Assembly: GCA_000092065.1 (NCBI GenBank)
Contig: CP000582.1
Reading direction: 5' to 3' (one strand)
Length of the DNA: 64,000 bases
From: Ostreococcus lucimarinus
Lineage: Eukaryota
Part shown: in pieces, positions 1 to 64,000 of the stretch
Position numbering within the stretch: position 1 is the stretch's first letter
How the letters are laid out: every line of letters begins with the position of its first letter
Program-made: the position numbers and the translations under genes
The notes under the pieces: model-generated
Told to the model about the DNA's origin: nothing
The model's input: only the letters and a program-made list of their open reading frames with translations
Database searches by the model: none

Positions 1-24
1 ACGCGCGCGACGACGGAGGTGACG

Positions 25-1527
25 ATGGACGATCTGTCGCCGAACGATTACGCGTACAAGGCGCTCAAGCGACGATTCGACCACCTGGACGAGGGCGCGA
101 AGGGATACGTCACGAGCGATGACATGCGACGCGCGCTGGAGAAATTGAAGGTGCCGTGCACGGCGCAGAGCGCGGACGATTTCGTGCGACGAACGATCGA
201 CGAGGGGCGCGCGCGAGGCGCGCGCGAACGCGAACGCGACGACGGCGAAGGACGACCGCGGATGACGTTTAAGGAATTCGGGAATTTCGCGCTGCGGCGC
301 GAGCGCGAGCTGCTGAGGACGTTTCAGAAATTCGATGGGGATCGGTCGGGGTATCTCACGGCGAAACAGTTGAAGAGGGTGCTGATGCGAGAGGGATACG
401 CGACGGACGACGACGACGTGGAGGCGATGATGTATCGCATCAAGGCGGGGGAGGGCGCGTTTAGCAAGGGTAAGGGCTTGTTCAACGCGGCGAACGAAAA
501 ATTCGTGACGCTGGCCAAGGCGATCGACTTTACCGAGTTTCGTGACTTTTTGATGCTCTCGGACGCCATGGACGCCACGGAAGCGTTGAGCGTGTGGTCG
601 AGGTCCACCGTCGACGTCGGCGACGTGTCGTTAGCGTTTGCGAGCAAACGTAAAGCGAACGGAGGCGCTGGCGAGGTGATAAAGCACTTACTCGTGGGTG
701 CCATCTCTGGAGGCGTCTCTAGAACCGTCGTCGCGCCGCTCGAGCGGGCGAAGATTGAATACATGCTCGATTCAACGACCATCGCGCGCGACGGTGGTCT
801 CGTAGGAACTTTGAACAGAATCGTGCGAGATGAAGGCGCTGGAGGTCTGTTTCGCGGGAACACGCTCAACGTGTTGCGAATCGCCCCCACCAAAGCCGTC
901 GAGTTCTTCGTGTACGACAAGTTCAAGGATTACATCATACGAAACGGCGATCAAACCGAGCTCGACGGTGCGCAACGCATGCTCGGTGGTTCCGTGGCGA
1001 GCATGTGCGGCACAGCGTTGACGCATCCCGTGGACACGTTACGGTCGCGCGTCTCTGGCACCGGCATGCTGTTGGGCGACTGCTGGAAACAGCTCGTCGC
1101 CAACGAAGGCTACGGTGCGCTGTGGAAAGGTTTGGGTGCGAATATGGTGCGCGTAGCACCCTACGGCGCGATCAATTTCTACGTATACGACGCCTGCAAG
1201 GGTTTGTACCGGCGACAATTCGGTGAAAAGGCAAAGATGTCTGCGCTACCGACGATGTGTTTCGGCGCGCTCGCCGGCGCCGCGGCGCAAACGGGCGTGT
1301 ATCCACTCGAAATGATTCAACGTCGAATCCAAGTCGCCGGAATGAAGAAAGGTGCAGGATACGCCTATAAAAACATGTTCCATGGGATTTACGTCGTCGG
1401 AAAGAATGAAGGCATCGGTGCGCTTTACGCTGGCTTGATTCCGAATTACGCCAAGATTTTACCCTCGGCGGCAATTTCGTTTTACGTTTACGAGCTCATG
1501 AAGCAAGTGTTCGAAATCGACAAGTGA
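25..1527 (+). CDS. Ca2+-binding mitochondrial carrier (SCaMC / ATP-Mg/Pi type): N-terminal EF-hand pairs plus three mitochondrial-carrier repeats
   Basis: ORF 19..1527 begins with GTG; first ATG at 25 (MDDLSPNDYAYKAL...). EF-hand loops DHLDEGAKGYVTSDD and DGDRSGYLTAKQ; carrier signatures PLERAKIEYM, PVDTLRSR, PLEMIQRRIQ. The frame is open to the window edge, so the gene may begin upstream. Confidence 0.85.
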   Translation: MDDLSPNDYAYKALKRRFDHLDEGAKGYVTSDDMRRALEKLKVPCTAQSADDFVRRTIDEGRARGARERERDDGEGRPRMTFKEFGNFALRRERELLRTFQKFDGDRSGYLTAKQLKRVLMREGYATDDDDVEAMMYRIKAGEGAFSKGKGLFNAANEKFVTLAKAIDFTEFRDFLMLSDAMDATEALSVWSRSTVDVGDVSLAFASKRKANGGAGEVIKHLLVGAISGGVSRTVVAPLERAKIEYMLDSTTIARDGGLVGTLNRIVRDEGAGGLFRGNTLNVLRIAPTKAVEFFVYDKFKDYIIRNGDQTELDGAQRMLGGSVASMCGTALTHPVDTLRSRVSGTGMLLGDCWKQLVANEGYGALWKGLGANMVRVAPYGAINFYVYDACKGLYRRQFGEKAKMSALPTMCFGALAGAAAQTGVYPLEMIQRRIQVAGMKKGAGYAYKNMFHGIYVVGKNEGIGALYAGLIPNYAKILPSAAISFYVYELMKQVFEIDK

Positions 1528-1597
1528 ATGAGCATCTCAACGCACGCCAAATTAGGCTGTTATATACTAAAATCATGTTGTTACTACGTACTACTGT

Positions 1598-1602
1598 TGT
1601 AA
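1598..1602 (+). promoter_or_regulatory. TGTAA poly(A) signal downstream of carrier gene
   Basis: tgttgTAAtc lies about 70 nt after the stop codon. TGTAA is the chlorophyte poly(A) signal. It overlaps the 3' end of the convergent minus-strand gene. Confidence 0.45.
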
Positions 1603-1608
1603 TCAGAC

Positions 1609-2544
1609 TCACTTCTTTGAGCGTACTTCCGGAATTCGTTTTGGATCGTCCACCGGCGCGGGCATCGGATCCTTGGGCACTGCGGGTTCATCTTCAGGAG
1701 CGGCTTCAAACTTAAACCTCTCCTTGCTGTTTCGTAAGAACGCTCGTCCCAACCCACCCGCGATCTCGTGGTGAATGGCGTTCTCCACGAGCTCGTTTGC
1801 CTCCTCTTCGATGGCGCCAGCGTGCATTGGTAGCGCCAAGTCAGCGGAGTATGGATCGTATGGATCGTCTGACGGTTCCGTTGTCGGCTCCGGTGGTGTC
1901 GGTACAGGCTGCGGTGCCGGCTCTGGCTGTGGCTGCGACGCCGGCTCTGGCTGTGGCTGCGGCGCCGGCTCTGGCTGTGGCTGCGGCGCCGGCTCTGGCT
2001 GTGGCTGCGGCGCCGGCTCTGGCTGTGGCTGCGGCGCCGGCTCTGGCTGCGGCGCCGGCTGCGATGACGGCTCAGGCTGTGGCGTCGGCTGTGGCATCGG
2101 CGGCGGCGGATAAGTCGTGGACACATCCGGTGTCGTCGCTCTCGGTGCCGCACTCGGCCCTAAATCGCTATTCCTGGAGCTCGACGCCGAGTCCGAATCC
2201 ACCGTCACCTTTGCCGGCGAATCGTCGCCGTTAAAGTGTTGAAAGCCGAACGCCGCGACCGCTGCGAACGCCGCGAGCACGAACACCAGCGCGCACATCC
2301 GTCCACACCCGCGCTTAAACGACTCATTCCGCGCCCTTTGACGCTCTAAATACTCGGGCGCGTCTAACAACGACTCCCGTTCGCCTCCGCTTCGCGACGT
2401 CGCCCCGCCGCCGTCCCGCGCGATCTCTTCCGCGTTCCTCTCCCGCTCGATCGCCTTGGAATACCGCGCCGCGGTGGCGGCATATCGTTCGGAGTGTCTG
2501 AATGACCCACTCGCGCGATCAAGCGCCGGTCCGCGACCGCTCAT
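1609..2544 (-). CDS. Proline-rich single-pass membrane protein with (PQPEPA)n repeat
   Basis: ATG at 2544; one hydrophobic segment (ALVFVLAAFAAVAAFGF); then PQPEPAPQPQPEPA repeats encoded by a 24-bp tandem DNA repeat. No recognisable domain. Confidence 0.45.
   Translation of the reverse strand: MSGRGPALDRASGSFRHSERYAATAARYSKAIERERNAEEIARDGGGATSRSGGERESLLDAPEYLERQRARNESFKRGCGRMCALVFVLAAFAAVAAFGFQHFNGDDSPAKVTVDSDSASSSRNSDLGPSAAPRATTPDVSTTYPPPPMPQPTPQPEPSSQPAPQPEPAPQPQPEPAPQPQPEPAPQPQPEPAPQPQPEPASQPQPEPAPQPVPTPPEPTTEPSDDPYDPYSADLALPMHAGAIEEEANELVENAIHHEIAGGLGRAFLRNSKERFKFEAAPEDEPAVPKDPMPAPVDDPKRIPEVRSKK
1918..2060. repeat. 24-bp tandem repeat (gccggctctggctgtggctgcggc) x about 6, coding
   Basis: Near-perfect direct repeats visible in the sequence; they encode the PQPEPA tract on the minus strand. 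Confidence 0.85.
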
Positions 2545-2896
2545 CGCGTCGGCGTCGCCGTTCGACCGCGCTCAACACCCTACGCCGTTGCGTCCGTCTC
2601 GTTCGCGTCGAGCGACGTCGCACGGACGCGCGCGCGCGATCGTCGACGCGAACGAAAGTTCGCGACGTTCGTCGAGCTGTTACGGTCGATCAGACGATGT
2701 CGGCGCCGGCGAGCGCGTTGTGGCGCGGCTGCCATCGTGATGATGATTTCCATCCATGGGCGGGGTGTTGGTTTGAACAGAAGCCGCCGCGATAGGTGTA
2801 CACTTGCCGATGGTTACAAAGAGAATGGGGGAGACGAGATGCGCGAGCGATGTAGACTACTGCGATGGAACGTCGCGACCGAGCGGTCAGCCGTTT

Positions 2897-5813
2897 CTAT
2901 CCGCGAATTTTGAGCTCGCGGCCCTTCTGGCGCGCCTGAACGACGCCTCGACGCACGAGCTCTTTTTCGCATTCGAGAACGTCTTCGCGAAAATGTGCGC
3001 GAAGATCTGGGACGTTGGTCTTTTGAATGTCGTTTCCTCGTGTGCCATTGAGCCAATACTGATCACTCACCCAGTGCTTTTTCGACGCTCGCGGGAATCC
3101 GCTGTTTAAAACGCTGGTTTTGGCGATTTCACACAAGTCGGCGGCGCTGAGTTTCCAAACTTGCGCGGCGACGGAGTACTCCTCGACCAAAGGCTCTTTG
3201 GTCATGTGAATCATGAGTGGATCATCCGTACTGAGTGATACTCGCAAACCTCGAGCAAAGAACACCGGGAACGGGTTCTTATGATAATCGATGAATAACG
3301 AGTTGTTGCTCAAGGGCGACATGTCGAGCGGAATTTGCGTGAGATAGTACAGGTATTGCAGACACGGCGACTTGCGCAGGTTCAAGCCGTGCGCAATATT
3401 CTTCGCGAGCATAAATGTGGTGCACAGGTGATCGATGTCTCCCGCCTCACCGGCGTGAGGCCTGAAGGCGATGGTATTCAACCCTTTACTGACGCGCAAT
3501 GCGTTCAGCGTGTACAGGTTGGCGTACACGTAGTAGGCGTAGTAGGCGTACGCGGGGTTGTGAGACACGTCCCAGTCCACTGGTACACGCATGTGCTTAC
3601 TTGGTCTGCGCTCAGGTTTCGATTCGTCGTCTACCATGTCCACCCCGATCACCATTTGGAGAAACGTATGCAACTTTGGATGCGACGAAGGGTCTACCGT
3701 GACTTCAAACAGAGGCTTGAAAATGTTATCGAGCATCTGCTGGAAGTTTTTCATCGTCCCATTACTGTGGTAGATGTTGTACAATCGCGGTATCTGAATC
3801 ATCCATACGATATTTTCGCTGAAGACGTTGTTATTCAGCACCCAAGCCGCGAGATTGTCCCATTCGCCGGGTTTACGCCCATAGATGGAGATGCGATACT
3901 CCGCCATGGTGTATTTGTTCGCCTCCAAGTCCGAGCATACTTGCTTCGTGAGCTCGGCGAGGAACCGACCACGAATCAAGTTGTCTTGCTTGATGAAAAT
4001 TTCTCGCAAGCGAGACTGTCCCATGGGGTTGTACTTGAGATTGAACCTATCGAAGCGATGAAACGTATTCTTGTCCGCGTGCATGTCCAATGTATCGACG
4101 TTGAGTTCGTATGCCGTCATTCCGATCGATTCGAACACCTCTCGAAGGTTCAAAAACTTGCCGTCCCGATAAACCACAAGTTCGTGAGGCTCTCGTTTAA
4201 GCTTGGACTTGATGAAGCGCAACAAGTGCTTTTGGTTCATGCACGCGCTGTGATGCACGTGCGTATCAACCTTTCTGACGTTGTAAAAGTCGCGATGTGG
4301 CGCCTTCTTTTGCTCTAAAAACTCTCGATCAGCGTTCAACATGACGTGTAGATTGAACTTTTGCTCCGTCAACAACAGCCTTTTGTGACAAAACGTCTTC
4401 GATGGACCGTACGATTGCACCTTTAGTAATGCGTGCAAGTCGTAGAAGAAATCTGTCGCCGTGCCGGGCGGTTTATGCGCCAACTCGACCTCGCCTTGCG
4501 CGTTCGGGTGGTACACGTGCATGACTCCATCGATCATTTCGAACGTGTGCTGCGATTTAGGTGGTAGCGGCGGCATTTTATCCACCTTACCGACGATAGG
4601 ACATGCCCCTTCACTGTCGTCGAATAACCACTTGTCGCGTAAACCGAGCGCGTACTCTAGCATGAGGCACACTTCCTCGCATTCGTCACCCAAGGTTTCC
4701 ATCATTTCAGTCGCGACTTTTTCGTACTGCATATCTGATTCTCCGGCGTGCGTCACGCGCGGCGACGAAAATAGACCGTTCGCCGCGGCACCACCACTGC
4801 CCGATCGTTGGAACAATTCTCGTCCGATGGCGCGGTCCGCCGGTTTCAAACCGATGGGCATGTTACCGTCGGGGGTCGCCGTCCACGGCGTCTTGACGGT
4901 CCTAGGCGACGTGACCCCACTCTCATTCGACGCCGAGGGCGTCGGAGTCAGCGTCGCTTTGTCGTGCATTTTCTCCTGAAGCTTTTCCATCGTGCGTTCG
5001 AGCTCGACGCTGGCGCTCAACGCTCGCGGCAACGGCGACTCGATCAACCGCTCTATGCTCGAGTCCGGCGCACCGTACGCTCGCCCACGTCGCGCCATGG
5101 GCGATTCCACGACGTCTATGTGCGTGCGTTCTTCCTCACCTTCGGTCTCTGTTTCTGTTTCCGGTTCGACTTCCGTCTCCGTTAAACCGTCGTTCGCCGC
5201 CCACGCGAGTTGACTCAGCGGCCCGCGTTTCTTCGGCGTGCCGAGACTGACGTCTCGAGATAATCGTCCGTTGTGATGACTGCCATCTTCACCGCCGTCC
5301 GAAACCGTCTGTCCGAACGCGTTCGCCTTCGTCGGCGTCCCCGGCGTCGACCGGTTCGCCGACGCGTACGCCGGATACTCCTCCACGTCCGCCAAGCTCC
5401 CCGAGATCGATCTCGACTGCGACAACCGACTGACACTCGTCGCGTCGCTCTTCTCTCGTCCCGACGGCGACGCCGCGCCGCTGCTTCCGGTTCGTCGCCG
5501 TCCCGAGCGCGCGCCTCGTCCCGAGCTCTTGCCAGAGTTTTGTTGCTCGGCCAGCTGCTTCTCGCGTTCTATCGCCTCCAGCGCGGTGAGCAGGCCGATT
5601 TGCTGTTCACTAAAGTCTTTCGCCGCGCTCTTCAGCGCGTACGCCGACGCGATGGCGAGCTGCGCGTCGCGTGAGCGTCAACCGTCAGTCCGAGGCGTTG
5701 GATTTCAAACAAACTTCAACTCTGCGCGCGGGCGAAGCGATGCGCACCGTCGACGCGAGGGCGGCGACGAGCGTGAACCCCACGAAGAACGCGCGCCCGT
5801 CGTCGTCGGACAT
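2897..5813 (-). CDS. AMP deaminase. Main exon 2897..5659; probable 5' exon about 5748..5813 encoding an N-terminal TM helix; intron about 5660..5747.
   Basis: AMPD catalytic motifs SLSTDDPL, FRPHAGEAGDIDHL, HGLNLRKSP. The main frame is open upstream to 5677 with no ATG before 5098. The upstream ORF contains MSDDDGRAFFVGFTLVAALAST (a TM helix, as in plant AMPD), followed by GTGCGC (candidate donor); ACTGAC lies 24 nt before CGCGCAG at the main ORF; splicing is phase 0 and in frame. An alternative donor GTTGAA would give a 61-nt intron. Confidence 0.8.
5660..5747 (-). other. Putative spliceosomal intron of AMP deaminase gene
   Basis: GTGCGC...ACTGAC...CAG; in-frame TGA inside; inference only. 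Confidence 0.35.
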
Positions 5814-5998
5814 GACGATCACCGCGCGCGCGTCGTGGACTGAGGACGGCGACGCGTCGGAGTCTCGGGACGTCTGGCGGCGCCGGCGCCGCCGCCGCCG
5901 AACGAACATCCGTGGATGCGACGATGACACGGCGATCGCTCGCCCGCTAAATATGTCGCTACAAACGCTAAACTAACGTCGCTAGGGGATCCGCGCGT

Positions 5999-7450
5999 CT
6001 ACGGCGCGGCGTCGAGCGGTGGCGCTCGAGCGAAGACGAGGCTGGCGTTGGTGCCGCCGAAACCAAACGAGTTGCTCATCGCCGCTCGAGCGTCGTCGCG
6101 CAGTCGAGCCGCGACGCCACCAGCGCCGACGATTGGGATTCGTAAGTTTGGGTCGACCGTGTCGTATCCGAACGTCGGAGGCACGTCTCCGGTGTGAAGA
6201 GCCATGACGGTGTACGCGGCTTCGATGGCGCCCGCGGCGCCGAGCAAATGCCCGGTGGCGCCCTTCGTGGACGTCGTGAGCACGCGCCCAGACTCGATCG
6301 CGTCCGCACCGAAGACTGTTTTGAGCGCCATGGCTTCTGCGGCGTCGCCCAAAGGCGTCCCCGTGGCGTGCGCGTTGACGTATCCAACGTCGAGCGGATC
6401 GTCGACGCCGGCGTCTCGCATGGCGGCTCGCATCGCGCGCGCCGCGCCTTCGCCATCCGGGCTCGCGCGCGTGACGTGGTGCGCGTCTCCCGACGCGCCG
6501 TAGCCGCGTATCTCGGCGTACACCTTATCGACGCCTCGCGCGCGCGCGTGTTCGAGAGTTTCGAGCACTAAAACCCCCGCGCCTTCGCCCATGACGAAGC
6601 CGTCGCGCGCGACGTCAAACGGTTTCGCTCTCCCCGTCGCGCTCAGCGCCCTCGCCTTGGCGAACGCCGCCAATGAAACGGCATCTATGCATCCCTCAGC
6701 ACCACCGGCGATCATCACGTTCGCATCGCCGCGCTGTAGCGCCCTAAACGCGTCCCCTATGCAGTGCGCCGACGTCGCGCACGCCGTCGCCGCCGCCAAA
6801 TTCGGCCCTCGAAACCCGTGATCCATCGATATCCTCCCCGCCCCCGCGTTGGCCAAAATCCGCGGCACAAAGTACGGCGATATCCTCCGCAGTTCACCCT
6901 TCGCCATCCAACCTCCCGCGCGCGTTAAATCGCTCGCGCCTCCCATCCCCGCGCCGAACGACACCCCCACGTCGTCCCTCGGCGCGTCCCTCGCGCTCGT
7001 CATCCCCGCGTCCTCGATCGCCTCCTTCGCCGCGCACCGTCCGTACGCCACGAACGACGCCAAACTTCCTCCATCGCTCCACGCGTTCGCGTCGTACCCT
7101 TCCCTTCGGTTCACGACGCCCGCGTGCCGCGTTCGCGCCCGCGCGCCGTCGCTCGCCGCGAGCGCGTTCCAGCACTCGCGCGCGAGATCGTCCTCGCGCA
7201 GCGCCCGCGTCGCGCCCGCGTTCGCCAGCAGCGCGCGCCAGTTCTCCGCCGTCGTCCGCGCGAGCGGGGTGACGAGTCCGACGCCCGTGACGACGACGCG
7301 GCGCGGATAAAGCGCGTCGAGCGGGACACCGCGCGCGTAATGGGACATCGACCGTCGCGCGTCGCCGAGGCGTCGCGAGCCATCGCGCGACGCGCGAAGC
7401 GCTTCGAGGACTCGCGTCGACGCGTCGCGACGCGCCGACGCGAGCGCCAT
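5999..7450 (-). CDS. 3-oxoacyl-[ACP] synthase (KAS I/II family; possibly mitochondrial or plastid)
   Basis: Active-site region GPNLAAATACATSAHCIGDAFRALQRGD plus C-terminal NSFGFGGTNASLVF. ATG (MALASARRD...) at 7450 gives a presequence-like N-terminus. The longer Arg-rich upstream extension of the ORF is considered spurious. Confidence 0.8.
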   Translation of the reverse strand: MALASARRDASTRVLEALRASRDGSRRLGDARRSMSHYARGVPLDALYPRRVVVTGVGLVTPLARTTAENWRALLANAGATRALREDDLARECWNALAASDGARARTRHAGVVNRREGYDANAWSDGGSLASFVAYGRCAAKEAIEDAGMTSARDAPRDDVGVSFGAGMGGASDLTRAGGWMAKGELRRISPYFVPRILANAGAGRISMDHGFRGPNLAAATACATSAHCIGDAFRALQRGDANVMIAGGAEGCIDAVSLAAFAKARALSATGRAKPFDVARDGFVMGEGAGVLVLETLEHARARGVDKVYAEIRGYGASGDAHHVTRASPDGEGAARAMRAAMRDAGVDDPLDVGYVNAHATGTPLGDAAEAMALKTVFGADAIESGRVLTTSTKGATGHLLGAAGAIEAAYTVMALHTGDVPPTFGYDTVDPNLRIPIVGAGGVAARLRDDARAAMSNSFGFGGTNASLVFARAPPLDAAP

Positions 7451-7537
7451 CGCGGTGTGCGGCGTCGACGACGCGATGACGTCGACGATGGATGCGACGG
7501 CGACGGCGACACAGAGCGACGCGCGGTGCCGACGGCG

Positions 7538-8398
7538 ATGACGCGCGCGCTCGGCGCGACGCGCGCGAGCCGCGGGCGCGTCGCGCGCGTCTCGCGCGTC
7601 TCGCGCGACCGGACGACGCGCCGAGCGCGCGGCGCGACGCGCGTCGAAGCCGCGGCGGATAAAGCGCCGTCGGTCGTCGTGCTCGGAGGGTCGGGATTCG
7701 TCGGCGCGCGCGTCGTCGAGGCGCTCGCGCGCGCGGGCGCGCGCGTGACGACCATCTCTCGCTCGGGACGCGACGCGACGGGCGCGCGCGAGGCGCGGGC
7801 GGTGGATCTGGCGGAGGCGAGCGCGGCGCGCGAGGCGCTGGCGGAGGCGCTGCGAGACGTCGACTGCGTCGTGTCGTGCGTCGGCGTCATCGGCGGCGAT
7901 GACGAGGCGATGCGGAGAGGGAACGGGGATCATAACGTGCTCGCGATCGAGGCGGCGAAGAAAGCGGGCGTCGGGCGGTTCGTGTACGTGAGCGTGGCGA
8001 GCGTCGTGCCGGACGTCGTGGGCAAGACGCCGTTGATGAGGGGGTACTTTGAGGGTAAGCGCGACGCGGAGGCGTGCTTGCGCGAGAATTACGCGGAAGG
8101 TGATTACTTCATCGTGAAACCGAGCTTCATTTACGGCGGGGATGCGTTTTCGTTGACGCCGCCGCGAGTGACGAAGACGTACGGCGACGTCTTGGCCAAG
8201 GTGCTCGGCAGCGGACCCGTCAAGGCTTTGGCGGCGAAAGCGCCGGGACCGATCGCGTTGACGCTCGCGGAACCGGTGAGCGTGGAAGACGTCGCGGGTG
8301 CGTGCGTGGCGGGCGCGATGGGGACGTACAGCGCGTCCAACGTCGTCGACGGGACGGACGACATCAAAAAAGCCGCCGCCGCCGTCGCCGCCGCGTGA
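7538..8398 (+). CDS. NAD(P)-binding atypical SDR (NmrA/TIC62-like Rossmann protein), probably organelle-targeted
   Basis: VVVLGGSGFVGARVVEAL Rossmann motif; Arg/Ser/Thr-rich N-terminus from the ATG at 7538. Only 87 bp separate its start from the divergent KAS start. Confidence 0.6.
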   Translation: MTRALGATRASRGRVARVSRVSRDRTTRRARGATRVEAAADKAPSVVVLGGSGFVGARVVEALARAGARVTTISRSGRDATGAREARAVDLAEASAAREALAEALRDVDCVVSCVGVIGGDDEAMRRGNGDHNVLAIEAAKKAGVGRFVYVSVASVVPDVVGKTPLMRGYFEGKRDAEACLRENYAEGDYFIVKPSFIYGGDAFSLTPPRVTKTYGDVLAKVLGSGPVKALAAKAPGPIALTLAEPVSVEDVAGACVAGAMGTYSASNVVDGTDDIKKAAAAVAAA

Positions 8399-8415
8399 GT
8401 CGATACGAATGGTTT

Positions 8416-8420
8416 TGTAA
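8416..8420 (+). promoter_or_regulatory. TGTAA poly(A) signal
   Basis: ggttTTGTAAcg lies 18 nt after the stop at 8398. Confidence 0.5.
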
Positions 8421-8487
8421 CGAAGCGCGCGCGCAATATCATTTCACCGACTGTCGTCCTAAACACAAAAAATACTGTACTCGTTCA

Positions 8488-9738
8488 CTACTTTTTCGTC
8501 CCCTTGATCATGCCGTACGTCATCAAACCTGACTCGAACGCGCGAGCCATGCGTTCGAGGGTGACGATTTCGCGCACAACCTTGTACCACTGGCGAGGCC
8601 CGGCGAACACCACGGGCCACGGATCCCAAACCCCGACCCAGATCGAGTGACGCCACGACACGAGCGTGTTCTTCACCCAGTTCTCCGATCCCGTGCGCGC
8701 CATGGCGCCGGTGCCTCGTAAAAGACGTTCGTATTCCTCGTACGAGATAAAGTACGGGTGCGCCCACTCTTCGTAGAGAAATTGCAAGTTGCTCTTCTCC
8801 TTCTCCGTGAACTCCGGCGGCGTCTCGCGCTGACACCACGTCGCGATGACGATTTTACCACCAGGTTTTAACACTCGCACCATCTCCTCGACGTACTTTT
8901 TCTTATCCGGCATGTGCTCGCCGCTCTCGCACGCCCACACTAAATCAAACGTGTCGTCCTCGAATTCCATCGCCAGCGCATTCATCACCTGGAACTTCGC
9001 GTTCGGCACTCCTTGCTCCGCCGCCAGTTCTGTCGCGCGTTTCACCTGATTCGGCGAGAGCGTAATCCCAGTCACCGACGTGCCTTGACCGAAGCGCTTC
9101 GCCAAGTGTCGAGACGTCCCGCCGATGCCGCACCCGACGTCCAGCACCTTTGCCGGCTTATCAGCCTCGCTCCAATCCGCCATCTCGTCCACGAAATCAA
9201 ATTTGGCTTGAATGAAATCCTTCACCTTGCACCCGAGCAGCGTCCCCGCCCCTTTCGCCAGCTCCTCGTCGCTGTACCATCCCAAGTGTATGTGTTCGCC
9301 CCAGTAATATTCCAATATCCCCTCCTCCGTCCACGCGTCGTACTCCGTCCCGACCGTGTTCGCCCCGTCCACGTACGTTCGACTCGGCGTATCGAACACG
9401 TACTTTATCCCGCGTCCGACCGCGAGCGCCCCGAGCGCGATCGCCGCGTTCTCCGTCGTCGCCCAGCTCGGCGTTCGCGGCGTCGCGTTCGCGCTCGCGC
9501 CCTCGCTCGCGCGTCGCGCGCTCGTCCGCGTCTTCGCCGACGCGACGTCGCCGACCACCGCACCGCGCGCGTTTGAGCGCGGTCGCGCGCTGAGCTCTTC
9601 GATGGACAGCGCGCGCGGCGCGGGCGGCGTCTCGGCGACGGCGCGCGGATGACGTCCTCGATGACGTCGCGGCGTCGCGCGCGCGCGCGCCAGGGGCGCG
9701 CGCGCGCGCTCGGGGGCGAGGCGCGCGCTGGCGAACAT
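8488..9738 (-). CDS. MPBQ/MSBQ methyltransferase, cyanobacterial sll0418 type (plastoquinone/tocopherol; VTE3-like)
   Basis: SAM motif LDVGCGIGGTSRHLAKRFG and C-terminal WRHSIWVGVWDPWP...TYGMIKG, typical of sll0418-type MPBQ methyltransferase. Transit-peptide-like N-terminus from the ATG at 9738. Confidence 0.75.
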   Translation of the reverse strand: MFASARLAPERARAPLARARATPRRHRGRHPRAVAETPPAPRALSIEELSARPRSNARGAVVGDVASAKTRTSARRASEGASANATPRTPSWATTENAAIALGALAVGRGIKYVFDTPSRTYVDGANTVGTEYDAWTEEGILEYYWGEHIHLGWYSDEELAKGAGTLLGCKVKDFIQAKFDFVDEMADWSEADKPAKVLDVGCGIGGTSRHLAKRFGQGTSVTGITLSPNQVKRATELAAEQGVPNAKFQVMNALAMEFEDDTFDLVWACESGEHMPDKKKYVEEMVRVLKPGGKIVIATWCQRETPPEFTEKEKSNLQFLYEEWAHPYFISYEEYERLLRGTGAMARTGSENWVKNTLVSWRHSIWVGVWDPWPVVFAGPRQWYKVVREIVTLERMARAFESGLMTYGMIKGTKK

Positions 9739-9872
9739 CGTCGCGATTCGCGAGCGCGCGCGCGAGGCGCGGTGCGACGCGTGCGAGGCGCGGTGTGACG
9801 CGGACGCGAGTGGATAGAGTGCGTCCAAATGCGTTGCAAGGGACGCGACGAGACGCGACGGCGAAGAAACGC

Positions 9873-10837
9873 TCACTTTTGGCCGAACAAAGACTTGAAC
9901 GCCTTGATGGCGTTGGTGTTGATGAGCGGCTCGTCGAACTTGTCCATGAGCTCGGTGAATTCGGGCTGCTTTTGCACGAATTCCAAGCTCGGGTCGGTGC
10001 GAATCTTGCGGTAGTCGATCCAACCCGCGGACATGCATCGCTTGAGCGCGAGCAAGGATTCATCCGCCTTGCCGAGCTTGGAGAAGCAGCACGCGATGTT
10101 GTACTGAGCGACCTTGTAGATCTCCGTCGTCTTGGAAAAATCGTCACCCATGTAGTTCTTCGGTTCCAACGCCGCGACTTCCTCAAAGACGATTAACGCG
10201 TTGTCGAAATCCTTGCCGTTGTAAAGCTCGATGGCTTCGTCGAACATGTCTAATCTCTGGTTCTCCAACTCGCGCTTTTTGGAGTAGTTGTTCATTTGTT
10301 GTTCCTTCGTCCCGGCGCCGTAGTTACCACCCGCGCGTTCGCTCTTGAACGCCGAGCTCTTTTCGGTTTGTTGAAGCGCCGACAAGTCGCCGTCCATGTC
10401 CGTCATCTTCAAGTAGATGTCGCCGTTTCTATTCTTAATCGCGTACATCACCTGTCCGTACGACTCAGCGCCCCAGATCTCATCCCCGAACGACGCGCTC
10501 ACGGCTTCAATCTTATCGCCGACCTGGAATCGGTCGTAGATCGGGTCCGTGGGGACGAAGACGACGTACGCGCCGCCGTCGTTGCCTCGGTTAAACTTCA
10601 GCTCGATCGGCTTCGGGAGCGTCGCTGTGTGGAAAGGAAACGCGCGTTTCATCGTCAGTCATCGCGCGCGAACGAACACACGAAAGTGGCTCTGGGCGTA
10701 CCTTCGTACGTGTCCCCCTTGGCCGCGCGCACGACGGAGAACCGGCGCGCGATGTGCGAGTGACGTCGATCCTTGGTGAAAGTGGATAACGACGCCGTGT
10801 TGAGCGCCGCGGCGCGCTGGGCGTGCAGAGCGGACAT
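9873..10837 (-). CDS. Predicted plastid-targeted protein (PDZ-like N-region plus TPR-like C-region). Two exons: 10702..10837 and 9873..10624.
   Basis: Exon 1 reads MSALHAQRAAALNTASLSTF...RFSVVRAAKGDTYE (transit-peptide-like) and ends at the GTACGC donor; a 77-nt intron carries the ACTGAC branch and a CACACAG acceptor; the splice is in frame into ...ATLPKPIELKFN... No family assigned. Confidence 0.5.
10625..10701 (-). other. Spliceosomal intron (77 nt)
   Basis: GTACGCCCAG...GATGACTGACGATG...CCACACAG; restores the reading frame exactly. Confidence 0.6.
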
Positions 10838-12980
10838 AAATGCGTGCGTGTGCGTACGCGCGGGGCTCGTTCGCGCGGAATAGGCGCGCGCGGTGACGAC
10901 GGAGCGTCGAGAACTGTGGAACGAGGCGCTACGGCGACGAGATAAAGCGCGAGCGGCGGCTGAGAAGCGAGGGATGACTTTCGCGCGTTGTGTGCGTTAC
11001 AACGAACGACGAGCGATGGTGGCCTAGGTGTGAGGAAAAAGTAACGTCGTGTGGTCAGCGTCTCGAATGCGAGCAAACGCGAGATTGGATTTAGTCCGTA
11101 ATTTAGTGACGTTCGCGCCGTAAGGATGCGCGCTCGTCGTGGAGTCATTGGACCACAAACCGGTTGTCTGGCCGGCGTCCCGCGAGCGGGACAAGATTGA
11201 TGTGCGCGACGGAAGTAAAAAGATCATCTCCACCGTTAAGTAAGGAGCGCCTTAGGCAAAGTCGCGGGAGGTTTTGTCGAAAAAGCGTCCTCGGTTGGAC
11301 TCGGACGTTTGGCCGTCGGAACGATTCGGCGGCGGCGGTGCGGTGTACAAAGCCTCGGGAAGTTTGAAGCAATGTAATTAGTGTTCATTCACGACGTCTT
11401 AAGAAACGAGTTGTTCGTCATCGACTTCGTACGCCACACCTCGCACACCCGGTATCGTTCGTTCAATCAAACATTCGTCCGCAGGAAGAAAATCTCGCGA
11501 CGAACCAAAGCTCATTACTTCTTAGAGGTTGATTAAGCCTCACGGTGAAATCAGCATCGGTTTTTGGAATCACGGCAAAGCGTTCATCGCGAGCGAGAAA
11601 ACGTAAGCAATCGTCGAGAGATGTCGCGCTGACGATTGAGCAGGCGACTGTGGATAGCAGCCACCTACTCACCCATGTCAACGCTGTCGGCTGTACCTTA
11701 GAACGACGGGAGAGCAGCACATGCGGCCGAAGCCTGATCAGCCCTCTGCTTTGTCAAGGAAACGAGGACGAGCAAACCGAATCGATAGAACGCGCCGTGA
11801 CACGTACCTGGCGTTCACGACCCTCAATGGTAGTTTTTGCCATGCCTGCGAATGAAAGAAAAGAGGCGTAAAGGTGAGTCTTGCGCGCGTCGTCGAACGA
11901 ATGTGGTGGAACTACGGAGGAATTTCGACGACTTGTAAACGCCAAAGCTCCACGGAGAGCCCATCCCCTTTTAATCTCGCCTTCGCTCAAAACTGACACG
12001 CGGAATTGAATCGCGGGGGTTCTAATTCCTCGATTCTCTGCGGGCAGCTCTGCAGCGAAGGCTTTCGCCGACGAAAAATACGTCGCGTCGTTCGTCGTCC
12101 CGTCCCCGAGCGAGCACCCGTTCACGACTCCCACGGCGCGATCGCCTCAGTCGAAAGATGGTGAATTATGTTTTGATTCTTCACGGTGTTCAGCCAGTAT
12201 GGACACGTTTACATCCCAGACGTCGGCCGCTTCGATCCCGGGCGTTGCTCTCGCGCGAAGGCCGCCGACGACGCCGACGACGACGCGCCGAATGTGAAAT
12301 CGAATAAGGGCGCGCGTCGAGTCGATTCCCCCGACGCGCGCGTGACAATGATCGACCTCTCTATTCACTCTCGGGCGCGTTAGGTTTCCCTTCGGACGCG
12401 CGGCATGGCGGTTATCAGCCGCCCCGCGACCCGTACACACAAACGCCCGCGCGCGCGAGAAAAACAACCGAAACAACCAACACCAACAATCCCTCTCCAC
12501 CGCGTCTCGGCCGATATGCTCAATTGACGTCACGACGACGCGCGCGGTTTTATTCCGGGTAACTAATCCGGCCGCGCGCGCGTCTCAGTAGCCAAGCGTA
12601 AAAGTTTTCGTCATCGACGTTCGGGCGATTGATGTTCGCGTGGCGTGATTCTTCGCGTCGAGGTCTCGCGCGTCGTCGTCGACGCGCGTCGCGTCGCCGT
12701 CGCGCGCGTCGCGTTCGCGCGCGTCGTCGCGCGCATCGCGTCGTCGTCGCGCGCACCTCGCGTCGCGTCTCGCGCGTCGTCGCGCGCGCGAAGTGCGGCG
12801 CGCGCGCGCGCCGGCGGCGGCCCAATAAACCACGCACAATACGACACCACGGGCGATTTTCGCTCGAAAATGCCGCGCGCGATAAATCGAGGGTTTTGCG
12901 CGAGGTGTCGCGCCCCGGCGAGGCGGCGATCGCGCGTCGTCGATCCGCCTTTTAGCGACGCGCGACCGTCCGTCGACACC

Positions 12981-13854
12981 ATGGGGGTGCGTCTCGCGAC
13001 GCTCGACGCTCGACGCGATGCGCTCGACGCGCGCTCGACGCGCGCCGCGGATCTCGCGTCGCGCGCGCGACGCGCGACGACGACGACGACGCGACGCGAA
13101 CGCGACGCTAGGGCTTTGAGCCCTCGCGCGCGCCGTCGCGGAAGACGACGATGCGCGAGCGCGCGTCGACGACCGCCGACGCGCGAGACGAGTGAAAACG
13201 TAGAAGAAATACTGACGAATCGCGCGCGAGTCGTTCGCTCGATAGGCTTACAAGTATGTGGAAGAACTTTGGAAGAAGAAGCAATCCGATGTGATGCGCT
13301 TCTTGCAGCGGATTCGCGTGTGGGAGTACCGGCAGTTGCCGTCCATCTGCCGCGTGACGCGACCGACGCGACCGGATAAGGCTCGACGACTTGGATACAA
13401 GGCCAAGCAAGGTTTCTGCATCTACCGCGCGCGCGTGCGCCGCGGTGGACGCAAACGACCGGTGGCGAAGGGTCAGGTGTACGGGAAGCCGGTGCACTGC
13501 GGTATCACGAAGTTGAAGTTTGCGCGCAACTTGCGATCGGTCGCGGAGGAACGCGCGGCGCGACGATGCGGCGCTTTGCGAGTGTTGAACTCGTACTGGT
13601 TGAACCAAGACTCGGTGTACAAGTACTATGAGGTGATCATGGTGGACCCGATGCACAAGTGCGTGCGCAACGACCCGCGCATCAACTGGATCTGCAACCC
13701 GACGCACAAGCACCGCGAAATGCGCGGTCTCACGTCCGCGGGGCGCAAGTACCGTGGCTTGCACGGCAAGGGTCACAACTTCACCAAGTCTCGTCCGTCC
13801 AAGCGGGCCACCTGGAGAAACAACAACCGCTTGTCCTACCGTCGCTACCGTTAG
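12981..13854 (+). CDS. RPL15: 60S ribosomal protein L15e. Exon 1 12981..12986 (ATGGGG), intron 12987..13245, exon 2 13246..13854.
   Basis: Exon 2 encodes [32 protein letters not shown]..., the canonical L15e sequence, but lacks the conserved MG start. ATGGGG|GTGCGT lies 265 bp upstream, and an acceptor tcgatag|GCT with ACTGAC 29 nt upstream gives MGAYKY. Confidence 0.85.
12987..13245 (+). other. Spliceosomal intron (259 nt) after the second codon of RPL15
   Basis: GTGCGT donor, ATACTGACGAATC branch, GATAG acceptor; the interior is rich in cgctcgacgcg repeats. Confidence 0.7.
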
Positions 13855-13918
13855 AACAGGGTTTCGAAGAAAAGTTAGTCGAGCACCACTTTTTAGCATA
13901 TTTGCTTGCTTGCGAATT

Positions 13919-13923
13919 TGTAA
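13919..13923 (+). promoter_or_regulatory. TGTAA poly(A) signal of RPL15
   Basis: aatttgTAAtta lies about 65 nt after the stop. Confidence 0.45.
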
Positions 13924-14036
13924 TTACATCTTGGCGAGTGAACTTCCTTTAAGTAGTCTTGAACTCTCGCGAATCGTACAGAGGGATTATAGTGGCGGCG
14001 ATAAAGCTCGCTCGCGACGGCGCGACGTCGGAGGGC

Positions 14037-16880
14037 TTACACTTTCTTGGCTCGAATCGCGGCTTGCGCCGCGGCGAGACGTGCGATGGGCACGCGGAAC
14101 GGCGAACACGAGACGTAGTCGAGACCGCTCTTCGCGAAGAACTCGACAGAGATCGGTTCGCCACCGTGCTCACCGCAAATCCCAACCTTCAAGTCGGGGC
14201 GCGTGGAGCGACCGCGCTCAACGGACATTTGGACGAGTTGCCCGACGCCGTCGACGTCGATGACTTGGAAAGGATCGTGCTTCAGCACACCTTTTTCGAG
14301 GTACGTGGGCAGGAACTTACCCACGTCATCGCGAGAGTAACCGAACGTCATTTGCGTCAAGTCATTCGTACCGAACGAGAAGAACTCGGCGTGTTTGGCG
14401 ATTTCATTCGACAACAGCGCCGCGCGAGGAATCTCGATCATGGTACCCACGCGGTATTCCACAGAGTCCCCACGCTCGCCGAAGACGACGTCCGCGGTTT
14501 GACGAATCAACGCCACTTGATCTTCGAGTTCGGCGACGGTGCCGACGAGCGGGACCATGATGTCGGGAATCGGCGACGCGCCCTCGGCTTTGGCTTCGCA
14601 CGCGGCTTCGAGAATGGCGCGAACTTGCATTCGCGCGATTTCTGGATACGTGATGGCCAATCGGCAGCCGCGGAAACCCAACATCGGGTTCACTTCGACG
14701 AGCTTTTCGATGCGCTCGACGATGTCTTCTTCAGTCTCGCCAGTGTCCTCGCTGAGAAGTTGAACGACGTCGTCCAACTCGCCGTCGGGCAAGAACTCGT
14801 GAAGCGGAGGATCGAGAAGGCGAATGGTCACCGGCAAACCGCTCATGGCGTGGAAGATGCCCTTGAAATCATCTCGCTGGAACGGCAACAGCGCATCGAG
14901 CGCGGCTTCGCGGGAGGGCGTGTCCTTGGCCATGATCATCCGACGCACGGTTCGAATGCGCTCGCCGCTGCCAAAGAACATGTGCTCCGTGCGCACGAGA
15001 CCGATGCCTTCGGCACCGTTGGCGCGCGCCGCGGCGGCATCTTCGGGCGTATCGGCGTTTGTCAGCACCTTCATGTCACGGAATTCGTCGACCCAAGACA
15101 TGAACGTGCCCAAATCTTCGCTCACAGTCGGTGGCATGAGATCGGCGCGACCGCGAATGATTTCGCCCGTGGTACCGTTCAAGCTCAACCAGTCGTTTTC
15201 ATGAAGCGTGACGCCACCCAAAGTGAACGTGCGCGCGTGCTCGTCGATGGACAACTCGCCGCAGCCAGAGACGCACGTCTTACCCCAGCCGCGAGCGACG
15301 ACGGCGGCGTGCGACGTCATGCCGCCGCGCGCGGTCAAGATGCCCTCGGCGGCGTCCATGCCGCCGACGTCCTCGGGCGAGGTTTCGACGCGAACCAAGA
15401 TGACCTTGCGACCTTCGGCTTTCGCGGCTTCGGCGTCTTCGGTGCTGAAGACGATTTGTCCGACGGCGGCGCCCGGTGACGCGGGCAAGCCGGCGCCGAT
15501 GACGTCGGCCTTGTACGCGCCCTCGTCTTTAAACTGCGGATGAAGCAGTTGATCGACGTGCGTGGGTTCGACCATTTGCACGGCTTCTTCCTTGGTCACC
15601 AAGCCTTCCTTCACGAAGTCGACCGCCATTTTCACCGCGCCCGCGCCCGTGCGCTTGCCCGAGCGACATTGAAGCATGAAGAGTTGGCCGTCCTCGACGG
15701 TGAATTCGATGTCTTGCATGTCTTTGAAGTGCAATTCCAAGAGTTCCGTGTTCTTCACCAACTGCTCGTACGCCGCGGGCAACGCGTCCTTCATGGTTGA
15801 GATATCGCTCGGCGTGCGAATGCCCGCGACGACGTCCTCGCCTTGAGCGTTGACCAAGTACTCGCCGTAGAGCTTATTCTCGCCCGTGCTCGGATTTCTC
15901 GTGAACAACACCCCCGTTCCGGAAGTCTCGCCCATGTTCCCGAACACCATGGCTTGAATGTTCACAGCCGTGCCTCGCAAACCGGTGATCTTGTTGATGG
16001 CCATGTACTTCTTCGCCCGGTCGCTGTTCCACGAGTCGAAGACGGCGTACGTGGCGAGACGCAACTGCTCGAGCGGATCTTGCGGAAACGACACGTTTTC
16101 CGAGGCGTACACCCCCTTGTAGATCTCAACCAAGTCGCGCAAGTTTTGCTCGCTCAGTCCTTCGTCCGAATCCACCCCGACGTCGCGCTTCAGCGTCTCC
16201 AGCGCGTGTTCAAACTTGCCGTGATCGATCCCCATGACGACGTTGCCGTACATGTCGAGAAATCGGCGATACGAGTCAAACGCGAAGCGTCCACCGGCGC
16301 GTCGAGCCAACCCCTCGACCACGGAATCGTTCAACCCAAGATTCAGCACCGTGTCCATCATCCCCGGCATCGACACCGCCGCGCCGCTCCTCACGGACAC
16401 CAACAGCGGATTTTCCGCGTCCCCCAGCGTCTTCCCCAGCGCCGCCTCCACGTGCGCCAGCCCCGCGACCATCTCCTCCCACGCCCCCTCCGGCAGCGCC
16501 CCACCGTTCGCGTGAAAGTCCGCGCACGTCTCCGTGTCCACGGTGAATCCCGGCGGCACGCTCAGCCCGACGCGCGACATCTCCGCCAGATTCGCCCCCT
16601 TCCCTCCCAGGCGCGCCTTCGCGTCGCGCGCGCCCTCCGCCCGTCCCCCTCCGAATCGAAACACCCGTCCGAGCCCCCCCGAGGCCGCGTTCGCGATCGC
16701 GCGTTCGCTCGCGTCCGTCGCCTCGTTCCCGTTCGCGTCCGTCACCGACGCGCGCGCGCCGCGTCGCGCGCGCGCCCCGTTCGCGCGCTTCCGCGTCGTC
16801 GACGTCGGCGCCATCGTTTTCGCGCCGGTTGGCCTTCTCGCCGTCGGCTGCGTCATCGTTCGCGTCATCGATCGCGCCAT
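14037..16880 (-). CDS. PPDK: Pyruvate, phosphate dikinase
   Basis: Full-length PPDK: [13 protein letters not shown]-grasp region; [25 protein letters not shown]-utilising phospho-His site; C-terminal PEP/pyruvate TIM-barrel [12 protein letters not shown] (MARSMTRTM) at 16880; the longer upstream ORF part is judged spurious. Confidence 0.9.
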
Positions 16881-17288
16881 CGTCGGTTGTCGCGACGGTC
16901 GGCGCGCGCGTGAACGTCGTTCGGACGTACCCCGAACGATCGGTCGCGCGCGCGGCGCGTGCGCGTGTCGCGGCGTCGCGCTTTGACGCGCGCGCGACGA
17001 CGATGCGTCGATCGAGCGGCACCCTCCCTCGCGAGGGGCCTCGGGGCCTCGATCGATCGCGCGGCGCGCGAAAATAGCGCTCGAGGCCCCCTGAGTACGG
17101 GTTTTCGGCGTTTTCCGGGTGTCGGGGCGTGCGTGGCCCGGGGGTCGGACACACGGGTGTGTGTAAACAGTCATTACGTGTATTTATTTATTTATGCATG
17201 TACGCATCGCGACGCGCGCGATCGCTCGCCCATGCCGCCGTCGACGATTCGCGCGCGCCGCATTGATTCGAACGCGTCGTCGCAAAAC

Positions 17289-18272
17289 ATGGGCGTGCTG
17301 TGGGCGCTTCCGGTGCCGTACGCCCGCGCGATGCTGCGCGACACCTTCGTCGACGCGATCGCGACGCGCGTCTTGGCGCTGTACGGCCTCGTCGCGCTCG
17401 GGACGTACGCGATGCCGAAACTGTGGGTGCAGATGATGCCGGCGCAAAATTTAAGGAAAAAGTACGGCGCGACGTGGGCGCTCGTCACGGGCGGGTCGAC
17501 GGGGATCGGACGATCGCTCGCGGAGGCGCTGTTGGATCAAGGGCTGAACGTCGCGATCGCGGCGCTGGACGACGAGGCGCTGGTGGAGACGACGAAGGCG
17601 CTGCGGGAGCGACACGGGGCGAAGCGCGAGGTGCGGGCGATCGCGGTGAACCTCGGGGATCGCTCGGGAGGGTACGTGGACGTCATCGCGCGCGCGATGG
17701 AGGACGTGGACGTGCAGTGCGTGTTCAACAACGCGGGGTTCATGCTGACGGGGTTTTTCGATAAGCAACCGTTGGAAAAGTTGAACGCGAATCACGAGTG
17801 CAACGCGACGAGCGCGATGCGAATCACGCACGTCTTCGTGACGAGAATGCTGGAGAAGAAACTGCGAGGGTGCGTGGTGTTCACGTCGAGCGCGGCGGCG
17901 TGTCAACCGACGCCGTTTTCGGCGCTCTACGGCGCGACGAAGGCGTACGTATCCTCCTTCGCGGCGAACATCGGCGTCGAGTTGAAATCTCGCGGCGTCG
18001 ACGTCTGCGCGGTGCATCCGTCGCCGGTGGCGTCCCGTTTCTACGACAACGCCCACAAGTTGGATTCGTTGAACTTTTTCATGAAGTTCGCGGTGAAGCC
18101 CGAAGAGCTGCCGACGGAGATGTTCCGCCCGATCGGTCGCGTGTTGTGGCACGACGTCGGCGCCGTCGCCGTCGGCTTTCGCATGCTCCTCAAGCTCCTC
18201 GACTACGGTTTCTTCGCCACCCTCATCTCTCGCTTCGCCCACTTCATGGGCGATTACAAAAAGAACGTGTAG
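17289..18272 (+). CDS. Membrane-anchored SDR, 3-ketoacyl-CoA reductase / 17beta-HSD12-like
   Basis: N-terminal hydrophobic anchor; TGGSTGIGRSLAEAL cofactor motif; YGATKAYVSSF catalytic YxxxK. The ATG at 17289 is about 410 bp from the divergent PPDK start, with an AT-rich core (tatttatttatttatg) between them. Confidence 0.7.
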   Translation: MGVLWALPVPYARAMLRDTFVDAIATRVLALYGLVALGTYAMPKLWVQMMPAQNLRKKYGATWALVTGGSTGIGRSLAEALLDQGLNVAIAALDDEALVETTKALRERHGAKREVRAIAVNLGDRSGGYVDVIARAMEDVDVQCVFNNAGFMLTGFFDKQPLEKLNANHECNATSAMRITHVFVTRMLEKKLRGCVVFTSSAAACQPTPFSALYGATKAYVSSFAANIGVELKSRGVDVCAVHPSPVASRFYDNAHKLDSLNFFMKFAVKPEELPTEMFRPIGRVLWHDVGAVAVGFRMLLKLLDYGFFATLISRFAHFMGDYKKNV

Positions 18273-18406
18273 ATTGTCATCGCATCGTCGTTTCACCGCG
18301 AATCGCGCGCCGCGCGACGAACGAGCAACACCGAACCGCCGCGCGCCGACGAGCAACACCAAACCGTCGCGCGACGATCCAGCCCCACAACCCGTCGCCG
18401 CGCGCG

Positions 18407-19732
18407 ATGCCGCGCGAACGGCGCGCGACGCGCGCGCGCGCGTCGATCGCGACCGCACCGCGCGCGCTGTGCGCGCTGTGCGCGCTCACCGCGTGCGCGT
18501 TCGGACGCGTCGGCGTCGCGCGCGCGTCGCCAATCGTCGACACGAACGCGACGAACGCGACGACGACGCGCGACGCGACGACGGAGATGACGATCGAGCG
18601 CGCGCAAGAGTTGATGCGATCGGTGCGCGCGCTGGTGAACGCCACGGTGGGGGGAATCGCGAGCGCGCGGGCGGAGGAGGGGTTCGCGGCGGCGCTCGCG
18701 GCGTTGGAAACCGAGGCGGCGAACGCGAACGCGACGGCGGCGGAGGCGGCGATGCGGGCGAGCGCGAGAGGGGAGTACGGACAGGCGCTGGACATACTGG
18801 ATGATATCCTCGAGGATTTCGTGAACGCGACGGCGTCGGCGAGGGGCGTGGGGGAGTTGGGGGAGGCGTTGCGGGCGCTCGGCGAAGCCGCGGAGGCGGC
18901 GAGCGAGGCGAAGGACGACGAGAGCGAAGGCGCGTCGGTGGGAGACGGTGAGGACGCGTCGGAATCCGATGGGAGGGAAAGTTCGAGTTCGAACGATGCG
19001 TCGACGCCGAAGGCGAAGTCTGAGACGAAGGAGGAGGACGACGCGGCGAAGCAGGCGGCGCTGATTAAAAAATTAGAGGAGGAAAACGCGGCGCTTCGCG
19101 CGGAACAGTTGAAGGCGGAGAACGCGGCGTTGCGGAAGAAAAACGCAGAACTAGCGGCGGCGGAGGAAAACGAGACGGCGAAGACGCGCGTCGACGCCGA
19201 TGACGATGAAAATCAGGCGAAGGAGGACGGCGACGACGACGACCACGGAGACAAAGAGGACGAGGCCCCGGAGGCGGCGCCGTTTCAAGGCTTGAGCGAA
19301 GACGCAAACGACGAATCAGCTCCCGCGCCGAAAAAGTCTGTCGCGGGCGCTACGTTTAACGCCGCCGTGAGCGTTCACAGCCAATCGCCCTGGCTGTGGT
19401 ACTCGATCTCGTTCATCCTTCTCGCCGTCGTGGTGACGTCGTACGCGCACTCCCACCTCGAAGCCGCGGCGAACGAGCGACCGGCGTCCTCGCTCGAACT
19501 CGGCGCCTCGATCGTCCGCGCCGAAAAAAACGTCAGCGCGAAAGAAATCGGCCGCGAGATGAGCGTGAACGATGAGTTTTGGAAGAGCTCGCGCCCGTCG
19601 TCGCCCACTCGCGACGTCGGTCGCGGCACCGGTCGCGACTCCGGCTCCGCCGGTCGCCGCGTCGGTCGTCGCGTCGTCCAGCAGCGCGGTCCGATGACAG
19701 CCGAAGAGCGCGCCTTTTACGACGAACTTTGA
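18407..19732 (+). CDS. Hypothetical type I membrane glycoprotein with coiled coil
   Basis: Signal-peptide-like ALCALCALTACAFG; NAT sequons; heptad region KKLEEENAALRAEQLKAENAALRKKNAEL; acidic stretch; TM WLWYSISFILLAVVVTSYA; basic tail. No family recognised. Confidence 0.4.
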   Translation: MPRERRATRARASIATAPRALCALCALTACAFGRVGVARASPIVDTNATNATTTRDATTEMTIERAQELMRSVRALVNATVGGIASARAEEGFAAALAALETEAANANATAAEAAMRASARGEYGQALDILDDILEDFVNATASARGVGELGEALRALGEAAEAASEAKDDESEGASVGDGEDASESDGRESSSSNDASTPKAKSETKEEDDAAKQAALIKKLEEENAALRAEQLKAENAALRKKNAELAAAEENETAKTRVDADDDENQAKEDGDDDDHGDKEDEAPEAAPFQGLSEDANDESAPAPKKSVAGATFNAAVSVHSQSPWLWYSISFILLAVVVTSYAHSHLEAAANERPASSLELGASIVRAEKNVSAKEIGREMSVNDEFWKSSRPSSPTRDVGRGTGRDSGSAGRRVGRRVVQQRGPMTAEERAFYDEL

Positions 19733-19812
19733 CGGCCCTGTACCAGTATTTAAGTGTAAATGATTCGCGCCGCGAGAGCAACCGTCCCCAGAGCGCGCCG
19801 CGGCGCGCCGCG

Positions 19813-20559
19813 ATGTCCCGCGCGACGCCGCGGATCCGCGCCGTCGTCCTCGCCCCGACCCGCGTTCGTTCGCGCGCGCGAGCGATGCCCACCGCCGTCG
19901 CCCCGCGCGCGTCGCCGCATCCCGAGCTCACCGTCTTCGACTTGGACGCCTGCACGTGGGACAAAGAGATGTTCGAGCTGCGAGAAATCGTCGACCCGAC
20001 GCGCTCGCGCCGCGGCTCGCTCGGTCCCGACTGCGGCGAAGGCGTCGTGGCCGCGATGAGCGGAAACACGCCGATCGCGCTGCATCCCGGCGCGCTGCGG
20101 GCGTTTCAACAGATTTGGCTCGGGACGCTCGAGACGCGCGCGGCGGCGGCGTCGAGCGCGGACACGCCGCTCGCCGTGCGAATCGGACGCAGCGCGTTGG
20201 ACGTCTTGGAGGTGTTTCCAGGCGTGACCGTCCGGCAGGTCTTCGCCAAAGGTTGGCCCGAGGGATTCGAGGGAAATTTGCAAATCGGTCGAACGCCGCC
20301 GCTGTCGCCGGACAAGGCGCGGACGCACTTTCCGATTTTACGACGCGAGACGGGCGTCGCGTACTCGCGCATGCTGTTCTTCGACGACTGTAACTGGGGC
20401 GACCACTGCGCCGCCGTCGAGCGCGGGTGCGTGTGCGAGGACACCGGTCTCGGTCCGGTGGTCGTGCGAACGCCCAGAGGTTTGCGCGTCGACGACTGGG
20501 AGCGCGGCTTGAGCCTCTACGCCGCCCGCGTCGCTTCCTGGAACGACGCCGCGTCCTGA
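19813..20559 (+). CDS. HAD-superfamily phosphatase, magnesium-dependent phosphatase-1 (MDP-1)-like
   Basis: HAD motif I in LTVFDLDACTWDKEMF and motif IV region MLFFDDCNWGDH, colinear with MDP-1. Confidence 0.55.
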   Translation: MSRATPRIRAVVLAPTRVRSRARAMPTAVAPRASPHPELTVFDLDACTWDKEMFELREIVDPTRSRRGSLGPDCGEGVVAAMSGNTPIALHPGALRAFQQIWLGTLETRAAAASSADTPLAVRIGRSALDVLEVFPGVTVRQVFAKGWPEGFEGNLQIGRTPPLSPDKARTHFPILRRETGVAYSRMLFFDDCNWGDHCAAVERGCVCEDTGLGPVVVRTPRGLRVDDWERGLSLYAARVASWNDAAS

Positions 20560-20776
20560 CCGCGCGACGCCGCGTCTCCCTCGCGAGCCGCGATTTCGTG
20601 ATTATTCGTTCGTATTGTTTGTCGTGAGACTTAGCCGAATCCGTAGCCACGCCGTTCGCTCGCTCGCTCGTTTCGCGCCGTCGCCGTCGCCTCGAGCCGA
20701 GAAGATCTCGCCTCGTCCGTCCCTCATCTTCCTCACGTCGCGCCTCGCGTCGCGCCTCGCGTCGCGTCATCGCGAC

Positions 20777-21397
20777 ATGAAAGTCACCGCGTTAACGCTA
20801 TGGAAATCTAACGGCGCCGACGACGATCCTAGCTTCCTCGGCGGCGCCACGGACGTCGCTGAATTTGGATTCTTCCAGCGCGCCTCGGTGCGCGAAATGT
20901 TGATCTTTATCTCTCGAACCGTCGCGAAACGCACGCCTCTGGGCGCGCGACAGAGCGTGCAGCAGGACGCGTACATGGTGCACGTGTCGAATAAGTCGGG
21001 CCTGGTCGCCGTGGCGGTGATGGATGAGGAATATCCGAGCAGAAGCGCGTTTTGCGTGCTGGGCAAGATGATGGACGAGTACGAGAGCGCGAACGGCGAA
21101 GGCGCGAACGAGGCGTGGCGCGCGGTGCGCGAGGATAAACCCGAGGGAGGACGCGCGAGTGAGATGCTGGAGGAAATGCTGGTGAAGTATCAAGACCCGA
21201 GCGCGGCGGATAAGATTTTGAAGATTCAGAGAGAGTTGGACGACACCAAGGTGGTGTTGCACAAAACCATCGATAGCGTGTTGGCGAGAGGGGAAAAGTT
21301 GGATAATTTGGTGGATAAGAGCACTGATCTATCGCTGGCGAGTCAGATGTTTTACAAACAGGCGAAGAAGCAGAATCAGTGCTGCACGATGATGTGA
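20777..21397 (+). CDS. YKT6: R-SNARE YKT6 (longin domain plus SNARE motif plus C-terminal CCxxM lipidation box)
   Basis: MKVTALTLWK longin start; SNARE motif LKIQRELDDTKVVLHKTIDSVLARGEKLDNLVDKS; ends CCTMM. Confidence 0.8.
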   Translation: MKVTALTLWKSNGADDDPSFLGGATDVAEFGFFQRASVREMLIFISRTVAKRTPLGARQSVQQDAYMVHVSNKSGLVAVAVMDEEYPSRSAFCVLGKMMDEYESANGEGANEAWRAVREDKPEGGRASEMLEEMLVKYQDPSAADKILKIQRELDDTKVVLHKTIDSVLARGEKLDNLVDKSTDLSLASQMFYKQAKKQNQCCTMM

Positions 21398-21471
21398 TTT
21401 TTCGTCGGTTGTCATGAAAGACGCGAGCGTTTCTAGAAGGCTACGTTTCCTACTGCGCTAATAATTCTCTT

Positions 21472-22266
21472 CTACTCCGACGATCGCGCGCCCGCGCGCT
21501 CGGCTAAATACTCGTACGCATCGTACACGCGCTTAAACCTCGCTTCCGCGATCGGTTTCTTTTCGTCGTCGTGTCTATCCGGATGCCATTTCAAAGCCTG
21601 CTCGCGAAGCGCCGTCTTCAACGCCTCGGGCGTGACGAACTCGCTCGACTTCAACCCGAGCGCCTCGCAGTGCTCGCACCCGGCGCGCGCGTAGAACCCA
21701 TTCGCATCCACCCGCGCGCGGTCTCCACCACCCTCCCGCGAGCCGAAATACGCGCGAAAGAACGCCTCGTCGCCGTCGTCGCGAAGCCTCGAGTCCGCGA
21801 AACCGCCGCCGCCGCCTCGCTCTCGCGCGAACCTTCGAAACAACCGCGCCCCTTCCCGCGCCGTCTCCCGTCGCGCGTCGCGTCCATCATCAAACGCGCT
21901 CTCCTTCTTCCGTCCACGAATCTCGAACCCATCGAAATACCCCCCCACGTGCGTCCGCGCGTTTCCGTTTCGCCTCGCGCGCGCGCCCTCGCTCGCCTCC
22001 GCCTCGGCGAATCTGTACGTCCGCAGCCGCCGCTTCGCCTCGCTCCGCCTCGACCGCGCGCGCGCGCGTTCCTCGAACGTCGTCGTCGCGTTCGTCGTCG
22101 TCGCGCTCGCCGTCGCGTCCTCCCTCGTCGTCGTCGTCGTCGTCGTCGTCGTCCTCGTCGTCGTCCCGCGCGCGCCGCCGCCTCGCGCGCCGCGCGCGCC
22201 GTCGTCCGCGACCGCGCGCGCGAGTCCGCGCGCGAACCCCTCCGCGCGCGTCGCGCACCGCCGCAT
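21472..22266 (-). CDS. J-domain (DnaJ) protein with C-terminal J domain; low-complexity N-region
   Basis: C-terminal ...LKWHPDRHDDEKKPIAEARFKRVYDAYEYL contains the HPD motif. The start is uncertain (ATG at 22266 chosen). Upstream are poly-Thr tracts and Arg-rich low-complexity sequence, and the much longer ORF (to 23958) is probably spurious. Confidence 0.45.
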   Translation of the reverse strand: MRRCATRAEGFARGLARAVADDGARGARGGGARGTTTRTTTTTTTTTREDATASATTTNATTTFEERARARSRRSEAKRRLRTYRFAEAEASEGARARRNGNARTHVGGYFDGFEIRGRKKESAFDDGRDARRETAREGARLFRRFARERGGGGGFADSRLRDDGDEAFFRAYFGSREGGGDRARVDANGFYARAGCEHCEALGLKSSEFVTPEALKTALREQALKWHPDRHDDEKKPIAEARFKRVYDAYEYLAERAGARSSE

Positions 22267-23082
22267 CGCGCGCCGCGCGCGCGCGCCGTTCCGCGCGCCG
22301 CGATGCGCCGCCGCGCGCGCGCGTACTTTGCGATCCACCGCCGCCGCGCGCGCTCGAACCTCGCGCCCGGTTTCGCCGCGCGCGCGTCGACCTCGCGCCG
22401 AGGTTCGTCGCGCGATCGCGCGCGCGATCGGAACCGAACCGACAAAAAATGGAGCGCCGACCCCCCACTCGCGACGAGTCCGGAACCAATAAATCGAAGG
22501 ATGCGATCGCGTCCCGCTCGCGCGTACTTTGCGCGCGCTGAACGCCAAGAGCGACGCCCGGGGTGCCGCGCGCGCGGCGCGACGATCCGGCGCCGATAGA
22601 CGCGTCGCGCGCGCGCGTCGACGCACACCGCGACGGTCGACGCGCGCGCTCGCGCTCGCGATCTTCGCGCGCACTTTTGTGCGTTCGTTTTCGCGCGTCG
22701 GAAGCGCGAGCACGCGGTCGCGCGGGCGCGACGCGCGCCGCGAACGCGCCGCGCGCCGCACCGCGCGCGCGGACCCTGGACGAGAATCGTCGTCGCGATC
22801 GCGGTCGCGCGTCGACGCGCGACGGACGCGGGCGTCGCGAGCGCGCGAGAGGCGCGCGTCGCGTATTCTCGCGTCGATCGCGCGCGCGGGCGCGCGCGAA
22901 CGGGCGCGCGTCGGCGATCGTCGGGGCGGAAGAGGCGATCGCGCGGATCGCGGCGGTTCGTCTTGGTGACGTTTTGGTGACCCGGCGCGCGGGACGCGGC
23001 GGCGGCGAGCGACGCGGTCGTCGAAGGCGACGATCGCGAAGGCGCGCGGACGGAGGAGGCGTGGAGACGCGGGCGGGCGACG

Positions 23083-25017
23083 ATGGAGACGATCGAGCGG
23101 GCGAGAGGGCGCGGAGACGCGAACGACGGGACGACGAGTAGGCGCGAGGCGCGCGGGGACGCGAACGAGCGAAGCGAGACGACGGCGAGCGAGGACGCGA
23201 TGGAGACGGGAGGGCGAGATGAGGACGCGAACGCGATGGGAAAGGATGACGGGAACGGTAAGGGGGTCGTGCATGGGATGTCGATATCGGCCGCGATCGC
23301 GGCGAGACCGACGATGGACGCGGAGTTGACGACGAAGGCTGTCGTGTCGCACGCGTTGGCGAAGAACGCGCACCTGCGAAAGGTTGCGGGCGAAAGCGCG
23401 GGCAAGGATCCGAAAAAAGGGAAACCAAAGAAAGAGAAACCGCCGAATCAGTCGCGAGAGAACCGGCGCGTGCGACAGTTTCGGAGCGCGTCGGAGATTT
23501 CGCAAGAGGAGCTTTCGAGTTGCTTTCATCTTCCATCCGAGGCTGCGTGCCGAAAGCTCGGCGTCGGTTTGACGGTTTTGAAGCGCCAGTGTCGCAAATA
23601 CGGCATCGCGCGTTGGCCGTTCCGCAAGATGAAATCGCTCGATCGCCTCATCACGAACGTGCAAGCTGGAATTTCGCCAGGCGATCAGAATAAACTTCTC
23701 GTCAAATCGGTGGAGGAGCTCGAAGATCAAAAACGCAGGATGGAGGAATGCGCGGTGTTGGATTTGGACGACACCACAAAGAAATTGCAGCAGGCGTATT
23801 CGAAGGCTAACCACAAGGCGCGAAGAAATCGAAGCGATGCGTCGCGGATTCGAGCCGTCGCCGCGGCGCAAGCCGTTCGCGAGCTTCAGGCGCGCGCTCG
23901 AGGCGGGTACGGAGAAGAACCGAACGGTGCGAGCGGCATGCTGTTGGACCTCGCGCACGAGCTCGCTATGGGATCAGAAAATGGAGATGACGACGACGAA
24001 GGCTCGTCGGACGATGGGTTCGACAACGAAGACGAAGATGTGACTACCGATGCGGACGCCGGCGCTTCGACGCCGGCGTCGCGAGGGGCGAAATCGGCGA
24101 GCGGCGCGACGACTCCGGATAGAATCACACCGACGAACAACAGCGATGGAACTCCGTTGCAAAGTGCACCGCAACTGCTGAGCAACACGCCGAGCGACGC
24201 CGGTGCGGCGATACCGAACATTGTGAAGGACGAAGGCGGCGACGGCGGCGCGCCGTCGTCCAACGTCATGGTGCAGAAAGGTTCGGCAAACGCCAATGAA
24301 TTCGTCAAGGTGGACAAGGTGCTAACCGCGGTGCGAGGCACGTGGTCTCCGGCGCGACCAGCGAGAAAAACTGATGACTTAGACGGTGCGGAGGCGTTTC
24401 TCAGTCCAGCGAGCAGGCGCAAAGGTGGTAAGTTGGGAGAGGCGTTGAGCGACGACGAATACGAAAAGATCACCATGTCGGTGCAAAAACGACGAGGTCG
24501 TCCTCCTGGACCATCCAAGCGCGGACGTAAGCGTAAGGGTGCCGAAGTTGAAGACGACCCACTCGCCTCGCTCGCCGCCGCCGCTTTGGATTCCATGGGC
24601 ACGACGAAGAAGACAGCCGTCGCCGCGACGCGCGGACGTCCGAAATCCGTGCCTGCTGCGGATAAAACGAGCAGACTCACCGCGTCTGGAAAGATTACCG
24701 CGGCGTCAAAGTACAGGATGGACGTCCCCGCGGTGACGGAAGATCACCCGGCGTACGGCTTGACGGCGGGCTTCACCGCCAAAGGCGCGAGAAGCGGCGT
24801 CGCGTCACGACTCAGTCAAGTCGAGCGCAGCGACCTCGAGCACTTGCTCCGCGAACGCCTGAAAAAAGGTAAGATGGCGCTGTGCGACGCGTTCGGTATC
24901 GCTCCCGCGGAATACGACCAACACTTCGACCCAAAGCTTCAAGCCACGTCGCTCACGAACGCCGTCGAGAAGCTCGCGGTGAAGAGCGCAGCCAAAATGC
25001 GCCGCCTCGAGGCGTGA
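23083..25017 (+). CDS. RWP-RK domain transcription factor
   Basis: RWP-RK core ...CFHLPSEAACRKLGVGLTVLKRQCRKYGIARWPFRKMKSL...; acidic N-terminus; KKGKPKKEK NLS-like; Ser/Thr/Pro-rich C-half. Confidence 0.75.
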   Translation: METIERARGRGDANDGTTSRREARGDANERSETTASEDAMETGGRDEDANAMGKDDGNGKGVVHGMSISAAIAARPTMDAELTTKAVVSHALAKNAHLRKVAGESAGKDPKKGKPKKEKPPNQSRENRRVRQFRSASEISQEELSSCFHLPSEAACRKLGVGLTVLKRQCRKYGIARWPFRKMKSLDRLITNVQAGISPGDQNKLLVKSVEELEDQKRRMEECAVLDLDDTTKKLQQAYSKANHKARRNRSDASRIRAVAAAQAVRELQARARGGYGEEPNGASGMLLDLAHELAMGSENGDDDDEGSSDDGFDNEDEDVTTDADAGASTPASRGAKSASGATTPDRITPTNNSDGTPLQSAPQLLSNTPSDAGAAIPNIVKDEGGDGGAPSSNVMVQKGSANANEFVKVDKVLTAVRGTWSPARPARKTDDLDGAEAFLSPASRRKGGKLGEALSDDEYEKITMSVQKRRGRPPGPSKRGRKRKGAEVEDDPLASLAAAALDSMGTTKKTAVAATRGRPKSVPAADKTSRLTASGKITAASKYRMDVPAVTEDHPAYGLTAGFTAKGARSGVASRLSQVERSDLEHLLRERLKKGKMALCDAFGIAPAEYDQHFDPKLQATSLTNAVEKLAVKSAAKMRRLEA

Positions 25018-25186
25018 TCTAGCTCCCCGTATTTCGACAATAATTGTAAGATATGCTCACGACCGAATCGTGCCCGTCTCGCGTCGCTCGCGTCTCGATT
25101 TCGTCGCGCCCGCCGAGTCGCGCTCGCGTTCTGGACCCTAAGCGTCGTCGCGCCCGCCACTCTCGAGCGCGCGCCGTCTTCGCACG

Positions 25187-26240
25187 ATGCCCTCCCTCAG
25201 CGCCCCAGGCACGATCTCAAAGATCAGCGTCACCCCGTCCGTGGTGTTGAACGTGTGCGACAGGTACGCGCGCGCGCGAACGCGCGGCGACGAAACGTCA
25301 CGACGTGACGAACCTAAAAATTGCGGCGAACGTGAAAACGACGCGAAAGCGACGTCGCGCGACGCGCGCGGACGCGATGACGCGCGCGAGAGCGATGTGA
25401 CTGACGGTCGTCGACGCTGCGCGAACGAACAGCTACGTGCGACGCGGTGAGGCGGTGGACAAGGTGATCGGCGCGGTGCTCGGGACGGCGACGACGACGG
25501 CGGACGGTCGCGTCGTCGTCGTCGCGCGCACGTCGTACGCGATTCCGTGCCACGATCGCGATGGGGAAATGTTCGTGGACGTTGAATTTCATAAGACCAT
25601 GCTCGGATTGCACGCGAGGGTGAACCCGGAGGAACGCGTGGTCGGGTGGTTTAGCGCGGGGAGCGTGACGCCGGAGGCGCGAGCGCTCGTGCACGAATTC
25701 TTCGCCAAGGAAGCGCTGAATGGGACGCCCGTGCACGTGATGTTAGATGCGGACTTCACCGGTGCTGGAAACGGCGGGGAGATGCTCAGCGCGAGCGTCG
25801 GGGACACGGTGCTGGCGACGACGGATCGGGAGAGCGGCGAGAGCCGATCGGCGGGCGTGTGGTTTAGCGAAATCGAGTGCGAGGTGGATCTTCAGCAAGC
25901 CACAAAGTTGGGCGTCGAATCGCTTCGATCCGCGAGCTCGGCGAAAGACGACGACGACGTCGCTGGGCTGGCGCAGACTATGGGTAAATTGGGTAAGCTG
26001 TTGACGGACGCGCAGGCGTACGTCGACGCGGTGGTGCGCGGCGAACGTCAGGGCGACGCCGAAGTCGGTCGCGCGCTCTCCGCCGCGCTCGCCGGTGTCC
26101 CGCAGCTCACGAAGGCGCAGTTCGACAAGGTGTTCGGAGACAGCGCCGAGGATGTGATGATGGTGCGGTACTTGACGAATTTGACGAGGACGCAGCTCAC
26201 GCTCGCGGAAAAATTGCACACCGCCGCGCTCATCGTCTAA
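25187..26240 (+). CDS. MPN-domain protein, eIF3 subunit f-like. Exon 1 25187..25263, intron 25264..25432, exon 2 25433..26240.
   Basis: Exon 1 ...VTPSVVLNVCD + AG|GTACGC donor. Exon 2 gives ...SYVRRGEAVDKVIGAVLGT, matching the eIF3f N-terminal MPN region ([20 protein letters not shown]). Branch GTGACTGACGG lies 27 nt before the AG. No JAMM metal motif, consistent with eIF3f/CSN6. Confidence 0.65.
25264..25432 (+). other. Spliceosomal intron (169 nt)
   Basis: GTACGC donor, ACTGAC branch, AACAG acceptor. Confidence 0.6.
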
Positions 26241-26446
26241 GCGTCGTACCAGTACACTAGTTTGTTAATACTCGAGCCAAGGAGAAAATCATTCGATTCG
26301 TTCCCGTCGCGCCCGCCGCGACGTCGTCTCGCGCGTTCCTTAACGTGTTTTCGCCGCGACGTCGTCTCGCGCGTCGCTCGTTATTTTACACTTCATTCTA
26401 CACGCGTCGCGCGTCGCCTCCCCGCTCCCCGCATCGCTCGGCCCCA

Positions 26447-27076
26447 TCACCTCCCCGGCGTGAACGTCTCTCGCAGCGCCTCCCCTCCCGAGATCGACCA
26501 CGTCTGTCTCTGCTCCACGATGAGCCCCGCGTCCGCGCTCCCGTCGTTCGGTCTCAACTTCCACGTGATGTGTCCCTCGTACGGCGGCACGCGCGGATTC
26601 CAAGGCAGTTTCAGGTATCCCTCCGCCCTGTAATCCCCCTCGATCGTCGTCGCGTCCACCAACCGCAAGTCTCCGATCAACCGCACGCTCGACCGTCGCT
26701 CGTCGAACAGCGCGCGCACCGCGCGCAGGTACCGCTCGAGCCCTCGCACGTCCGTCGTCGGATCGACGAACCGACAGTCGCGCGCGAAGATGGCCTCCGT
26801 GAGCTCGCCCGTGACGAAGTACTGCCGCGTCGCGACGTCCTCGCGCAGCGTCGCCATGGTTTCTTCCGCGCGTCTTCGCGCGTCGTCCGTCGTCGTCGCC
26901 GCGCGCGCGCGCGCGTCGTCGGCGTCGTCTCGCGCGCGCGTCGCGACGAGCGCGACGCCCGCGACCATGGCGCGGCGCGTCGGCGCGCGCGAGGGTCCGC
27001 GCGCGACGCGCGGCGTCGCCGCCGCGCGCGTCGGCGTCGCCATCGGCGCCATCTGACGACGCGCGCGTCGCGGCAT
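26447..27076 (-). CDS. DUF2358-like conserved plastid/cyanobacterial-type protein
   Basis: ...RDCRFVDPTTDVRGLERYL...YLKLPWNPRVPPYEGHITW... resembles the DUF2358 family; Ala/Arg/Thr-rich transit-like N-terminus from MPRRARRQMAPMATPTR. Confidence 0.5.
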   Translation of the reverse strand: MPRRARRQMAPMATPTRAAATPRVARGPSRAPTRRAMVAGVALVATRARDDADDARARAATTTDDARRRAEETMATLREDVATRQYFVTGELTEAIFARDCRFVDPTTDVRGLERYLRAVRALFDERRSSVRLIGDLRLVDATTIEGDYRAEGYLKLPWNPRVPPYEGHITWKLRPNDGSADAGLIVEQRQTWSISGGEALRETFTPGR

Positions 27077-27431
27077 GGCGACGCGCGACGGCGACGGCGA
27101 CGCGGCGACGACGTTCACGCCCGCGACGCTCCGCGCGCTCGTCGAGCGCTCGAACGGCGCGCTGTGCGCGTTCGCGTGCGACGGCGTCGTGTTCGACGCG
27201 ACGCTCGGGAAAGATTTCTACGGCGTCGGTGGACCGTACGCCGCGCTGAACGGACGCGACGCGACGCGGGCGCTGGCGACGATGAAGATCAACGTGTCGG
27301 ACGCGGACGAGGCGCTCGGCGCGCGCGGGCTGACGGAGGAGGAGTTGAAGACGCTGGGGGAGTGGCGCGCGAAGTTTGAGAGCAAGTATCCGCGGTTGGG
27401 GACGTTTGAGCGGCGAGGCGAAGGAAACTGA
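27075..27431 (+). CDS. Cytochrome b5-like heme/steroid-binding protein (MAPR/MSBP-like)
   Basis: FTPATLRALVERSNGALCAFACDGVVFDATLGKDFYGVGGPYAALNGRDATRALA matches the MAPR cyt-b5 fold motif (YGPGGPY...GRDASR). Confidence 0.7.
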   Translation: MATRDGDGDAATTFTPATLRALVERSNGALCAFACDGVVFDATLGKDFYGVGGPYAALNGRDATRALATMKINVSDADEALGARGLTEEELKTLGEWRAKFESKYPRLGTFERRGEGN

Positions 27432-27541
27432 GAGAGAAGCGCGCGGAGCGCGGCGTTTTAGCGAGCGGAGGTGTGTTGTAATTGAAAAAACAAATCAACC
27501 GTCGAAGGCGTCGAACGAGCGCGCGAGACGAGGCGACCGGG

Positions 27542-29128
27542 TCATTTGAGCAAGTCGCCGACGAAATCGAAGGCTTTGGTTTGCGAGAGGCGCGTCGCGT
27601 CCGTCGTCGGGGGGACGTCGCGGAGCGCCTCGAGCCCGGGACCGCGCATCGGTGCGGTCGGTGGGACGTACGAGGACGGCGGCGCGGACGCGAAGTCGGT
27701 CGTGAGACCGGCGAGCGGGTCGACGAACGCGGTCGGCGGCGCCGTCGGCGGCGACGCGACGGAGAGGTCGCCGAGCTGGGCGAGTAAATCCGTCGTCGCC
27801 GCGGGCGCCGCGCCGGGCGCCGCGCCGGGCGTCGCGCCGGACGTCGCGCCGCGTCGAAGTGCCTCCGCGCACGCTTTGGCCTTGTGCTTCAACTGCGCGT
27901 GCGTCGACGCGTCGTTCGCGACGGCGTCGAGCAAATCCATCGCCGACGAGTTCGCGAAGACATCGGCGAGCCAACGATGCGAACTCGTCGACGCGGCGCG
28001 TTCGAGGACGTTCACCGCGCGATAAGCGCCGCGCCAGCCTTCTTCGCCGCTAGCGTACGTCAGCAAACGCTCCGAAAGCGCGACGACGACGCCTTGAGCG
28101 TTCAATCTCGATCCCGTTCGCAAGAAATCTTCGACGTCGGCTTCCGCGGGCACCAATCTTACGCCGCTCGGCGTGCAAAGCTTATCTATCGCGCGCTTCT
28201 CCTCGGAGCCGTCTAAAACGAACGCCTCGCTCGTTCTCGACGTCATCGCGCTCGTCTGCGCCGTTGTCTCGGCTCGCGCCGGCGTCGCCGACGCGAAGTC
28301 CGAAAGCAAATCCCCCACGCCGCTCGTCGATGCCGCCGCCACTTTCTTCACCGGCGACGGCGGTCGAAGTGGTTTCCATTTCGCCTCACTCGCCTCGACG
28401 CGCAGCTTCGGCGTGGACTTGAGCGCGTCCCCCAACGGGGCGTCCAACGTTCCCGGCTTCGTCGTCCTCGGCGGCGTCGTTCGATACGCGTCCGCCGCGC
28501 CGCTCTCCACCGCCCGCGCGTCGCGTCCATCCCCGAACCCTTCCATCGCGCGCCCTCCCACCGTCCTCGTCCCCGCGTCGCTCCCCGCGTCGCGTTCGCT
28601 CCCGAAAATCGCCGCCATGCACTCCTTCGCCGCGTCTCGCACCGCCGCGCGCGGCGCGTCTCCCTTCGTCGGATGCGGCGCCCCCGTCGCCGTCTGCAGC
28701 GCCCGCACGCGGCTCGACAATTTCGCCATCTCCCTCGCGAACGTCGTCGAGCGCCGCTCGCCTCCCTCGCAGCACTTCGCGATCAGTCGCAGCGCCTTTC
28801 GCTGCACGTACGGCGACGCGTGCTCGGCGCGTCGCGTCAGGTGTTCGCACGCGTCCCGCGCGTCGTCTCCGGTCAGCGCCGACGCCATCTCCGCGAGCTG
28901 CGCCGTCGCGTACGCTGGGGTGTTCGCGAGCGCGTCTCGCGTCGCGTCAGTCGTCGAGATTCTTTGTCGTCGTCGGATGATTCGAGATTCGCGTCGTCGA
29001 GATTCGCGTCGATTTCGCGCGCGTCGCGTCGCGCGCGCACCCGGCGTCGGGTGCTCGTCGTCGATCAGCGCCTGGTCGAACCGCGCGCGGCGCACGCGGC
29101 GCTCGATGAACGCGCTCGCGCCGAACAT
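27542..29128 (-). CDS. ENTH/VHS-like domain protein (tepsin-like); start uncertain
   Basis: Helical N-region (...YVQRKALRLIAKCCEGGERRSTTFAREMAKL...) and a second VHS/ENTH-like region (...RWLADVFANSSAMDLLDAVANDASTHAQLKHKAKACAEAL). ATG at 29128 (MFGAS); alternative at about 28888 (MASALTGDD). Weak call. Confidence 0.4.
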   Translation of the reverse strand: MFGASAFIERRVRRARFDQALIDDEHPTPGARATRRARNRRESRRRESRIIRRRQRISTTDATRDALANTPAYATAQLAEMASALTGDDARDACEHLTRRAEHASPYVQRKALRLIAKCCEGGERRSTTFAREMAKLSSRVRALQTATGAPHPTKGDAPRAAVRDAAKECMAAIFGSERDAGSDAGTRTVGGRAMEGFGDGRDARAVESGAADAYRTTPPRTTKPGTLDAPLGDALKSTPKLRVEASEAKWKPLRPPSPVKKVAAASTSGVGDLLSDFASATPARAETTAQTSAMTSRTSEAFVLDGSEEKRAIDKLCTPSGVRLVPAEADVEDFLRTGSRLNAQGVVVALSERLLTYASGEEGWRGAYRAVNVLERAASTSSHRWLADVFANSSAMDLLDAVANDASTHAQLKHKAKACAEALRRGATSGATPGAAPGAAPAATTDLLAQLGDLSVASPPTAPPTAFVDPLAGLTTDFASAPPSSYVPPTAPMRGPGLEALRDVPPTTDATRLSQTKAFDFVGDLLK

Positions 29129-29197
29129 CGCGTCTAAAAGTGACGCGCGCGCGAGTTCGTTACTCCGCGACGTCGACTGCGCGTCGATTCGCGCGCG

Positions 29198-30292
29198 ATG
29201 GCGGCGTCGACGCGGCTCGGCGCGACGATGCGCGACGCGGACAACACCGCGGCGCGTCGCGCGGCGCTCCAAGCGGGCGCGCGCGCGCAACCGGAGTACG
29301 ATTCGTCGAATTTCTTCGCATCCGTGTTCGCGACATCCATCGACCGGCGCGGTGTGCGCGCGTTCGCCGCGCCGTTCGCCGTCGTCAACGCCGTGTCGAT
29401 CGCGTGGACGGTGATACACGAGCGCGCGGCGACGTCCGCGGCGCGCGCGGACCAAGGCGCGTTCGACGGGGCGTACGCGCTGACGTTTTCGGCGATGGGA
29501 TTTTTGTTGGTGTTTCGGCTGGCGCGCGCGGCGGTGCGATGGTACGACGGCAGAGCCGCGTTCGGGGGGATCGTCGCGGGCGTAAGAGCGTTCGTGGACG
29601 TGCCGCTGATGTACGGCGGCGATGACGACCGCGGGAGGGCCGCGGTGGACGACGGCGCGGCGTGGGCGTGCGCGTTCGCGAGCGCGAGCAAATGTCACCT
29701 GCGAGGCGCTCGCGAAATCGAACGCGACGAAGTGGCGGGAATTTTGTCCGACGAAGATCGCGTGGCGGTGTCGCGATCGAAGCACCCGCCGTTGTTTTGC
29801 TTGTCCATGTGTCGACGCGCGGTGAAACGGTGTTTTGAGGGTCGAGGACGCGACGCGGACGCGGCGGCGTTGCGATACGAGTTGAATAAGAGAGTGGATT
29901 TTTTGGCGTCGCAAGTGGGCGCGCTGGAGCGGTTGCGAGCGACGAAGATTCCGGAAATTTACGTCATTCATTTGCGCACGTTTTTATTCGCGTATTTGAT
30001 ATCTATGCCGTTCGTGTTCGTAGGTCGGTGGGGGTGGGGAACGATCGCCGCCGTCGCGTGCGTGTCGTTCGCGTTGCTCGGAATCGAAGGCGCGGCGACG
30101 GAGTGCGAGATTCCGTTTTCGGCGACGCACGCCAATCACTTGCGCATGGACCAGTACGTCATGGGGTGTTTCGATAACGTAGCGGCGATGTTGGAATGGC
30201 AGGACGAGCGCGTCAACGGCGAGCGCCGCGGCGAAGTCATTCGCGCGTCCGTAGACGTCGGCGTGGCCATCAAAGCAGATTCGCCGCGATGA
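29198..30292 (+). CDS. Bestrophin-like / UPF0187 anion-channel family protein
   Basis: ...TFSAMGFLLVFRLARAAVRWYDGRAAFGGIV... and ...FLFAYLISMPFVFVGRWGWGTIAAVACVSFALLGIEGAATECEIPFSATHANHLRMDQY... match the UPF0187 pattern. Divergent from the preceding gene by about 70 bp. Confidence 0.6.
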   Translation: MAASTRLGATMRDADNTAARRAALQAGARAQPEYDSSNFFASVFATSIDRRGVRAFAAPFAVVNAVSIAWTVIHERAATSAARADQGAFDGAYALTFSAMGFLLVFRLARAAVRWYDGRAAFGGIVAGVRAFVDVPLMYGGDDDRGRAAVDDGAAWACAFASASKCHLRGAREIERDEVAGILSDEDRVAVSRSKHPPLFCLSMCRRAVKRCFEGRGRDADAAALRYELNKRVDFLASQVGALERLRATKIPEIYVIHLRTFLFAYLISMPFVFVGRWGWGTIAAVACVSFALLGIEGAATECEIPFSATHANHLRMDQYVMGCFDNVAAMLEWQDERVNGERRGEVIRASVDVGVAIKADSPR

Positions 30293-30326
30293 GAAATTAG
30301 CGCATAGACGGCGCGACGCGCTGTAA

Positions 30327-31010
30327 TCATAACGTCGGTGCTAGCTCTCGAGCAACTCTCAAGTGCGCCTCGCGATAAAGCTCTCCGTGCTCTTTCCATA
30401 CCGGCAGGAATTCTCGCATGGAGATGTCGCCACCGTTCGCTCGATGAAACATGAGCGCGACTTCGACGCCGAGTCGCTTGTCGGCGTCTGGTATACAGAC
30501 TTCGTTCAGCGCCGTGGCGTAAGGATCTGAACCCGGAAATCCGTGAGCGCACGCGTACTTCAAACACTCCAAATGTCCATAATAGGCGGCACTCCAGCAC
30601 GTCAACTCGTCCCAAGGACACCCGTGCTCGTGCGCGTACTTCAAACACTCCAACTGTCCATACTTGGCGGCTCCCTCGCACGTCTTCTCGTCCCAAGGAC
30701 ACCCGTTCTTGCGCGCGTACTTCAAACATTCCAAATGTCCATTCACGGCGGCAGCGATGCACGTCGCCCAGTTCCAAGGACACCCGTTCTCGTGCGCGTA
30801 CTTCAAACACTCCAAATGTCCATAATAGGCGGCACCACGGCACGTCCACACGTCCCAATCGCACCCGTGCTCGCGCGCGTACTTCAAACACTCCAAATGT
30901 CCATTCTCGGCGGCATAAAAGCACGTATCGCAACCATTCTCGCAGTCATTCGTTCTTTTCTCGTCGTTCTTTTCGCGCCGTTCGCGTCGTTTTCTCGTCG
31001 TTCTTTGCAT
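30327..31010 (-). CDS. Ankyrin-repeat protein (5 x 33-aa GHLECLKYAxxxGCPWD repeats)
   Basis: Regular ANK repeats, encoded by 99-bp tandem DNA units. Confidence 0.75.
   Translation of the reverse strand: MQRTTRKRRERREKNDEKRTNDCENGCDTCFYAAENGHLECLKYAREHGCDWDVWTCRGAAYYGHLECLKYAHENGCPWNWATCIAAAVNGHLECLKYARKNGCPWDEKTCEGAAKYGQLECLKYAHEHGCPWDELTCWSAAYYGHLECLKYACAHGFPGSDPYATALNEVCIPDADKRLGVEVALMFHRANGGDISMREFLPVWKEHGELYREAHLRVARELAPTL
30540..30960. repeat. 99-bp coding tandem repeat (ankyrin units), about 4-5 copies
   Basis: Repeated tacttcaaacactccaaatgtccat... blocks. Confidence 0.8.
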
Positions 31011-31401
31011 CTCGTCGTTCTCGGAGGTGCCCAGATTTTTTCGACGCGGCGTCGCGCCGTCGTCCTCGTCCTTCGCCCGCGCCGACCGCGCGTCGCGGCG
31101 CGGCGCGCGCTCTCGCGTCGTCCTTTTCCCGTCGCGCGCGGTCGCTCGGAATCGTCGAGTCGCGCGTCGCGGAGTGACGCGCGCGTCTCGTCTCGGTCCG
31201 ACGCGACGCCGCGGCGATCGCGGCGGCGTCGAAGCGCGACGCTCTCAAACGCGCGCCCGCGTCGCGCGGGAGGTTTTCGGCGGGACGGCGTCGTTCAGAT
31301 CGTTCGCGAGATCGTCTGAAGGGCGCGCCCGCGCGGGACCGTGGATGACTAGATTACAACTCGCGACGCTCGGCACTCGGCGCTCGGCGCTCGGCGCGGC
31401 G

Positions 31402-32029
31402 CTACCGTCCCAGTCTCGTCCACGAATTCATACCCTTGACGATTTTGAGGTTCTCGTCCATCTTCTTCTTCGCCCCGCGCGCGGCGGCGCCGCTGCGAAT
31501 CAACGACTCGCGCTGCGCGGCGAGCGTCTCGAGCACGGACGCGCCGACGTCTTGCGTCTCCGCGAGGACGTCGGCGCACTCGGACAAGACGTCCGACGAC
31601 GCGTCGAGCCGGTCGGCGCCGCGCATCGCGTCGACGCGCCTCGCGCGCTCGCCCGCCGCCGCCGTGGGCGCCGAGCGCGCCTCCGACGAAGCGCGACGCT
31701 CGAAAAGTTCGTCGCGCGCGACGTCTTCGCTCGCGCTCGCGCTCGGCGCCGCGTTCGCGTTCGTCTCCGTCGCCGTCGACCCCACGCGCGCCAAACTCTC
31801 CGCCGCGCCCGCGAACCACGTCCCTCGCGCCGCGCCGTCGCTCTCCGCCTCACCATCGTCCCATCGCGTCGCGCCGACGCGCGTCGTCGTCACCCCGCTC
31901 ATTTTCTCTCGCTCGCGCTGTTCCCGCGTGAACCGCCTCGCGCCTCGCGTCCCGCTCGCGTCGTCCGCGACGCCCGCGTCGCCCGCGCCGCGCACCAATC
32001 CTCGCAGCGCGCGTCCCATCGTCTCCCAC

Positions 32030-32062
<33 letters not shown>

Positions 32063-32427
32063 CCTCGCGAGCGCGCGCTCGGCACCGCGCTCGTCGTGCG
32101 TTCGCCTCGCGCGTCGCGTCGCGCGTCCTCCTCGAGCGCGCGCGCGCGCGCCGTCGCCTCGCCGTGTCGCGTCAGCAGCGCCGCCCTCGCGCGCGCGCCG
32201 TCGGCGAACGCGCTCGACCGAGCGTCGAGGATCGCCGCGCGCAGCGCTCGCAGGTCGTCGTCGATCGCGCGCAGCGTCGCGACGACGTCGTCGAGCGGGA
32301 CATCATCGGCGTCGTTCGAATCGCCGGCGTCGTCGCGCGCGTCGCGATCGATCGCGCGGCGCACGAGCGCCTTGGCGACGCGCACGAGCTCGCGCTCGAC
32401 GTCGTCGAGTCGCGCGTCGAGCGTCAT
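31402..32427 (-). CDS. Qb-SNARE of the GOS28/membrin family; C-terminal TM not found
   Basis: SNARE motif DVLAETQDVGASVLETLAAQRESLIRSGAAARGAKKKMDENLKIVKGMNSW with Q at the zero layer, resembling the GOS28/GOSR2 motif. The ORF ends ...TRLGR without a hydrophobic anchor. Poly-Thr tract mid-protein. ATG at 32427 (MTLDARLDDVERELVR). Confidence 0.5.
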
Positions 32428-32467
32428 CCGCGCGCGTCGCGATGGCGACGGCACTCCGCGGACGGCG

Positions 32468-33445
32468 ATGCCGACGACGATGATGCCTCGAGCGTCCGCG
32501 CGCGTCGCGGCGTCGCGCGATGCCGACGGCGCGTCGCGCAAGACGTGCGTCGTGACGGGCGCGAACACCGGGATCGGGCTCGCGACGGTGCGCGCGCTGC
32601 GGGCGTCGAACGAGTACTCGAAGATTACGCTCGCGTGTCGAGACGCGAGCAAGGCGCGACGCGCGATCGACGCGCTCGCGCGCGACGGCGCGGCGTCGAC
32701 GTGCGCGCTGGTGTTTCGAGAGCTCGATCTGGCGAGCGTCGCCAGCGCGCGGGACTTCGCGGCGTCGTACCTGGACGACGAGGGCGACGACGGGTTGGAT
32801 TGCCTGGTGAATAACGCGGGCGTCATGGCGGTGCCGAAACTCGAGCGCACGCGCGATGGATTTGAATTGCAAGTCGGCGTGAATCACTTGGGACATCACG
32901 CGCTCACGGCGGGGCTGATGCCGGCGCTGGCGAAGAGCGAGGACGCGCGGGTGATTTGCGTGTCGAGCGAGGCGCACAGAATCGCGGGGAAAGGCTTGGC
33001 GCGGGAGGATTTGTTCGGGGAGAAGAATTACAGCGCGTGGGGACAGTACGGACAGTCGAAGCTCGCGAACGTGTTGTTTGCGTTCGAGCTCGCGCGAAGG
33101 TGCGAAAGGGCGGGACTCGGGAACGTCACGGCGTCGGCGTTGCACCCGGGCGCCGTCGACAGCGAGTTGGGTCGATATCTCCAACCGCCGGATGAAGAAA
33201 TCAAGTGGTGGCAGACGAAGCTGTACGATTTCATCAGATTGAATTTTTTGAAGACGACGGAACAAGGCGCGGCGACGAGCGTGTTTTTGGCTCGAGAGAT
33301 CGCGCGGGGAGAGGCGCGGGGGAAGTACTACAGCGACTGCGCGGAGAAGACGCCGGCGAAGAACTGCTTGGACGTGGACGACGCTCGTTGGTTGTGGGAT
33401 CGCTCCGCCGAGCTCACGGGCGTGGGTTTCGATTCGCTGCTTTGA
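32468..33445 (+). CDS. Short-chain dehydrogenase, retinol-dehydrogenase / WWOX / POR-like (RDH11-14 family)
   Basis: KTCVVTGANTGIGLATVRAL; NNAGVMAVP; catalytic YGQSKLANVLF; ends ...CLDVDDARWLWDRSAELTG. Confidence 0.75.
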   Translation: MPTTMMPRASARVAASRDADGASRKTCVVTGANTGIGLATVRALRASNEYSKITLACRDASKARRAIDALARDGAASTCALVFRELDLASVASARDFAASYLDDEGDDGLDCLVNNAGVMAVPKLERTRDGFELQVGVNHLGHHALTAGLMPALAKSEDARVICVSSEAHRIAGKGLAREDLFGEKNYSAWGQYGQSKLANVLFAFELARRCERAGLGNVTASALHPGAVDSELGRYLQPPDEEIKWWQTKLYDFIRLNFLKTTEQGAATSVFLAREIARGEARGKYYSDCAEKTPAKNCLDVDDARWLWDRSAELTGVGFDSLL

Positions 33446-33510
33446 TGCTACTAATGTAATTCATTCATTTCAATTGTGCTGCGCTATTTAGGGGGGGGGC
33501 TTGCGCTAAA

Positions 33511-36500
33511 TCAATCGCTCAATTCGTCCGCCGGAACGAAAGACGCCGGCGCCTTCTTCGCCTCGGCGACGTGTCGGTTCCGTTCCTGCTTCCTCTGTTG
33601 CGCTCGACCAGCGACCGGCGATCGGCGCGCGACATGCTTTGCCGCAGGCGATGGTTTGCGAAGTGGTGATGGTTCATCGTCTAACATCGCCAACTCGTCG
33701 ACGACGCGTTTCGCGAGCGCTTCAGATTTCGCCTTGCGACGGGGATCGTTCTTCGTCTGAATAACGACGCCGGGGTGACGAACAATCGGATGCGCGCGAC
33801 CATCGCCACCGCGCGATGATGTCGCCGACACGGGAACTGCGGTAAAGACTTCATCATACGGCGCTTGCTTTACGTGCTCCACGAACACGTTTCGCGTTTT
33901 GGCGTTCTCGATTAAATCCAGCCACACGGCCTCGCGTTTGAGCACCTCGGCGTAACCCACGATCCACGTCGAATATCGACCCCGCGTGAGCGCCACGTTT
34001 AATCGTCGCTCGTCTCTGAGAAAGCCGATATCCGTATTCGGCGGATCGGGGGCGACTTTGTCGCCTTCGGGGTACGCGCGAACGCACGAGATGATCACGG
34101 CGTCGAACTCTTGTCCTTGCACTTGATCAACGGTACCGTACGTCACATGCGCCCACGTCCGAAGCGCGCCATCTTTCTTCAACAATGGCTCCACGAAATC
34201 GCGCAAACGTCGCACTTGATCCAAGTAGGGCGTGATGATGCCAACCTTCACTTCACTCTTGTGGAGTTGCGCCGAGACGGCTATTTTCTTGTAACAATAC
34301 GACGCGAACTCTGCCTCGGCGGAATTGGAGAAGGAGCGCGCGCCAGTCTCGTAGCGATCTTGGTTCATTTGACCCTTAACGTTGAAGAACTGATACGGAC
34401 CGCAGTTAGAGAAGGAGTGCCACGGCGCGACGCGATCTTCGTAAAGAGCGCCGGCGCCGCTGCGCAGTAAACCTCTGTAAAAGCGTTCACTCGGAAACTT
34501 GACGATGTCTGGATGCATGCGATATTGATCCCGAAGCGTAAAAGTGGGTACACCACAGTCAGACAGACGTTCAAAAAGACTATATCCGTAATAGGCTCGC
34601 TGCGCTGATCTGGAGATGACAGTCGGTGCGAGCTGCTGCGAATCTCCGACCATGATTATGACGCCGTCGGGCTTGATCCACTGCAACGGAATCAGCGCCG
34701 CCGGCTCGACAGCTTGCGACGCCTCATCGATGATGACGACGTCAAAAGGTTGAACTGAGCAATACGGTCGCGAGTCAGCAGCGCGCGGTGCTGCGTTTGA
34801 CGGCTTTTTAACCAGTTGTGCCATGGAAGATAGCGTCCCGCACACGACATTTGAACGGTCGATGACGCGCTCAAAAGGCGTCGACACGACAACGCTGCCT
34901 TCAATTCTTCCCTCTTCGGCGAGTTTCGCCTTCAATTTCGCGTGCGCCGCGTCTTGGATCGCGAACAATTGAGCCTTCTTTGCTTCCAGATCGACTAGTG
35001 CCTGACTATACACCGGGACACTATCCTTAAAAGACTTTTGACGATTTCGCAATCGCGTGACTTCGAGTCGAATCTGCGCCTCGACTTTAGTTCTCTCCGC
35101 TTTCGCATCTCGAACCTTGCTCTCGTAATACGCTGCGTTTTGAGCGTACGTGTTGTTTTCGCGACCTTCTACGTCGACACCGTATTCTTTGAGCTTCGTG
35201 CGCACGTGACATCTCTCCGAAGCTGAACCAGACTTGATTTTTTCATCCGTACCGATTCGAGTGACGTCGACGCCTCGAAGGCATTTTCGTACTTCCGCGT
35301 GCACCGAAGATCCATCAACGAGCCGATCAACGATATGATCAATCGCGGCATTCGTTTGCGCCGTACATATAATTCTCTTCCGCACGGGATGACCATATTG
35401 GTCGACGCCGTTCAAAAGCGCCGCTATCAAGCTCACAATGACGTGCGTCTTCCCAGTTCCCGGTGGTCCTTGAATCAGCACCGGCAAGTCACGACTAGAT
35501 GCGTGCTCATGCGCGCAAGCACCGAGCACGGCTTGGCGCTGCATTGGATTTAGCGATGACTCAACCGCACTTAAAGCCGGCGCAGCGATGTACTGATCGG
35601 CATCGTCGAGGGTGTCGAACAACGACGAGAGCTGCAAAACTTTGTTGTTAATTCTCGATAGAAAATGCTCGCTCACGTCGAGCGCTTGCAGCTCTCGAAG
35701 CGTCGTCGCGAGCTCGAACACTCGCGTCACCTTAAGGCGAGTTTTCATGGTGTGAAGCTTGCGCGACATTGACGTTATACGCACGCCGGAGTTCGGGGCA
35801 AAGTGCATTCTGATAACGACAGTTTCGTTCGACGCATCCTTTTTCGCCGATTCCACCCAACCAAACACGTAGTGCGTCGCCCGTTCCTTCACGGGGCTCA
35901 ACGGGTCATCGTCCTCAAGAAGATCCATGTTTCGCTGTTCGAATGCGTACGAAATGGTTTCAATCATCACCAGATCGTCCGTTTTGAATACCGAACGAGC
36001 ATTGTCAGAGTTGGCTTGTGACGCGAGCGGCTTTGACAGCTCAAACGTTTCAAACACACTCGTCGAATTGGCTACGTCTTCTTGCCGAAGCTTTGACACG
36101 GTGAAGTCATCGCTGTAGAGTCGATCGCAGGTCTGGAGCGCACGATCTACGTTCGCGCGCAACTCGGCGAGAATGAGCGGAATGAAATGCTCTCTGTACT
36201 CGTGAGCGTTCGCGAACGACCTCGGCGGACTTTCGCGGCTTAAGCGACTGTCCTTCTCGTGTAGCGTCACATCCCCATGCCGCGCCTGCACCGTATCACT
36301 TTTGAACTGCTCTTTATTGAGGCACAGAATGCTTCGGATGAGCGTCTCTACGCGATATGGAGAGCGGCGCGAGCTTGATGGCTTGAACTGGCGGCTGACA
36401 TTGGAGACTGGCACAAGAGCCGGCGCACGCTCGGCACTGCTGACGGCGGGTAGGACAGTCATGTGCTTCTTCACTCTCGTCAGTGATGCATTAGATGTTG

Positions 36501-39500
36501 ACACTCGCTGCTTTGACTTCTTCGAGGTCGCTGAAGGTGGTGGCATCTCCATCACTGCAGTCGTCGTTTCTTTGCTGATTCGCCTCTGTTGCTGATTTAT
36601 CGCGTGATAATCCTTCGCTTTGGCAACCTGATAGCCCGACGTCGTCGTACTCACCCGTCCACGTGTAACGGCGGTTTCCGATAATTCTATCGACGCCACG
36701 GTTTTCCTGCGATCCAAGTTGTACGTTTTCGTGGTAGGTTCGCGCTTGCGCATTTTGAACGCCGACGACTTTGCCGCGTCACCCTTCGTCGACGACGGTG
36801 AGACATCCTCGTTGGATTTGCGCTTCACCGATGCGAATAGCTCCTTGGTAGCTTTGCGTTTGGGCCGCGTTTTCTTTTGGTCCGTCGGCCGCAACCATTG
36901 GGGGTCATTCGACGTCGGCTCGTCGTCCTCTTCATAGGGAGTAACTCCGAATTCTTCGTCTGAATCCAGCGCCGGGACCGCCGCGCTGATGCGATACGGC
37001 GATGAAGTCTCGGGAAGTGGTTCATCGATCACCACGACGTCTCCGATATTTTCTTTCTCTCCCTCGATGAATAGCGAAACCATCGAAAAGACACTCTTAA
37101 GCTTTTCTTTGATATTGTCGCTTAGTGCGGCGTCGCCGCGCATGCTCAATAGCTCGCGAACACGCTGGCGCCAATCACTCTCGTCTCGAATGCTCACGCC
37201 CGGTGAAGAGGGCTCATCTGAAACTTCAGTCTTGAACAATCCAATGCAATCCAGCCAAGCATCTGCGATCCCCTCCTCCGCTGACCCTATAAAGCTCGCG
37301 GGCTCCCAAGCGAGAAGATTCCTCAGAATGTTCGCCGGCTGCCTGTTGAAGATGTGCTCTTGCTCGCGTGCTTTGATCAATTTCCAGTACATCGTGAGCA
37401 TGCTCAACATACTGTAAAGAATGTCATCATCGGCAGCCAAGGCGCGTCGCGGCGCGTGCTGCGTGATCGTTTCGAACACACCGATTGAGGAAATCAACAC
37501 CTTGGTCACGTTCTCGCTAAACGTCCGCAAGCGCGCCTTGTCATCTTTATCGATCGCCTTCACGAGATGATGTGTCTGTACAATCGGCGCGCTCGCGGCC
37601 TTAAGTAGCTCGCTCACGTCTTCAGACGTTTCTGAAGGCATCCGTTTCACGTCTTTCAGTGCGCAGTGCGTCGCACCGAGCACCGCTTTGGGAATGTCCG
37701 TGTGCTCGTCGTCGAGAAACATCTTCTTGTAGCAGTTCTCTCTGTTATCTTCTGCGTAATGCTTCTTCAAAACTTCACCCGCAGCCGCTACCAGCGACGT
37801 GCGTTGTGACATCATGCACATTACCGCACCCTCGGTACACTTTGGAGTGTATTCGGAACGGTCAAGCGGCCTCTTGCTCGATTGGCTCTCCGGGCAGTCG
37901 AGTAACGATTTGAAAAACCATTCCCCACACTTGCCAAGAAACTTTCGCAAGCTATTCGCGTTCTCTTGGTTTTCCGGCACGATCTCAACATACGGAAAGA
38001 TACCACGCATCGCATCGTTTTCACTCTCGTCGTCATTCCGCGCGAATGGCGCGATGAGTCCCATGGCGTACATGACTGCGCTCACATATCGCGGTCTGAG
38101 GACGCCCGCGTGCATACTGTTGATCGCGGACATACTATCGAAACCTAAGGCGTACTTCCACATGCTCGTGTTGATTTTCCACCTCTTTTTCTGTCGAATC
38201 GTGTTCAAAATTTTCAAGTGCAACTCGCCCAACGGGGTCTCGCCTCTGATGCGCTTCTCTCGAGCCCATCTCTCCGGTTCGAAGGCAAAAAACGCCGGAT
38301 CAGCGAGCGCGCTCAAAGCGATGGCGTCGGCGCAAATGACGTATCCAATCGTGTCCACGAGACTACCACCTAATGCGTTTCGGGCTTTCGTCGCCTCTCG
38401 AGAAAGATCCCGGTCTGTGGCGACGCTCTTGGTCCAATCCATACCAACCGTACTGAACCAGTCGCCCAAAGTCAACACAGCATCGTCCACGCCGATTTCA
38501 GAGTACTGCTCCTCGACCGCTCTGCACGCGGCAAGGCGGCTGGCCCACTGTACTTCGGCGCTGAATGTCGCTTTTGAATGCGGGATATCTGCAGCGAGTA
38601 TGTTCATAACCTGCCTCGCCTGTACCGCGTCGCCCGTTGGAAGGAGAAGGTAGACGTACTTTAACGCAGTCAACGCGCAAATCTGTTCCGCCTTTCTATC
38701 TTTAGGCAGATTCAGCGCCGCTTGAAACAAATCTTCAATCAAATCCGCGCGATCAACGCCGACGCGTTCCCAAAACGATTTCGCCGCCTTCGGTCCACGA
38801 GGTAAAGCCTTGAGAATCACTTGGATGACTTCGCACGCGTTGCTCGAGAGCGCGCGCGCGCCTTTTTCGTTTGATCGTTTCATGGCGCATGCCGCCAAAC
38901 GGAAGACGATGGGATGCGTCGTGAACACCTCGCGCACTATTTGGCTATCGCTTCGCTCTAACGTATACGCCAGCGCAAACCATAGCCGTGCCTCCACCGG
39001 GACGAATGGCTCGTGATCCTTGGGCACGTCGTCGCGAATCTCCTCGCACAATGTGCGCCTCGCCGATTCTCTCTCCACCTGAGCTCGGGCTAAACACTCG
39101 ATCCAAAACGCCAACACCTCGTCCACAACGTCCCTGAGCGCGTTATCGCTCGTCAACGCTCGCATGCGCGTCTGTGGTAACCCCGTATCTGCATCCATCA
39201 CCGGCTCGCCGTTTTCATCCGTCTCGGGCTCCGACAACAACTCCTTAACCGACTGTCTCGTCTTGCTGTCATCGATCGCGAGCAGCGCAAACAGTCCCGG
39301 AAACGACCCACACGGTCGCTCCCGTATCTCTCGCATCAAAGAATTCGCCCACTCATCCCCACCCGCCTTCGCCTTCTCGCAAGTCTCCGCGAACGCCCGC
39401 GCCGCCGCCTCGTAAATCGCCCGTCCTCTCGCCGGCGCCGGCGCCGTCAAAATCTCCCTCAACGCGTTCCCTCTCGCGCACTCCCTCAAAAATTCCGTCT

Positions 39501-39909
39501 CTATCCGATCACTCGTTCCTTCGCAATCAAATCCTCGCTCAACGCGTTCAAAATCAAACCTCAACCGTTCGTTCTGAGTCGCCTCTTCGTCTCCCGTCGA
39601 CTCGACGCCGCCTCGCGCGTCTCGCGCGTCTCGCCGCAGCTCCAAAAACCCATCCAGGCACCGCTCGCACGTCGACGTGCAGTTCACGCTCACGACGCGC
39701 GCGTTCTGTCCCTCATCGACGCGTCCGCGTCGCGTCGCGCGATCGACGCGGCGTTTCGCGACGTCGAGATCGCGCGCGTTCGCCACGAGCGTCGCGTCGT
39801 TCGCGAGTTCGCGCTCGAGGGCGTCGTACGCGATGCGCGCGACGTCGGCGTCGCCGCAGTACGCGTGCGTGCGCTCGACGTCGGTGAGCTCTTCGAACAG
39901 GCGCGGCAT
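33511..39909 (-). CDS. SEN1/senataxin-like superfamily-1 RNA/DNA helicase (Upf1-like helicase core at C-terminus)
   Basis: 2133-aa single exon; C-terminal helicase motifs LIQGPPGTGKTHV (Walker A), VVIIDEASQ (DEAS box), NVALTRGRYSTWIVG; long helical N-terminal region as in Sen1. ATG at 39909 (MPRLFEEL). Confidence 0.8.
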   Translation of the reverse strand: MPRLFEELTDVERTHAYCGDADVARIAYDALERELANDATLVANARDLDVAKRRVDRATRRGRVDEGQNARVVSVNCTSTCERCLDGFLELRRDARDARGGVESTGDEEATQNERLRFDFERVERGFDCEGTSDRIETEFLRECARGNALREILTAPAPARGRAIYEAAARAFAETCEKAKAGGDEWANSLMREIRERPCGSFPGLFALLAIDDSKTRQSVKELLSEPETDENGEPVMDADTGLPQTRMRALTSDNALRDVVDEVLAFWIECLARAQVERESARRTLCEEIRDDVPKDHEPFVPVEARLWFALAYTLERSDSQIVREVFTTHPIVFRLAACAMKRSNEKGARALSSNACEVIQVILKALPRGPKAAKSFWERVGVDRADLIEDLFQAALNLPKDRKAEQICALTALKYVYLLLPTGDAVQARQVMNILAADIPHSKATFSAEVQWASRLAACRAVEEQYSEIGVDDAVLTLGDWFSTVGMDWTKSVATDRDLSREATKARNALGGSLVDTIGYVICADAIALSALADPAFFAFEPERWAREKRIRGETPLGELHLKILNTIRQKKRWKINTSMWKYALGFDSMSAINSMHAGVLRPRYVSAVMYAMGLIAPFARNDDESENDAMRGIFPYVEIVPENQENANSLRKFLGKCGEWFFKSLLDCPESQSSKRPLDRSEYTPKCTEGAVMCMMSQRTSLVAAAGEVLKKHYAEDNRENCYKKMFLDDEHTDIPKAVLGATHCALKDVKRMPSETSEDVSELLKAASAPIVQTHHLVKAIDKDDKARLRTFSENVTKVLISSIGVFETITQHAPRRALAADDDILYSMLSMLTMYWKLIKAREQEHIFNRQPANILRNLLAWEPASFIGSAEEGIADAWLDCIGLFKTEVSDEPSSPGVSIRDESDWRQRVRELLSMRGDAALSDNIKEKLKSVFSMVSLFIEGEKENIGDVVVIDEPLPETSSPYRISAAVPALDSDEEFGVTPYEEDDEPTSNDPQWLRPTDQKKTRPKRKATKELFASVKRKSNEDVSPSSTKGDAAKSSAFKMRKREPTTKTYNLDRRKTVASIELSETAVTRGRVSTTTSGYQVAKAKDYHAINQQQRRISKETTTAVMEMPPPSATSKKSKQRVSTSNASLTRVKKHMTVLPAVSSAERAPALVPVSNVSRQFKPSSSRRSPYRVETLIRSILCLNKEQFKSDTVQARHGDVTLHEKDSRLSRESPPRSFANAHEYREHFIPLILAELRANVDRALQTCDRLYSDDFTVSKLRQEDVANSTSVFETFELSKPLASQANSDNARSVFKTDDLVMIETISYAFEQRNMDLLEDDDPLSPVKERATHYVFGWVESAKKDASNETVVIRMHFAPNSGVRITSMSRKLHTMKTRLKVTRVFELATTLRELQALDVSEHFLSRINNKVLQLSSLFDTLDDADQYIAAPALSAVESSLNPMQRQAVLGACAHEHASSRDLPVLIQGPPGTGKTHVIVSLIAALLNGVDQYGHPVRKRIICTAQTNAAIDHIVDRLVDGSSVHAEVRKCLRGVDVTRIGTDEKIKSGSASERCHVRTKLKEYGVDVEGRENNTYAQNAAYYESKVRDAKAERTKVEAQIRLEVTRLRNRQKSFKDSVPVYSQALVDLEAKKAQLFAIQDAAHAKLKAKLAEEGRIEGSVVVSTPFERVIDRSNVVCGTLSSMAQLVKKPSNAAPRAADSRPYCSVQPFDVVIIDEASQAVEPAALIPLQWIKPDGVIIMVGDSQQLAPTVISRSAQRAYYGYSLFERLSDCGVPTFTLRDQYRMHPDIVKFPSERFYRGLLRSGAGALYEDRVAPWHSFSNCGPYQFFNVKGQMNQDRYETGARSFSNSAEAEFASYCYKKIAVSAQLHKSEVKVGIITPYLDQVRRLRDFVEPLLKKDGALRTWAHVTYGTVDQVQGQEFDAVIISCVRAYPEGDKVAPDPPNTDIGFLRDERRLNVALTRGRYSTWIVGYAEVLKREAVWLDLIENAKTRNVFVEHVKQAPYDEVFTAVPVSATSSRGGDGRAHPIVRHPGVVIQTKNDPRRKAKSEALAKRVVDELAMLDDEPSPLRKPSPAAKHVARRSPVAGRAQQRKQERNRHVAEAKKAPASFVPADELSD

Positions 39910-40004
39910 CGCGCGCGCGCGCGCGCGCCACTGGCGACGGGCGTCCGTCGATCGTCGTCGCGACCACCGGTCGCACTTTAAGCCTCGCCTCAACCGCCGT
40001 CGAC

Positions 40005-41240
40005 ATGCGAGTCTCGGTGCACGTCGCCGAACTCGACCTCATCGTCAACGTCGACGTCTCTCCGGACTGTACGGTCGCAGACCTCAAAGCTGCCGTCGCC
40101 TGTGAGTTCCCAGACGGCGATCCGCGCGATATAACGCGCGCCAAAGTTTTGAAAGATGCCAAGCAGATTCCAGATGCGTCAAGTTTACGCGACGCCGGCG
40201 TCGTGCAGGACGACCTGTTGATCGTGTCGCTGGGTGCATCCGGTGGGGAAAGCATCGCGTCGGCGGACGCGCGCGCGCTTGCGGCGGATGGTAGCGCAGT
40301 GGACGCGCAGGCGATGATGGAGAGTTTTCGCGGCAACGCCGGCACGCTCGAGGCGTTGCGTCGGCAGGGAGGAAGCGAACTCGTCGATTGCATCGAAGCG
40401 AACGACGTGGAGGGGTTTCAGAGAATGATGCGGGAGATGCGGAAACGGATGTTAGCGGCGAGGGAACAGGAGGCGGAGGAGATGGCGTTGATGACGAGCG
40501 ACCCGTTCGACGTCGAGGCGCAGCGGAAGATTGAGGAACGCATCCGACAAGAACAGGTGTTAGGCAATTTTGCGACCGCGATGGAGGAAACGCCCGAGGC
40601 ATTCGCTCAGGTGGTGATGCTATACGTCGATCTGGAGGTGAATGGAGTGGCGCTGAAGGCGTTTGTCGATAGTGGGGCGCAGATGTCGATCATGTCGGTG
40701 ACGTGCGCGCGACAGTGCGGACTGGAAAGGCTCATCGACAAGCGGTTTAGCGGCATCGCGAAAGGCGTGGGGACGCAGAACATCATTGGACGCGTGCACC
40801 AGGCACCGATGAAGGTGGGTGAACACTTCTTGCCGTGCGCGATTACGGTTTTGGAGAAGGAACAAGACATGGACTTCATCTTTGGTTTAGACATGCTGCG
40901 CAGACACGCGTGCTCCATCGACTTGAGGAAGAACGCCCTCGTTATCGGCTCGGTCGACGTGGAGTTGCCGTTTTTGAGCGAGAGCGAAATTGGAAAGACA
41001 GCACAGGAAGCGTTTCAAGGCAAAGCGCCCGAGGCGGCGATCCCGACCCCCTCGGCGGCGGTCCCGACCCCCTCGCCGGCGGTCCCGACGCCCTCGACGA
41101 CGCCTTCGTCTTCGTCGGCGCACGACGAAGAAAAAATTGCTCGATTAACCGCGCTCGGCTTTTCTCGGCAGCAAGTTATCGACGCCTTGAACGCGACGAG
41201 TGGTAACGAAGAGTTTGCGGGTGCGCTATTGTTCGGTTAA
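40005..41240 (+). CDS. DDI1: DNA-damage-inducible protein 1 (ubiquitin-like domain plus retropepsin-like aspartyl protease plus UBA)
   Basis: N-terminal UBL (MRVSVHVAELDLIVNVDVS...); protease core MLYVDLEVNGVALKAFVDSGAQMSIMS with the D-S/T-G-A active site; C-terminal UBA EEKIARLTALGFSRQQVIDALNATSGNEEFAGALLF. Confidence 0.85.
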   Translation: MRVSVHVAELDLIVNVDVSPDCTVADLKAAVACEFPDGDPRDITRAKVLKDAKQIPDASSLRDAGVVQDDLLIVSLGASGGESIASADARALAADGSAVDAQAMMESFRGNAGTLEALRRQGGSELVDCIEANDVEGFQRMMREMRKRMLAAREQEAEEMALMTSDPFDVEAQRKIEERIRQEQVLGNFATAMEETPEAFAQVVMLYVDLEVNGVALKAFVDSGAQMSIMSVTCARQCGLERLIDKRFSGIAKGVGTQNIIGRVHQAPMKVGEHFLPCAITVLEKEQDMDFIFGLDMLRRHACSIDLRKNALVIGSVDVELPFLSESEIGKTAQEAFQGKAPEAAIPTPSAAVPTPSPAVPTPSTTPSSSSAHDEEKIARLTALGFSRQQVIDALNATSGNEEFAGALLFG

Positions 41241-41336
41241 ACGCTGTTGTCATGAATGAAACGATCTTGTATGCGACTAAAGCGAGGTGTGAATTGTTCG
41301 GGTAAATGCTGTTGTACGACTAAAGCGAAGCGTGAA
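41227..41336. repeat. Imperfect direct repeat (about 66 plus 44 bp) in shared 3' UTR region between DDI1 and PFL
   Basis: attgttcggttaaacgctgttgt...gactaaagcgaggtgtga followed by attgttcgggtaaatgctgttgtacgactaaagcgaagcgtgaa. Confidence 0.6.
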
Positions 41337-43707
41337 AAGTACGAGCGATGACTTCCTCTTGATGTGCTCGCGAGAGTTTGATGAAATTCACCGCATACCC
41401 GCTCACGCGAATGGTGAGGGTGGGATAGTTGTCTGGATGCGCCATGGCGTCTAACAGTACCGATCTATCGATACAGTTAACGTTCAAATGTTGAGCGCCG
41501 TGTGAGAAGTAGCCATCCAGCAACGCAGTCAAGTTCGAGACTCGAGTCCCGTCCGTCTTGCCGAGCGATGGCGCGGTGATGGAGAACGTGTTGCTGATGC
41601 CATCCATGCAACTCGCGTACGGGATCTTTGCCACAGAATTGAGTGAATTCAAAGCACCCGTCTTGTCGCGATTGTGCATCGGATTCGCGCCCGGCGCGAA
41701 CGGTTCACCGAGTTTTCGCAAATCCGGCGTCGCGCCAGTATGTTTCCCGTACATGACGTTGGACGTAATCGTCAGAATCGAAAGCGTGTGCTCGGATCCT
41801 CTATACGCTGGCGTCTTTCGTAAACTCGAGATGAACGTTTCCACAACACTGGCGGCGATGGTGTCAACCTCATCGTCGTCGTTGCCAAACGCGGGCCAAT
41901 CGCCATCGACCTCGAACCGAGTGGATAATCCCGACTTTTCGTCGCGAATCATCTTGACTTTTGCGTGCTTGATGGCGCTGAGAGAGTCGGCCACAACGCT
42001 CAACCCAGCGATGCCGAACGCCATCATCCGCTTGCAATCGGTGTCCATGAGCGCGAAAAACAAGGCCTCGTAGTTGAATCGATCATGCGAGTAGTGGATG
42101 CAGTTCATCGTCTCCACGTAAAGCTTGGCGAGCCAGTCCATGTACGCCGTAAAACGCTTCATCACGTCATCGTATTGTAAAACACCTTCAGGAACTTCGT
42201 CGTCGAAAAGCGCGGGCGCGACGCGGGCGCCGGTGATTTCGTCGCGACCGCCGTTCAGCGCGTAGAGAAGAAGCTTGGGTAGATTGCATCGCGCGCCGAA
42301 ATATTGCATGGTATGCCCCAACTGCATTCCCGACACGCAACAACTGATACCGACGTCGCTCGATTGAAACTTTTCCCGCAGTAAGTCGTCGGAGATGAAC
42401 TGAATTGAGCTCGACTCGATGCTGATCGCCGCCGCGAATTCTTTAAACGGCTTCGGCAACGATTCGCTCCACAAAACCGTCATGTTTGGTTCCGGCGCCG
42501 CGCCCATGTTGCGTAGCGTTTGTAGAAACCTCCAAGAAGTCTTCGTCACCAACGTGTCGGTGCCGTTCATCTGCATGCCACCCACGCAACACGTGGCCCA
42601 GATGGGATCGCCGGCGAAAATGTCGTCGTACGCCTCCGGTCGAAGATGCCGAACGAGTCTCAGCTTGAGCACAAAATTGTCTATGAGTTCCTGCGCGCCC
42701 GATTCGTCGATGAAACCAGCCTTCATGTCGCGCTCGATGTACACATCAAAAAAAGCGTCGACTCGACCGAGAGAAATCGCCGCGCCGTCGTGTTCCTTCA
42801 CGCACGCGAGGTAGGCAAAGTACGTCCACTGAACCGCTTCTTTGCAATCGCGCGCGGCGGCGCCGATGTCGAAACCGTACATTTTTGCCATCGCCTTGAG
42901 CCGCTCCAACGCGCGAATTTGCTCCGACACCTCAAATCGTGCGCGCAAGTCCTCCTCGTCGCTCGTCGCGATGGCATCTTTGTCGATTTGCTTCTCCGCG
43001 ATCAACCGATCGACGCCGAACAGCGCCACGCGGCGATAATCCCCGATCAAGCGCCCTCGTCCGTACGCGTCCGGGAGCCCGAGCAAGAGATGCGCCTTCC
43101 TCGCCGATCGCATTTCATCCGTGTACAAGTCGAAAACCGCGTCGTTGTGCGTCGTGACCCAATCGTCAAAAAACTTCTTCGCGTCCTCCTTCATCGTCGC
43201 GCCGCGCTCGCCCAGCGCCTTCTCCACCACGCGCAACCCTCCCAACGGCTTCATCGTCCGCGTGAGCGCGCGCGTCGTCTGCAGCCCGACCACGACGTCG
43301 TCCACCTCCTTCGACAGCACGTACCCCGCGCCGTGCGACGTCGCTCGCGACGGCGTCTCCGCATCCACCGCCAGCGCCCCTCCCGCGCGTCGCTCCAGCT
43401 CGAGCAACCGCCGCGCCTCCGCCAGCAGTTCCAGCGTCTTTCCCGTCGGTTTCGCGAGCGTCGTCGCGCAGTCGTCCGCGCGCGGCGTTCCGCGCGCGCG
43501 CACGAACGCGTCCACCGCGTCCACCGCGAGCGTCATGTCGTCGTCGTCGTCGCGCTGTGCCGCGCGTCGTCTCGCGTCGTCTCGTCTTCTCTCGTCTCGG
43601 CTCGGCTCGGCTCGGCCGAGAACGTCGATTCGCATCCCGACCGAACCGTCGCGAGATTCGCGTCGACGGTCGACCGCGCGCCACCCCCCCCGGCGTTCGC
43701 GCGACAT
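41320..43707 (-). CDS. PFL: Pyruvate formate-lyase (glycyl-radical enzyme, formate C-acetyltransferase) with organellar presequence
   Basis: Colinear with PFL: ...[24 protein letters not shown]...; active-site Cys pair in [10 protein letters not shown]; C-terminal glycyl-radical motif [33 protein letters not shown]. Arg-rich N-terminus from the ATG at 43707. Confidence 0.9.
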
Positions 43708-43759
43708 TCCGAGGCGACGCGCGCGAATCTCGACGGCCGCCGACGCGCGCGCGCGGGCG

Positions 43760-46700
43760 ATGCGCGCGCGATGGGACGCGCGACGCGCGGGACGCGCGCG
43801 CGCGGTCGTCGCGGTCGTCGTCGCGGCGCTCGCGCTCGCGAAACGGGCCGCGGGGGCGACGCACGCGGTGACGATCGAGACGGGATCGGCGCTGAGCGGA
43901 CGACGCGACGCGGCGACGGGGACGCAGGAGGCGCTGATCATGGTGACGCACCCGGCGGACGTGACGGTGGACGAGGCGGACAAGGCGAAGCTGACGAAGG
44001 TGTTTAAGACGCAGACGGAGGCGTACTTCGCGTGGGCGTCGTACGGGGCGCTGACGCTGAACGTGTCGGTGTTCTTTCATCAGCTCGGTTCGAACGAGAA
44101 GGACGCGAACGGGGCGTGTAATCCTCACCCGGATGCGTCGGCGGCCGACGGCGTGCATTATAACCCGTGGGATGCGAGCGCTGATTTTCAAGAAGTGTAC
44201 GATTCGTACGCGGGCGACCCCGGGACGAACCGAAACTCGGGAAGGAAACACATGCGGACGTTCATGCATTTGACGAACACGTGCACGGGGACGTGCGAGT
44301 CGAACACGAACGGCATCATCTGCACGCAGAAGCACTCGTCGGTCACGGCGTGCGCCGACGCGGATTCCACGACGGAGTTGTGCGATACGACGGAGATTCA
44401 CGAGCTTTTACACGCAATCGGGCTCAAATATCACTCGGGCGGGTACAAGTGCAAGCAGTCGGATTACGACGACTCGACTACGACGTGGCGGCTCTGTGAG
44501 TACAAAGATTACGGTGGCGTCTTCGATGTCTTGGGCTCGGGCTCGGACACGTACGGGAAAAAGATGGCGTGGGGCGTTTCTTCGTATTTAAGATGGGACA
44601 TGCACTGGCTCTCTAACGATAACGTGAAAGTCATCACGAAGACCAACGGACGCGTTGACGACGACGCGGCTGATGTGAGTGAAACGTGCATCCTGAGTTC
44701 GTTGAGTGTTGATACGACGGAGTCCTCGACAACGCGCGCGTGCGTCGTTCGTTTCTCTGATGATACCATGTCGGATTTGGGTACGATCTGGCTCGAGCTT
44801 CGAAGTGGCAACAAGTTCGACAATCTTATCCTTAACGGCGAGCACAGCGGATTCAACTCTCTCGGTGTGCTCGGTTATCACGAAGGGAACAAGTTGATTG
44901 ATTTCTACCCACACGCCGCTGATTCAACAGACGCTGCGAAATACGACGACTGGGAACAGACGGCGCTGAGATCGACAGAAAACGGCGGCGTTTGGATAGA
45001 CCCCGTGTCAGGACTAAAGTTAACGGTAGCCGCGTTCGATTCAACATCTCAAACGATCACGGTTACCGTCACGTTTGGCCAACCGGCGGAGTGCAGCAAA
45101 AGAGGCGCGAAGGCGTATCCGAGTCAGTTTCTTGGCTACGGGGTGTGGCACGTCCGCATGTCAAACGACAGCGAGAAAGATAAGTATTATCCAAGCGTCA
45201 ATTTGGCCGATTATCCCGGCGACGCCTCGTCGATCACGAATGACAACTTCAGAACCAATTATTTCACGACTTCTTACTTTGATCAGTACATCCCTTATGC
45301 TGATAGCGGAATTCAGTATACGGTGCAACAAAAAGAATGCTATAAAGTCGTGCTGCAGTATAGAATGAGCGTGCAAAATTTGGATTACGGCGCGTGCGCG
45401 AAATCTCACTTGACAGTGCGCGGGTTGAATCTGCCCGCCGGTTGGCGAGTTGACGAGGGCGGATGCGTGAACGCAGCAGGCGCACAAGCAGTCGTCGACG
45501 ATATATGTTTCGTCGTCGCCGTGGACCCGAACACTGCCGATGGCGCTTACGAAATCCGAATCCAAGCCGCTCAAATCAACTACAGCGATAAAGCAGTGAT
45601 GGCGGCTACGGAGACTGTCCCACTCTGGGTTTGCGTGGGCGGATACAACCATTATACTCAAGCGTGGGGTGACAACGCTTGGACGTGTGACTACGGGCCC
45701 GTGGGATCTAAAACCAGGGTGACAGGTAGTTCTGGCACAATAATCAACCGGGCGTCGAGTACGTACGAGGCGAGCTCGACGTATTATTCGACTTCGGACG
45801 TCTCAGCGAGGAAGAGCAGCACGGCGATTCATTACACCCGGAATCCTGAGGTCACGAACGACGGCGCTGACCGTCTGCAATCAATGTCCAGTATCGCGAT
45901 CGCAGAAGTGAGCGATGATCGTTGTTATCAAGTTACGAGCACGCGATACTGCTCGGCCAACCATTACGTCTGGAGTCAGTACGTCTGTTCGGCGTGTCCG
46001 ACAGACTCAACCCGCCCTGAAGGCGATGATAGCTGGCTGGCCGACGGCGAGACACAGTGCTCGTGTCCAGACGGAACCGCTTGGTCAAACGGCATGTGTG
46101 TCCCTGCCGCCTCGTGCTCCGCGGACGAACGCGTGAACAGTGCCGGTGCGTGTGTGGCGTGTCCATCTGGCTCGACGAACGAGGCGGGTGACGTCGCACC
46201 TGGGACCGAGACCAAGTGCGCTTGCGCCGCGAACTATCGCGTGAACAGTGCTGGCGCGTGCGAGGCGTGTCCATCTGGCACGACGAACGCGGCGGGTGAC
46301 GTCGCACCTGGGACCGAGACGCAGTGCGACTCTGCCGCCTCGTGCTCCGCGGACGAACGCGTGAACAGTGCTGGTGCGTGCGAGGCGTGTCCATCTGGCT
46401 CGACGAACGCGGCGGGTGACGTCCCATCCGCGGGCGAGACGCAGTGCGCTTGCGCCGCGAACTATCGCGTGAACAGTGCCGGTGCGTGCGAGGCGTGTCC
46501 ATCTGGCTCGACGAACGCGGCGGGTGACGTCCCATCCGCGGGCGAGACGCAGTGCGCTTGCGCCGCGAACTATCGCGTGAACAGTACCGGTGCGTGCGAG
46601 GCGTGTCCATCTGGCTCGACGAACGCGGCGGGTGACGTCCCATCCGCGGGCGAGACGCAGTGCGCTTGCGCCGCGAACTATCGCGTGAACAGTGCCGGTG

Positions 46701-47653
46701 CGTGTGTGGCGTGTCCATCTGGCTCGACGAACGCGGCGGGTGACGTCGCACTTGGGACCGAGACCCAGTGCGTCTGCAATGATGGCTACTCACTTTTGAA
46801 TGGTGAGTGCGTTGAGTCAACCGAGGTTGAAGTCAAGGTTGAGTTCGCGGGAATCACACAAGTCATCGACGATACCCTCGTGCAGACGCTCCAAAACGCG
46901 CTGACGACGTCGCTTTTGGCAGACACCACTGGCGTTCAAGTGGACCCGGCTAATATCACCATTAAGTACACGATGCTAGGAAAGCAAACGTTCTCGTCCC
47001 CTGTGGATGAAAGCTCGTTCATCACCGCCGCCGCGTCGTCGTTGGGTGTCGCCACGTCTGACATTGAGAACTTTGCGCAAAGCGCGGCGCGCAGGCGTCT
47101 ACTCAGCAACATCGTGACGTATCAAGTCGTGACGACGAATAGAGCGACGTTGAACACAGCTTTGTCTGCGGCAAGCTCTCCAATCACCGTCGGCGGCGTG
47201 ACTGGAACGGGTGCCGCACCGACGACGACGATAGCCGCCGAAATCAAGACAGCGATCCCGACTTCGCAGGCGTCCACCGTCACTGCGACTCTCAATGATC
47301 CATCCTTCACTACGGATATCGCAACATCAGCCTCGAACGCGGGTGTCAGTGGTATCTCGATCTCTTCGCCGCCGTGCACTGGACTCACGCAGCCTGCGAA
47401 CGGCGTTTCTGGTACGTGCGGCTCCGAGCTCGCCAGCGGCTCGTCGTGTCAACCGACGTGCAACTCTGGGTACACCGTGAGTGGCCAGACGACATGCATC
47501 GCCGGTGCGCTCACGGCCGCGACGTGCTCGAGTAACAGCGGCTCATTATTTGGCGGCTTCTTGGGCTTAGTATCCGCCGCAGGTGTTCCGCTCTTCCACG
47601 TTGACACAATTTTGCTCGCAACGGTCGCGCTAGGCGCGCTACTCGCGCCGTAA
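43760..47653 (+). CDS. Large secreted/GPI- or TM-anchored metzincin-type zinc metalloprotease with about 7 ephrin-receptor-like Cys-rich repeats and a sushi-like domain
   Basis: Signal peptide [27 protein letters not shown]; zinc motif [15 protein letters not shown] (HExxHxxGxxH); tandem [25 protein letters not shown] modules (ephrin-receptor-like/TNFR-Cys); Ser/Thr-rich stalk; PPCTG...[17 protein letters not shown] (CCP-like); C-terminal hydrophobic tail [29 protein letters not shown]. Confidence 0.7.
46100..46790. repeat. 108-bp near-identical coding tandem repeat x about 6-7 (ephrin-receptor-like modules)
   Basis: Blocks gcagtgcgcttgcgccgcgaactatcgcgtgaacagtgccggtgcgtgcgaggcgtgtccatctggctcgacgaacgcggcgggtgacgtcccatccgcgggcgagac repeat almost perfectly at the nucleotide level. 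Confidence 0.85.
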
Positions 47654-47841
47654 ATTCGGCGACGCCACCCGAAAGAATGTATCATCACTTAAATCCATCG
47701 CTCACGCGCATCGATCGTCAATCGTTCGCGTGATGAATTGCTATTAGTAACTTGTTTTCCTCTCGCCTCGTCTCGAAAGTCGATTCTTATCCCGAGACTC
47801 TGCACTCCACGCCACTTCGCGACGACGACGACGAACGAAAA

Positions 47842-48816
47842 ATGCGCGACGACGACGAAAAAGCCCAACCAAAAAGCCCAACATTTTGCTTTGCCACCAA
47901 GCGCCGCGGAGCTTTTCCGCCACGTCCGCGACCGATCGTTTTCCTGCCGCCCGAGCGCAACTACGCGGCGCGGGGCTTGGGGCTGCTCGGCGGCGACCCG
48001 GCGAGCGCGGCGGACATCGAGGACTGCGGTGCGGTCACCGGGCGCGTGCACAGCATCGATACTTTCACCGCGGTCGATGGACACGGAATACGATGCATCG
48101 TGTTCCTTCAAGGGTGTGAAAAACGATGCGCGTTTTGCTGCAACGTCGATTCGACGCACGCCGCGCTCGCGAAGACGCCGAATCCCGGGCGCACGATGTC
48201 GGTGAACGATATAGTCGAAATTTTGAAGCGAAATCGCAAGTATTACGCGAGCTCGGAGGGAGGTGGGCTAACGCTTTCCGGGGGCGAATGCCTGTTGCAA
48301 CCGGCGTTCGTGGAGGCGGTGGCGATCAAGACGCACGAGATCGGCTTGACGGTGGCGATCGACACCGCCGCCAGTGGGGACGCGGAGACGTGGAATCGCG
48401 TGTTGCCGCACGTTGACGTGGTGCTGTTGTGCGTGAAGAGCTCGAGTTTGGAAAAATACAAAGCCATCACCGGTACGACGGAACGCGAGTACGAGACAAT
48501 GCGCGCGTTTCTGAAAGAATTGAATCGCCGCCGTGTGAAAACTTGGTTGCGATTCGTGCTCATGAGCGATCCGGATTCTCGATTCGTCGACTTTCGAACG
48601 AACGACGAAAACGAGCTCCGCGGTCTGGCGGAGCTCGCGAAAACACACGAGTGTGTTGAGGGAATTGAGCTTTTGCCCTATCACAGATTCGGCGAGTTTA
48701 AGTTCAGCGAGCTCGGTCTCGAGTACAAGCTCGAGGGCATGCGGACGCCCGACGCTGAAGAAATTCACGCGGCGCAGACGTTTTTGCAATCTCAAGGCGT
48801 GACGGTGATTTGCTGA
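47842..48816 (+). CDS. PFLA: Pyruvate formate-lyase activating enzyme (radical-SAM glycyl-radical activase)
   Basis: GRVHSIDTFTAVDGHGIRCIVFLQGCEKRCAFCCN carries the CxxxCxxC cluster motif in the PFL-AE context; GGGLTLSGGECLL SAM-binding motif. The ORF-track start is TTG; first ATG at 47842; an upstream exon cannot be excluded. Confidence 0.8.
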   Translation: MRDDDEKAQPKSPTFCFATKRRGAFPPRPRPIVFLPPERNYAARGLGLLGGDPASAADIEDCGAVTGRVHSIDTFTAVDGHGIRCIVFLQGCEKRCAFCCNVDSTHAALAKTPNPGRTMSVNDIVEILKRNRKYYASSEGGGLTLSGGECLLQPAFVEAVAIKTHEIGLTVAIDTAASGDAETWNRVLPHVDVVLLCVKSSSLEKYKAITGTTEREYETMRAFLKELNRRRVKTWLRFVLMSDPDSRFVDFRTNDENELRGLAELAKTHECVEGIELLPYHRFGEFKFSELGLEYKLEGMRTPDAEEIHAAQTFLQSQGVTVIC

Positions 48817-48864
48817 CGCGCTAAGATGCTACGTTTCGTACAAATACAACAATCGATTACAATT

Positions 48865-50550
48865 CTAAAACCACGCCGCGCCGCTGTGCGCGTCGTAAAA
48901 CGCGCGAGCCGTCGTGATCTCCGATGGCGTCGCGAGAAGCGTCGACGCGCCGGCTTCGACCACTCTAGCCACCACGTAATCTCCCGCTTTAATGTCCACC
49001 TCCTTTCCGCTAGAATTACTAAACGCGCGCTTACCTTGTATGACGACGCGCTTGCCGGTGTCCGATCGCCCGCTCATCTGCGCCTCGGGATCCTTTTTGC
49101 TCGCGCCTTCGACGAGCACCAAGTGCGTCCGACCGACTTCCGCGGCGTTCGCCTCGAGCGCGCGACGACGGAACGTCGCGATAACTTCCGCAAGCCTCCG
49201 TTTTTTCACATGTTCTGGAACGTCGTCTTCCAAATTTCTGGCCGCGTGCGTCTTCTCGCGCAATGAATAGTGAAACATGAACGCCTGCTCATAGCGAACG
49301 TCTTCGAGCAGCGAGAGCGTCTCCGCGTGCTCGTCCTCCGTTTCACCGCAAAAGCCGCTGATGAAATCGCTCGAGAGCGCGACACCCGGAATCATCTCGC
49401 GCGCGCGCTTGATTAAATCCAAGTACACCTCTCGCGTGTATCCGCGTCGCATGCGCTCCAAAGTCGAGGTCGATCCGCTCTGCGCGGGCATGTGCAATTG
49501 CTTGCAAACGTTTGGCGTCTGAGCGATGACGCGTAATAAATCGTCTGGGAAATCTTTCGGATGCGGCGACGTGAACCGCACGCGTACCTCCTGGTCCAAG
49601 CCCGCGACGGCGGAGATGAGGTCCGCGAACGTGCGCGCGCCCTCGCGCTTTGGCTTGTACACCGATTTGAATCCTTTCGCGTACGCCGCGAACGGGTCGT
49701 CGTCCGCCGACGTCGTCGCCTTCATCGGCGCGTCCGCGTATGAGTTCACGTTTTGACCCAGCAAAGTGATTTCCTTCACGCCCTCCGCGATCAGCCCGCG
49801 CGCTTCGTCGACGACGGATTCGAAAGGTCGACTTCGCTCCCGTCCTCGCGTAAACGGCACCACGCAAAACGCGCACATGTTATCGCATCCTCGCATCACC
49901 GAAACGTACGCCATCGGCGACCCCACGTCTCTCCGCACCGGTCGCACGTCCGCGTACGTCTCATCCAACGACAACAGCACGTTCATCCGGTGTTCCTCGC
50001 TCAAATCGCTCAACCGTCGAGTCGAATTTTCCAACAGCCTCGGCACGTCCCTGTACGCATCCGGCCCGCACACCAAATCCGCCAAATCCTCCGTCTCCAG
50101 TAATTTCGCCTTCAATCGCTCCGCCATGCACCCCAAGACGCCGACCGTCGTCAACGCATGTCCCGCGTCTCGCTTCAGCGCCTTCAACTGCCGCAATCGC
50201 GTCCACACGCGCGACTCCGCGTTGTCGCGCACCGCGCACGTGTTCACCAGCGCCGCCGTCGCCTCGCGCAGGTCCTCCGTCGTCGCCACGCCGTGCGCTC
50301 GCAGAACGCTCCGCACGACGTCCGAGTCCGAGACGTTCATCTGGCATCCGTACGTCTCGATGTACACGCGCGTCGGCGCGCGCGTCGTCGTCGCCGTCTT
50401 CGCCGCCGCCGAGTCGCGCGCCGAATGCGTCGCGCGCGCCGCCTCCACGACGCGCGCGCCGACCGCCGTCCCGCCGAATCCGTCGCGCGCGCGCGTCGCG
50501 GACGCCGCCGCGCGCCGCAGACGCATCGCCGCGTCGCGCGCGCGCGTCAT
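48865..50550 (-). CDS. MiaB-family tRNA methylthiotransferase (CDK5RAP1/MiaB-like radical-SAM MTTase), organelle-targeted
   Basis: MTTase N-domain RVYIETYGCQMNVSDSDVV; radical-SAM GCDNMCAFCVVPFTRG; C-terminal TRAM region. ATG at 50550. Confidence 0.8.
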   Translation of the reverse strand: MTRARDAAMRLRRAAASATRARDGFGGTAVGARVVEAARATHSARDSAAAKTATTTRAPTRVYIETYGCQMNVSDSDVVRSVLRAHGVATTEDLREATAALVNTCAVRDNAESRVWTRLRQLKALKRDAGHALTTVGVLGCMAERLKAKLLETEDLADLVCGPDAYRDVPRLLENSTRRLSDLSEEHRMNVLLSLDETYADVRPVRRDVGSPMAYVSVMRGCDNMCAFCVVPFTRGRERSRPFESVVDEARGLIAEGVKEITLLGQNVNSYADAPMKATTSADDDPFAAYAKGFKSVYKPKREGARTFADLISAVAGLDQEVRVRFTSPHPKDFPDDLLRVIAQTPNVCKQLHMPAQSGSTSTLERMRRGYTREVYLDLIKRAREMIPGVALSSDFISGFCGETEDEHAETLSLLEDVRYEQAFMFHYSLREKTHAARNLEDDVPEHVKKRRLAEVIATFRRRALEANAAEVGRTHLVLVEGASKKDPEAQMSGRSDTGKRVVIQGKRAFSNSSGKEVDIKAGDYVVARVVEAGASTLLATPSEITTARAFYDAHSGAAWF

Positions 50551-50583
50551 GGACGCGACGTCCGTCCGTCGCCGCGCGTCACG

Positions 50584-51159
50584 ATGCGGCGCGCGTCGTG
50601 GACGCTCGCCGCGCCCGCGCGCGCGTTCGCCGCGCGTCGGCGCGCGCACGGCGCGCTCGACGCGATCAAATCCTGGCTCGCCGGCGCCGACCGCGAGGAC
50701 GACGACCTGTCGATTCGCGACTACGTGTCCGCGCTCGAGCGCGCCGAGGTCGAAAGATTTTCGAGCTCGGACGCGCGCGCGAAGTCACCGGCGGAGATCT
50801 CGTTCCCGGCGTCGCGCGCGCGCGCGTACGTCGACACGATGACGGCGCGCGAGCTGGAGGATCCGGGCGCGATGTCGGCGAGACGGCGGCGCGAGCTCGG
50901 CGCGCGCGCCGAGGTGGATGAGTTGCTCAGGGCGCACGCGCTGACGCGCGCCGTCGCGCGGCGGACGAAGGCGATGACGACGACGCCGACGTCGCCGGAG
51001 GCGCTGGCGGAGGCGCTGCGGGACGGGGATGCGAACATGTCGACGGCGCAGCGACGGCGCGAGGCGGCGGCGATGCGAGGCGCGTTTCCGGGCAATCGAC
51101 CGTGTCCGTGCGGGTCGAACAAAAAGTTTAAGCGCTGTTGCGGCGTGCCGACGAGCTAA
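50584..51159 (+). CDS. SEC-C motif (CPCGSxKKxKxCCG zinc knuckle) protein, UPF0225/YchJ-like, organelle-targeted
   Basis: C-terminus GNRPCPCGSNKKFKRCCGVPTS is the SecA-C-terminal metal-binding motif; presequence-like start MRRASWTLAAPARAF. Start codons of this gene and the divergent MiaB-like gene are only about 33 bp apart. Confidence 0.55.
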   Translation: MRRASWTLAAPARAFAARRRAHGALDAIKSWLAGADREDDDLSIRDYVSALERAEVERFSSSDARAKSPAEISFPASRARAYVDTMTARELEDPGAMSARRRRELGARAEVDELLRAHALTRAVARRTKAMTTTPTSPEALAEALRDGDANMSTAQRRREAAAMRGAFPGNRPCPCGSNKKFKRCCGVPTS

Positions 51160-51191
51160 ACCCTAAACCCTACTTTGGATTTAGGGTTTAG
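51156..51191. promoter_or_regulatory. Telo-box palindrome: CTAAACCCTAAA (ccctactttgga) TTTAGGGTTTAG
   Basis: Two copies of the plant telomere unit AAACCCTAA in perfect 12-bp inverted orientation with a 12-nt spacer. Sits between the SEC-C gene stop (its TAA is part of the repeat) and the next ATG at 51209. Confidence 0.6.
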
Positions 51192-51208
51192 ATGGTCGCG
51201 ATGGCTGG

Positions 51209-52093
51209 ATGGATCGATGCCGCGGCGTCGAAATGCGACGCGGATTTTTCGACGCGGCGCCTCGCGCGCGCGAACCGGCGCCTCGGACGCCCGACCGGCG
51301 CTGCGCGCCGCGTGATGGCGATTATGAGTCGTTCGCGAAGTTTTTCGGCTCCCCGGCGTGGACGCCGGGGGCACCGCGCGAACAGTTTGAAAACATTCTC
51401 GTGCTGCTGCACGGCGACTTGGACGATCCGATGAACTTTCACAAGTTTGGTCGCATGGTAAGTTTGCCGACGACCGGTTTGTGGTCTCTGGGCGGCGTGC
51501 TCGACGCGCGTGGACGCGCGGGGGCGACGGAGGAGGAGACGCATCGGCGTTGGATGCTTTCGGCGGAGGAGGGCGCGAGCGAGGATGCGCGAGCGAGACA
51601 GTTGGACGCGGCGTCGTCAGCCGTGCAAAGAGCGCTGCGCGTGTTGCGCGATCGGCGAGGGTGGGATTTGTCTCGCGTACACTTGTTTGGGTTCTCCGAC
51701 GGCGGCGCGGTGGCGTTGGACGTCGCGACTCGCATGACTGGACGCGAGCGACTGGGGTCGTGCGCCGCCGTGGCGGCGGCGTTGCTGCGGCCGGAGTCGT
51801 ACGAGCAGTGCGACGAGGCACCGACGCCCGTGTTGTTGATAGCGGGAACGCGTGACGAGGTCACCCCACTCGCGCGCGTGCGGGAAACGGCGGCGGCGCT
51901 CGTTAGACGAAATCACGGGTGCGGCGCCGTGGTGCGAGAGTTCGACAAGACTCACAAGATGATTTCAACCGCCGATGAGGCGAAGGCGCTGATGGAATTT
52001 TGGTCGCGCAGGCTCACGTTTTTTGGCGCGCGAGCGTCGGATTACGGCGACGATGTCGTCGAAATCAGCGCCGGAGCGACGGAGCGCCAGTGA
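51209..52093 (+). CDS. Alpha/beta-hydrolase, phospholipase/carboxylesterase (acyl-protein-thioesterase-like) family
   Basis: ILVLLHGDLDD oxyanion region; nucleophile elbow HLFGFSDGG (GxSxG); ...LLIAGTRDEVTP...; catalytic His region FDKTHKM. Confidence 0.65.
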   Translation: MDRCRGVEMRRGFFDAAPRAREPAPRTPDRRCAPRDGDYESFAKFFGSPAWTPGAPREQFENILVLLHGDLDDPMNFHKFGRMVSLPTTGLWSLGGVLDARGRAGATEEETHRRWMLSAEEGASEDARARQLDAASSAVQRALRVLRDRRGWDLSRVHLFGFSDGGAVALDVATRMTGRERLGSCAAVAAALLRPESYEQCDEAPTPVLLIAGTRDEVTPLARVRETAAALVRRNHGCGAVVREFDKTHKMISTADEAKALMEFWSRRLTFFGARASDYGDDVVEISAGATERQ

Positions 52094-52142
52094 TCAACCG
52101 TCTCGACATATATCTACGTGTAACAACTGCTATTGTACTAAA

Positions 52143-53336
52143 TCAGATCTCCCACTCGCCGTCTAAGAAGCGCTGCCGGAACTCCGTACCCTTGGCGATG
52201 ACGTAAAACACGGGATGACCCGCGAGCACGCACTCTTTGTCCTTGAACAAGTCCCCGAGCTTGGTTTTCTCGTTGAGCGAGCGCATGAACTGGTCTCGCG
52301 AATCCACCCTGCCCTTCGCCATGGCTTCGATTTCTTTTCGCGTGTCGTCGTCCACCTCGCGTCGCGTCACACCCGCGGCGTCTAAGAGCTTCGTCTCCAC
52401 CTGTTGCCACGTGTACGGCACCGCGGCGTTCGTTTGCCAATACACCTCGACCGAATCTCGAGCGTACGCGCCGCGCTCGTCCCACTCGAGCGGCGGCCCC
52501 GCGGGGTCGAATAGCACGTCCAAGTGCTCGCCGAGCGTCGAAGTTTCGCTCGCGGCCTCGACGACGTCGGTTTGCATGGATTCCGGGTACACGAAAAGAG
52601 TCCAGTAGGTCGCGACGCCGGTGGTGGCATCGATCGCGGGCAAGCGCTCGCCGCTTCCCAAACTCGCCGGCCCTATGCGAATCCCCTTAGATTTCATCGC
52701 CTCTACGTACGCGCGCACGCGCACCTTCTCTGCCGCGTCCAACGTCGCCTGTTGTTCTCGCTTCTCCACTAGCCGCTTCGCCTCGCGCAGCATCACCTTT
52801 AAATCTCGATTGTCCCCTTCGATTTCCAACCCGCCGACGCAGCAACGCGCGCATTCCTCCGCGCGTTCCAGCGCCAACGCCGCCTTCGCCGCGCGAAACC
52901 ACGCCTTGACGTTTCCACTCACCAACTCAGTCGCCTTAATCGCATCACTGTACGCCTTTCGATAATTCTTCAACAGCAATCCCGCGTGCGCGCGATTACA
53001 ATACAACGTCCCGTCGAGCGTCGCGTCGCCGCTCGCCGCCGCCAGTCCCGCGGTGTAATGCTCCACCGCGTACCGCGCGTACAGCTTATTCGCCACCCCG
53101 TACTTGACCGAAGCGTTGCCTTTCTCCTTGCATTTTTGCGCGATTTCCACGGGCGTGGCGTCGCGATTCGCGTCCTCGACGATGGCTCGAAGCGCGGCAA
53201 ACTCTGGGGAGGTTTCCTCGAGCCACTCGTCGCCTTCGCCGTCCCAAAACAGCGGCGGCAGCGCGTCGGTGAACGCTCGATCGCCGGGCGAAGGTTCGTC
53301 GGACGTCGACGGAGGCGTTCGCTCGGGCGCAGACAT
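52143..53336 (-). CDS. TPR-repeat co-chaperone, TTC4/Cns1-like
   Basis: Central TPRs (AQKCKEKGNASVKYG...YCNRAHAGLLLKNYRKAYSDAIKA...NVKAWFRAAKAALAL) followed by a conserved C-terminal domain ending ...GHPVFYVIAKGTEF..., as in TTC4. ATG at 53336. Confidence 0.5.
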   Translation of the reverse strand: MSAPERTPPSTSDEPSPGDRAFTDALPPLFWDGEGDEWLEETSPEFAALRAIVEDANRDATPVEIAQKCKEKGNASVKYGVANKLYARYAVEHYTAGLAAASGDATLDGTLYCNRAHAGLLLKNYRKAYSDAIKATELVSGNVKAWFRAAKAALALERAEECARCCVGGLEIEGDNRDLKVMLREAKRLVEKREQQATLDAAEKVRVRAYVEAMKSKGIRIGPASLGSGERLPAIDATTGVATYWTLFVYPESMQTDVVEAASETSTLGEHLDVLFDPAGPPLEWDERGAYARDSVEVYWQTNAAVPYTWQQVETKLLDAAGVTRREVDDDTRKEIEAMAKGRVDSRDQFMRSLNEKTKLGDLFKDKECVLAGHPVFYVIAKGTEFRQRFLDGEWEI

Positions 53337-53539
53337 CGCGACGCCGCGCGCGGAGGTGTGCGGCGGCGCGCGAGCCCGAGACGGCGACCGGGACGCGGCG
53401 ACCGGGACGAGCGCGATACTCAATGGTGCGTTGATATTACTGCGGCGCTGAGGCGAGATAGTGACGACGGCGAAAACGTCGCGGAACGCAACGCGCGTCG
53501 AACGCCGCACGATGGCGTCTTTCGCGGCGACTTCGAAAA

Positions 53540-54223
53540 TTAAACTTTTTGCAACTCGGTCTCCTTCGCCTTGGTGAGCTCGTCCACCTTCTTCACGTAC
53601 GACGCCGTCAAATCCTCCATGCTCTTCTTCAACTTTGCGATCTCGTCCTCACCGAACGACCCCGCCTTTTCCAACTTTTCGTACGCCTTCATCGCGTCCC
53701 GTCGCACGTTGCGCAGCGCAACCTTTCCATCCTCGCCGAGTTTACTCACGAGCTTCGCGAGTTCCTTTCTCCGCTCCGCCGTCAACGGCGGCACGTTCAA
53801 TCGAATGATGTTCCCATCGTTCGACGGGTTCATCCCGAGATCAGATTCATTAATCGCGCGTTCGATATCCTTAATCGCGCTCTTATCGAACGGTTGAATG
53901 GTGATGGTCTGCGCGTCCGGCGTCGACGCGTTCGCGATCGTCTTCAGCGGCGTCGGCGCTCCGTAGTAATCCACCTCGATTCGGTCCAACACCGCCGCGT
54001 TCGCCCGTCCCGTGCGCACGGTGCTGAAATCGTTCGCGATGGCGTCCATGGTTTTTTCCATGCGCTCCATGGCGTCCAGCTCGATCTCTTCCGGGTCGAC
54101 GTCTTCGGGTTCGTCGGCTTTGCCCTTGGCGCGCGCGATGACGGCGCGCGTTCGACGCGCCGCGCGCTTCGCGGCGCCGAGCGCGACGCGCGCGACGGCG
54201 GGTGATGCGAGTGACGCGCTCAT
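53540..54223 (-). CDS. RRF: Ribosome-recycling factor (organellar, with presequence)
   Basis: ...MEKTMDAIANDFSTVRTGRANAAVLDRIEVDYYGAPTPLKTIANASTPDAQTITIQPFD... and ...LTAERRKELAKLVSKLGEDGKVALRNVRRDAMK... are canonical RRF. Confidence 0.85.
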   Translation of the reverse strand: MSASLASPAVARVALGAAKRAARRTRAVIARAKGKADEPEDVDPEEIELDAMERMEKTMDAIANDFSTVRTGRANAAVLDRIEVDYYGAPTPLKTIANASTPDAQTITIQPFDKSAIKDIERAINESDLGMNPSNDGNIIRLNVPPLTAERRKELAKLVSKLGEDGKVALRNVRRDAMKAYEKLEKAGSFGEDEIAKLKKSMEDLTASYVKKVDELTKAKETELQKV

Positions 54224-54378
54224 GGCGCGCGCGTGAGGTCTCGCGCGCGTCGCGTCGCGGTGTGCGGCGTCGACGTCGACCCGAGGGTTCCGAAAGTCGC
54301 GACGCGCGCGTTCGACACATCGCGTCGCGTCGCGCGTTCGACACATCGCGCGCGCGCGCGACCGAGACGCGTGCGATC

Positions 54379-55098
54379 ATGCCCTGCGCGCGCGCCGTCG
54401 CGCTCGCGCCCGCGCGCGCGCCGTGCGCGACGAAACCTCGAGCGAACCGTCGACGCGCGAAACCTCTCGCGCGCGCGAACGAAGGCGACGGCCTGCGCGA
54501 GGCGCTGAGCGCGGCGCAACAGGCGCCCGATAACGTCACCGAGCGCGACTTTTCGAATTACTACAAAGTTCTGAACTCGCAATCGCCCGAAGAGGCGCAG
54601 GAGGTGGTGGACGCGATGAGCGCGAGCGGCGAACTCACCGAGGGCGTCGTCGAGGCGGCGCTCGCGACGATGCAAACCGCGGAATCCAAGGGTGAACGAC
54701 CGGAGATCGTGCAAGCGCTGAAGGGTGTCTTTGAATATTTGCTGGAGAGTTATCAGCGCGCGAACGCGCCGGCGGAGTTGAGTGTGATCGACGCGGTGGT
54801 GGCGAAGTTGAACGCGCTCGAGGAATCGGACGACGACGCGAAGGCGGAGGAGAACGTCGTGCTCGAGTGCGTGCGAGAGGCGAACATGGACGTGAAAGCG
54901 TTCGAGCAGTCGCTGGATGGGTTTTTGGTCGCGATGGAGGAGCAAGACGCGCAGTTTGACGCGCAGGTAAGAGAGATGCGCGAGAAAGGCGTGGCGCCGG
55001 AGCAAGCCGAGCAAATCGAGCAGCTCGTGTACATGCGCGCCAACGCCAAGGCGCAGATGCTTTGCATTCGAGACATCACGCAAAGAATCAGCGCGTGA
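54379..55098 (+). CDS. Hypothetical protein, acidic, probably organelle-targeted
   Basis: Ala/Arg-rich N-terminus MPCARAVALAPARAP, then a helical acidic body; no family recognised. Confidence 0.35.
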   Translation: MPCARAVALAPARAPCATKPRANRRRAKPLARANEGDGLREALSAAQQAPDNVTERDFSNYYKVLNSQSPEEAQEVVDAMSASGELTEGVVEAALATMQTAESKGERPEIVQALKGVFEYLLESYQRANAPAELSVIDAVVAKLNALEESDDDAKAEENVVLECVREANMDVKAFEQSLDGFLVAMEEQDAQFDAQVREMREKGVAPEQAEQIEQLVYMRANAKAQMLCIRDITQRISA

Positions 55099-55252
55099 GT
55101 GCGCGTCGCGCCGGTGCGTCTATGTGACGCGTGGGCGATCGAATCGGCTTCTGTATCGGTACCCGCCGTCGTTTTGTTGTTAATAAATAGCGTCGCGAGT
55201 TGTCGTCGTCCCGAGAACGCCGCGCGCGCGCCGCACACCTCGACGCCTCGGC

Positions 55253-56365
55253 ATGGGAACCAGCGCGTCGAGAACCGCATCGAAAACCGCATCCATGTCC
55301 ACCACCGCGCACGCGTCCTCGTGCATGACTCCGGGCGCCTCGCGCGCGCCCGAATCCCACTTCCAAATGTTCGCGCACGACGACGAGTTGGCCGAGCGAG
55401 CCTGCGCCGCGGGCGTCGTGCGAAGCGTGTGCGCGGTGACGCTCGACGAGGCCAACGATTGGCGCGCGCGGTGCGAAGCGGCTTCGTTGACACCGAAACG
55501 AGACGATCGAGCGACGAGCGAGACGGCGCCGAGGCGCGCGCGAGGAAATCGCCGCCGAGGGCGACGTCACGAGCGTCAGATCGACGCGGCGCGCGAGCCG
55601 ACGACGGACGCGCGGGATAACGCGGATAAGCGCATGCTGCAAGACATCCTGCAAGACATTGAGGTCGTGGACACCGAAACGCTGAAGAGATCGATAGAGA
55701 CCGATCGGTTGGCGAGCGCGTTTCGCGGCGTCGTGGACGCGCGGGTGAAGACGATGATGGACTTCGTCGTCGCGTGGTGCGACGAAGCGCGCGATTTGGA
55801 ACGCGAGTGTCAAGAGACGTACGAAAAGACGTTGGAATCGACGATGCGCGAACACGAGCGCGCGTACGCACACCACGAGGACGCCACGCGGCGGTTTGAC
55901 AAGCTCGCGCAGGTGAAAGACGCGTCATTGGAGACGCGAAAGGAATTGGACGCGACGTCGACTGAAATCGCTGGCTTGGTCGCGACGCTAGAGCGCCTGG
56001 AGCAGATGATCAAGACGAAGAGCGAATCCTTCACGTCGTACTTCAACTCGCAGATTACGTTTTTGATTCGGAAGTTTGCTGACGGCGCGATCGACGGCAT
56101 GCGCGAGAGCGAAGTCGCGATCGCGGGGTCCGTGGGATCCGGCTCGATCGAGGCTTTGAAGCGAGACTTGCGCGAGTCGCCGCCTAAGAGCAAAATCGAG
56201 CTCGAATCCCCGCCGACGCCGCCGAAGCTGATGATCAAGCGTCGAAGCGCGAGTCCGACCCCGCGAAAACCACTACCGGTGGACGAAGGCGAGCTCGAGG
56301 AGGGAGAGATCGCACCGATCGAAAAAGGAGAGACGTCGGCGAGCGCTACGGCCGCCGCCGCGTGA
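55253..56365 (+). CDS. Hypothetical N-myristoylated (MGTSAS) coiled-coil protein
   Basis: MGxxxS consensus at the N-terminus; long heptad region (...LERLEQMIKTKSESFTSYFNSQITFLIRKF...); Ser/Pro-rich tail. Confidence 0.4.
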   Translation: MGTSASRTASKTASMSTTAHASSCMTPGASRAPESHFQMFAHDDELAERACAAGVVRSVCAVTLDEANDWRARCEAASLTPKRDDRATSETAPRRARGNRRRGRRHERQIDAAREPTTDARDNADKRMLQDILQDIEVVDTETLKRSIETDRLASAFRGVVDARVKTMMDFVVAWCDEARDLERECQETYEKTLESTMREHERAYAHHEDATRRFDKLAQVKDASLETRKELDATSTEIAGLVATLERLEQMIKTKSESFTSYFNSQITFLIRKFADGAIDGMRESEVAIAGSVGSGSIEALKRDLRESPPKSKIELESPPTPPKLMIKRRSASPTPRKPLPVDEGELEEGEIAPIEKGETSASATAAAA

Positions 56366-56389
56366 TTCTCGGCGAGGTTCTCTACGTAC

Positions 56390-56509
56390 GATTTCCTCAC
56401 TACAACATCGCTTTTTTTTCTTCGCTACTGTCCTACTGTACTGTACAACGATTTCCTCACTACAACATCGCTTTTTTTTCTTCGCTACTGTCCTACTGTA
56501 CTGTACAAC
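56390..56509. repeat. Perfect 60-bp tandem duplication in convergent 3' UTR region
   Basis: gatttcctcactacaacatcgcttttttttcttcgctactgtcctactgtactgtacaac x 2. Confidence 0.9.
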
Positions 56510-56551
56510 TTTGTCGTGCTACACGAAACATACTCCGATCGGTTGTTCGTA

Positions 56552-58948
56552 TCATCTAAATCTACGCACGAGCGCTAAACTCAACGCGCGCGCGCAAAAC
56601 GTTTCGGCGTCGACGGGCGAATCCTCGGCGAGCGCTTGCTCGAACAATGGTGCGCTCGGCGACGACATGTTCGGTACGGTGTCGACATCGATCACGATCA
56701 TCTCACCGTTGTCTAAATTTGCAAACGCATTGACTTTCGCGTACCCTTCGACTTGTAACGCGTCGCCCACGCGTCGAGCGCGTTCGCGCACGAGCCCGAC
56801 GACGCGTTCGGACAAGACTAATTTCGATTTGTCGATCGCCGATCGACCGTCGCGCGCGCGCACGCTCGGCGTGAACGCGTGTAATTTCCCGGGTTTGTCT
56901 CCGAAGACGACGATCTCGATCTCGATCCATCGTTTCGATCCGTCGTCTGGGTCGAGGACGATTTCGCCGTCGCCGCGAATGGAAACCTCCGCGGCGTCGA
57001 AGAATGGCTCGAACACGTACCCGCGCGCGGCGAGATTCGTGCCCTCGGGAAATTGCCCGCTCGCCATCGCCGCCGCGATGGACTCCGCGTACGCGAGCAT
57101 GTCGTTGTCGTTCATCAATCGCCGCACGCCACCGAAGGACGACTTGGTCACCGGTTTCACGATTACGCCGCGCGCCGTCGCGCTCGCGCCGCCGAGCGAC
57201 CCGACGACGTCCAACCAAAGACGCTTGGCCGATTCCGCGCGCGCGCGACCGCCCCACCCGCTCTCTTCCGTCGCCTTACTCACTAACGTCGCCGTCGGGA
57301 CGAATCGCTTATTCAAACACCCCACCCCTACGTCTCGCATGTTCCCCAACGCCTTGCTCGTCGCCGCCTTGTCCGCGCACACGCGACTAGCGAGCGGACC
57401 GCATCCGGTGTACGCCGCGCCCGAGGACACGCACAGTTGTTGTAAACTCCCATCGGGTTCACCCACGACGCCGGCGTTGAACACGATGGCGCCCTCGGAG
57501 GCGGCGAGCGAGAGCAACGCGCCCAAACGCGAGACGCGCGGCGTCGCGTCGAACGCGAGCGCCGCGTCGTCGCGCGGCGGCGAAATCCATAAATACTTTT
57601 CTAATTCCGCGCGCACGCGCCGAGCGGTGGCGAAGCGCCCGAGGTCAGGCATGCGCGGCGGAACGTCCGCGGACGACCACTGCGCGGGATTCACCGCGAA
57701 CGCGTACGGTAGCCGCCACGCCGGGGCGTCGACGAGCCCGTTTGAGTTCGCCGCGGGCGGCATCAAGAGCACGGGCGTGACGTCAATCGTCGGGATGTTT
57801 CGAAGCGTCAAGTATAAGTTACGCCCGGCGTAGCACGAACTCAGGCGATCGCCGCCCGACGCGGCGCCGCCGAAGAGAACGTACACGCGCATCGACGCCG
57901 AACTCGTCGAAGCGGGCGCGGGCGCGGGCGCGGCGACGATTTTCCTCGTCGACGCCTCGCGGCTCGTCGCGTTCTTCACCAAGTGTTCGATCACGGACTC
58001 CATGGACAGACCCACGGCCGCGGCGTGCACGAACATCTTCGACCACGCCCTCGCGGTTCCCGAGACCGGCGAATCGGAAAGCTCGACGCGCACGAAGGAG
58101 GTCGCCGGCGCCGAGGTCGAAGTCGCCGCCTCGTCTTCGTCTTCGTCTTCGTCTTCGTCGGCGTCGTCTTCATCTTCCTCGACGCCGTCGTACGCCACCG
58201 CGCCTTCATCACTCGCCGCGCAACTCACCAACCGCCCGCCTCGAACGTCGAAATCGCGCGACCCCGCGGCGTCCGCGAACGCGGCTTCCGCGCGCGCGCG
58301 AATCGCCGCCGCCACGAGACGCGGGTACCGCGTCGTCGATTCCACGTCCAACGCCACGCACGGCCGCTTCCGCGACCGCGTCGTCGACAGCGTCGTGACG
58401 TAAAAATCAAACCCCGCCGCGCCCTCGTCGCCGTCGCCGTCGTCGAAATCGCGCGAAGTCGCCCTCGCCGCCGCCCGCGCGCGTCCCGCGCGCGCGTCCC
58501 CCGTCGTCGCCAGCGCGCAATCCGCCCACGCCCCGTCGTCGCCGCGCGCGACGACGACCGCCTCGCACCGCGCCCCGACGCGCGCGTTCACGCACGCCGC
58601 CATCGTCGTCGCGTGCGCGAGCGCGTCCGTCCCCGCGCGCGAATCGCCGTCGCTCGGAAACACCGCGATCGTTTTCCGCCCGTCCGACGTCGTCGCCGCG
58701 CACCGCGCGCGTCGTCGCGCGAACGCGCGCGGTGCGCGCGAATCGCCGTCGCTCGGAAACACCGCGATCGTTTTCCGCCCGTCCGACGTCGTCGCCGCGC
58801 ACCGCGCGCGTCGTCGCGCGCCGCGCGTTCGTCCGCTTTGGTGCGGCGCCCGCGCCGGCGCGCGCGCGAGCCGCATCGACGCGCGCGACGCGATGTGCGT
58901 CGTCGTCGAAAAAGTGCACTTTTTCGCCCGTCCCGAATGGATTCGCAT
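56552..58948 (-). CDS. ddl: D-alanine--D-alanine ligase homolog (ATP-grasp), plant DDL-like; start uncertain
   Basis: Ddl-type N-domain MRVYVLFGGAASGGDRLSSCYAGRNLYL and C-terminal ATP-grasp end EGYAKVNAFANLDNGEMIVIDVDTVPNMS, with a second partial Ddl-like module upstream. Possible ATG at 58948 or 58603. Contains a 99-bp internal tandem duplication. Confidence 0.6.
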   Translation of the reverse strand: MRIHSGRAKKCTFSTTTHIASRASMRLARAPARAPHQSGRTRGARRRARCAATTSDGRKTIAVFPSDGDSRAPRAFARRRARCAATTSDGRKTIAVFPSDGDSRAGTDALAHATTMAACVNARVGARCEAVVVARGDDGAWADCALATTGDARAGRARAAARATSRDFDDGDGDEGAAGFDFYVTTLSTTRSRKRPCVALDVESTTRYPRLVAAAIRARAEAAFADAAGSRDFDVRGGRLVSCAASDEGAVAYDGVEEDEDDADEDEDEDEDEAATSTSAPATSFVRVELSDSPVSGTARAWSKMFVHAAAVGLSMESVIEHLVKNATSREASTRKIVAAPAPAPASTSSASMRVYVLFGGAASGGDRLSSCYAGRNLYLTLRNIPTIDVTPVLLMPPAANSNGLVDAPAWRLPYAFAVNPAQWSSADVPPRMPDLGRFATARRVRAELEKYLWISPPRDDAALAFDATPRVSRLGALLSLAASEGAIVFNAGVVGEPDGSLQQLCVSSGAAYTGCGPLASRVCADKAATSKALGNMRDVGVGCLNKRFVPTATLVSKATEESGWGGRARAESAKRLWLDVVGSLGGASATARGVIVKPVTKSSFGGVRRLMNDNDMLAYAESIAAAMASGQFPEGTNLAARGYVFEPFFDAAEVSIRGDGEIVLDPDDGSKRWIEIEIVVFGDKPGKLHAFTPSVRARDGRSAIDKSKLVLSERVVGLVRERARRVGDALQVEGYAKVNAFANLDNGEMIVIDVDTVPNMSSPSAPLFEQALAEDSPVDAETFCARALSLALVRRFR
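58637..58834. repeat. 99-bp tandem duplication (x2) inside the 5' part of the ddl-like ORF
   Basis: aatcgccgtcgctcggaaacaccgcgatcgttttccgcccgtccgacgtcgtcgccgcgcaccgcgcgcgtcgtcgcgcg repeated, encoding RARCAATTSDGRKTIAVFPSDGDSRA twice. Confidence 0.8.
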
Positions 58949-59984
58949 TCACAGACGCGCGCGCAGTCGAGATTCCGGATTCGGCGCGCGCGCGAACGAA
59001 CGCGACGGAGGCGTGCGGCGTGAGCGTGAGCGTGAGCGGGACCGTGAGCGTGAGCGGGACGTGATGAATGAAGGGCGCGTGTGGTGCGCCTGCAGAAATT
59101 CGTGACGACGCGTGCGCGACCGTCACGGGGTATGGAATTTAGTTTTCAACCAGCAATATTCCAAGCTCAGTTAAGACTTCACAGCTTTGGATATAACCCC
59201 ATGCGCAAAGATGCGACGCGGGACGCGCGGGACGCGCGGGTGATGGGACGCGTGGACGCGATGGCGATTTCGAGGTTATGGGTCAGGGCGTGCGATGGGC
59301 GTCGCCGCGCGCGGCGCGCGGTCGCGCGCGACGAAAGACGCGTCGGTCGGCGCGAGACGACGACGACGTCGTGCGTCGCGCGTCGTCGTCGTCGTCGTCT
59401 CGCGTCGTCGTCGTCGTCGTCGCGCGCGTCGTCGTCGCGGGAAAACGCGGCGACCGACCGAACGACACACTCGCGCGCGGCGCCGACGCGCGCGACGAAG
59501 GTGGTGATTTTTTACCACGGGTAGAATAAATTGGTTGAATCTCCTTGAATGGAATATAAAAAGGGTTGTATGTGGTAAAAGGCAACAGACAAGCACCTCG
59601 TTCTTATACTCCGGAGCGTTCGAGGGACGACGCCGCGCGCGGCGATCGGGTGCGCGCGCGACGGGGCCGGGGCGATTTCGAGGTTACGGGCGCGAAACAC
59701 GGCGCGCGCGACGGCGCGCCTCTCGTGCGCCGACCGATGCGTCGCGCGCGCGCGAACGGTCGCGCGCGGTGCGTCGACGCGCGACGCGCGCGCGACGCGA
59801 CGCGCGCGCGCGATACCGTCGAGCGCGCGTCGATGGATCGCGCGCGCCGTCGACGTCGACGCGCGCGCGCGTCGACGACGCGCGCGCGGCGCGTCGGCGT
59901 CGGCGTCGGCGCGACCCGTAACCCGCAAACGCGCGCGGCGACGTCGCGAATGCGTCTGGGGGGGGCGCGCGCGACTTCGCGCGC

Positions 59985-60150
59985 ATACTTACCTGCGCCG
60001 AACTCTATCTGATCATGAAGGGGTAGAGTTGCGCGAATCCGTGGCGCCTTGCACTTCGCGCACACGTATTCGCGTCGTTCGTCGCCTAACGGGGCGAACG
60101 GGGCGACAATTTATTCCAGGGTGAGACCGGCGTTCGCGCTACTCGCCATC
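59985..60150 (+). ncRNA. U1: U1 small nuclear RNA gene
   Basis: 5' end ATACTTACCTG (pairs with a CAG|GTAAGTAT 5' splice site). Stem-loop I AACTCTATC / TGATCATGAAGG / GGTAGAGTT, whose loop matches the U1-70K site GAUCA(C/U)GAAGG. TTGCAC U1A-type loop. AATTTATTCC Sm-like site. 3' hairpin GGCGTTCGCGCTACTCGCC containing CGUUCGCGCU identical to human SL4. Length about 165 nt. Confidence 0.7.
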
Positions 60151-60229
60151 GCGAACGTCGTCGGCGCCGCGCGCGAGTGTGATTGTACGGGCGTGTGCGT
60201 GATTACAGATGATTACAGACGCGTCGCGC

Positions 60230-60303
60230 CTATCGTCGAGGCGCCGGGATTCTCGCGCCGCCGCGCGCGCGACCGCCGCGCGCGCGACCGCCGCGACCTC
60301 CAT

Positions 60304-60335
<32 letters not shown>

Positions 60336-63300
60336 AAGCCTGCGAAACTGCGAGCGAAACTCGAGGACTCGATGAACGCGGCGTCGGCGTCGCTCAGCAC
60401 GCGCGCGATGGCGTCCACGGCGCCTCGCATATCCGCCGGTAGCGCGTCTTTCGGTCGCTCGACGCGCATGGCGAACGCTTTGTGCAAACGTAAGCGCAAT
60501 ACCGTGATCTGCGCCACCGCGCGCAAGGGCACGCGAAATCTCAACCAATTGTCCACGACCAACAACGCCGACGGCGGACCGTCTCTCGCGCGCGCCTCGC
60601 CGGTTTCGGGATCGATTTGCGGCACGTCTGGTTTCACCGTGAGCGTGGAGCACACGAACACGATCGCCGCGGCGGCGACCAACGTGCACTCGCGCACTTG
60701 CACCGCGTGAGGGCCTCGAATGAGTTCGTCGAAGCACGCCAAGGTGGCAATTTTTTCACCCGATTCGTTGAGCTCGCCGAGCGCGCTCACGTCGAGTTTG
60801 CCGTTGACGCTAAACGCGTGCACGCGCACGCGCTCGCCGCGAAGCGTTGCCAACGTCGGCGCTTTGCACTTTGGTAAAAATCGTCCCACCAAAGGGTACA
60901 TGCCCACGGCGAGCACCGCGCGCACAAGCGCGCCGGATGACGAGTTTGCGCTCGCGCTTCGCAAATCTGAAATGATGCCGCGCTGAATCAACGCCGTGAT
61001 TAATTGCTGTCGCATGCCCTTGATCATGTGCAGCGTCGACGGCGACAAAGAATTCGCGTTCAAAAAGTACCTTTCATTTTGACGCCCATCGCGCTGAACT
61101 TGCTCCCACGCCATGTACGCCTTGGTCACCGCCAAGTGATCGCTCCCGCCGCCGGCTTCGTTGGAAAACGCCGCGCGACTGGCGTCGCCCGATTTTCGAC
61201 CGTCGGCGGAGATGATGAAGGGCGGACGATACGCCGCAGCGCACGCGACGGTGAGAATCGGATCGAGAACGCCAAACAGAGCGGCGTACAAGATCATCTT
61301 CCCCACGCGCGGGTGCAACGGAAGCTCGCCGAGATGGCGGCCGAGTCGCGTGAGGCGCTCCTCCTCCGTCAAAGCGCCGATGTCCTTGAGCAATTGCACC
61401 GCATTGTCCGTCGCTTGCGCCACAGGGGGCTCGACCGCGCGCGCGAGAAACCCAGCCGTGCTTCCCGGCCCATCGTCCACGACGCCCGCGCCGCTTTCGG
61501 CCAACACGCGCACCTGCAAGCACAGCTCCTCGAGCGGCGACCGCTGCATCTCGGGCAACTGGTACTGCGCGAACGAGTCGTACCGTGAGGTGGAGTACAC
61601 GCGATAGCACTCGCCGGGACGCACGCGACCGGCGCGACCGCGTCGCTGTTTCGCACTCGCTTGCGAGATCCAAGCCGCCTGGAGCGTAGAGACCGCAGAG
61701 TACGCGTCGTAACTCTTTTCCTTCAACCGCCCGCTGTCGATGACGAAGACGACGTCGTCAATCGTCACCGCCGTCTCCGCGATGTTGGTGGAGAGGACGA
61801 TTTTGCGCAACCCTTTAGGTGGACGTTGGAAGACTTTTCGTTGATCCGCCGGGGCGACCATGGAGTGCAAAGGTAGGACGCTCGCCGAGTGACAGACGTT
61901 GTAATCCGCCGTCAACGAGTCGCGAAGTTTGGAGATTTCGTCCCAGCCGGGCAAAAAGACTAAAATCGCGCCCTCGGATCCTTCGTCGATCGCGCGCTCT
62001 TTCATGATCCAAACGATCAAATTGTGGATTAAGTCCACGTCCACCTCGTCTGGATCCACGGAGAGCTGGTAATCGCTCAATAGAAGCGCCGACTGCTCGT
62101 GACTTCCCGCGTCTTCGTTTTCGTCGTCCACGCTTCGCAACGCGTCCGCGAGCTCGACGTGTCCAAACTTATCCGCCCAATCCGCGGCGTTGCTCCCGTC
62201 GGTGCTTCGCATCGCGGGCGACGCTCCTAAACCTAAAAGCTGCGACACTTCCATCTGTCTTCCCTTACCCGCCGCCGCCATGAGCGCGGTGGCGCCCGTG
62301 GAGTGCGCGACGTTTACGTGCGACAACCCGCTCGCAGAATCTGTCTCGCGCGCGCACTGCATGAGCCAATCGAACGACTCGTCGGTGTCCTCTAAAAATG
62401 CTCGCATGATTGCCTCGCGCATGACGTCCACGCTCGCGCCCGAAGTGGGTGCGCGCACTCTCGGTTCGCCGCCGCCGCCTCCGCTCGCCTTCTTCGACGT
62501 GTGATGCACGCCGCCCCATCCGATCATGGGCAAGATATCTTCCAGGTGATACTCATTCACCGGATGCGTATAACCTGGCACTGAAATCACCGGACACCCA
62601 CCAAAGTATTCGCTAAACAAATCTTCGCGCATCGTCGCCGACATCAGCACGAGCTTTAGGTGCGGATGCTTCGGAATCACGCCCTTCAAAATGATGGTTA
62701 GGAAATCCGCAAACAAATCTCGCTCGTGCAGCTCGTCGATGATGATATGCGTCAATGACTCGCACAGCTTATCCGACGCCTCGCTCGTGAGTCGTCGCAA
62801 CAGCACGCCGGACGTGCAAAACAACAACGAACAATCCGCCGAGACCCGGCTTTCCAATCGAATCTGGTAACCGACCGTGCTCTGCCCGATGCTCTCCCCG
62901 CGCTCGTTCGCGATGCGCTCGGAAACCGTCATCGCGCTAATCCTTCGCGGTTGCGTGCACACGATCGACGCCCCGCGCCCGTTCGCCCACGCATCGTCCA
63001 AGACGTACTGCGGCACCTGCGTCGTCTTCCCGCAACCCGTCGACCCGGCGACGAGCACGACTTGATTCGCCCGTACCGCGTTCAATATCGCATCCTTAAA
63101 CTCCCGCACCGGTAACTGTTCGCGTTTCGTCTGTATCGCCGCCAACGACGCATCGCTCGCGATCTTCGCCCGCAAGCGCGCCGCTCGCGCGTTCGTCGCC
63201 TCTTCGCCCTCGCGTCGACCTCGCATCTCCAACGCCGAGTTCCCATACCCTCGCTTCTTCCCCTTCCCTCCCGCGTCCGCCACCGCCGTTTCCCACGCCG

Positions 63301-63727
63301 CGTCCATCGTTCCGCTCACGCTCGCTCGGATCTCTTCCTCGCTCTGCGGCGCTCGCTCAAAGTATTGTTCCATCGCCGCCGTCGCCCGGCGTCCGACGCC
63401 TAAATCAAACAAATCCTCCGCATCCTCCGGCACGTACGCGTCCGCCTTCGTCACGTGCACCCTGCGCTCCGCGCCCTTCCCGTACGACTTGCTCTTCAGC
63501 CCGATCTTCTTGCACTCGGCGTGGACGACGGCGCGGAAGTGATTATCGACGTCGGACGGGAAGATGAGTTCCGTCTCGCTCGCGTCGCGTCGAAACGCGT
63601 CCAGGGCGTCGGTGATGTGAATGCGCGCGAGCTCGCCCACGGGGCGCACGAACGTTCGCGAGGCGCCTCGACCGGCGGCGCCGGGAGGGGCGCGACCGCG
63701 GCCTCGACCGCGGCCTCGACCGGACAT
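60230..63727 (-). CDS. DEAH-box RNA helicase with N-terminal R3H domain and ankyrin-repeat insertion (YTHDC2/DHX36-like architecture), RGG-rich C-terminus
   Basis: R3H (LIFPSDVDNHFRAVVHAECKKIGLKSKSYGKG); Walker A VLVAGSTGCGKTTQ; IIDELHERD; ANK repeats (GATALMAAAGKGRQMEVSQLLGLGASPAMRSTDGSNAADWA) between helicase lobes; HA2/OB region; C-terminal FGGGRGGGGRGDGGRGGRARGG. ATG at 63727; RGRGRG N-terminus. Confidence 0.8.
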
Positions 63728-63810
63728 TCGATGCGATGTCACGGCGAGGCGCAATGTGAGGTTTGTCGAATCTGTCTGAACGCGTCGGTTTCTTGCGTTG
63801 CAATGGCGAC

Positions 63811-63865
63811 TATATCGTATATCGTGTATATCGTGTATCGTGTATATCGTGTATATCGTGTGCAT
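63811..63865. repeat. Microsatellite-like (gtatatcgt)n / (gtatcgt) array in helicase 5' region
   Basis: tatatcgtatatcgtgtatatcgtgtatcgtgtatatcgtgtatatcgtgtgcatcg. Confidence 0.7.
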
Positions 63866-64000
63866 CGCGCGTTCACGTTATCTGTCTTCGTTCATTCTCT
63901 CCTGGATGTTGTCGCGCGCCCAGGCGGCGTCGCGGCGAAGCGCGTCGTCGGGCGAGCTCGCGCACTCGCTTAAAAATTGATTCCAAAACGGCTTTTGCGC

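Follow-up and report, generated by a model that had tools for sequence, protein, structure and literature searches.

Our analysis indicates that, in Ostreococcus lucimarinus, a divergent gene pair encoding pyruvate formate-lyase (PFL) and its activating enzyme (PFL-AE) was probably split by an insertion of ∼4.16 kb carrying one intronless metallopeptidase-like gene. The window examined is a 64,000-nucleotide stretch of contig CP000582.1 (assembly GCA_000092065.1). Because the PFL/PFL-AE system is textbook material and the O. lucimarinus genome has been public since 2007, the main value of this result is explanatory: an odd three-gene layout can be read as the result of a single, dated insertion between two divergent genes that otherwise lie very close together and depend on each other functionally.

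The enzyme pair and its neighbors

PFL lies on the minus strand (41320–43536) and encodes a protein of 738 aa beginning at the conserved MTLAV..., as defined by Pfam matches (PFL-like, 1.4e-177; Gly_radical, 2.2e-34) and an end-to-end alignment with Escherichia coli PflB (1h16; E 4e-236, residues 10–737 to 27–758), relative to which it has no N-terminal extension. TIGR01255 is by far its best NCBIfam family, at 936 bits, under the 994.2 equivalog cut-off. The segment TIRVSGYAV is identical to that around G734 of the E. coli enzyme and contains the radical glycine, Gly713 (41398–41400). ISCCVSGM aligns with E. coli IACCVSPM (C418/C419), so the Cys-Cys pair is kept, as Cys399-Cys400 (42337–42342). 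The features that define the family are all present: full-length PflB homology, the Gly_radical domain, the RVSGY glycine, and the adjacent Cys-Cys pair.

The initial annotation had the identity, strand, and end of this gene right, but it placed the start at an in-frame ATG at 43707, which would give 57 more residues. These residues, between the ATGs at 43707 and 43536, are highly charged and not conserved. Because neither E. coli PflB nor any other lineage shows homology ahead of the Met encoded at 43536 (in the model from that Met, the match to other lineages begins at residue 7–8), 43536 is the likelier start, and the ATG-to-ATG spacer to the inserted gene is more likely 223 bp. The 52-bp shared bidirectional promoter proposed earlier hangs on the unconserved ATG and is not supported.

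PFL-AE (47842–48816, plus strand, 324 aa), a radical-SAM glycyl-radical activase as the initial annotation stated, is an exact match to XP_001416074.1 of O. lucimarinus CCE9901. It contains the Pfam domains Fer4_12 and Radical_SAM, can be aligned to E. coli PflA (8fo0; E 1.2e-32), and has TIGR02493 as its top NCBIfam match (2.8e-60, 203.6 bits, under the 231.75 cut-off), followed by the generic TIGR02494. Absence of the glycyl-radical-activase motifs would have counted against this assignment, and they are present: the sequence GHGIRCIVFLQGCEKRCAFCCN aligns with PflA at the activase signature G-x-G-x-R-x3-F-x2-G-C-x3-C-x2-C-x-N (PROSITE PS01087), and the CxxxCxxC motif reads CEKRCAFC (48115–48138). 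Adjacency to PFL in relatives further supports the putative PFLA assignment. Compared with E. coli PflA, the protein has ∼63 aa extra at its N terminus.

Both proteins score just under the NCBI bacterial equivalog cut-offs. They are the same two proteins as E. coli PflB/PflA and Chlamydomonas PFL1/PFLA, with like catalytic residues (Cys-Cys, the RVSGY glycine, CxxxCxxC, and the GGE SAM motif). With all catalytic motifs kept, they presumably function as their counterparts in other algae do, with the activase using a [4Fe-4S] cluster and S-adenosylmethionine to generate a radical on Gly713 of PFL, which would then, without oxygen, convert pyruvate to acetyl-CoA and formate.

Two further genes flank the block. 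The left-hand neighbor of PFL at all Ostreococcus-type loci is a gene for a DDI1-type ubiquitin-associated aspartyl protease (40005–41240, plus strand; Pfam Asp_protease, UBA, Ddi2_HDD). To the right, a MiaB/CDK5RAP1-type tRNA methylthiotransferase gene (48865–50649, minus strand) converges on PFL-AE; the two stop codons are 48 bp apart, where ∼49 bp had been noted. Its identity is secure: the protein exceeds the TIGR01574 cut-off (410.7 versus 355.3 bits), carries a CDNMCAFC motif, and has the three-domain architecture UPF0004, Radical_SAM, and TRAM. Translation probably begins at a Met inside this ORF. The gene is found at all Ostreococcus-type loci (L001–L019) and at L013, and FtsZ takes its place in the Bathycoccus-type contig L020. 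MiaB is a tRNA-modifying enzyme, and we know of no role for it in glycyl-radical chemistry. Its adjacency is a case of conserved synteny to which no functional meaning is evident, and the gene lies outside the glycyl-radical system.

A probable insertion into an ancestral divergent pair

Comparison with relatives accounts for the layout. PFL and PFL-AE stand head to head, with no middle gene, on O. tauri chromosome 2 (L011; ATGs 9 or 117 bp apart), in three other Ostreococcus-type lineages represented by metagenome contigs (63 bp between ATGs in L012, 96 bp in L015, and 105 bp in L016/L017), and in the Bathycoccus-type contig L020 (53 bp). The 3.9-kb middle gene occurs only in O. lucimarinus, where 10 independent wild contigs carry it, and in the sister lineage L019, at a dS of ∼0.04–0.18 from the window. 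An assembly artifact is very unlikely. In a neighbor-joining tree of PFL and PFL-AE, with the Bathycoccus-type contig as outgroup, the insert-bearing sequences form one clade with 100% bootstrap support. Because this clade nests among insert-free lineages, a single insertion is the best reading. The tight divergent pair would then be ancestral in Ostreococcus and Bathycoccus and the middle gene a lineage-specific insertion, which agrees with the earlier suggestion of a linked unit later split by the protease gene.

The accompanying statement that the two genes are usually unlinked in eukaryotes stands only in part. They are unlinked in Vitrella and L013, but linked in the Bathycoccus-type contig and even fused into one PFL::PFL-AE ORF in a eukaryotic metagenome contig. 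The bacterial pflB-pflA operon resembles the algal pair in the physical linkage of both genes. However, the bacterial genes are co-oriented, whereas they are divergent in O. lucimarinus, the other Ostreococcus-type lineages, and the Bathycoccus-type contig, and in O. lucimarinus they are additionally parted by an unrelated 3.9-kb gene. Among the head-to-head pairs of compact Mamiellales genomes, PFL/PFL-AE in O. tauri, L012, L015, L016, and L020 is a functionally coupled case, and the O. lucimarinus pair is one that an insertion has interrupted, duplicating the core of the spacer. In the searchable full-text literature, we found no description of the PFL/PFL-AE arrangement in Mamiellophyceae or of its disruption.

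The insert is flanked by a direct repeat of ∼66 bp of the old spacer. Copy 1 (43601–43668; core AACGTCGATTCGCATCCCG at 43621–43639) lies in the spacer between PFL and the inserted gene (43537–43759, 223 bp, 73.5% GC), and copy 2 (47762–47827; core AAAGTCGATTCTTATCCCG at 47776–47794) lies in the spacer between the inserted gene and PFL-AE (47654–47841, 188 bp, 50% GC). The repeat is short and diverged, and its statistical support is not overwhelming: the two copies align locally with a score of 34, compared with 22 ± 3.3 for shuffled sequences, and 5 of 1000 shuffles reach 34 (∼0.005). A core pattern, itself drawn from these copies, was counted across 25 loci: each insert-bearing locus has exactly two occurrences, one on either side of the gene, the L015 spacer has one, and the remaining loci have none.

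These observations suggest the following course of events. The Ostreococcus-Bathycoccus group would have started from a divergent PFL/PFL-AE pair with a reconstructed spacer of ≤144 bp. In the O. lucimarinus lineage, ∼4.16 kb with one intronless gene would have entered this spacer and doubled ∼66 bp of it, leaving one copy of the element beside PFL, now common to the new gene, and the other beside the activase. A search around the insert for a transposase, a poly-A tail, or terminal inverted repeats gave only low-complexity GACGAC matches. GC content likewise gave no signal of foreign origin relative to the immediate neighbors (59% for the insert; 58–60% for PFL, PFL-AE, and DDI1; 64.5% for MiaB). 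A local move within the window was considered and rejected, since the neighbor genes at L018 and L024 are absent from it.

The reverse history, in which the middle gene stood between PFL and the activase from the start and disappeared in separate events from O. tauri/L015, L012, L016, and Bathycoccus, is disfavored, and we regard it as highly improbable. The gene family is indeed older than the O. lucimarinus lineage, with homologs in O. mediterraneus, the bolidophyte Triparma, and a choanoflagellate, and compact genomes of this kind often lose genes. However, this history would require at least four precise losses, each restoring a spacer of 9–117 bp, against one gain, and it sits poorly with a spacer element that is directly duplicated around the gene and single-copy in L015. 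The O. mediterraneus-type homolog (in one cluster with a UniRef entry of O. mediterraneus; 54% identity) also sits elsewhere, beside PsbP, PPP4R2, and MJ1567-like genes, at a locus devoid of the spacer repeat element. As to whether the inserted gene was moved or copied, an ortholog of the MJ1567-like gene at L024 has no metalloprotease gene beside it, but its other neighbors differ and the small flanking genes are non-homologous.

The inserted gene and its product

The inserted gene (43760–47653, plus strand) is an intronless ORF of 1297 aa. In order, its product comprises a signal-peptide-like segment, an InhA/M6-like metallopeptidase domain, a conserved β-rich region to approximately residue 780, variable Cys-rich 36-aa repeats, a conserved C-terminal region with a Cys-patterned module, and a hydrophobic tail predicted to be a GPI signal or membrane anchor. 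The repeats form a tandem array of 108-bp units (46096–46875) detected by TRF (period 108, 6 copies, 88% matches) and recovered also as repeat family D1. Their number differs among wild O. lucimarinus contigs, so that the proteins range from 1113 to 1297 aa. The ORF is intact in 8 of the 10 wild contigs, dN/dS is 0.47, and the homologs include transcriptome-derived sequences; on these grounds, this is a real gene. Its family, made up of InhA-like metallopeptidase homologs from marine protists, is small and unannotated; only 46 cluster representatives turned up among 1.84 billion.

The initial annotation called the product a secreted metzincin. The long plus-strand ORF with its ATG at 43760 is confirmed. 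The metzincin label is supported by a conserved HExxH-type motif and by predicted-fold similarity but has no support from sequence libraries, and the motif departs from the consensus spacing. Searches of the inserted protein returned nothing from Pfam at E ≤ 10 except cEGF (E 6.6), no NCBIfam match at E ≤ 0.001, no Peptidase_M6 or InhA-like model from either library, and, for the single sequence, no PDB match at E ≤ 10. The motif HExxHxxGxxxH (12 residues, 44399–44434) lies within the metallopeptidase domain. Its third His is at +11 rather than at the +10 of the extended metzincin motif HExxHxxGxxH/D, which is absent from the protein, and this spacing is kept across the family. In an alignment of 26 members with 20–40% overall identity, the motif is nearly invariant.

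Profile and structure searches point in the same direction. A profile search of the PDB gave eight weak matches, each of them a metzincin whose alignment covers the zinc motif; HMMER needs a one-residue gap to align that motif to adamalysin or myroilysin. An AlphaFold2 model of a 447-residue segment, built from 34 sequences, reached a pLDDT of 82.7 and a pTM of 0.85; an earlier model of residues 34–780 (747 aa, 8 close homologs) had a pLDDT of 34 and was unusable. By predicted-fold similarity, the 447-residue model belongs with the metzincin catalytic domains, a fold characterized by a five-stranded sheet, active-site helix, and lower subdomain. The best 50 Foldseek matches are all metallopeptidase-type domains (InhA2, ADAM, ADAMTS, fragilysin, snake-venom enzymes), with weak E-values (2e-3 and above). 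Judging from this model, the catalytic region is similar to immune inhibitor A (family M6, metzincin-like). The protein differs from Bacillus InhA (thuringilysin, MEROPS M6) in its low identity (14% to InhA2), in its motif (that of M6 is HExxHxxGxxD), in an unrelated C-terminal architecture of Cys-rich variable repeats and hydrophobic tail, and in its eukaryotic host. Relative to adamalysin/ADAM, astacin, fragilysin, and other metzincins, it has one extra residue before the third His, and these enzymes score far under the InhA2 match.

The product is probably a secreted, surface-anchored zinc metallopeptidase-like protein, for which we infer protease activity and a surface location. With its third His one residue late, it could instead be inactive as a catalyst or use a different zinc ligand. 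A non-catalytic surface adhesin or glycoprotein, retaining the metallopeptidase fold only as a relic, would suit the non-canonical spacing, the predominance of Cys-rich repeats and unassigned regions (over half of the protein), population variation in repeat number of the kind seen in many adhesins, and the presence of the non-catalytic ADAM22 among the best 50 fold matches. We nevertheless consider this unlikely, since H, E, H, and the distal H are kept in ≥90% of the 26 aligned members despite their low identity, as would be expected of a working active site.

Regulation and implications

We infer that the new gene may share regulation with PFL or the activase. A stronger proposal is that the metalloprotease gene was recruited beside PFL, is co-regulated with it through a shared bidirectional promoter, and forms with the pair a selected three-gene module, for example, because a surface protease is required in darkness or anoxia. 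Copy 1 of the spacer element does sit in the stretch that separates PFL from the new gene, at distances of 85 bp and 120 bp from the two ATGs, and the layout is kept in all wild contigs and L019. However, retention over so short a divergence is no proof of selection on gene order, the O. mediterraneus family member resides at an unrelated locus lacking the element, and no biochemical tie is known that would connect a glycyl-radical enzyme with a secreted protease. We therefore judge a selected module unlikely. The head-to-head pairing of PFL and protease, described earlier as an odd functional coupling, is most simply a by-product of the insertion site and not evidence of a functional link.

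Two bolder consequences of the single insertion are distinctly unlikely but would matter if correct. Duplication of the promoter core may have put a hypervariable surface metalloprotease under the regulation of the fermentation pair, presumably in the dark or at low oxygen; the cell surface of O. lucimarinus would then be remodeled on the switch to fermentation. Alternatively, the ∼66-bp duplication may be the footprint of an undescribed form of gene relocation in Mamiellales. The inserted-gene family, with its variant zinc motif and population repeat variation, may be of interest for work on the Ostreococcus cell surface or on virus–host relations. Finally, the intact pair of O. tauri and the split pair of O. 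lucimarinus, with its duplicated spacer core, constitute a natural experiment on how much weight a shared bidirectional promoter carries in keeping the expression of an enzyme and its activase in balance.

A probable insertion into a head-to-head gene pair

Both PFL and its activating enzyme (PFL-AE, the activase) are known enzymes, and the O. lucimarinus genome is published. What appears to be new, as far as the literature can be searched, is the tight head-to-head arrangement of their genes in Ostreococcus-type lineages and also in a Bathycoccus-type contig, a datable insertion into the O. lucimarinus pair that duplicated the spacer core, and the placing of the inserted gene in an InhA-like family that lacks annotation and has a variant zinc motif. 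The insertion is an ordinary type of genome evolution, clearly resolved.

Genomic contexts were fetched for PFL-AE homologues. PFL-AE is identical in 10 independent wild metagenome contigs of O. lucimarinus, and all 10 have the gene order of the window: DDI1(+), PFL(−), middle gene(+), PFL-AE(+), and MiaB(−). The ATGs of PFL and the activase lie ∼4.3 kb apart in the window. In the close sister lineage L019 (dS 0.04–0.18), they are ∼6.3 kb apart, and the middle gene is again present, encoding 1927 aa. It is absent from O. tauri chromosome 2, where the ATG distance is 117 bp as annotated and 9 bp with a homology-supported upstream ATG. It is also absent from the Ostreococcus-type loci L012 (63 bp), L015 (96 bp), and L016/L017 (105 bp) and from the Bathycoccus-type locus L020 (53 bp), which is 49% GC and whose protein cluster includes B. 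prasinos CAL6372792.1. PFL(−) and PFL-AE(+) adjoin each other head to head at every locus that lacks the insert.

Concatenated PFL and PFL-AE sequences (987 gap-free columns) gave a neighbor-joining tree (200 bootstraps) with the topology (Bathycoccus-type, (L016, (L012, ((L015, O. tauri), (L019, (window, L001)))))). Bootstrap support is 100% for the insert-bearing clade and 93–96% for the nodes placing it among lineages without the insert. The initial annotation had raised the possibility of a linked pair later split by a protease gene, and the adjacent divergent genes of the insert-free relatives, together with this nesting, bear that out: both genes are intact, and before the insertion they stood next to each other as a divergent pair. 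One insertion explains the presence and absence of the middle gene. Were the gene instead ancestral at this locus and repeatedly lost, at least four precise losses would be needed in place of that one insertion.

The proposed insertion has also left a candidate footprint. The two spacers beside the middle gene have a direct repeat in common (43601–43668 and 47762–47827), with a local alignment score of 34 vs. 22 ± 3.3 for dinucleotide shuffles, a score reached by five of 1000 shuffles. Its core (43621–43639 and 47776–47794, plus strand) follows the degenerate pattern AAVGTCKMTTCNNRTCCCG; the pattern was built from copies that it then detects, so its presence in the window carries no independent weight. 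Across the 25 loci fetched, every insert-bearing locus has exactly two copies, on the plus strand and flanking the middle gene, and L015 has a single copy within its undisrupted PFL/PFL-AE spacer. No other copy was found among these loci, including the O. mediterraneus-type locus L018. Independent support for the repeat is provided by the single L015 copy at the expected place and by the retention of the two copies in L019. With one repeat copy and the whole stretch between the copies taken out, the ancestral spacer comes to ∼144 bp, in line with the 53–117 bp seen elsewhere. The surroundings of the insert contain no mobile-element hallmarks in the form of terminal inverted repeats, a poly-A tail, or a transposase.

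After the insertion, the two members of the old pair would each have had one copy of the spacer core. PFL would share its copy, 85 bp from its own ATG and 120 bp from that of the new gene, with that gene, and the activase would keep a copy of its own, 47 bp upstream of its ATG. Such a layout might keep PFL and the activase co-expressed, or might place the protease gene under their control. The functional coupling of PFL and protease raised by the initial annotation loses its ground here, as the pairing needs no functional explanation beyond the insertion site. The 52 bp formerly placed between the two ATGs is also doubtful, as it depended on a PFL ATG at 43707 (the middle gene ATG is at 43760). 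No homology to PFL of any other lineage or to E. coli PflB is seen before the following in-frame Met (MTLAV..., ATG 43536), and the 57 residues upstream of it, with a very high content of Arg, Asp, and Glu, are unconserved even in L019, which makes a spacer of 223 bp (43537–43759) the likelier one. A (GACGAC)n run lies directly 5′ of or across the start codons of both PFL(−) and PFL-AE(+) (43538–43562 and 47810–47858). The two runs form an inverted repeat (88% over 25 nt, 100% over 15 nt) that may be mere low-complexity sequence, and no such run is found at the O. tauri and L012 starts.

The inserted gene

Several observations are evidence that the middle gene (43760–47653, plus strand; 1297 aa) is real. 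Its ORF is intact in eight of 10 wild contigs; of the other two, one has a 200-N scaffold gap and one a frameshift that is possibly an assembly error. Between the window and L019, its dN/dS is 0.47 (N-terminal 742 codons), compared with 0.17–0.41 for the neighboring genes, and two homologues come from MMETSP transcriptomes. The protein has a signal-peptide-like N-terminal segment and a hydrophobic C-terminal tail. A 108-bp tandem repeat (46096–46875) inside the gene encodes 36-residue Cys-rich units; because their number differs from one wild contig to another, protein length ranges from 1113 to 1297 aa. The longer L019 protein has extra modules.

The protein has no Pfam match at E ≤ 10 except cEGF (E 6.6), no NCBIfam match, and no PDB sequence match. 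Only 46 relatives emerged when 1.84 billion cluster representatives were scanned exhaustively with HMMER; the bolidophyte Triparma eleuthera and a craspedid choanoflagellate are among their sources. In an alignment of 26 family members (20–61% identity), the motif HExxHxxG-L-x-Y-H is kept in at least 90% and is followed by C...W-R-x-C...E-Y-G...D-V-L-G. Searched against the PDB, the family profile finds metzincins only (adamalysin FII, myroilysin, astacin, and MMP-16); these matches are weak (E 0.05–1.3) and cover the zinc motif only, and aligning the last histidine takes a one-residue gap in front of it. Residues 34–480 were modeled confidently by AlphaFold2 from 34 sequences (pLDDT 82.7, pTM 0.85), and for this model Foldseek ranked InhA2 at the top, ahead of ADAM, ADAMTS, fragilysin, and snake-venom enzymes. 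Sequence does not place the protein in M6. The metzincin label of the initial annotation agrees with the zinc-motif profile matches and the predicted fold, whereas the canonical metzincin motif spacing is not matched and neither Pfam nor NCBIfam supports it. The best description is a predicted "secreted metzincin-like metallopeptidase."

Database-wide, close homologues occur only in Ostreococcus-type sequences (26 matches). A cluster at 54% identity includes the O. mediterraneus UniRef entry A0A7S0KHB6, and a homologue of this type lies at the unrelated locus L018, adjoining PsbP-, PPP4R2-, and MJ1567-like genes. Word-indexed and exhaustive HMMER searches found neither a second O. lucimarinus-type copy nor an O. 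tauri homologue. We infer that the gene arrived by relocation, or by duplication with later loss of the source copy. The L018 locus as a whole is 54% GC, clearly below other Ostreococcus-type loci (58–65%), and may lie within a low-GC outlier chromosome region.

Identity of PFL and its activase

In the PflA/PflB system, the [4Fe-4S] cluster of the activase reductively cleaves S-adenosylmethionine, the activase takes a hydrogen atom off a PFL glycine, and under anoxia the glycyl radical drives the splitting of pyruvate into acetyl-CoA and formate. The window (62% GC, genes densely packed) contains all four ORFs claimed for it. The Pfam domains PFL-like (1.4e-177) and Gly_radical (2.2e-34) are both present in PFL (41320–43536, minus strand), which can be aligned over its full length with E. 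coli PflB (1h16; E 4e-236) and retains the Cys-Cys pair (ISCCVSGM, residues 399–400 of a 738-aa model) and the radical glycine (TIRVSGYAV, Gly713). The activase ORF (47842–48816, plus strand) is identical at all residues to XP_001416074.1/ABO94366.1 of O. lucimarinus CCE9901. It has Pfam Fer4_12 and Radical_SAM domains, matches E. coli PflA (8fo0; E 1.2e-32), and has TIGR02493 (PFLA) as its top NCBIfam model; a CxxxCxxC cluster motif (CEKRCAFC) and a GGG-T-SGGE SAM motif uphold its original assignment. Both proteins slightly miss the NCBI bacterial equivalog cut-offs (PFL, 936 vs. 994 bits; activase, 204 vs. 232 bits), which we read as eukaryotic divergence because no other family is near in score. 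The PFL N-terminus has no extension relative to E. coli PflB and is ∼17 residues shorter, and that of the activase has ∼63 residues more. Should the additional activase residues be a targeting peptide, PFL and the activase would be predicted to occupy different compartments.

Linkage beyond the pair

The MiaB-type gene (48865–50649, minus strand), whose stop is 48 bp from that of the activase, has UPF0004, Radical_SAM, and TRAM domains and scores above the MiaB equivalog cut-off (410.7 vs. 355.3 bits). MiaB is a tRNA-modifying enzyme. Convergent PFL-AE/MiaB adjacency occurs in every Ostreococcus-type locus and also in L013/L014, more distant, Mamiellales-like loci of 69% GC in which DDI1 is 9 kb off and no PFL lies within 10 kb of PFL-AE (20 kb examined). 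PFL-AE thus adjoins MiaB at least as widely as it adjoins PFL. Inclusion of the gene in a glycyl-radical module gives way to a reading as conserved synteny; in the Bathycoccus-type contig, FtsZ occupies its position.

Around the PFL-AE of Vitrella brassicaformis, no PFL was found within 10 kb. In intron-bearing, 44%-GC eukaryotic Tara contigs, same-strand PFL fragments that look like exons precede a 530-aa ORF, P0045 (L021:2095–3687, L022:2895–4487), which links a PFL C-terminus (PFL-like 546–647) and its Gly_radical domain with an entire radical-SAM activase. It looks like a naturally occurring gene fusion (PFL::PFL-AE). This tandem/fused order mirrors that of the bacterial pflB-pflA operon. 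It fits a joint entry of both genes into eukaryotes, as attributed to Stairs et al. (2011) where cited in PMC6856725. The divergent Mamiellales arrangement would, by inference only, need one inversion.

At the other end of the locus, a SEN1/UPF1-type helicase gene (33511–39993, minus strand; 2160 aa; AAA_11/AAA_12) lies directly left of DDI1 (ATG 40005) in the window and in L019. A giant polyketide synthase (PKS) gene of ∼7300 aa takes this place in all 10 wild O. lucimarinus contigs, O. tauri, and L015. The wild contigs are ∼99% identical to the window right of 39972, and homology ends ∼33 bp ahead of the DDI1 ATG. At this junction, then, the cultured reference matches the more distant L019 and not its closest wild relatives; presence/absence polymorphism of the PKS gene, or a rearrangement, could account for the difference.

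Follow-up and report, generated by a model that had tools for sequence, protein, structure and literature searches.

What kind of protein is encoded by one long gene of the picoalga Ostreococcus lucimarinus, and whether it could act as a protease held at the cell surface, are the questions raised by a locus on contig CP000582.1, in a window of 64,000 nucleotides (the whole stretch of DNA that was analysed). A single uninterrupted open reading frame (ORF) occupies positions 43760-47653 of the + strand, and its ATG at 43760 opens a translation of 1297 aa, so that the "giant" protein of the first-pass annotation is large only. The source had been guessed correctly as a wall-less picoalga; three ORFs neighbouring the gene are exact matches to proteins of O. 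lucimarinus CCE9901. Marine assemblies are rich in near-identical homologues of the 1297-aa protein, and related sequences are expressed, as seen in the MMETSP transcript-derived homologues P0020 (94% identity) and P0026 (58% identity). The reading that is favoured here, with fair though not high confidence, is that the product is a secreted, membrane-tethered zinc endopeptidase carried on a Cys-rich stalk whose length probably varies between strains.

Two other candidate readings of the locus were rejected: the antisense ORF at 45933-46820 (295 aa) is the repeat array read in reverse and is not regarded as a gene, and the JGI label "peptidase E", attached to the allele P0028, probably goes back to a fortuitous match of Peptidase_S51 (E 1.5) in the repeat region. 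No publication on the ORF product came up in literature searches that paired Micromonas or Ostreococcus with metalloprotease, gametolysin, metzincin or sushi. The features of the gene, all on the + strand, are the following:

43760..43855, +, signal-peptide-like N-terminus, aa 1-32, with Arg-rich n-region, hydrophobic core and AGA/T cleavage context (translation, Kyte-Doolittle)
43856..43936, +, short segment between signal peptide and catalytic domain, aa 33-59, containing GSALSGRR
43937..44623, +, metzincin-type catalytic domain (predicted), aa 60-288, with beta-alpha-beta core and active-site helix
44399..44434, +, zinc-binding motif HExxHxxGxxxH (H214, E215, H218, G221, H225), from the family alignment
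44624..45094, +, beta-rich domain packed after the catalytic domain, aa 289-445, resembling the viral-envelope-glycoprotein-like domain of InhA
45095..45679, +, middle beta-sandwich-like domain, aa 446-640, which also occurs alone in other proteins
45680..45919, +, Ser/Thr/Tyr-rich linker, aa 641-720 (composition of the translation)
45923..46114, +, divergent Cys-rich modules before the array, aa 722-785, one with an ...ETQCSC ending
46115..46774, +, tandem array of six 108-nt (36-aa, 4-Cys) modules (Tandem Repeats Finder, repeat finder, pairwise comparison, alignment)
46775..46810, +, terminal half-module ending the Cys-rich stalk, aa 1006-1017 (translation)
46811..47359, +, two ferredoxin-like (beta-alpha-beta-beta-alpha-beta) domains, aa 1018-1200
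47375..47527, +, sushi/CCP-like 6-Cys module, aa 1206-1256 (sub-threshold Pfam Sushi match)
47546..47653, +, hydrophobic C-terminal tail, aa 1263-1297, up to the stop codon (hydropathy)

The predicted catalytic head and its putative zinc site

The N-terminal 390 aa belong to a small family, with 43 representatives at E<=1e-3 that include sequences of Triparma eleuthera, a choanoflagellate and marine metagenomes, and this family is covered by no Pfam or NCBIfam model. The first-pass annotation had picked out a 12-residue zinc site, which lies at aa 214-225, and had quoted it as HExxHxxGxxH; the actual spacing is HExxHxxGxxxH, in which the third His lies at i+11 and not at the canonical metzincin position i+10. 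Within the family H214, E215, H218 and H225 are nearly invariant (>=90% conserved), and C231, C246, Y251, G252 and D256 show little or no variation. In particular, C231 and C246 would brace a loop by a disulfide bond, and 32 residues after H225 a conserved YGxxxD-x-[LM]-G motif (YGxxxDxLG in the O. lucimarinus protein) occupies the presumed Met-turn position, whose key residue is Leu258 in O. lucimarinus while several relatives have Met there or one position before. A conserved helix with R278 and W283 then closes the domain.

The AF2 model predicts a metzincin catalytic fold, with a mixed beta-sheet, a backing helix, an active-site helix ending at Gly and a lower subdomain, and its first beta-strand begins at aa 61. 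The preceding segment, aa 33-59, may be a pro-segment or contain a dibasic processing site, and its GSALSGRR sequence is kept in the orthologue P0026.

With the entire protein as query, Pfam and NCBIfam returned no family at E<=1, and the N-terminal 460 aa remained without a match even at E<=10; Pfam scans of sub-pieces gave nothing above threshold, and the models proposed in the first-pass annotation (Peptidase_M8, M11 and M43) gave no score above their gathering thresholds. Among the families listed for 27 relatives in Pfam there was no peptidase, the only shared family being NPCBM_assoc, and ten relatives rescanned in full showed only sub-threshold metzincin matches (Matrixin, Reprolysin_5); these scans, lacking any above-threshold peptidase match, offer no bridge from the head family to a named one. 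The search of the PDB with phmmer and the whole protein gave one chance match, a profile search of the PDB gave weak metzincin motif matches and nothing more, an alignment-seeded word-index search added almost no family members, and Foldseek against the PDB gave no significant match (best E 0.034) and missed InhA2. The earlier statement that the protein is not of a described family therefore holds for Pfam and NCBIfam, its relatives included, with their sub-threshold metzincin matches only.

It could be argued that such a head has lost catalysis and survives, as a pseudo-protease, in the role of binding module of a surface adhesin or receptor. The expanded motif spacing, the Leu in place of the Met-turn Met and the silence of the protease models are what this explanation would expect, as is the abundance of adhesion-type modules (Cys-rich repeats, sushi-like module, beta-sandwich). 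Pseudo-proteases, however, usually lose the Glu or a ligand, whereas the general-base Glu and the three His persist in family members with as little as about 23% identity, and no allele shown in full has lost them. Moreover, polymorphism is lowest around the active site: across 37 alleles, 9 polymorphic sites fall in aa 201-350 against 29 in aa 51-150, and the catalytic core aa 201-350 is under purifying selection, the amino-acid polymorphism being concentrated in predicted head loops (aa 51-150 and 451-550). As regards the spacing, two distant family members, P0081 and P0095, carry the canonical HExxHxxGxxH, which indicates that the family derives from ordinary metzincins, and IgAse, with HExxHxxxGxxD, where one residue is inserted at another point of the motif, is accepted as an active metzincin despite its altered spacing (PMC12237041, which also provides the metzincin definition). 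Loss of catalysis is on these grounds considered unlikely, and an active zinc endopeptidase remains the preferred reading.

The closest structural relative of the head is immune inhibitor A of Bacillus anthracis (InhA / thuringilysin, MEROPS M6, PDB 4yu5), although the identity to the ORF product is only 11% and Foldseek did not recover the match. InhA serves bacteria as a virulence factor and breaks down defence proteins of the host. The likeness lies in the order of the domains, with a beta-rich domain of viral-envelope-glycoprotein-like type closely behind the catalytic one, an arrangement that is found again in the ORF product; the M6 models (Pfam Peptidase_M6 and the NCBIfam M6 domain), in contrast, do not match it, and no MAM domain was detected in this eukaryotic, apparently membrane-tethered protein with its long Cys-rich stalk. 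The third zinc ligand differs as well, as thuringilysins use Asp at i+10 (HExxHxxGxxD) in place of the His at i+11, H225 (PMC12237041). Membership of the ADAM-type metzincins (ADAM17/TACE, ADAM8, ADAM10) was not found at the sequence level, Reprolysin being matched, below threshold, in one distant relative only; unlike ADAMs, the ORF product has no disintegrin domain, large cysteine-switch prodomain or cytosolic tail, and its Cys-rich modules are unrelated tandem 36-aa units. More generally, it would join leishmanolysin GP63 (M8) and the Chlamydomonas gametolysin (M11), the known surface or secreted metzincins of protists and algae, as a protist or algal extracellular zinc protease with an HExxH-based motif.

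After the head, the middle domain gives a sub-threshold match to NPCBM_assoc (E 0.13; E 0.00047 in two relatives), and some matches of the representative search are restricted to aa ~507-655 within it. The linker at aa 641-720 matches no Pfam family.

The cysteine-rich stalk and its repeat array

Tandem Repeats Finder describes the array as a 108-nt period repeated six times at 46115-46772 (score 921), with a 228-nt super-period (score 1052); a 39-nt core is present six times where none is expected by chance, and a 12-nt insert lies within the array at 46331-46342. The "about 7" modules of the first-pass annotation can thus be resolved into six canonical tandem units and one clearly divergent unit upstream, at aa 743-769. 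The description of the units as almost identical is accurate for modules 3-5 (94-99% DNA identity) and too strong for the other pairs (84-93%), the whole range for module pairs being 84-99%. Modules 1, 2 and 6 stand apart from the rest by 8-17 differences in 108 positions, while exact repeats of up to 116 nt occur inside the array. The differences are arranged as a mosaic, a sharing of variants that points to unequal crossing-over or gene conversion.

As regards the nature of the modules, the CxxCPxG...C-x-C spacing of the 36-aa units suggests the same general class as ephrin-receptor-like and TNFR repeats (PF07699, PF23091). The proposed check with Ephrin_rec_like (PF07699) remained below the gathering threshold (12.3 bits against a cut-off of 23.1, E 0.15), as did TNFR_ELAPOR1_6th (14.9 bits against 33.2, E 0.026); together with Sushi, which is also below its threshold, these are nevertheless exactly the families named by the sub-threshold matches. 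The divergent modules of aa 722-785 gave sub-threshold Pfam matches to TIL, ADGRF3_N and TNFR_ELAPOR1_6th.

Hypervariability of the repeats had been predicted, and near-identical alleles in other assemblies do carry one to six modules in at least 20 architectures with chimeric junctions, a result to be read with the caveat of short-read collapse; most of the comparison contigs are from metagenome assemblies. All the length differences between alleles are in-frame. Among the assemblies compared, array architecture showed no association with the flanking haplotype and this, in conjunction with the long exact repeats, means that some low-copy alleles may be assembly collapses.

The more radical form of this objection is that the array and its apparent variability are both artefacts and that the true module number is fixed and different. 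Besides the points just given, it could appeal to the fact that many low-copy alleles are simple chimeras of the outer modules, as shortcuts in an assembly graph would produce. Such an origin is nonetheless improbable: six modules are found independently in the O. lucimarinus gene and in P0028, which lies on a 330-kb JGI contig, and five in P0030, P0031 and P0038; modules 1, 2 and 6 are divergent enough to be resolved; and the preservation of frame in every length difference is a further argument against it. In addition, the diverged lineages P0016, P0019 and P0020 combine module variants of their own with different architectures, an outcome that collapse of the O. lucimarinus allele could not produce. 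In P0019, an allele diverged by 7%, modules 1 and 3 share the lineage-specific variants DPSGD and NER, a sharing that indicates concerted evolution of the modules. The array thus appears to be a variable-number locus, and the data are consistent with differences between wild strains.

Predicted membrane-proximal modules and anchor

The two domains following the stalk (aa 1018-1200) are ferredoxin-like, a match that is not specific; SEA domains share this fold class. The CCP/sushi-like domain announced by the first-pass annotation is present as a sub-threshold match, as the module at aa 1206-1256 scores 15.2 bits with Pfam Sushi (cut-off 20.7, E 0.03), while two tandem paralogous modules of the allele P0020 jointly reach 21.3 bits. 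The consensus of this last module, C..P.NG...G..C...C..GY.L.G...C..G......C, resembles Sushi/CCP (PF00084): four Cys align with the Sushi consensus, two are extra (six in total) and Leu stands in place of the conserved Trp. The AF2 model of the module has a low pLDDT (~45-56). Many other proteins of marine assemblies that are predicted to be secreted or membrane-bound contain the module as well, frequently directly ahead of a hydrophobic C-terminus, and its identity is 58-71% in those that carry FG-GAP_2, DUF285, RCC1 or Laminin_G_3.

Only two segments of the protein are strongly hydrophobic in the Kyte-Doolittle profile, aa 13-34 near the N-terminus and aa 1263-1297 at the very end, in line with the first-pass annotation. 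The first, with its cleavage context, is signal-peptide-like, and a classical signal peptide is found at the corresponding position of the orthologue P0026. The second is hydrophobic up to the last residue, has no charged cytosolic part and is preceded by small residues (SNSGS), which suggests a GPI-signal-like sequence or a tail anchor; the end of P0026, where a polar spacer lies between small residues and a final hydrophobic stretch of 16 aa, is a more classical GPI-like signal. GP63 is GPI-anchored, and the ORF product may be likewise.

Proposed mechanism and significance

A surface-anchored protease of metzincin type is the probable product of the gene. The ORF, the expression of related alleles, the conservation of the metal-binding residues, the protease-like fold of the model, the repeat structure and the hydrophobicity of both ends are observed, while catalytic activity, membrane topology, the type of anchor, what the stalk does and any substrate belong to the mechanism that we infer. 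After the signal peptide and the short conserved, possibly pro-, segment, zinc would be held by H214, H218 and H225 with E215 as the general base, and the beta-rich domain would pack against the catalytic domain as in Bacillus InhA. The beta-sandwich domain and the Ser/Thr-rich linker would follow the head and lead to a stalk, rod-like in shape, in which 36-aa modules of TNFR / ephrin-receptor-like type are held by disulfide bonds, and then to the two ferredoxin-like domains, the sushi-like module and a hydrophobic anchor, of the GPI or tail type. The stalk may hold the enzyme head away from the membrane of the naked cell. Its possible targets, on the cell surface or close to it, would be surface proteins of the alga itself or else proteins and peptides of foreign origin. 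Unequal crossing-over or gene conversion would keep the stalk modules alike and alter their number, so that stalk length probably depends on the strain. A role in processing a matrix or scales, raised in the first-pass annotation, is pure speculation.

A wider proposal sees in the head an unclassified metzincin family deserving a MEROPS family of its own, defined by an InhA-like two-domain core, His as third ligand and a motif expanded by one residue, with a patchy occurrence across unrelated marine protists (prasinophytes, bolidophytes and choanoflagellates) that would suggest horizontal spread, and combines it with a stalk of genuinely variable length used in surface conflict with prasinoviruses or grazers; as a whole it is quite unlikely and, if true, the stalked Ostreococcus enzyme could shed receptors or degrade attack proteins. 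Most doubtful is that the protein is mainly a variable determinant of host-virus or host-grazer conflict (a prasinovirus attachment target, a decoy or a receptor-stripping sheddase) with an array under diversifying selection, as would suit the surface-type architecture, the possibly variable stalk, the polymorphic head loops and the virulence role of InhA, since repeat variation is the neutral expectation for any tandem array and no expression change, link to a resistance locus or literature was found.

For the favoured reading of a stalked, membrane-tethered zinc endopeptidase, nothing is overturned, as metzincins on Cys-rich stalks and repeat-length polymorphism of surface proteins are familiar themes. 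Ostreococcus ranks with the smallest free-living eukaryotes, and as neither wall nor scales cover the cell, all its contact with viruses, grazers, bacteria and dissolved organic matter takes place at the surface of the plasma membrane. The head family is missed by current domain libraries and is consequently invisible in the annotation of marine metagenomes. Few members of the surface proteome of Ostreococcus have a known function, and the gene provides a concrete, expressed candidate ecto-protease with conserved, putatively catalytic residues that can be mutated, while its array is a candidate variable-number repeat that may serve as a strain marker and gives a handle on whether the length of the stalk matters.

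Gene and genomic context

The candidate surface metalloprotease is encoded by a single frame located between the genes for pyruvate formate-lyase (PFL) and its activating enzyme:

41320-43638 (- strand): pyruvate formate-lyase, at one flank
43760-47653 (+ strand): protease ORF, ATG at 43760, uninterrupted, 1297 aa
47752-48816 (+ strand): PFL radical-SAM activating enzyme, at the other flank

The two partner genes are thus parted by a 3.9-kb insert, the PFL and protease starts lie only ~120 nt apart, and the same gene order is present on the marine metagenome contig L001. Three other ORFs of the window exactly match XP_001416072.1, XP_001416298.1, and XP_001416067.1 of Ostreococcus lucimarinus CCE9901, which assigns the window to this alga; the 1297-aa product as delimited has no exact-sequence entry in the protein collection searched. 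Its N-terminal 720 aa are shared at 89-100% identity by 25 proteins from marine metagenome assemblies and one MMETSP transcript. Related alleles are transcribed, since both P0020, a 94%-identical allele, and a 58%-identical orthologue derive from transcripts. As regards base composition, a 2160-aa ORF (33511-39993, - strand) lies in a stretch with a GC of ~0.54 compared to ~0.62-0.69 around it, and the GC also dips, to 0.545, in the 44-46 kb segment of the protease gene.

The probable catalytic head

The first-pass annotation described a metzincin with an HExxHxxGxxH zinc site followed by Cys-rich repeats, a sushi-like domain, and a hydrophobic C-terminus; this observation was largely right except for how the motif is spaced and how alike the repeats are, and its interpretation is partly supported. 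The N-terminal and middle regions comprise:

aa 214-225 (+ strand): zinc motif [12 protein letters not shown], HExxHxxGxxxH
aa 446-640 (+ strand): domain also occurring alone in other proteins, with sub-threshold likeness to NPCBM_assoc
aa 641-720 (+ strand): Ser/Thr/Tyr-rich segment, by composition

The N-terminal 460 aa match no Pfam or NCBIfam family even at E<=10 and a PDB sequence search with the protein found nothing, while a PDB profile search returned metzincins only, all weak and limited to the motif. Exhaustive HMMER searching of 1.84 billion representatives yielded 43 proteins at E<=1e-3, whose named sources are the bolidophyte Triparma eleuthera and a craspedid choanoflagellate, the remainder being environmental assemblies. 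The Pfam families listed for 27 scanned relatives include no peptidase family, and 10 relatives scanned in full show Matrixin or Reprolysin_5 only, always sub-threshold.

Relative to the canonical HExxHxxG/NxxH/D of metzincins (PMC12237041), the third His is shifted by one residue towards the C-terminus. The canonical spacing is found in the distant members P0081 and P0095, by which the eukaryotic subfamily looks, as far as sequence goes, like a metzincin lineage carrying a one-residue insertion; in IgAse, which is an active metzincin, a single residue is inserted at another point of the motif (PMC12237041). In a 22-sequence alignment of the catalytic domain, H214, E215, H218, and H225 are conserved at >=90%, C231, C246, Y251, and D256 are invariant, and G252, G259, R278, and W283 nearly so. 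From this alignment AlphaFold2 models aa 60-450 confidently (pLDDT 82.5, pTM 0.85), with HExxH in a helix ending just before G221. At the expected Met-turn position ([10 protein letters not shown]) the protein has Leu, and in several relatives Met occupies this position or the one before it. The evidence as a whole makes it very probable that the head works as a metzincin-type zinc endopeptidase; a pseudo-protease or adhesin, for which the Leu might speak, is unlikely.

InhA (immune inhibitor A, MEROPS M6, the thuringilysins) is the closest structural relative, and the two-domain core of the head is InhA-like, yet the head is not a member of M6 because it matches no M6 model, lacks a MAM domain, and has His as third ligand instead of the Asp of InhA/M6. 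Foldseek missed InhA2 and gave only weak matches, with ADAM8 (E 0.034) as the best. In how it probably works, the protein is most like surface metzincins of the ADAM or GP63 type.

Among 37 near-identical natural alleles, 9 polymorphic sites fall in aa 201-350 compared to 29 in aa 51-150 (nt 43910-44209) and 25 in aa 451-550 (nt 45110-45409), the two segments where amino-acid polymorphism is concentrated. The former overlaps a low-confidence loop of the model, and the catalytic core hardly varies; both segments could reflect exposed loops that are less constrained or under diversifying selection. The Logan assembly protein P0053 matches aa 165-346 (nt 44252-44797) and differs almost only by T to M/I, H to Y, S to L/F, A to V, and R to C/W, the codon changes to be expected of C-to-T conversion at every cytosine. 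It looks like assembled bisulfite-converted reads of the same gene and not a biological variant.

The Cys-rich stalk and the termini

The stalk and the region preceding the C-terminus include:

aa 743-769 (+ strand): divergent Cys module, upstream of the array
46115-46774 (+ strand): six 36-aa modules, modules 2 and 3 parted by a 12-nt insert
aa 1206-1256, nt 47375-47527 (+ strand): module of six Cys with consensus positions of sushi type, sub-threshold in Pfam and with a poor model

Tandem Repeats Finder detects a 108-nt period at 46115-46772 and a 228-nt super-period. The repeats had been described as about seven and almost identical; near-identity applies to modules 3-5 only (94-99% pairwise DNA identity, with one base different between modules 4 and 5), the overall range being 84-99%. 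Variant blocks are shared among modules as a mosaic, the pattern that unequal crossing-over or gene conversion leaves; module 1, for instance, begins like module 3, carries the TGTGTG found in module 6, and ends like module 2. In P0019, a 7%-diverged allele, modules 1 and 3 share lineage-specific NER and DPSGD that are absent from the modules of the window, indicating concerted evolution, and the 58% orthologue is without the canonical array, so that the expansion is recent. Pfam gives TNFR_ELAPOR1_6th and Ephrin_rec_like on the modules, sub-threshold only. The source annotation of P0028 as 'peptidase E' is apparently an error, its sole trace being a chance Peptidase_S51 match (E 1.5) in the Cys repeats.

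In alleles of other assemblies the module count takes every value from 1 to 6. They show at least 20 architectures, which include chimeric modules and all keep the frame. This agrees with the predicted hypervariability of the locus, under two reservations: architectures do not follow flanking haplotypes, and short-read collapse can mimic such alleles because the array holds exact repeats of up to 116 nt. An assembly artefact, which would touch the stalk claim only, is nevertheless improbable, given that the window and a 330-kb JGI contig (P0028) each have six modules independently and that diverged lineages possess their own module types. The stalk is probably variable in copy number. In the MMETSP transcript P0020 (94% identical), other Cys-rich sequence and two additional sushi-like modules, located ahead of the ferredoxin-like domains, stand in for most of the array, so the stalk is remodelled by module exchange besides copy number.

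The sushi-like module (C.AS..P.NG.VG.C...[30 protein letters not shown]) is 58-71% identical in many proteins that are otherwise unrelated (P0111-P0125) and carry FG-GAP_2, DUF285, RCC1, or Laminin_G_3; there it is usually in tandem, often as 2-4 copies, and a hydrophobic C-terminus often follows directly. In these marine assemblies it seems to serve secreted or membrane proteins as a standard module next to the membrane, and its conservation, unusually high for a shuffled extracellular module, suggests homogenisation between genes. The last 35 residues of the window protein are hydrophobic up to the stop codon, with no charged tail, and the 58% orthologue ends in a classical GPI-like signal. 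At the other terminus, a GC-rich 11/16-nt microrepeat (43746-43805) overlaps the start codon and the Arg-rich n-region of the signal peptide; the alleles P0016 and P0019 have an additional RARWDGT here, hence a small length polymorphism in the signal peptide too.

Proposed function

O. lucimarinus is a naked, scale-less picoalga. The signal peptide would direct the protein outward and a GPI or tail anchor would probably tether the ectoprotein, with the ferredoxin-like domains and the disulfide-rich stalk holding the zinc protease head off the naked plasma membrane at a length that recombination could change. As substrates, the cell's own surface proteins (to be shed or matured), peptides or proteins from outside, and proteins of viruses or grazers are candidates. 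A main role in host-virus conflict would be compatible with a surface protease; it appears distinctly improbable. An active surface-tethered metzincin-type protease is predicted and is the favoured reading, with fair confidence. The metzincin clan and the architecture theme are already known. New are a catalytic-domain family that Pfam and NCBIfam lack, a zinc motif longer by one residue that sits on an InhA-like core in marine protists, and the mounting of this head on a recently homogenised stalk whose copy number is probably variable.

Follow-up and report, generated by a model that had tools for sequence, protein, structure and literature searches.

The stretch of DNA analysed here, a window of 64,000 nucleotides of contig CP000582.1 (assembly GCA_000092065.1) of the green picoalga Ostreococcus lucimarinus, contains on its minus strand a gene related to the D-alanine-D-alanine ligases (Ddl). 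Its open reading frame spans 56552..58948, encodes 798 amino acids and ends with a stop codon at 56554-56552. Residues 116-798 share 100% identity with XP_001416315.1 of O. lucimarinus CCE9901, which van Baren et al. (2016; PMC4815162) list in their Table S5 as the "Ddl" of O. lucimarinus; their DDL of Bathycoccus, XP_007511357, may be a further member of the family described here. The presence of the gene is therefore already known from this listing, whereas no paper commenting on a degeneracy of the Ostreococcus protein was found in the open-access text that was searched. Overlapping plus-strand frames such as 56511-57833 and 57983-59023 were taken to result from the high GC content; homologues and selection favour the minus-strand frame. 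The 3' end of a U4 snRNA gene is located 128 bp upstream of the first in-frame ATG. In gene orientation, the locus comprises the following features:

56552..58948, minus strand: maximal open reading frame of the DDL-like gene, 798 aa
58946..58948, minus strand: M1, the first in-frame ATG and a possible start (in the related lineage L002, too, an in-frame ATG precedes MALARAP by about 21 codons)
58874..58876, minus strand: M25, the second in-frame ATG (MRLARAPARAP...)
58604..58876, minus strand: N-terminal leader, residues 25-115, rich in Arg, Ala, Thr and Ser
58734..58820, minus strand: repeat copy 1 (5' copy), 87 bp, exact
58722..58733, minus strand: filler between the copies, 12 bp, encoding PRAF
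58635..58721, minus strand: repeat copy 2, 87 bp, identical to copy 1
58603..58605, minus strand: ATG of M116 (MAACVNARV...), downstream of the duplication
57947..58411, minus strand: vestige of Ddl unit 1, residues 180-334
58103..58192, minus strand: acidic low-complexity insert (Asp/Glu run) inside the vestige, residues 253-282, predicted to be disordered
56555..57898, minus strand: Ddl unit 2, residues 351-798
57440..57481, minus strand: remnant of the HG-x-GEDG-x-LQ motif, FNAGVVGEPDGSLQ, in which His63 is missing and Glu68 is replaced by Pro
56846..56851, minus strand: site of the omega-loop deletion, between residues 700 and 701; EEKFQGGTG with the equivalents of Lys215 and Tyr216 is absent
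56669..56737, minus strand: degenerate catalytic and Mg2+ motif with K738 (Arg255), N740 (Asp257), D754 (Glu270), D756 (Asn272) and N760 (Gly276)

The relationship to Ddl is not evident from the usual domain models. With the single sequence as query, the Pfam scan returned only Dala_Dala_lig_C (PF07478) with 13.4 bits against a cut-off of 24 (E 0.056), and PF01820 had no match in the protein. Likewise, among the NCBIfam models TIGR01205 scored 32 bits against a cut-off of 246 and the best model, NF002528, 33 against 262, so that the curated cut-offs for a D-alanine--D-alanine ligase (EC 6.3.2.4; PF01820 plus PF07478; TIGR01205) are not reached. As these scans gave sub-threshold matches only, homology had to be established by means of a family profile and a predicted structure. 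The family profile matched 31 entries of the PDB, every one of them a Ddl or VanA (best E 2.5e-12). Moreover, when the AlphaFold2 model, which is of moderate quality (mean pLDDT 63 overall, mostly 70-90 in unit 2), was compared with the PDB by Foldseek, at the level of the fold rather than of superposed residues, the top 50 hits were again all Ddl or VanA (E about 3e-15; target TM 0.65-0.79). Unit 2 is thus predicted to adopt the complete three-domain Ddl/ATP-grasp fold. The bacterial DdlB/DdlA and VanA-type ligases (PDB 2dln, 8evv, 3e5n, 1e4e) share this fold and are the sole PDB family matched by the profile, but they are only 14-19% identical to the O. lucimarinus protein, which does not keep the DdlB catalytic residues. 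An affinity to cyanophycin synthetase or glutathione synthetase, which the preliminary description had named as a point to be checked, is ruled out by the 31 of 31 profile matches and the 50 of 50 top folds, in agreement with the HMMER search described below. The "clear" Ddl signatures of that description hold as far as homology is concerned, but their clarity was overstated.

In an exhaustive HMMER search the family's own representatives were followed by P0018, a Micromonas pusilla-like sequence with 523 bits, by P0020 and P0022, and by many DDLs of about 800 amino acids, including one of Coffea (P0027). A transcript of M. pusilla is the named sequence next to P0018 in the look-up of homologues and clusters. 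Among the matches outside the family, the nearest ones examined come from Micromonas-like algae and one land plant and are tandem DDLs, so that the closest relatives are the tandem-fused DDLs of the Viridiplantae, a fusion architecture which is documented in PMC9954125. The gene can thus be regarded, as had been proposed, as a Ddl-derived gene in an algal nuclear genome. As in the canonical tandem DDLs of algae and land plants, the C-terminal domain of unit 1 precedes a full unit 2, and many unit-2 motifs are common to both, namely L-x-DA-x-x-[FW]RL-x-YA, GSLQ, VFG...PS, [VI]EG[FY]A and LF-x-QALA.

Regarding unit 1, an extra upstream half had been described, and a remnant does exist, but it is merely a vestige. 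Residues 180-334 align with residues 233-400 of P0018 (hhalign probability 96%, E 4.3e-9) and are equivalent to the final beta strand of the central domain together with the C-terminal domain in a canonical unit 1. The first ~230 residues of the canonical unit 1, which form its N-terminal and central domains, have no counterpart in the Ostreococcus protein, and residues 116-179 match nothing. Only the last ~40% of unit 1 is therefore detectable, and the protein does not contain the two complete units of a plant-type tandem DDL. Within the vestige the omega-loop region is deleted and the catalytic Arg, Asp and Asn positions are lost, while the predicted structure outside the acidic insert has a pLDDT of about 70-86.

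Unit 2 is complete in its fold and altered in its active site. We compared six canonical eukaryotic unit-2 sequences with nine members of the family, using the numbering of E. coli DdlB and the residue roles established by structure-function work on that enzyme. In the canonical sequences E15, H63, E68, K97, K144, K215, R255, D257, E270 and N272 are present in 6/6 and G276 in 5/6 (Ala in P0036). At these eleven positions the O. lucimarinus protein has D, a gap, P, K, K, a deletion, K, N, D, D and N, respectively. Compared with its canonical counterparts, unit 2 is therefore devoid of R255, the EEKFQGGTG omega loop, G276 and H63 and carries the exchanges D257N, E270D and N272D. Neither the catalytic arginine nor the Mg2+ ligands Asp257, Glu270 and Asn272 are retained as such (K738, N740, D754, D756), and the D-Ala-binding residues are changed as well, with D367 for E15, a gap for H63, N760 for G276 and A766/P767 for S281/L282. 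The omega loop, which closes the active site and bears Lys215 and Tyr216 (the latter being Phe in DDLs of the plant type), is missing from the O. lucimarinus protein and from every other member of the family. R255, the omega loop and G276 are all absent in 9/9 members examined, and the position of R255 is taken by K, V, S, S, Q, S or A across the window protein and other members. The ATP-binding residues Lys97, Lys144, Glu180 and Glu187 are present as K527, K598, E647 and E676, where the equivalents of E180 and E187 were mapped via an algal unit 2, DdlB being misaligned in this region. Across the family, these positions and that of E270 vary, with D or V for K97, S or T for K144, A or S for E270 and R for E187 in some lineages.

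The degenerate gene occupies a conserved position. In the window/L001, O. tauri, L004, L005 and L008 it adjoins two unknown genes followed by RRF and Wheel, and its relatives at this locus, which come from at least six Ostreococcus-like lineages, are all devoid of R255 and the omega loop. To judge by their GC content of 57-59% and the identities of RRF and Wheel, the distance of L004, L005 and L008 from Ostreococcus is about that between O. tauri and O. lucimarinus, and M. pusilla is far from them. The canonical copies have a different neighbourhood (Syja_N-DnaJ-Rad10...AMMECR1) from the RRF-Wheel surroundings of the Ostreococcus-type gene. Degenerate and canonical Micromonas-type DDLs are thus found in different conserved neighbourhoods, and no genome with both types was found; the neighbour-joining tree is crude and prone to long-branch effects.

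For the analysis of selection only the comparison with L002 was used, because synonymous sites are saturated against O. tauri, L004 and L005 (dS 1-1.9). Unit 2 has a dN/dS of 0.11, with 29 synonymous versus 10 nonsynonymous differences (p = 2e-10), and is under purifying selection. Constraint is relaxed over residues 116-345, which include the vestige (dN/dS 0.50). The leader evolves neutrally at the amino-acid level, with a dN/dS of 0.95 and 13 synonymous versus 29 nonsynonymous differences (p = 0.5). An intact reading frame of roughly 740-800 codons is present in every full-length lineage examined, and the family contains long invariant blocks at an overall identity of just 42%, with WGG, KRLW-x-D and a C-terminal RR[FY]R as family-specific invariant motifs.

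Within the leader lies a repeat that had been described as a perfect 99-bp in-frame tandem duplication at 58637-58834. The duplication is real and in frame, but its bounds and structure are different. The repeat has a period of 99 (TRF: 58635-58827, score 370) and an exact self-match of 87 bp, far past chance expectation, and is thus not a perfect array of two 99-bp copies but consists of two 87-bp copies and the 12-bp filler. Each copy contains a 16-nt stretch whose reverse complement matches the filler plus four flanking bases exactly. In the protein, ARRRARCAATTSDGRKTIAVFPSDGDSRA occurs in frame at residues 44-72 and 77-105, separated by the spacer PRAF. As the same allele is present on the independent metagenome contigs P0175, P0176 and P0001, which differ elsewhere by 2-4 residues, an assembly artefact can be rejected. 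Single-copy alleles were found in P0185, P0181, P0186, P0187 and P0182 with an otherwise near-identical protein, and a lineage with 92-94% amino-acid identity has one copy. Altogether the metagenomes hold two-copy, single-copy and differently bounded two-copy alleles with the remaining gene >99% identical. The near-identical adjacent copies and their absence from close relatives mark the insertion of 99 bp (87 bp duplicated plus 12 bp of filler) as a recent in-frame length polymorphism which is still segregating. Since it lies in the unconstrained N-terminal leader, the repeat is hardly informative on what the mature protein does. We attach little weight to this neutral length polymorphism, which is useful at most as a strain marker.

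Whether the repeat is translated depends on the start codon. We judge M25 to be the most likely start. It is the start in most metagenome gene calls and is conserved in the lineage with 92-94% amino-acid identity, which reads MALARAPSRAS. The leader that follows has no acidic residue between positions 25 and 55 and probably serves as an organelle-targeting presequence; indels in L001, L002 and O. tauri leave its frame open. Alternatively, translation could begin at M116, the start of the RefSeq/JGI model, which would place the duplication in the 5' UTR or the promoter. This agrees with the missing amino-acid constraint in the repeat region, and at a GC content of ~70% a stretch of 90 open codons would not be an unusual chance event (about 0.17 by our estimate). 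However, in all lineages checked the frame of an upstream ATG is uninterrupted, although there are indels of 99, 96 and 21 bp, each a multiple of three. There is also weak conservation of the M[RA]LARAP start and of an R-K-x-I-A-V-F-like motif, and the homologues of other lineages all have long Arg/Ser/Ala-rich leaders. Moreover, a plastid protein would need a presequence, which MAACVNARVGARCEAVVVARGDDG does not appear to resemble. A start at M116 is therefore unlikely, although it keeps a real chance. The weak constraint on the N-terminal region, suspected before, is borne out by the dN/dS of the leader and by a RefSeq coding sequence that begins only after it.

Taken together, the Ostreococcus DDL would be a descendant of the plant and algal fusion of two D-Ala-D-Ala ligase units that was hollowed out in Ostreococcus-like (Bathycoccaceae-type) lineages. 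Unit 1 would have shrunk to a vestige of about 155 residues, and unit 2 would have kept the Ddl fold while losing the catalytic Arg, the omega loop, the exact Mg2+ ligands, the oxyanion Gly and the residues that bind D-Ala1. Because the catalytic residues are lost and the gene is under purifying selection at a conserved locus, we propose that the protein most likely no longer makes D-Ala-D-Ala and is retained as a pseudoenzyme which, probably in the plastid, has a role other than ligation, for example in binding or as a scaffold. Loss of activity fits the published gene inventory, in which Ostreococcus retains only DDL and MURE, and neither MurF, which would use the product downstream, nor the other peptidoglycan genes were found (PMC4815162). 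As a whole, we regard this explanation as reasonably probable.

The changes at the Mg2+ site and at the arginine are chemically conservative (N, D, D and K), and a residual or altered ATP-dependent chemistry may be possible as judged from these residues. The protein might accordingly be a neo-functionalised ATP-grasp ligase that still uses ATP and joins other substrates, which would agree with the ATP-grasp Lys and Glu residues of the O. lucimarinus protein, the acidic or amide residues at the three Mg2+ positions, the strong selection on unit 2 and the family-specific invariant motifs. However, a shared enzymatic mechanism would conserve the residues for ATP and Mg2+, whereas these vary across the family, and the loop carrying the gamma-phosphate-binding Lys is missing in all members, so that we consider such an enzyme rather unlikely. 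Even more doubtful is a working D-Ala-D-Ala ligase for a cryptic plastid peptidoglycan, as implied by the preliminary description. The specific Ddl homology and fold, the retained equivalents of K97, K144, E180 and E187, the conservative Mg2+-site changes and the purifying selection on unit 2 would be in line with it, and angiosperms with only four peptidoglycan genes have been proposed to still make peptidoglycan (PMC9954125). It is contradicted by the exchange or deletion of the arginine, the omega loop, three Mg2+ ligands and the oxyanion Gly: no family member keeps R255, all are without the loop that carries K215/Y216, the O. lucimarinus protein has lost G276, H63 and E15, and the curated Ddl models score far below their cut-offs. 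In addition, MurF, MraY, MurG, MurA-D and PBP are reported to be absent from Ostreococcus. Finally, a decaying pseudogene left from a lost peptidoglycan pathway, to which the lost catalytic residues, the truncated unit 1, the relaxed constraint on residues 116-345 and the unconstrained leader could point, is largely refuted by the intact frame in every full-length lineage, the selection on unit 2, the long invariant blocks and the conserved syntenic position.

A selected pseudoenzyme would have a precedent in the MurE of angiosperms, a gene of the peptidoglycan pathway that was kept with an altered role after the pathway had been lost or changed; AtMurE knockouts are pale green and the moss gene does not rescue them (summarised in PMC9954125). 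MurE and DDL are exactly the two genes of the pathway that Ostreococcus keeps, and a link between them would be speculation. Our broader and more tentative view is that Ostreococcus and its relatives, having lost peptidoglycan synthesis in the plastid, maintain a catalytically dead DDL derivative, a conserved pseudoenzyme that has taken on a new role. It would presumably act in the plastid and possibly with the likewise orphaned MurE. Arguments on which algae and plants still make a plastid wall, and on why "orphan" genes like DDL and MurE have persisted, draw on tables of the presence and absence of peptidoglycan genes. If catalysis has indeed been lost while selection was kept, the entry "DDL present" in such tables does not mean D-Ala-D-Ala synthesis, and O. 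tauri would offer a compact and genetically tractable system for the role of a peptidoglycan enzyme after the loss of the wall.

The open reading frame for which Ddl ancestry had been claimed was found as described (798 codons, 56552-58948, minus strand), and residues 116-798 of its product are a 100% match to XP_001416315.1 / UniRef A4RTG6, which is annotated as “predicted protein” and “ATP-grasp domain-containing protein.” The window derives from O. lucimarinus CCE9901 or a strain that is indistinguishable from it. Exactly XP_001416315.1 is entered as the O. lucimarinus Ddl in Table S5 of van Baren et al. (2016; PMC4815162), according to whom the peptidoglycan pathway is reduced to DDL and MURE in the three Ostreococcus species and in Bathycoccus. 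Therefore, the bacterial-type Ddl homolog in an algal nuclear genome, which is borne out here, was already published for the same gene. The “clear Ddl signatures” of the preliminary description are weak and under the cut-offs in single-sequence scans (Pfam Dala_Dala_lig_C, 13.4 bits, cut-off 24; best NCBIfam Ddl model, 33 bits, cut-off 262), but they are clear in profile and fold. The family profile, built from 17 homologs, matched Ddl/VanA chains only in the PDB (best E 2.5e-12), and the top 50 Foldseek matches of the AF2 model (mean pLDDT 63; the second Ddl unit, unit 2, mostly 70-90) are Ddl/VanA as well (best E 3e-15; target TM 0.65-0.79). An exhaustive HMMER search gave 1,625 relatives, with the family's own representatives ranked first and tandem DDLs from Micromonas-like algae next; the matches also include a DDL from a land plant (Coffea). 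Identity as a cyanophycin synthetase or glutathione synthetase, the alternative grouping named earlier, is rejected, as the PDB profile matches and the top 50 Foldseek matches are all Ddl/VanA and the nearest HMMER matches outside the family are tandem DDLs.

In plants, DDL consists of two fused Ddl units (PMC9954125), and canonical algal relatives such as the M. pusilla-like P0018 show the Pfam domain order N+C, N+C. In contrast, the first unit of the window protein is a vestige. Its match to unit 1 is limited to residues 180-334 (P0018 residues 233-400; hhalign 96%, E 4.3e-9), comprising the end of the central domain and the C-terminal domain, and nothing in the window protein corresponds to the first ~230 residues of unit 1. 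The vestige has a 37-residue gap at the expected omega-loop region and an acidic low-complexity insert (residues 253-282), and its catalytic Arg, Asp and Asn positions are lost. What had been called an extra upstream Ddl-like half is thus a unit-1 remnant.

The active-site residues of DdlB have established roles in D-Ala-D-Ala ligation. Unit 2 was aligned with E. coli DdlB (reference identical to PDB 2dln/1iov), six canonical eukaryotic unit-2 sequences and nine family members. This comparison to the bacterial enzyme, proposed before, revealed that the catalytic residues are largely changed or deleted in the window protein.

Active-site positions of DdlB and of the window protein.
E15: D367
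H63: deleted
E68: P498
K97: K527, kept
K144: K598, kept
E180: E647, kept
E187: E676, kept
K215/Y216, omega loop: deleted after residue 700
R255: K738
D257: N740
E270: D754
N272: D756
G276: N760

The canonical set keeps E15, H63, E68, K97, K144, E180, E187, K215, R255, D257, E270 and N272, and G276 in five of six sequences (Ala in P0036). Whereas DdlB and canonical unit 2 carry R255, D257, E270 and N272, the window protein has K, N, D and D. Since HGG-x-GEDG and the D/E/N triad persist in one sub-group (P0017, P0019, P0390), and the Ostreococcus members have lost more residues, the alignment suggests stepwise erosion of the active site across the family. The best-supported reading is that the window gene encodes a DDL-derived pseudoenzyme, held by selection in peptidoglycan-less picoalgae. 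Alternatively, the protein may be an ATP-grasp enzyme with new substrates in O. lucimarinus; however, the would-be ATP/Mg residues differ by lineage (K97 is D or V, K144 S or T, E270 A or S), which makes a shared ATP-dependent mechanism doubtful. A still functional Ddl is unlikely: all nine family members aligned lack G276, the omega loop and R255 (replaced by K, V, S, S, Q, S or A), and the residue losses of the window protein, judged by the DdlB roles, make canonical ligase activity improbable. The possibility of a decaying pseudogene is rejected, given the constraint on unit 2, the ORF intact in all full-length lineages examined, the constant gene neighborhood and the long invariant blocks despite 42% overall identity in the family, which contain the family-specific motifs WGG, KRLW-x-D and C-terminal RR[FY]R.

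dN/dS by region against L002, the closest informative relative (synonymous / nonsynonymous changes; one-sided binomial p).
Unit 2, residues 346-798: 0.11 (29 / 10; p 2e-10)
Unit-1 vestige and linker, residues 116-345: 0.50 (27 / 41; p 0.009)
Leader, residues 25-115: 0.95 (13 / 29; p 0.5)

The neighbors of the DDL-like gene are eukaryotic (DEAH helicase and U1, U4 and U5 snRNA genes), and the gene order is that of O. tauri. In the window and its near-identical metagenome contig L001, in O. tauri and in the related lineages L004, L005 and L008, the gene always lies beside two uncharacterized genes, with RRF and Wheel beyond them. By neighbor-protein identities, L004, L005 and L008 are separated from Ostreococcus by a distance similar to that between O. 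tauri and O. lucimarinus, and M. pusilla is remote from them. Unlike this RRF-Wheel locus, the canonical DDLs P0018 and P0022 have their own conserved neighborhood (Syja_N-DnaJ-Rad10-DDL...AMMECR1).

Canonical tandem DDLs of Micromonas-like algae (Syja_N, DnaJ, Rad10/ERCC1, DDL, ..., AMMECR1).
L006: 5085-7919
L007: 10001-12739

Canonical and degenerate DDLs could be either orthologs, by relocation and degeneration, or old paralogs; no genome with both types was shown among the loci compared. In L007, a Ddl N-domain is found in a separate 190-aa call (9445-10017) that directly adjoins the main gene, and the DDL of L007 is therefore probably longer than the 912 aa called. Between the DDL-like gene and the DEAH helicase, immediately upstream of the former, lies a cluster of spliceosomal snRNA genes.

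snRNA genes of the window.
59076-59212, minus: U4, 88 bits
59501-59618, minus: U5, 48.7 bits (gathering score 40)
59985-60147, plus: U1, 86 bits

The corresponding site of O. tauri also contains U1 and U4 (L003 6435-6598 and 6953-7088), and the 261-aa metagenome gene call that covers this region in L001 (4920-5705) is probably not a real gene.

The RefSeq CDS begins after the repeat, at M116 (58603); upstream in-frame ATGs are M25 (58876; MRLARAP...) and M1 (58948). M116 is disfavored as the true start, because the frame from the upstream ATG is open in L001, L002 (MALARAPSRAS...) and O. tauri, the indels between leaders (99, 96 and 21 bp) are each divisible by three and keep the frame, all homologs have long Arg/Ala/Ser/Thr-rich leaders, and the U4 end at 59076 bounds the 5' end of the gene, as in O. 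tauri with the same U1-U4 arrangement and its first ATG 163 bp after U4. Public gene models look N-terminally truncated, XP_001416315 beginning at M116 and O. tauri BE221DRAFT_188098 having 494 aa; in O. tauri (L003 7251-9485), in-frame sequence upstream of the latter encodes the unit-1 vestige and leader. The leader lacks amino-acid constraint against L002, which agrees with the weak constraint proposed before as one option and is compatible with a transit peptide as well as with untranslated sequence; of the presequence or UTR proposed, we favor a translated presequence as the rather probable one.

The “perfect 99-bp in-frame tandem duplication” is real, in frame and of period 99, but imperfect, as only 87 bp match exactly.

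Repeat near the 5' end.
58734-58820: exact 87-bp copy
58722-58733: 12-bp filler, unlike either flank
58635-58721: exact 87-bp copy
58796-58811 and 58697-58712: 16-nt reverse-complement partners of the junction, near the start of each copy

In the protein, ARRRARCAATTSDGRKTIAVFPSDGDSRA occurs at residues 44-72 and 77-105, in frame, with the spacer PRAF. The reverse complement of the junction CGCGCACCGCGCGCGT (filler plus four flanking bases) is found without mismatch as 16 nt within each copy, which hints at template switching instead of simple slippage, although in this CG-rich sequence the match could be chance. The two-copy allele is natural, since the metagenome proteins P0175, P0176 and P0001 have the identical N-terminus and differ elsewhere at 2-4 residues. 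Single-copy alleles of an otherwise near-identical protein also occur in metagenomes (P0185, P0181, P0186, P0187, P0182), L001 shows a third arrangement, two copies with different bounds, while the other ~2.1 kb of the gene differs at only nine positions, and L002 (92-94% aa identity) has one copy. These alleles mark the region as a hotspot of recent length polymorphism, and the duplication, in itself ordinary, is best read as a neutral, segregating, in-frame change in the leader. A second, perfect 60-bp x2 tandem (56388-56509) closely follows the DDL-like stop, within 186 bp of convergent intergenic sequence or 3' UTR, and is single-copy in L001 and L002; thus, the window strain has two fresh tandem duplications <2.5 kb apart, the only two-copy arrays with 97-100% identity and TRF score >150 within the 64-kb window. 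Older arrays are present at 46104-46777 (108/228-bp units x6/x3, 88% matches), 30541-30915 (81-bp units x4.6, 81%) and 1907-2053 (24-bp units x6, 96%).

Altogether, the observation of the preliminary description was confirmed in part, and its interpretation was supported in part. No paper remarking on degeneracy of the O. lucimarinus Ddl was found in open-access text. The gene's presence was known; new is the evidence for a catalytically eroded yet conserved DDL derivative, which is of moderate relevance for research on plastid peptidoglycan evolution.

Follow-up and report, generated by a model that had tools for sequence, protein, structure and literature searches.

The locus raises a question of identity and of independence: whether a short interval next to a helicase gene encodes a functional U1 spliceosomal snRNA with a promoter of its own, and what the remaining sequence of this intergenic kilobase contains. 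The window, that is, the whole 64-kb stretch of DNA analyzed here (62% G+C), was scanned in full against Rfam at gathering thresholds. The scan returns a full-length match to RF00003 (U1, model positions 1-166) at 86.2 bits, above the gathering score of 69.5 (E = 5.6e-20), and it identifies genes for U5 and U4 directly to the left on the opposite strand (Table 1). The U1 call made in an earlier sequence-only reading is thereby upheld, Rfam threshold included; the same scan also detects the two neighbors that it had missed. Positions 59985-60147 are a U1 gene of a real but ordinary, canonical kind, of the sort that a standard Rfam scan detects. Beyond this identification, it is very likely that the gene specifies a functional U1 of the Ostreococcus (O. 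lucimarinus-type) lineage and is one of three close-packed, independently promoted spliceosomal snRNA genes within ∼1.1 kb, each with its own CCCRTAA promoter element (USE).

Table 1. Features of the snRNA cluster and the adjoining helicase gene, in window coordinates.
Feature	Position	Strand	Remarks
U4 spliceosomal snRNA gene	59076-59212	-	RF00015, 88.3 bits (gathering score 46)
U4 USE region, CCCATAACCTCGAAATCGCC	59263-59282	-	core CCCATAA at -70; first 20-mer copy
Candidate 3'-end formation element, U5 copy of GTCGGCGCCGCGCGCGAGTGTG	59466-59487	-	starts at +15 of U5
U5 spliceosomal snRNA gene	59501-59618	-	RF00020, 48.7 bits (gathering score 40)
U5 USE region, CCCGTAACCTCGAAATCGCC	59671-59690	-	core CCCGTAA at -72; second 20-mer copy
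U1 USE, CCCGTAA	59915-59921	+	-70 of U1; extended similarity to the U4/U5 elements to ∼59934, CCCGTAACCCGCAAACGCGC
U1 spliceosomal snRNA gene	59985-60147	+	full-length RF00003 match, 163 nt by Rfam boundaries
U1 5' end, ATACTTACCTG	59985-59995	+	predicted to pair with 5' splice sites; aligned to the 5' splice-site recognition columns
U1 SL1 loop, TGATCATGAAGG	60010-60021	+	stem GAACTCTATC / GGTAGAGTT
U1 SL2 loop, TTGCAC (UUGCAC)	60049-60054	+	U1A site
U1 Sm site, AATTTATTCC	60108-60117	+	Sm site columns in the Rfam alignment
U1 SL4, CGTTCGCGCT	60131-60140	+	
Candidate 3'-end formation element, GTCGGCGCCGCGCGCGAGTGTG	60160-60181	+	+14 of U1; 22-mer identical to the copy after U5; putative function
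R3H + DEAH/HA2 helicase ORF	60230-63865	-	stop codon 60230-60232; converges on U1

Sequence analysis of the U1 gene reveals the complete set of defining motifs, each at or within a few bases of the place where the sequence-only reading had listed it. The 5' end AUACUUACCUG is present without mismatch at its expected position, and positions 2-11 of the RNA are unchanged among 10 relatives. The U1-70K site GAUCANGAAG is preserved as GAUCAUGAAG (60011-60020), aligned to the loop columns of SL1, as is the U1A site UUGCAC, contained in CUUGCACUUCG (60048-60058) and aligned to the loop columns of SL2. Between the junction and SL4 lies the AAUUUNUGG-like Sm site, AAUUUAUUC (60108-60116), a variant of the consensus AAUUUGUGG that is shared by all 10 relatives, among them the expressed O. 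tauri U1. The minor-spliceosome counterpart, U11, was considered and ruled out, since U1 prevailed in the Rfam clan competition and the U1-specific ACUUACCUG is found at the 5' end. Two departures from the usual pattern occur in sister lineages (among loci L005, L014-L019, L021 and L024): the U1 of several of them starts with GTACTTACCTG, with G rather than A at +1, and some have the SL1 loop GAUCAUCGAGG, unlike the usual GAUCAYGAAG.

Structurally, the U1 gene was compared in an alignment of 10 sequences from at least five lineages (the window, related loci and lineages, and O. tauri). RNAalifold recovers the whole canonical architecture from this alignment, namely a four-way junction formed by helix H, SL1, SL2 and SL3, followed by SL4. 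Double compensatory changes are seen at 19 of the 50 pairs, and almost no pair is broken. The nearest characterized counterpart is the O. tauri U1 (PMC7671301, Supplementary File 2), which has the same length (163 nt) and the same junction and SL4, and with which the window gene shares 83% identity over 169 aligned positions. This divergence is unevenly distributed: the 3' third, including the Sm site AATTTATTCC and SL4, is nearly identical, whereas divergence with compensatory substitutions marks the stems of SL1, SL2 and helix H, and the SL1 loop carries U in the window (GAUCAUGAAG) and C in O. tauri (GAUCACGAAG). Annotations of Ostreococcus snRNAs exist, and in O. tauri these RNAs show distinct read profiles; the O. 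tauri U1 in particular is listed at 163 nt as a size marker for northern blots, is detected there by a specific probe and has a read profile of its own over the annotated gene (PMC7671301). By comparison with that annotated RNA, the mature 3' end of the window U1 may extend up to ∼7 nt past the Rfam boundary.

The same kind of evidence extends to the two neighbors. The U5 score exceeds its Rfam threshold only modestly (48.7 against 40 bits); the alignment of five sequences, including the O. tauri U5, contains compensatory changes at 11 of 25 pairs and an invariant loop, GCCTTTTACC / GCCUUUUACC. In U4, 10 of 33 pairs are compensatory across seven seq­uences. The annotated O. tauri U4 terminates in GGCCTTC, and by the same comparison the 3' end of the window U4 probably lies a few nucleotides past the Rfam boundary, within the conserved CCTTC. 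Because compensatory pairing is kept across relatives, U1, U4 and U5 are, as judged from covariation, functional genes rather than decayed copies.

Genomic neighborhood analysis of related loci supports the same conclusion for U1. The U1/U4 pair, mostly together with U5, adjoins the orthologous helicase in the loci whose helicase is 79-85% identical to that of the window (L005 and L006). A scan of metagenomes with a 27-nt pattern from the 3' half of U1, which is independent of the promoter, retrieved 12 contigs from several lineages; 10 of these 12 carry U1 with a divergent U4, and the other two end first. As far as these 12 contigs reach, no second genomic context for U1 is seen. The window itself probably comes from O. 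lucimarinus or a very close relative: in a related locus of the same lineage (L002), one neighbor protein is identical to UniRef100_A0A7R9T1Z0 of Ostreococcus sp. 'lucimarinus', and another falls in a cluster at ≥90% with XP_001416079.1 of O. lucimarinus CCE9901. U1 pseudogenes are common in many eukaryotes, and the possibility that the window holds a pseudogene or an inactive duplicate instead of the expressed copy has to be weighed. It is very improbable, given that the structure is maintained by compensatory changes across lineages, that the USE is conserved at a fixed distance, that synteny beside the same helicase is conserved, and that all 12 metagenome contigs share the gene context wherever their reach allows.

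The layout of the cluster is as follows: U4 and U5 stand in tandem on the minus strand, and U1 on the plus strand is divergent from U5, all within ∼1.1 kb. Read from the helicase, the order in the window lineage is helicase, U1 (reverse), U5, U4; in the lineages of L005 and L006 it is helicase, U5, U1 (reverse), U4. The position of U5 is thus a small lineage-specific rearrangement (window 59076-60147 against L005:13625-14386 and L006:7392-8348). Clustered snRNA genes are known from other eukaryotes, for example as tandem or linked arrays in metazoans. The likeness to these arrays is that neighboring snRNA genes are each driven by a separate promoter; the difference is that single copies of three snRNAs are packed here into ∼1.1 kb of an extremely compact genome, rather than many copies of a single species. 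A literature search found nothing specific on the organization of U1 and U4 genes in Ostreococcus, and the O. tauri T2T preprint (2026) does not mention snRNA gene organization.

The three genes share one promoter signature. CCCRTAA occurs at only three sites in the 64 kb, counting both strands, and all three lie in sense orientation at -70 or -72 of U1, U4 and U5; the longer CCCRTAACC likewise occurs three times, against 0.26 expected by chance. Across all related loci with enough upstream sequence, which were picked independently of the promoter, CCCRTAA is found at -70 to -72 of U1, -70 to -73 of U4 and -72 to -75 of U5, and the U4 copy reads CCCATAA in every related locus. The flanks of the element have diverged beyond recognition between lineages, and the position of the motif is kept. 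CCCRTAA at a fixed distance is thus, at the level of sequence, a clean phylogenetic footprint. This specificity of position and orientation (-70 to -75) could be used to filter Mamiellophyceae assemblies and metagenomes for other type-3 genes, such as those of U2, U3, U6, MRP and telomerase RNA.

Two features that the sequence-only reading had listed upstream of U1, a repeated 20-mer and an AT-rich island at about 59550, belong to the other genes. The 20-mer, CCCRTAACCTCGAAATCGCC in the minus-strand reading, does occur in exactly two copies (0.02 expected), and it does lie upstream of other snRNA genes within the window, as that reading had proposed to check: its two copies start at -70 of U4 and at -72 of U5. 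What does not hold is the implied assignment to U1, as the copies are the reverse complement of the U4 and U5 USE regions. Similarly, the island TATAAAAAGGG is present (59555-59565) and belongs to the long stem of the U5 RNA. On the plus strand, these features do stand 300-720 nt upstream of U1, which is what would be expected if they were distal enhancer or promoter elements of that gene. Such a role is nonetheless highly unlikely: each 20-mer is the reverse complement of a motif at -70/-72 of a minus-strand snRNA gene, the island is internal to the U5 RNA, U1 has a core copy of its own at -70, and in L005 and L006, where U5 is found on the opposite flank of U1, the U1 gene retains no USE but its own.

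Land-plant U-snRNA genes have a USE, RTCCCACATCG, at -70, a TATA box at about -30 (32-36 bp downstream of the USE), and a 3' box, CAN3-10AGTNNAA. The window promoters resemble this type in having a USE at about -70 with a CCCA/CCCR core and in that each gene forms its own unit; they differ from it in the sequence of the element (CCCRTAACC) and in the absence of TATA. No TATA motif is found between -45 and -15 in any of the 13 genes examined, in every lineage, and in the window genes this segment contains 13-23% A+T. The sequence-only reading had reported no canonical plant USE or TATA at -70/-30. This is accurate for the land-plant elements, but the -70 position is not empty, as CCCGTAA occupies it. 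Its suggestion that algal snRNA promoter elements may differ is right and had already been answered: the O. lucimarinus USE consensus, derived from snRNA promoters, is CCCRTAA (Fajkus et al. 2021, PMC8287931, Table 1), with TATA-less promoters. The window agrees with that published promoter in its identical core, in which R is represented by A as well as G, and in the lack of TATA. To this the present loci add precise spacing (-70 to -75), a similarity that extends over ∼20 nt within the window lineage (CCCRTAACCYSSAAAYCGCS), and the occurrence of the element in at least five Ostreococcus-like lineages. The USE itself is thus already described, and nothing here differs substantively from the published element.

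The polymerase follows less directly. Type-3 promoters are able to recruit either polymerase, which leaves room for Pol III or mixed transcription of U1, U4 and U5 from the USE. Against this, Pol II is known to transcribe U1, U4 and U5 in all systems studied so far. T-rich runs occur inside the U4 and U5 RNAs, neither of which closes with a T tract, and no T4+ terminator directly follows U1. In green algae, type-3 promoters with a TATA box are assigned to Pol III and TATA-less ones to Pol II (PMC8287931). The window promoters conform to the published description of green-algal type-3 promoters, with a sense CCCRTAA upstream and no TATA from -45 to -15, and transcription by Pol III, or by a mixed system, is very improbable. 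We infer Pol II as the polymerase, an assignment that rests on the published comparative rule.

The gene on the other side of U1 encodes a helicase with the Pfam domains R3H, DEAD, Helicase_C, HA2 and OB_NTP_bind. The window ORF has 1211 aa, against 1165 aa in a shorter gene model of the helicase; by homology search it is 100% identical to a protein (P0001) present on many marine-metagenome contigs, including Tara samples. The distance of about 80 nt between U1 and the helicase stop codon in the sequence-only reading is exact to within 2 nt (82 nt). That reading had left open whether U1 is an independent Pol II unit or is embedded in the helicase 3' UTR. Since U1 and the helicase gene are convergent and on opposite strands, U1 is not a sense part of that UTR, and the covariation and the conserved USE favor the independent unit. 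The notion that U1 is produced from the helicase transcript or regulates it, as a 3' UTR-embedded or antisense RNA, draws on this 82-nt proximity and is extremely unlikely, since the helicase transcript could carry only the antisense of U1, a conserved promoter element belongs to the U1 gene itself, U5 lies between helicase and U1 in L005 and L006 so that adjacency is not conserved, and the helicase of more distant relatives has no snRNA neighbor at all. In these relatives (L008-L012, GC 46-69%), the helicase orthologs are 53-54% identical and the flanks examined contain no snRNA gene; the linkage of helicase and snRNA genes is therefore limited to Ostreococcus-like lineages. Just 3' of the helicase stop, at 60200-60219, TGATTACAGA occurs twice in tandem, which on the helicase strand reads TGTAA twice. 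TGTAA resembles the chlorophyte poly(A) signal UGUAA, and if it is used, the helicase mRNA would end before U1.

Other protein-coding assignments around the cluster are less secure. The statement that no ORF explains the U1 region needs qualification: in this GC-rich DNA it is overlapped by mechanical ORFs longer than 100 aa, and nothing supports them as genes. The 'ddl-like' gene that had been placed on the far side of the cluster is not borne out. The ORF in question (56552-58948, minus strand, 798 aa) has no significant Pfam domain; its only relevant match is to Dala_Dala_lig_C (E = 0.056) at 13.4 bits, below the cut-off of 24, and its orthologs in related loci are also without Pfam annotation.

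Downstream of the genes, the plant-type 3' box CAN3-10AGTNNAA is absent within 100 nt of all 13 genes examined. Instead of the land-plant box, the window has a conserved GGCGC-containing element at about +14 of both U1 and U5. A related T[TC]GGCGCYSC (TTAGCGCTCC in L006) is found in five lineages at +14/+15 of U1, and it follows U5 at +15 to +39 (loci L005, L006, L016-L019, L021 and L024); no GGCGC-containing element is found after U4. In the lineages in which U1 and U5 are convergent, the intervening DNA holds the two copies as an inverted repeat. A loose form of the motif has 19 matches in the window and low information in GC-rich DNA, and because it is so common there, only the position of the element is informative. 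It is possible, though doubtful, that T[TC]GGCGCYSC is an undescribed 3'-end processing signal of Mamiellophyceae snRNAs that replaces the plant and metazoan 3' box, with the inverted repeat serving both convergent genes and each gene having kept its copy after U5 moved.

Taken with these elements, the expression of U1 can be outlined by analogy. SNAPc would bind the CCCRTAA USE and, as at other type-3 snRNA promoters, recruit RNA polymerase II; transcription would start at the A of AUACUUACCUG, and the RNA would be capped. The transcript is predicted to fold into the four-way junction with SL1, SL2 and SL3, then the Sm site, then SL4. The Sm ring would assemble on AAUUUAUUC, U1-70K and U1A would bind the loops of SL1 and SL2, respectively, and the 5' end would pair with 5' splice sites. 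More speculatively, the 3' end might be formed through the conserved element ∼14 nt downstream. Expression from 59985-60147 is thus presumed from related systems, as are its cap and both ends of the transcript.

The significance of the locus lies mainly in annotation. The three snRNA genes and three USEs correct the annotation of the intergenic kilobase and leave nothing in it unexplained. Beyond this, little follows: U1 is a universal spliceosomal RNA, and the snRNAs and USE of the lineage are already published. The present analysis adds the two neighboring snRNA genes, gives the 20-mer and the AT-rich island new assignments, and locates the USE exactly.

The spacers between the snRNA genes have a character of their own. 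At 59283-59500 and 59700-59915, they have 75-82% G+C and contain (GAC)n/(GTC)n and CGCG palindromes. Two matches to mir-598 (59346-59412 and 58098-58177) were rejected as artefacts, at 36 and 30 bits against a gathering score of 69; the first falls in the (GAC)n/(GTC)n palindromic low-complexity spacer. Assemblies tend to break in spacers of 77-82% G+C, where scaffold N gaps and contig ends occur, and in one related locus an N run (L001:13853-13952) separates the U1 USE from the expected place of U5. U4 is missing from the O. tauri V2 assembly (PMC7671301), an absence that may be linked to assembly breaks in G+C-rich spacers.

Far from the cluster, at 12139-12225 on the minus strand, the window contains a match to the Rfam C/D-box snoRNA family Z196/R39/R59 that stays below the gathering score (42.7 against 55 bits). 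The segment ends in a CTGA D box preceded by ATTCACCATCTTTCG, which looks complementary to a conserved segment of LSU rRNA. On these sequence features, it is probably a genuine C/D snoRNA.
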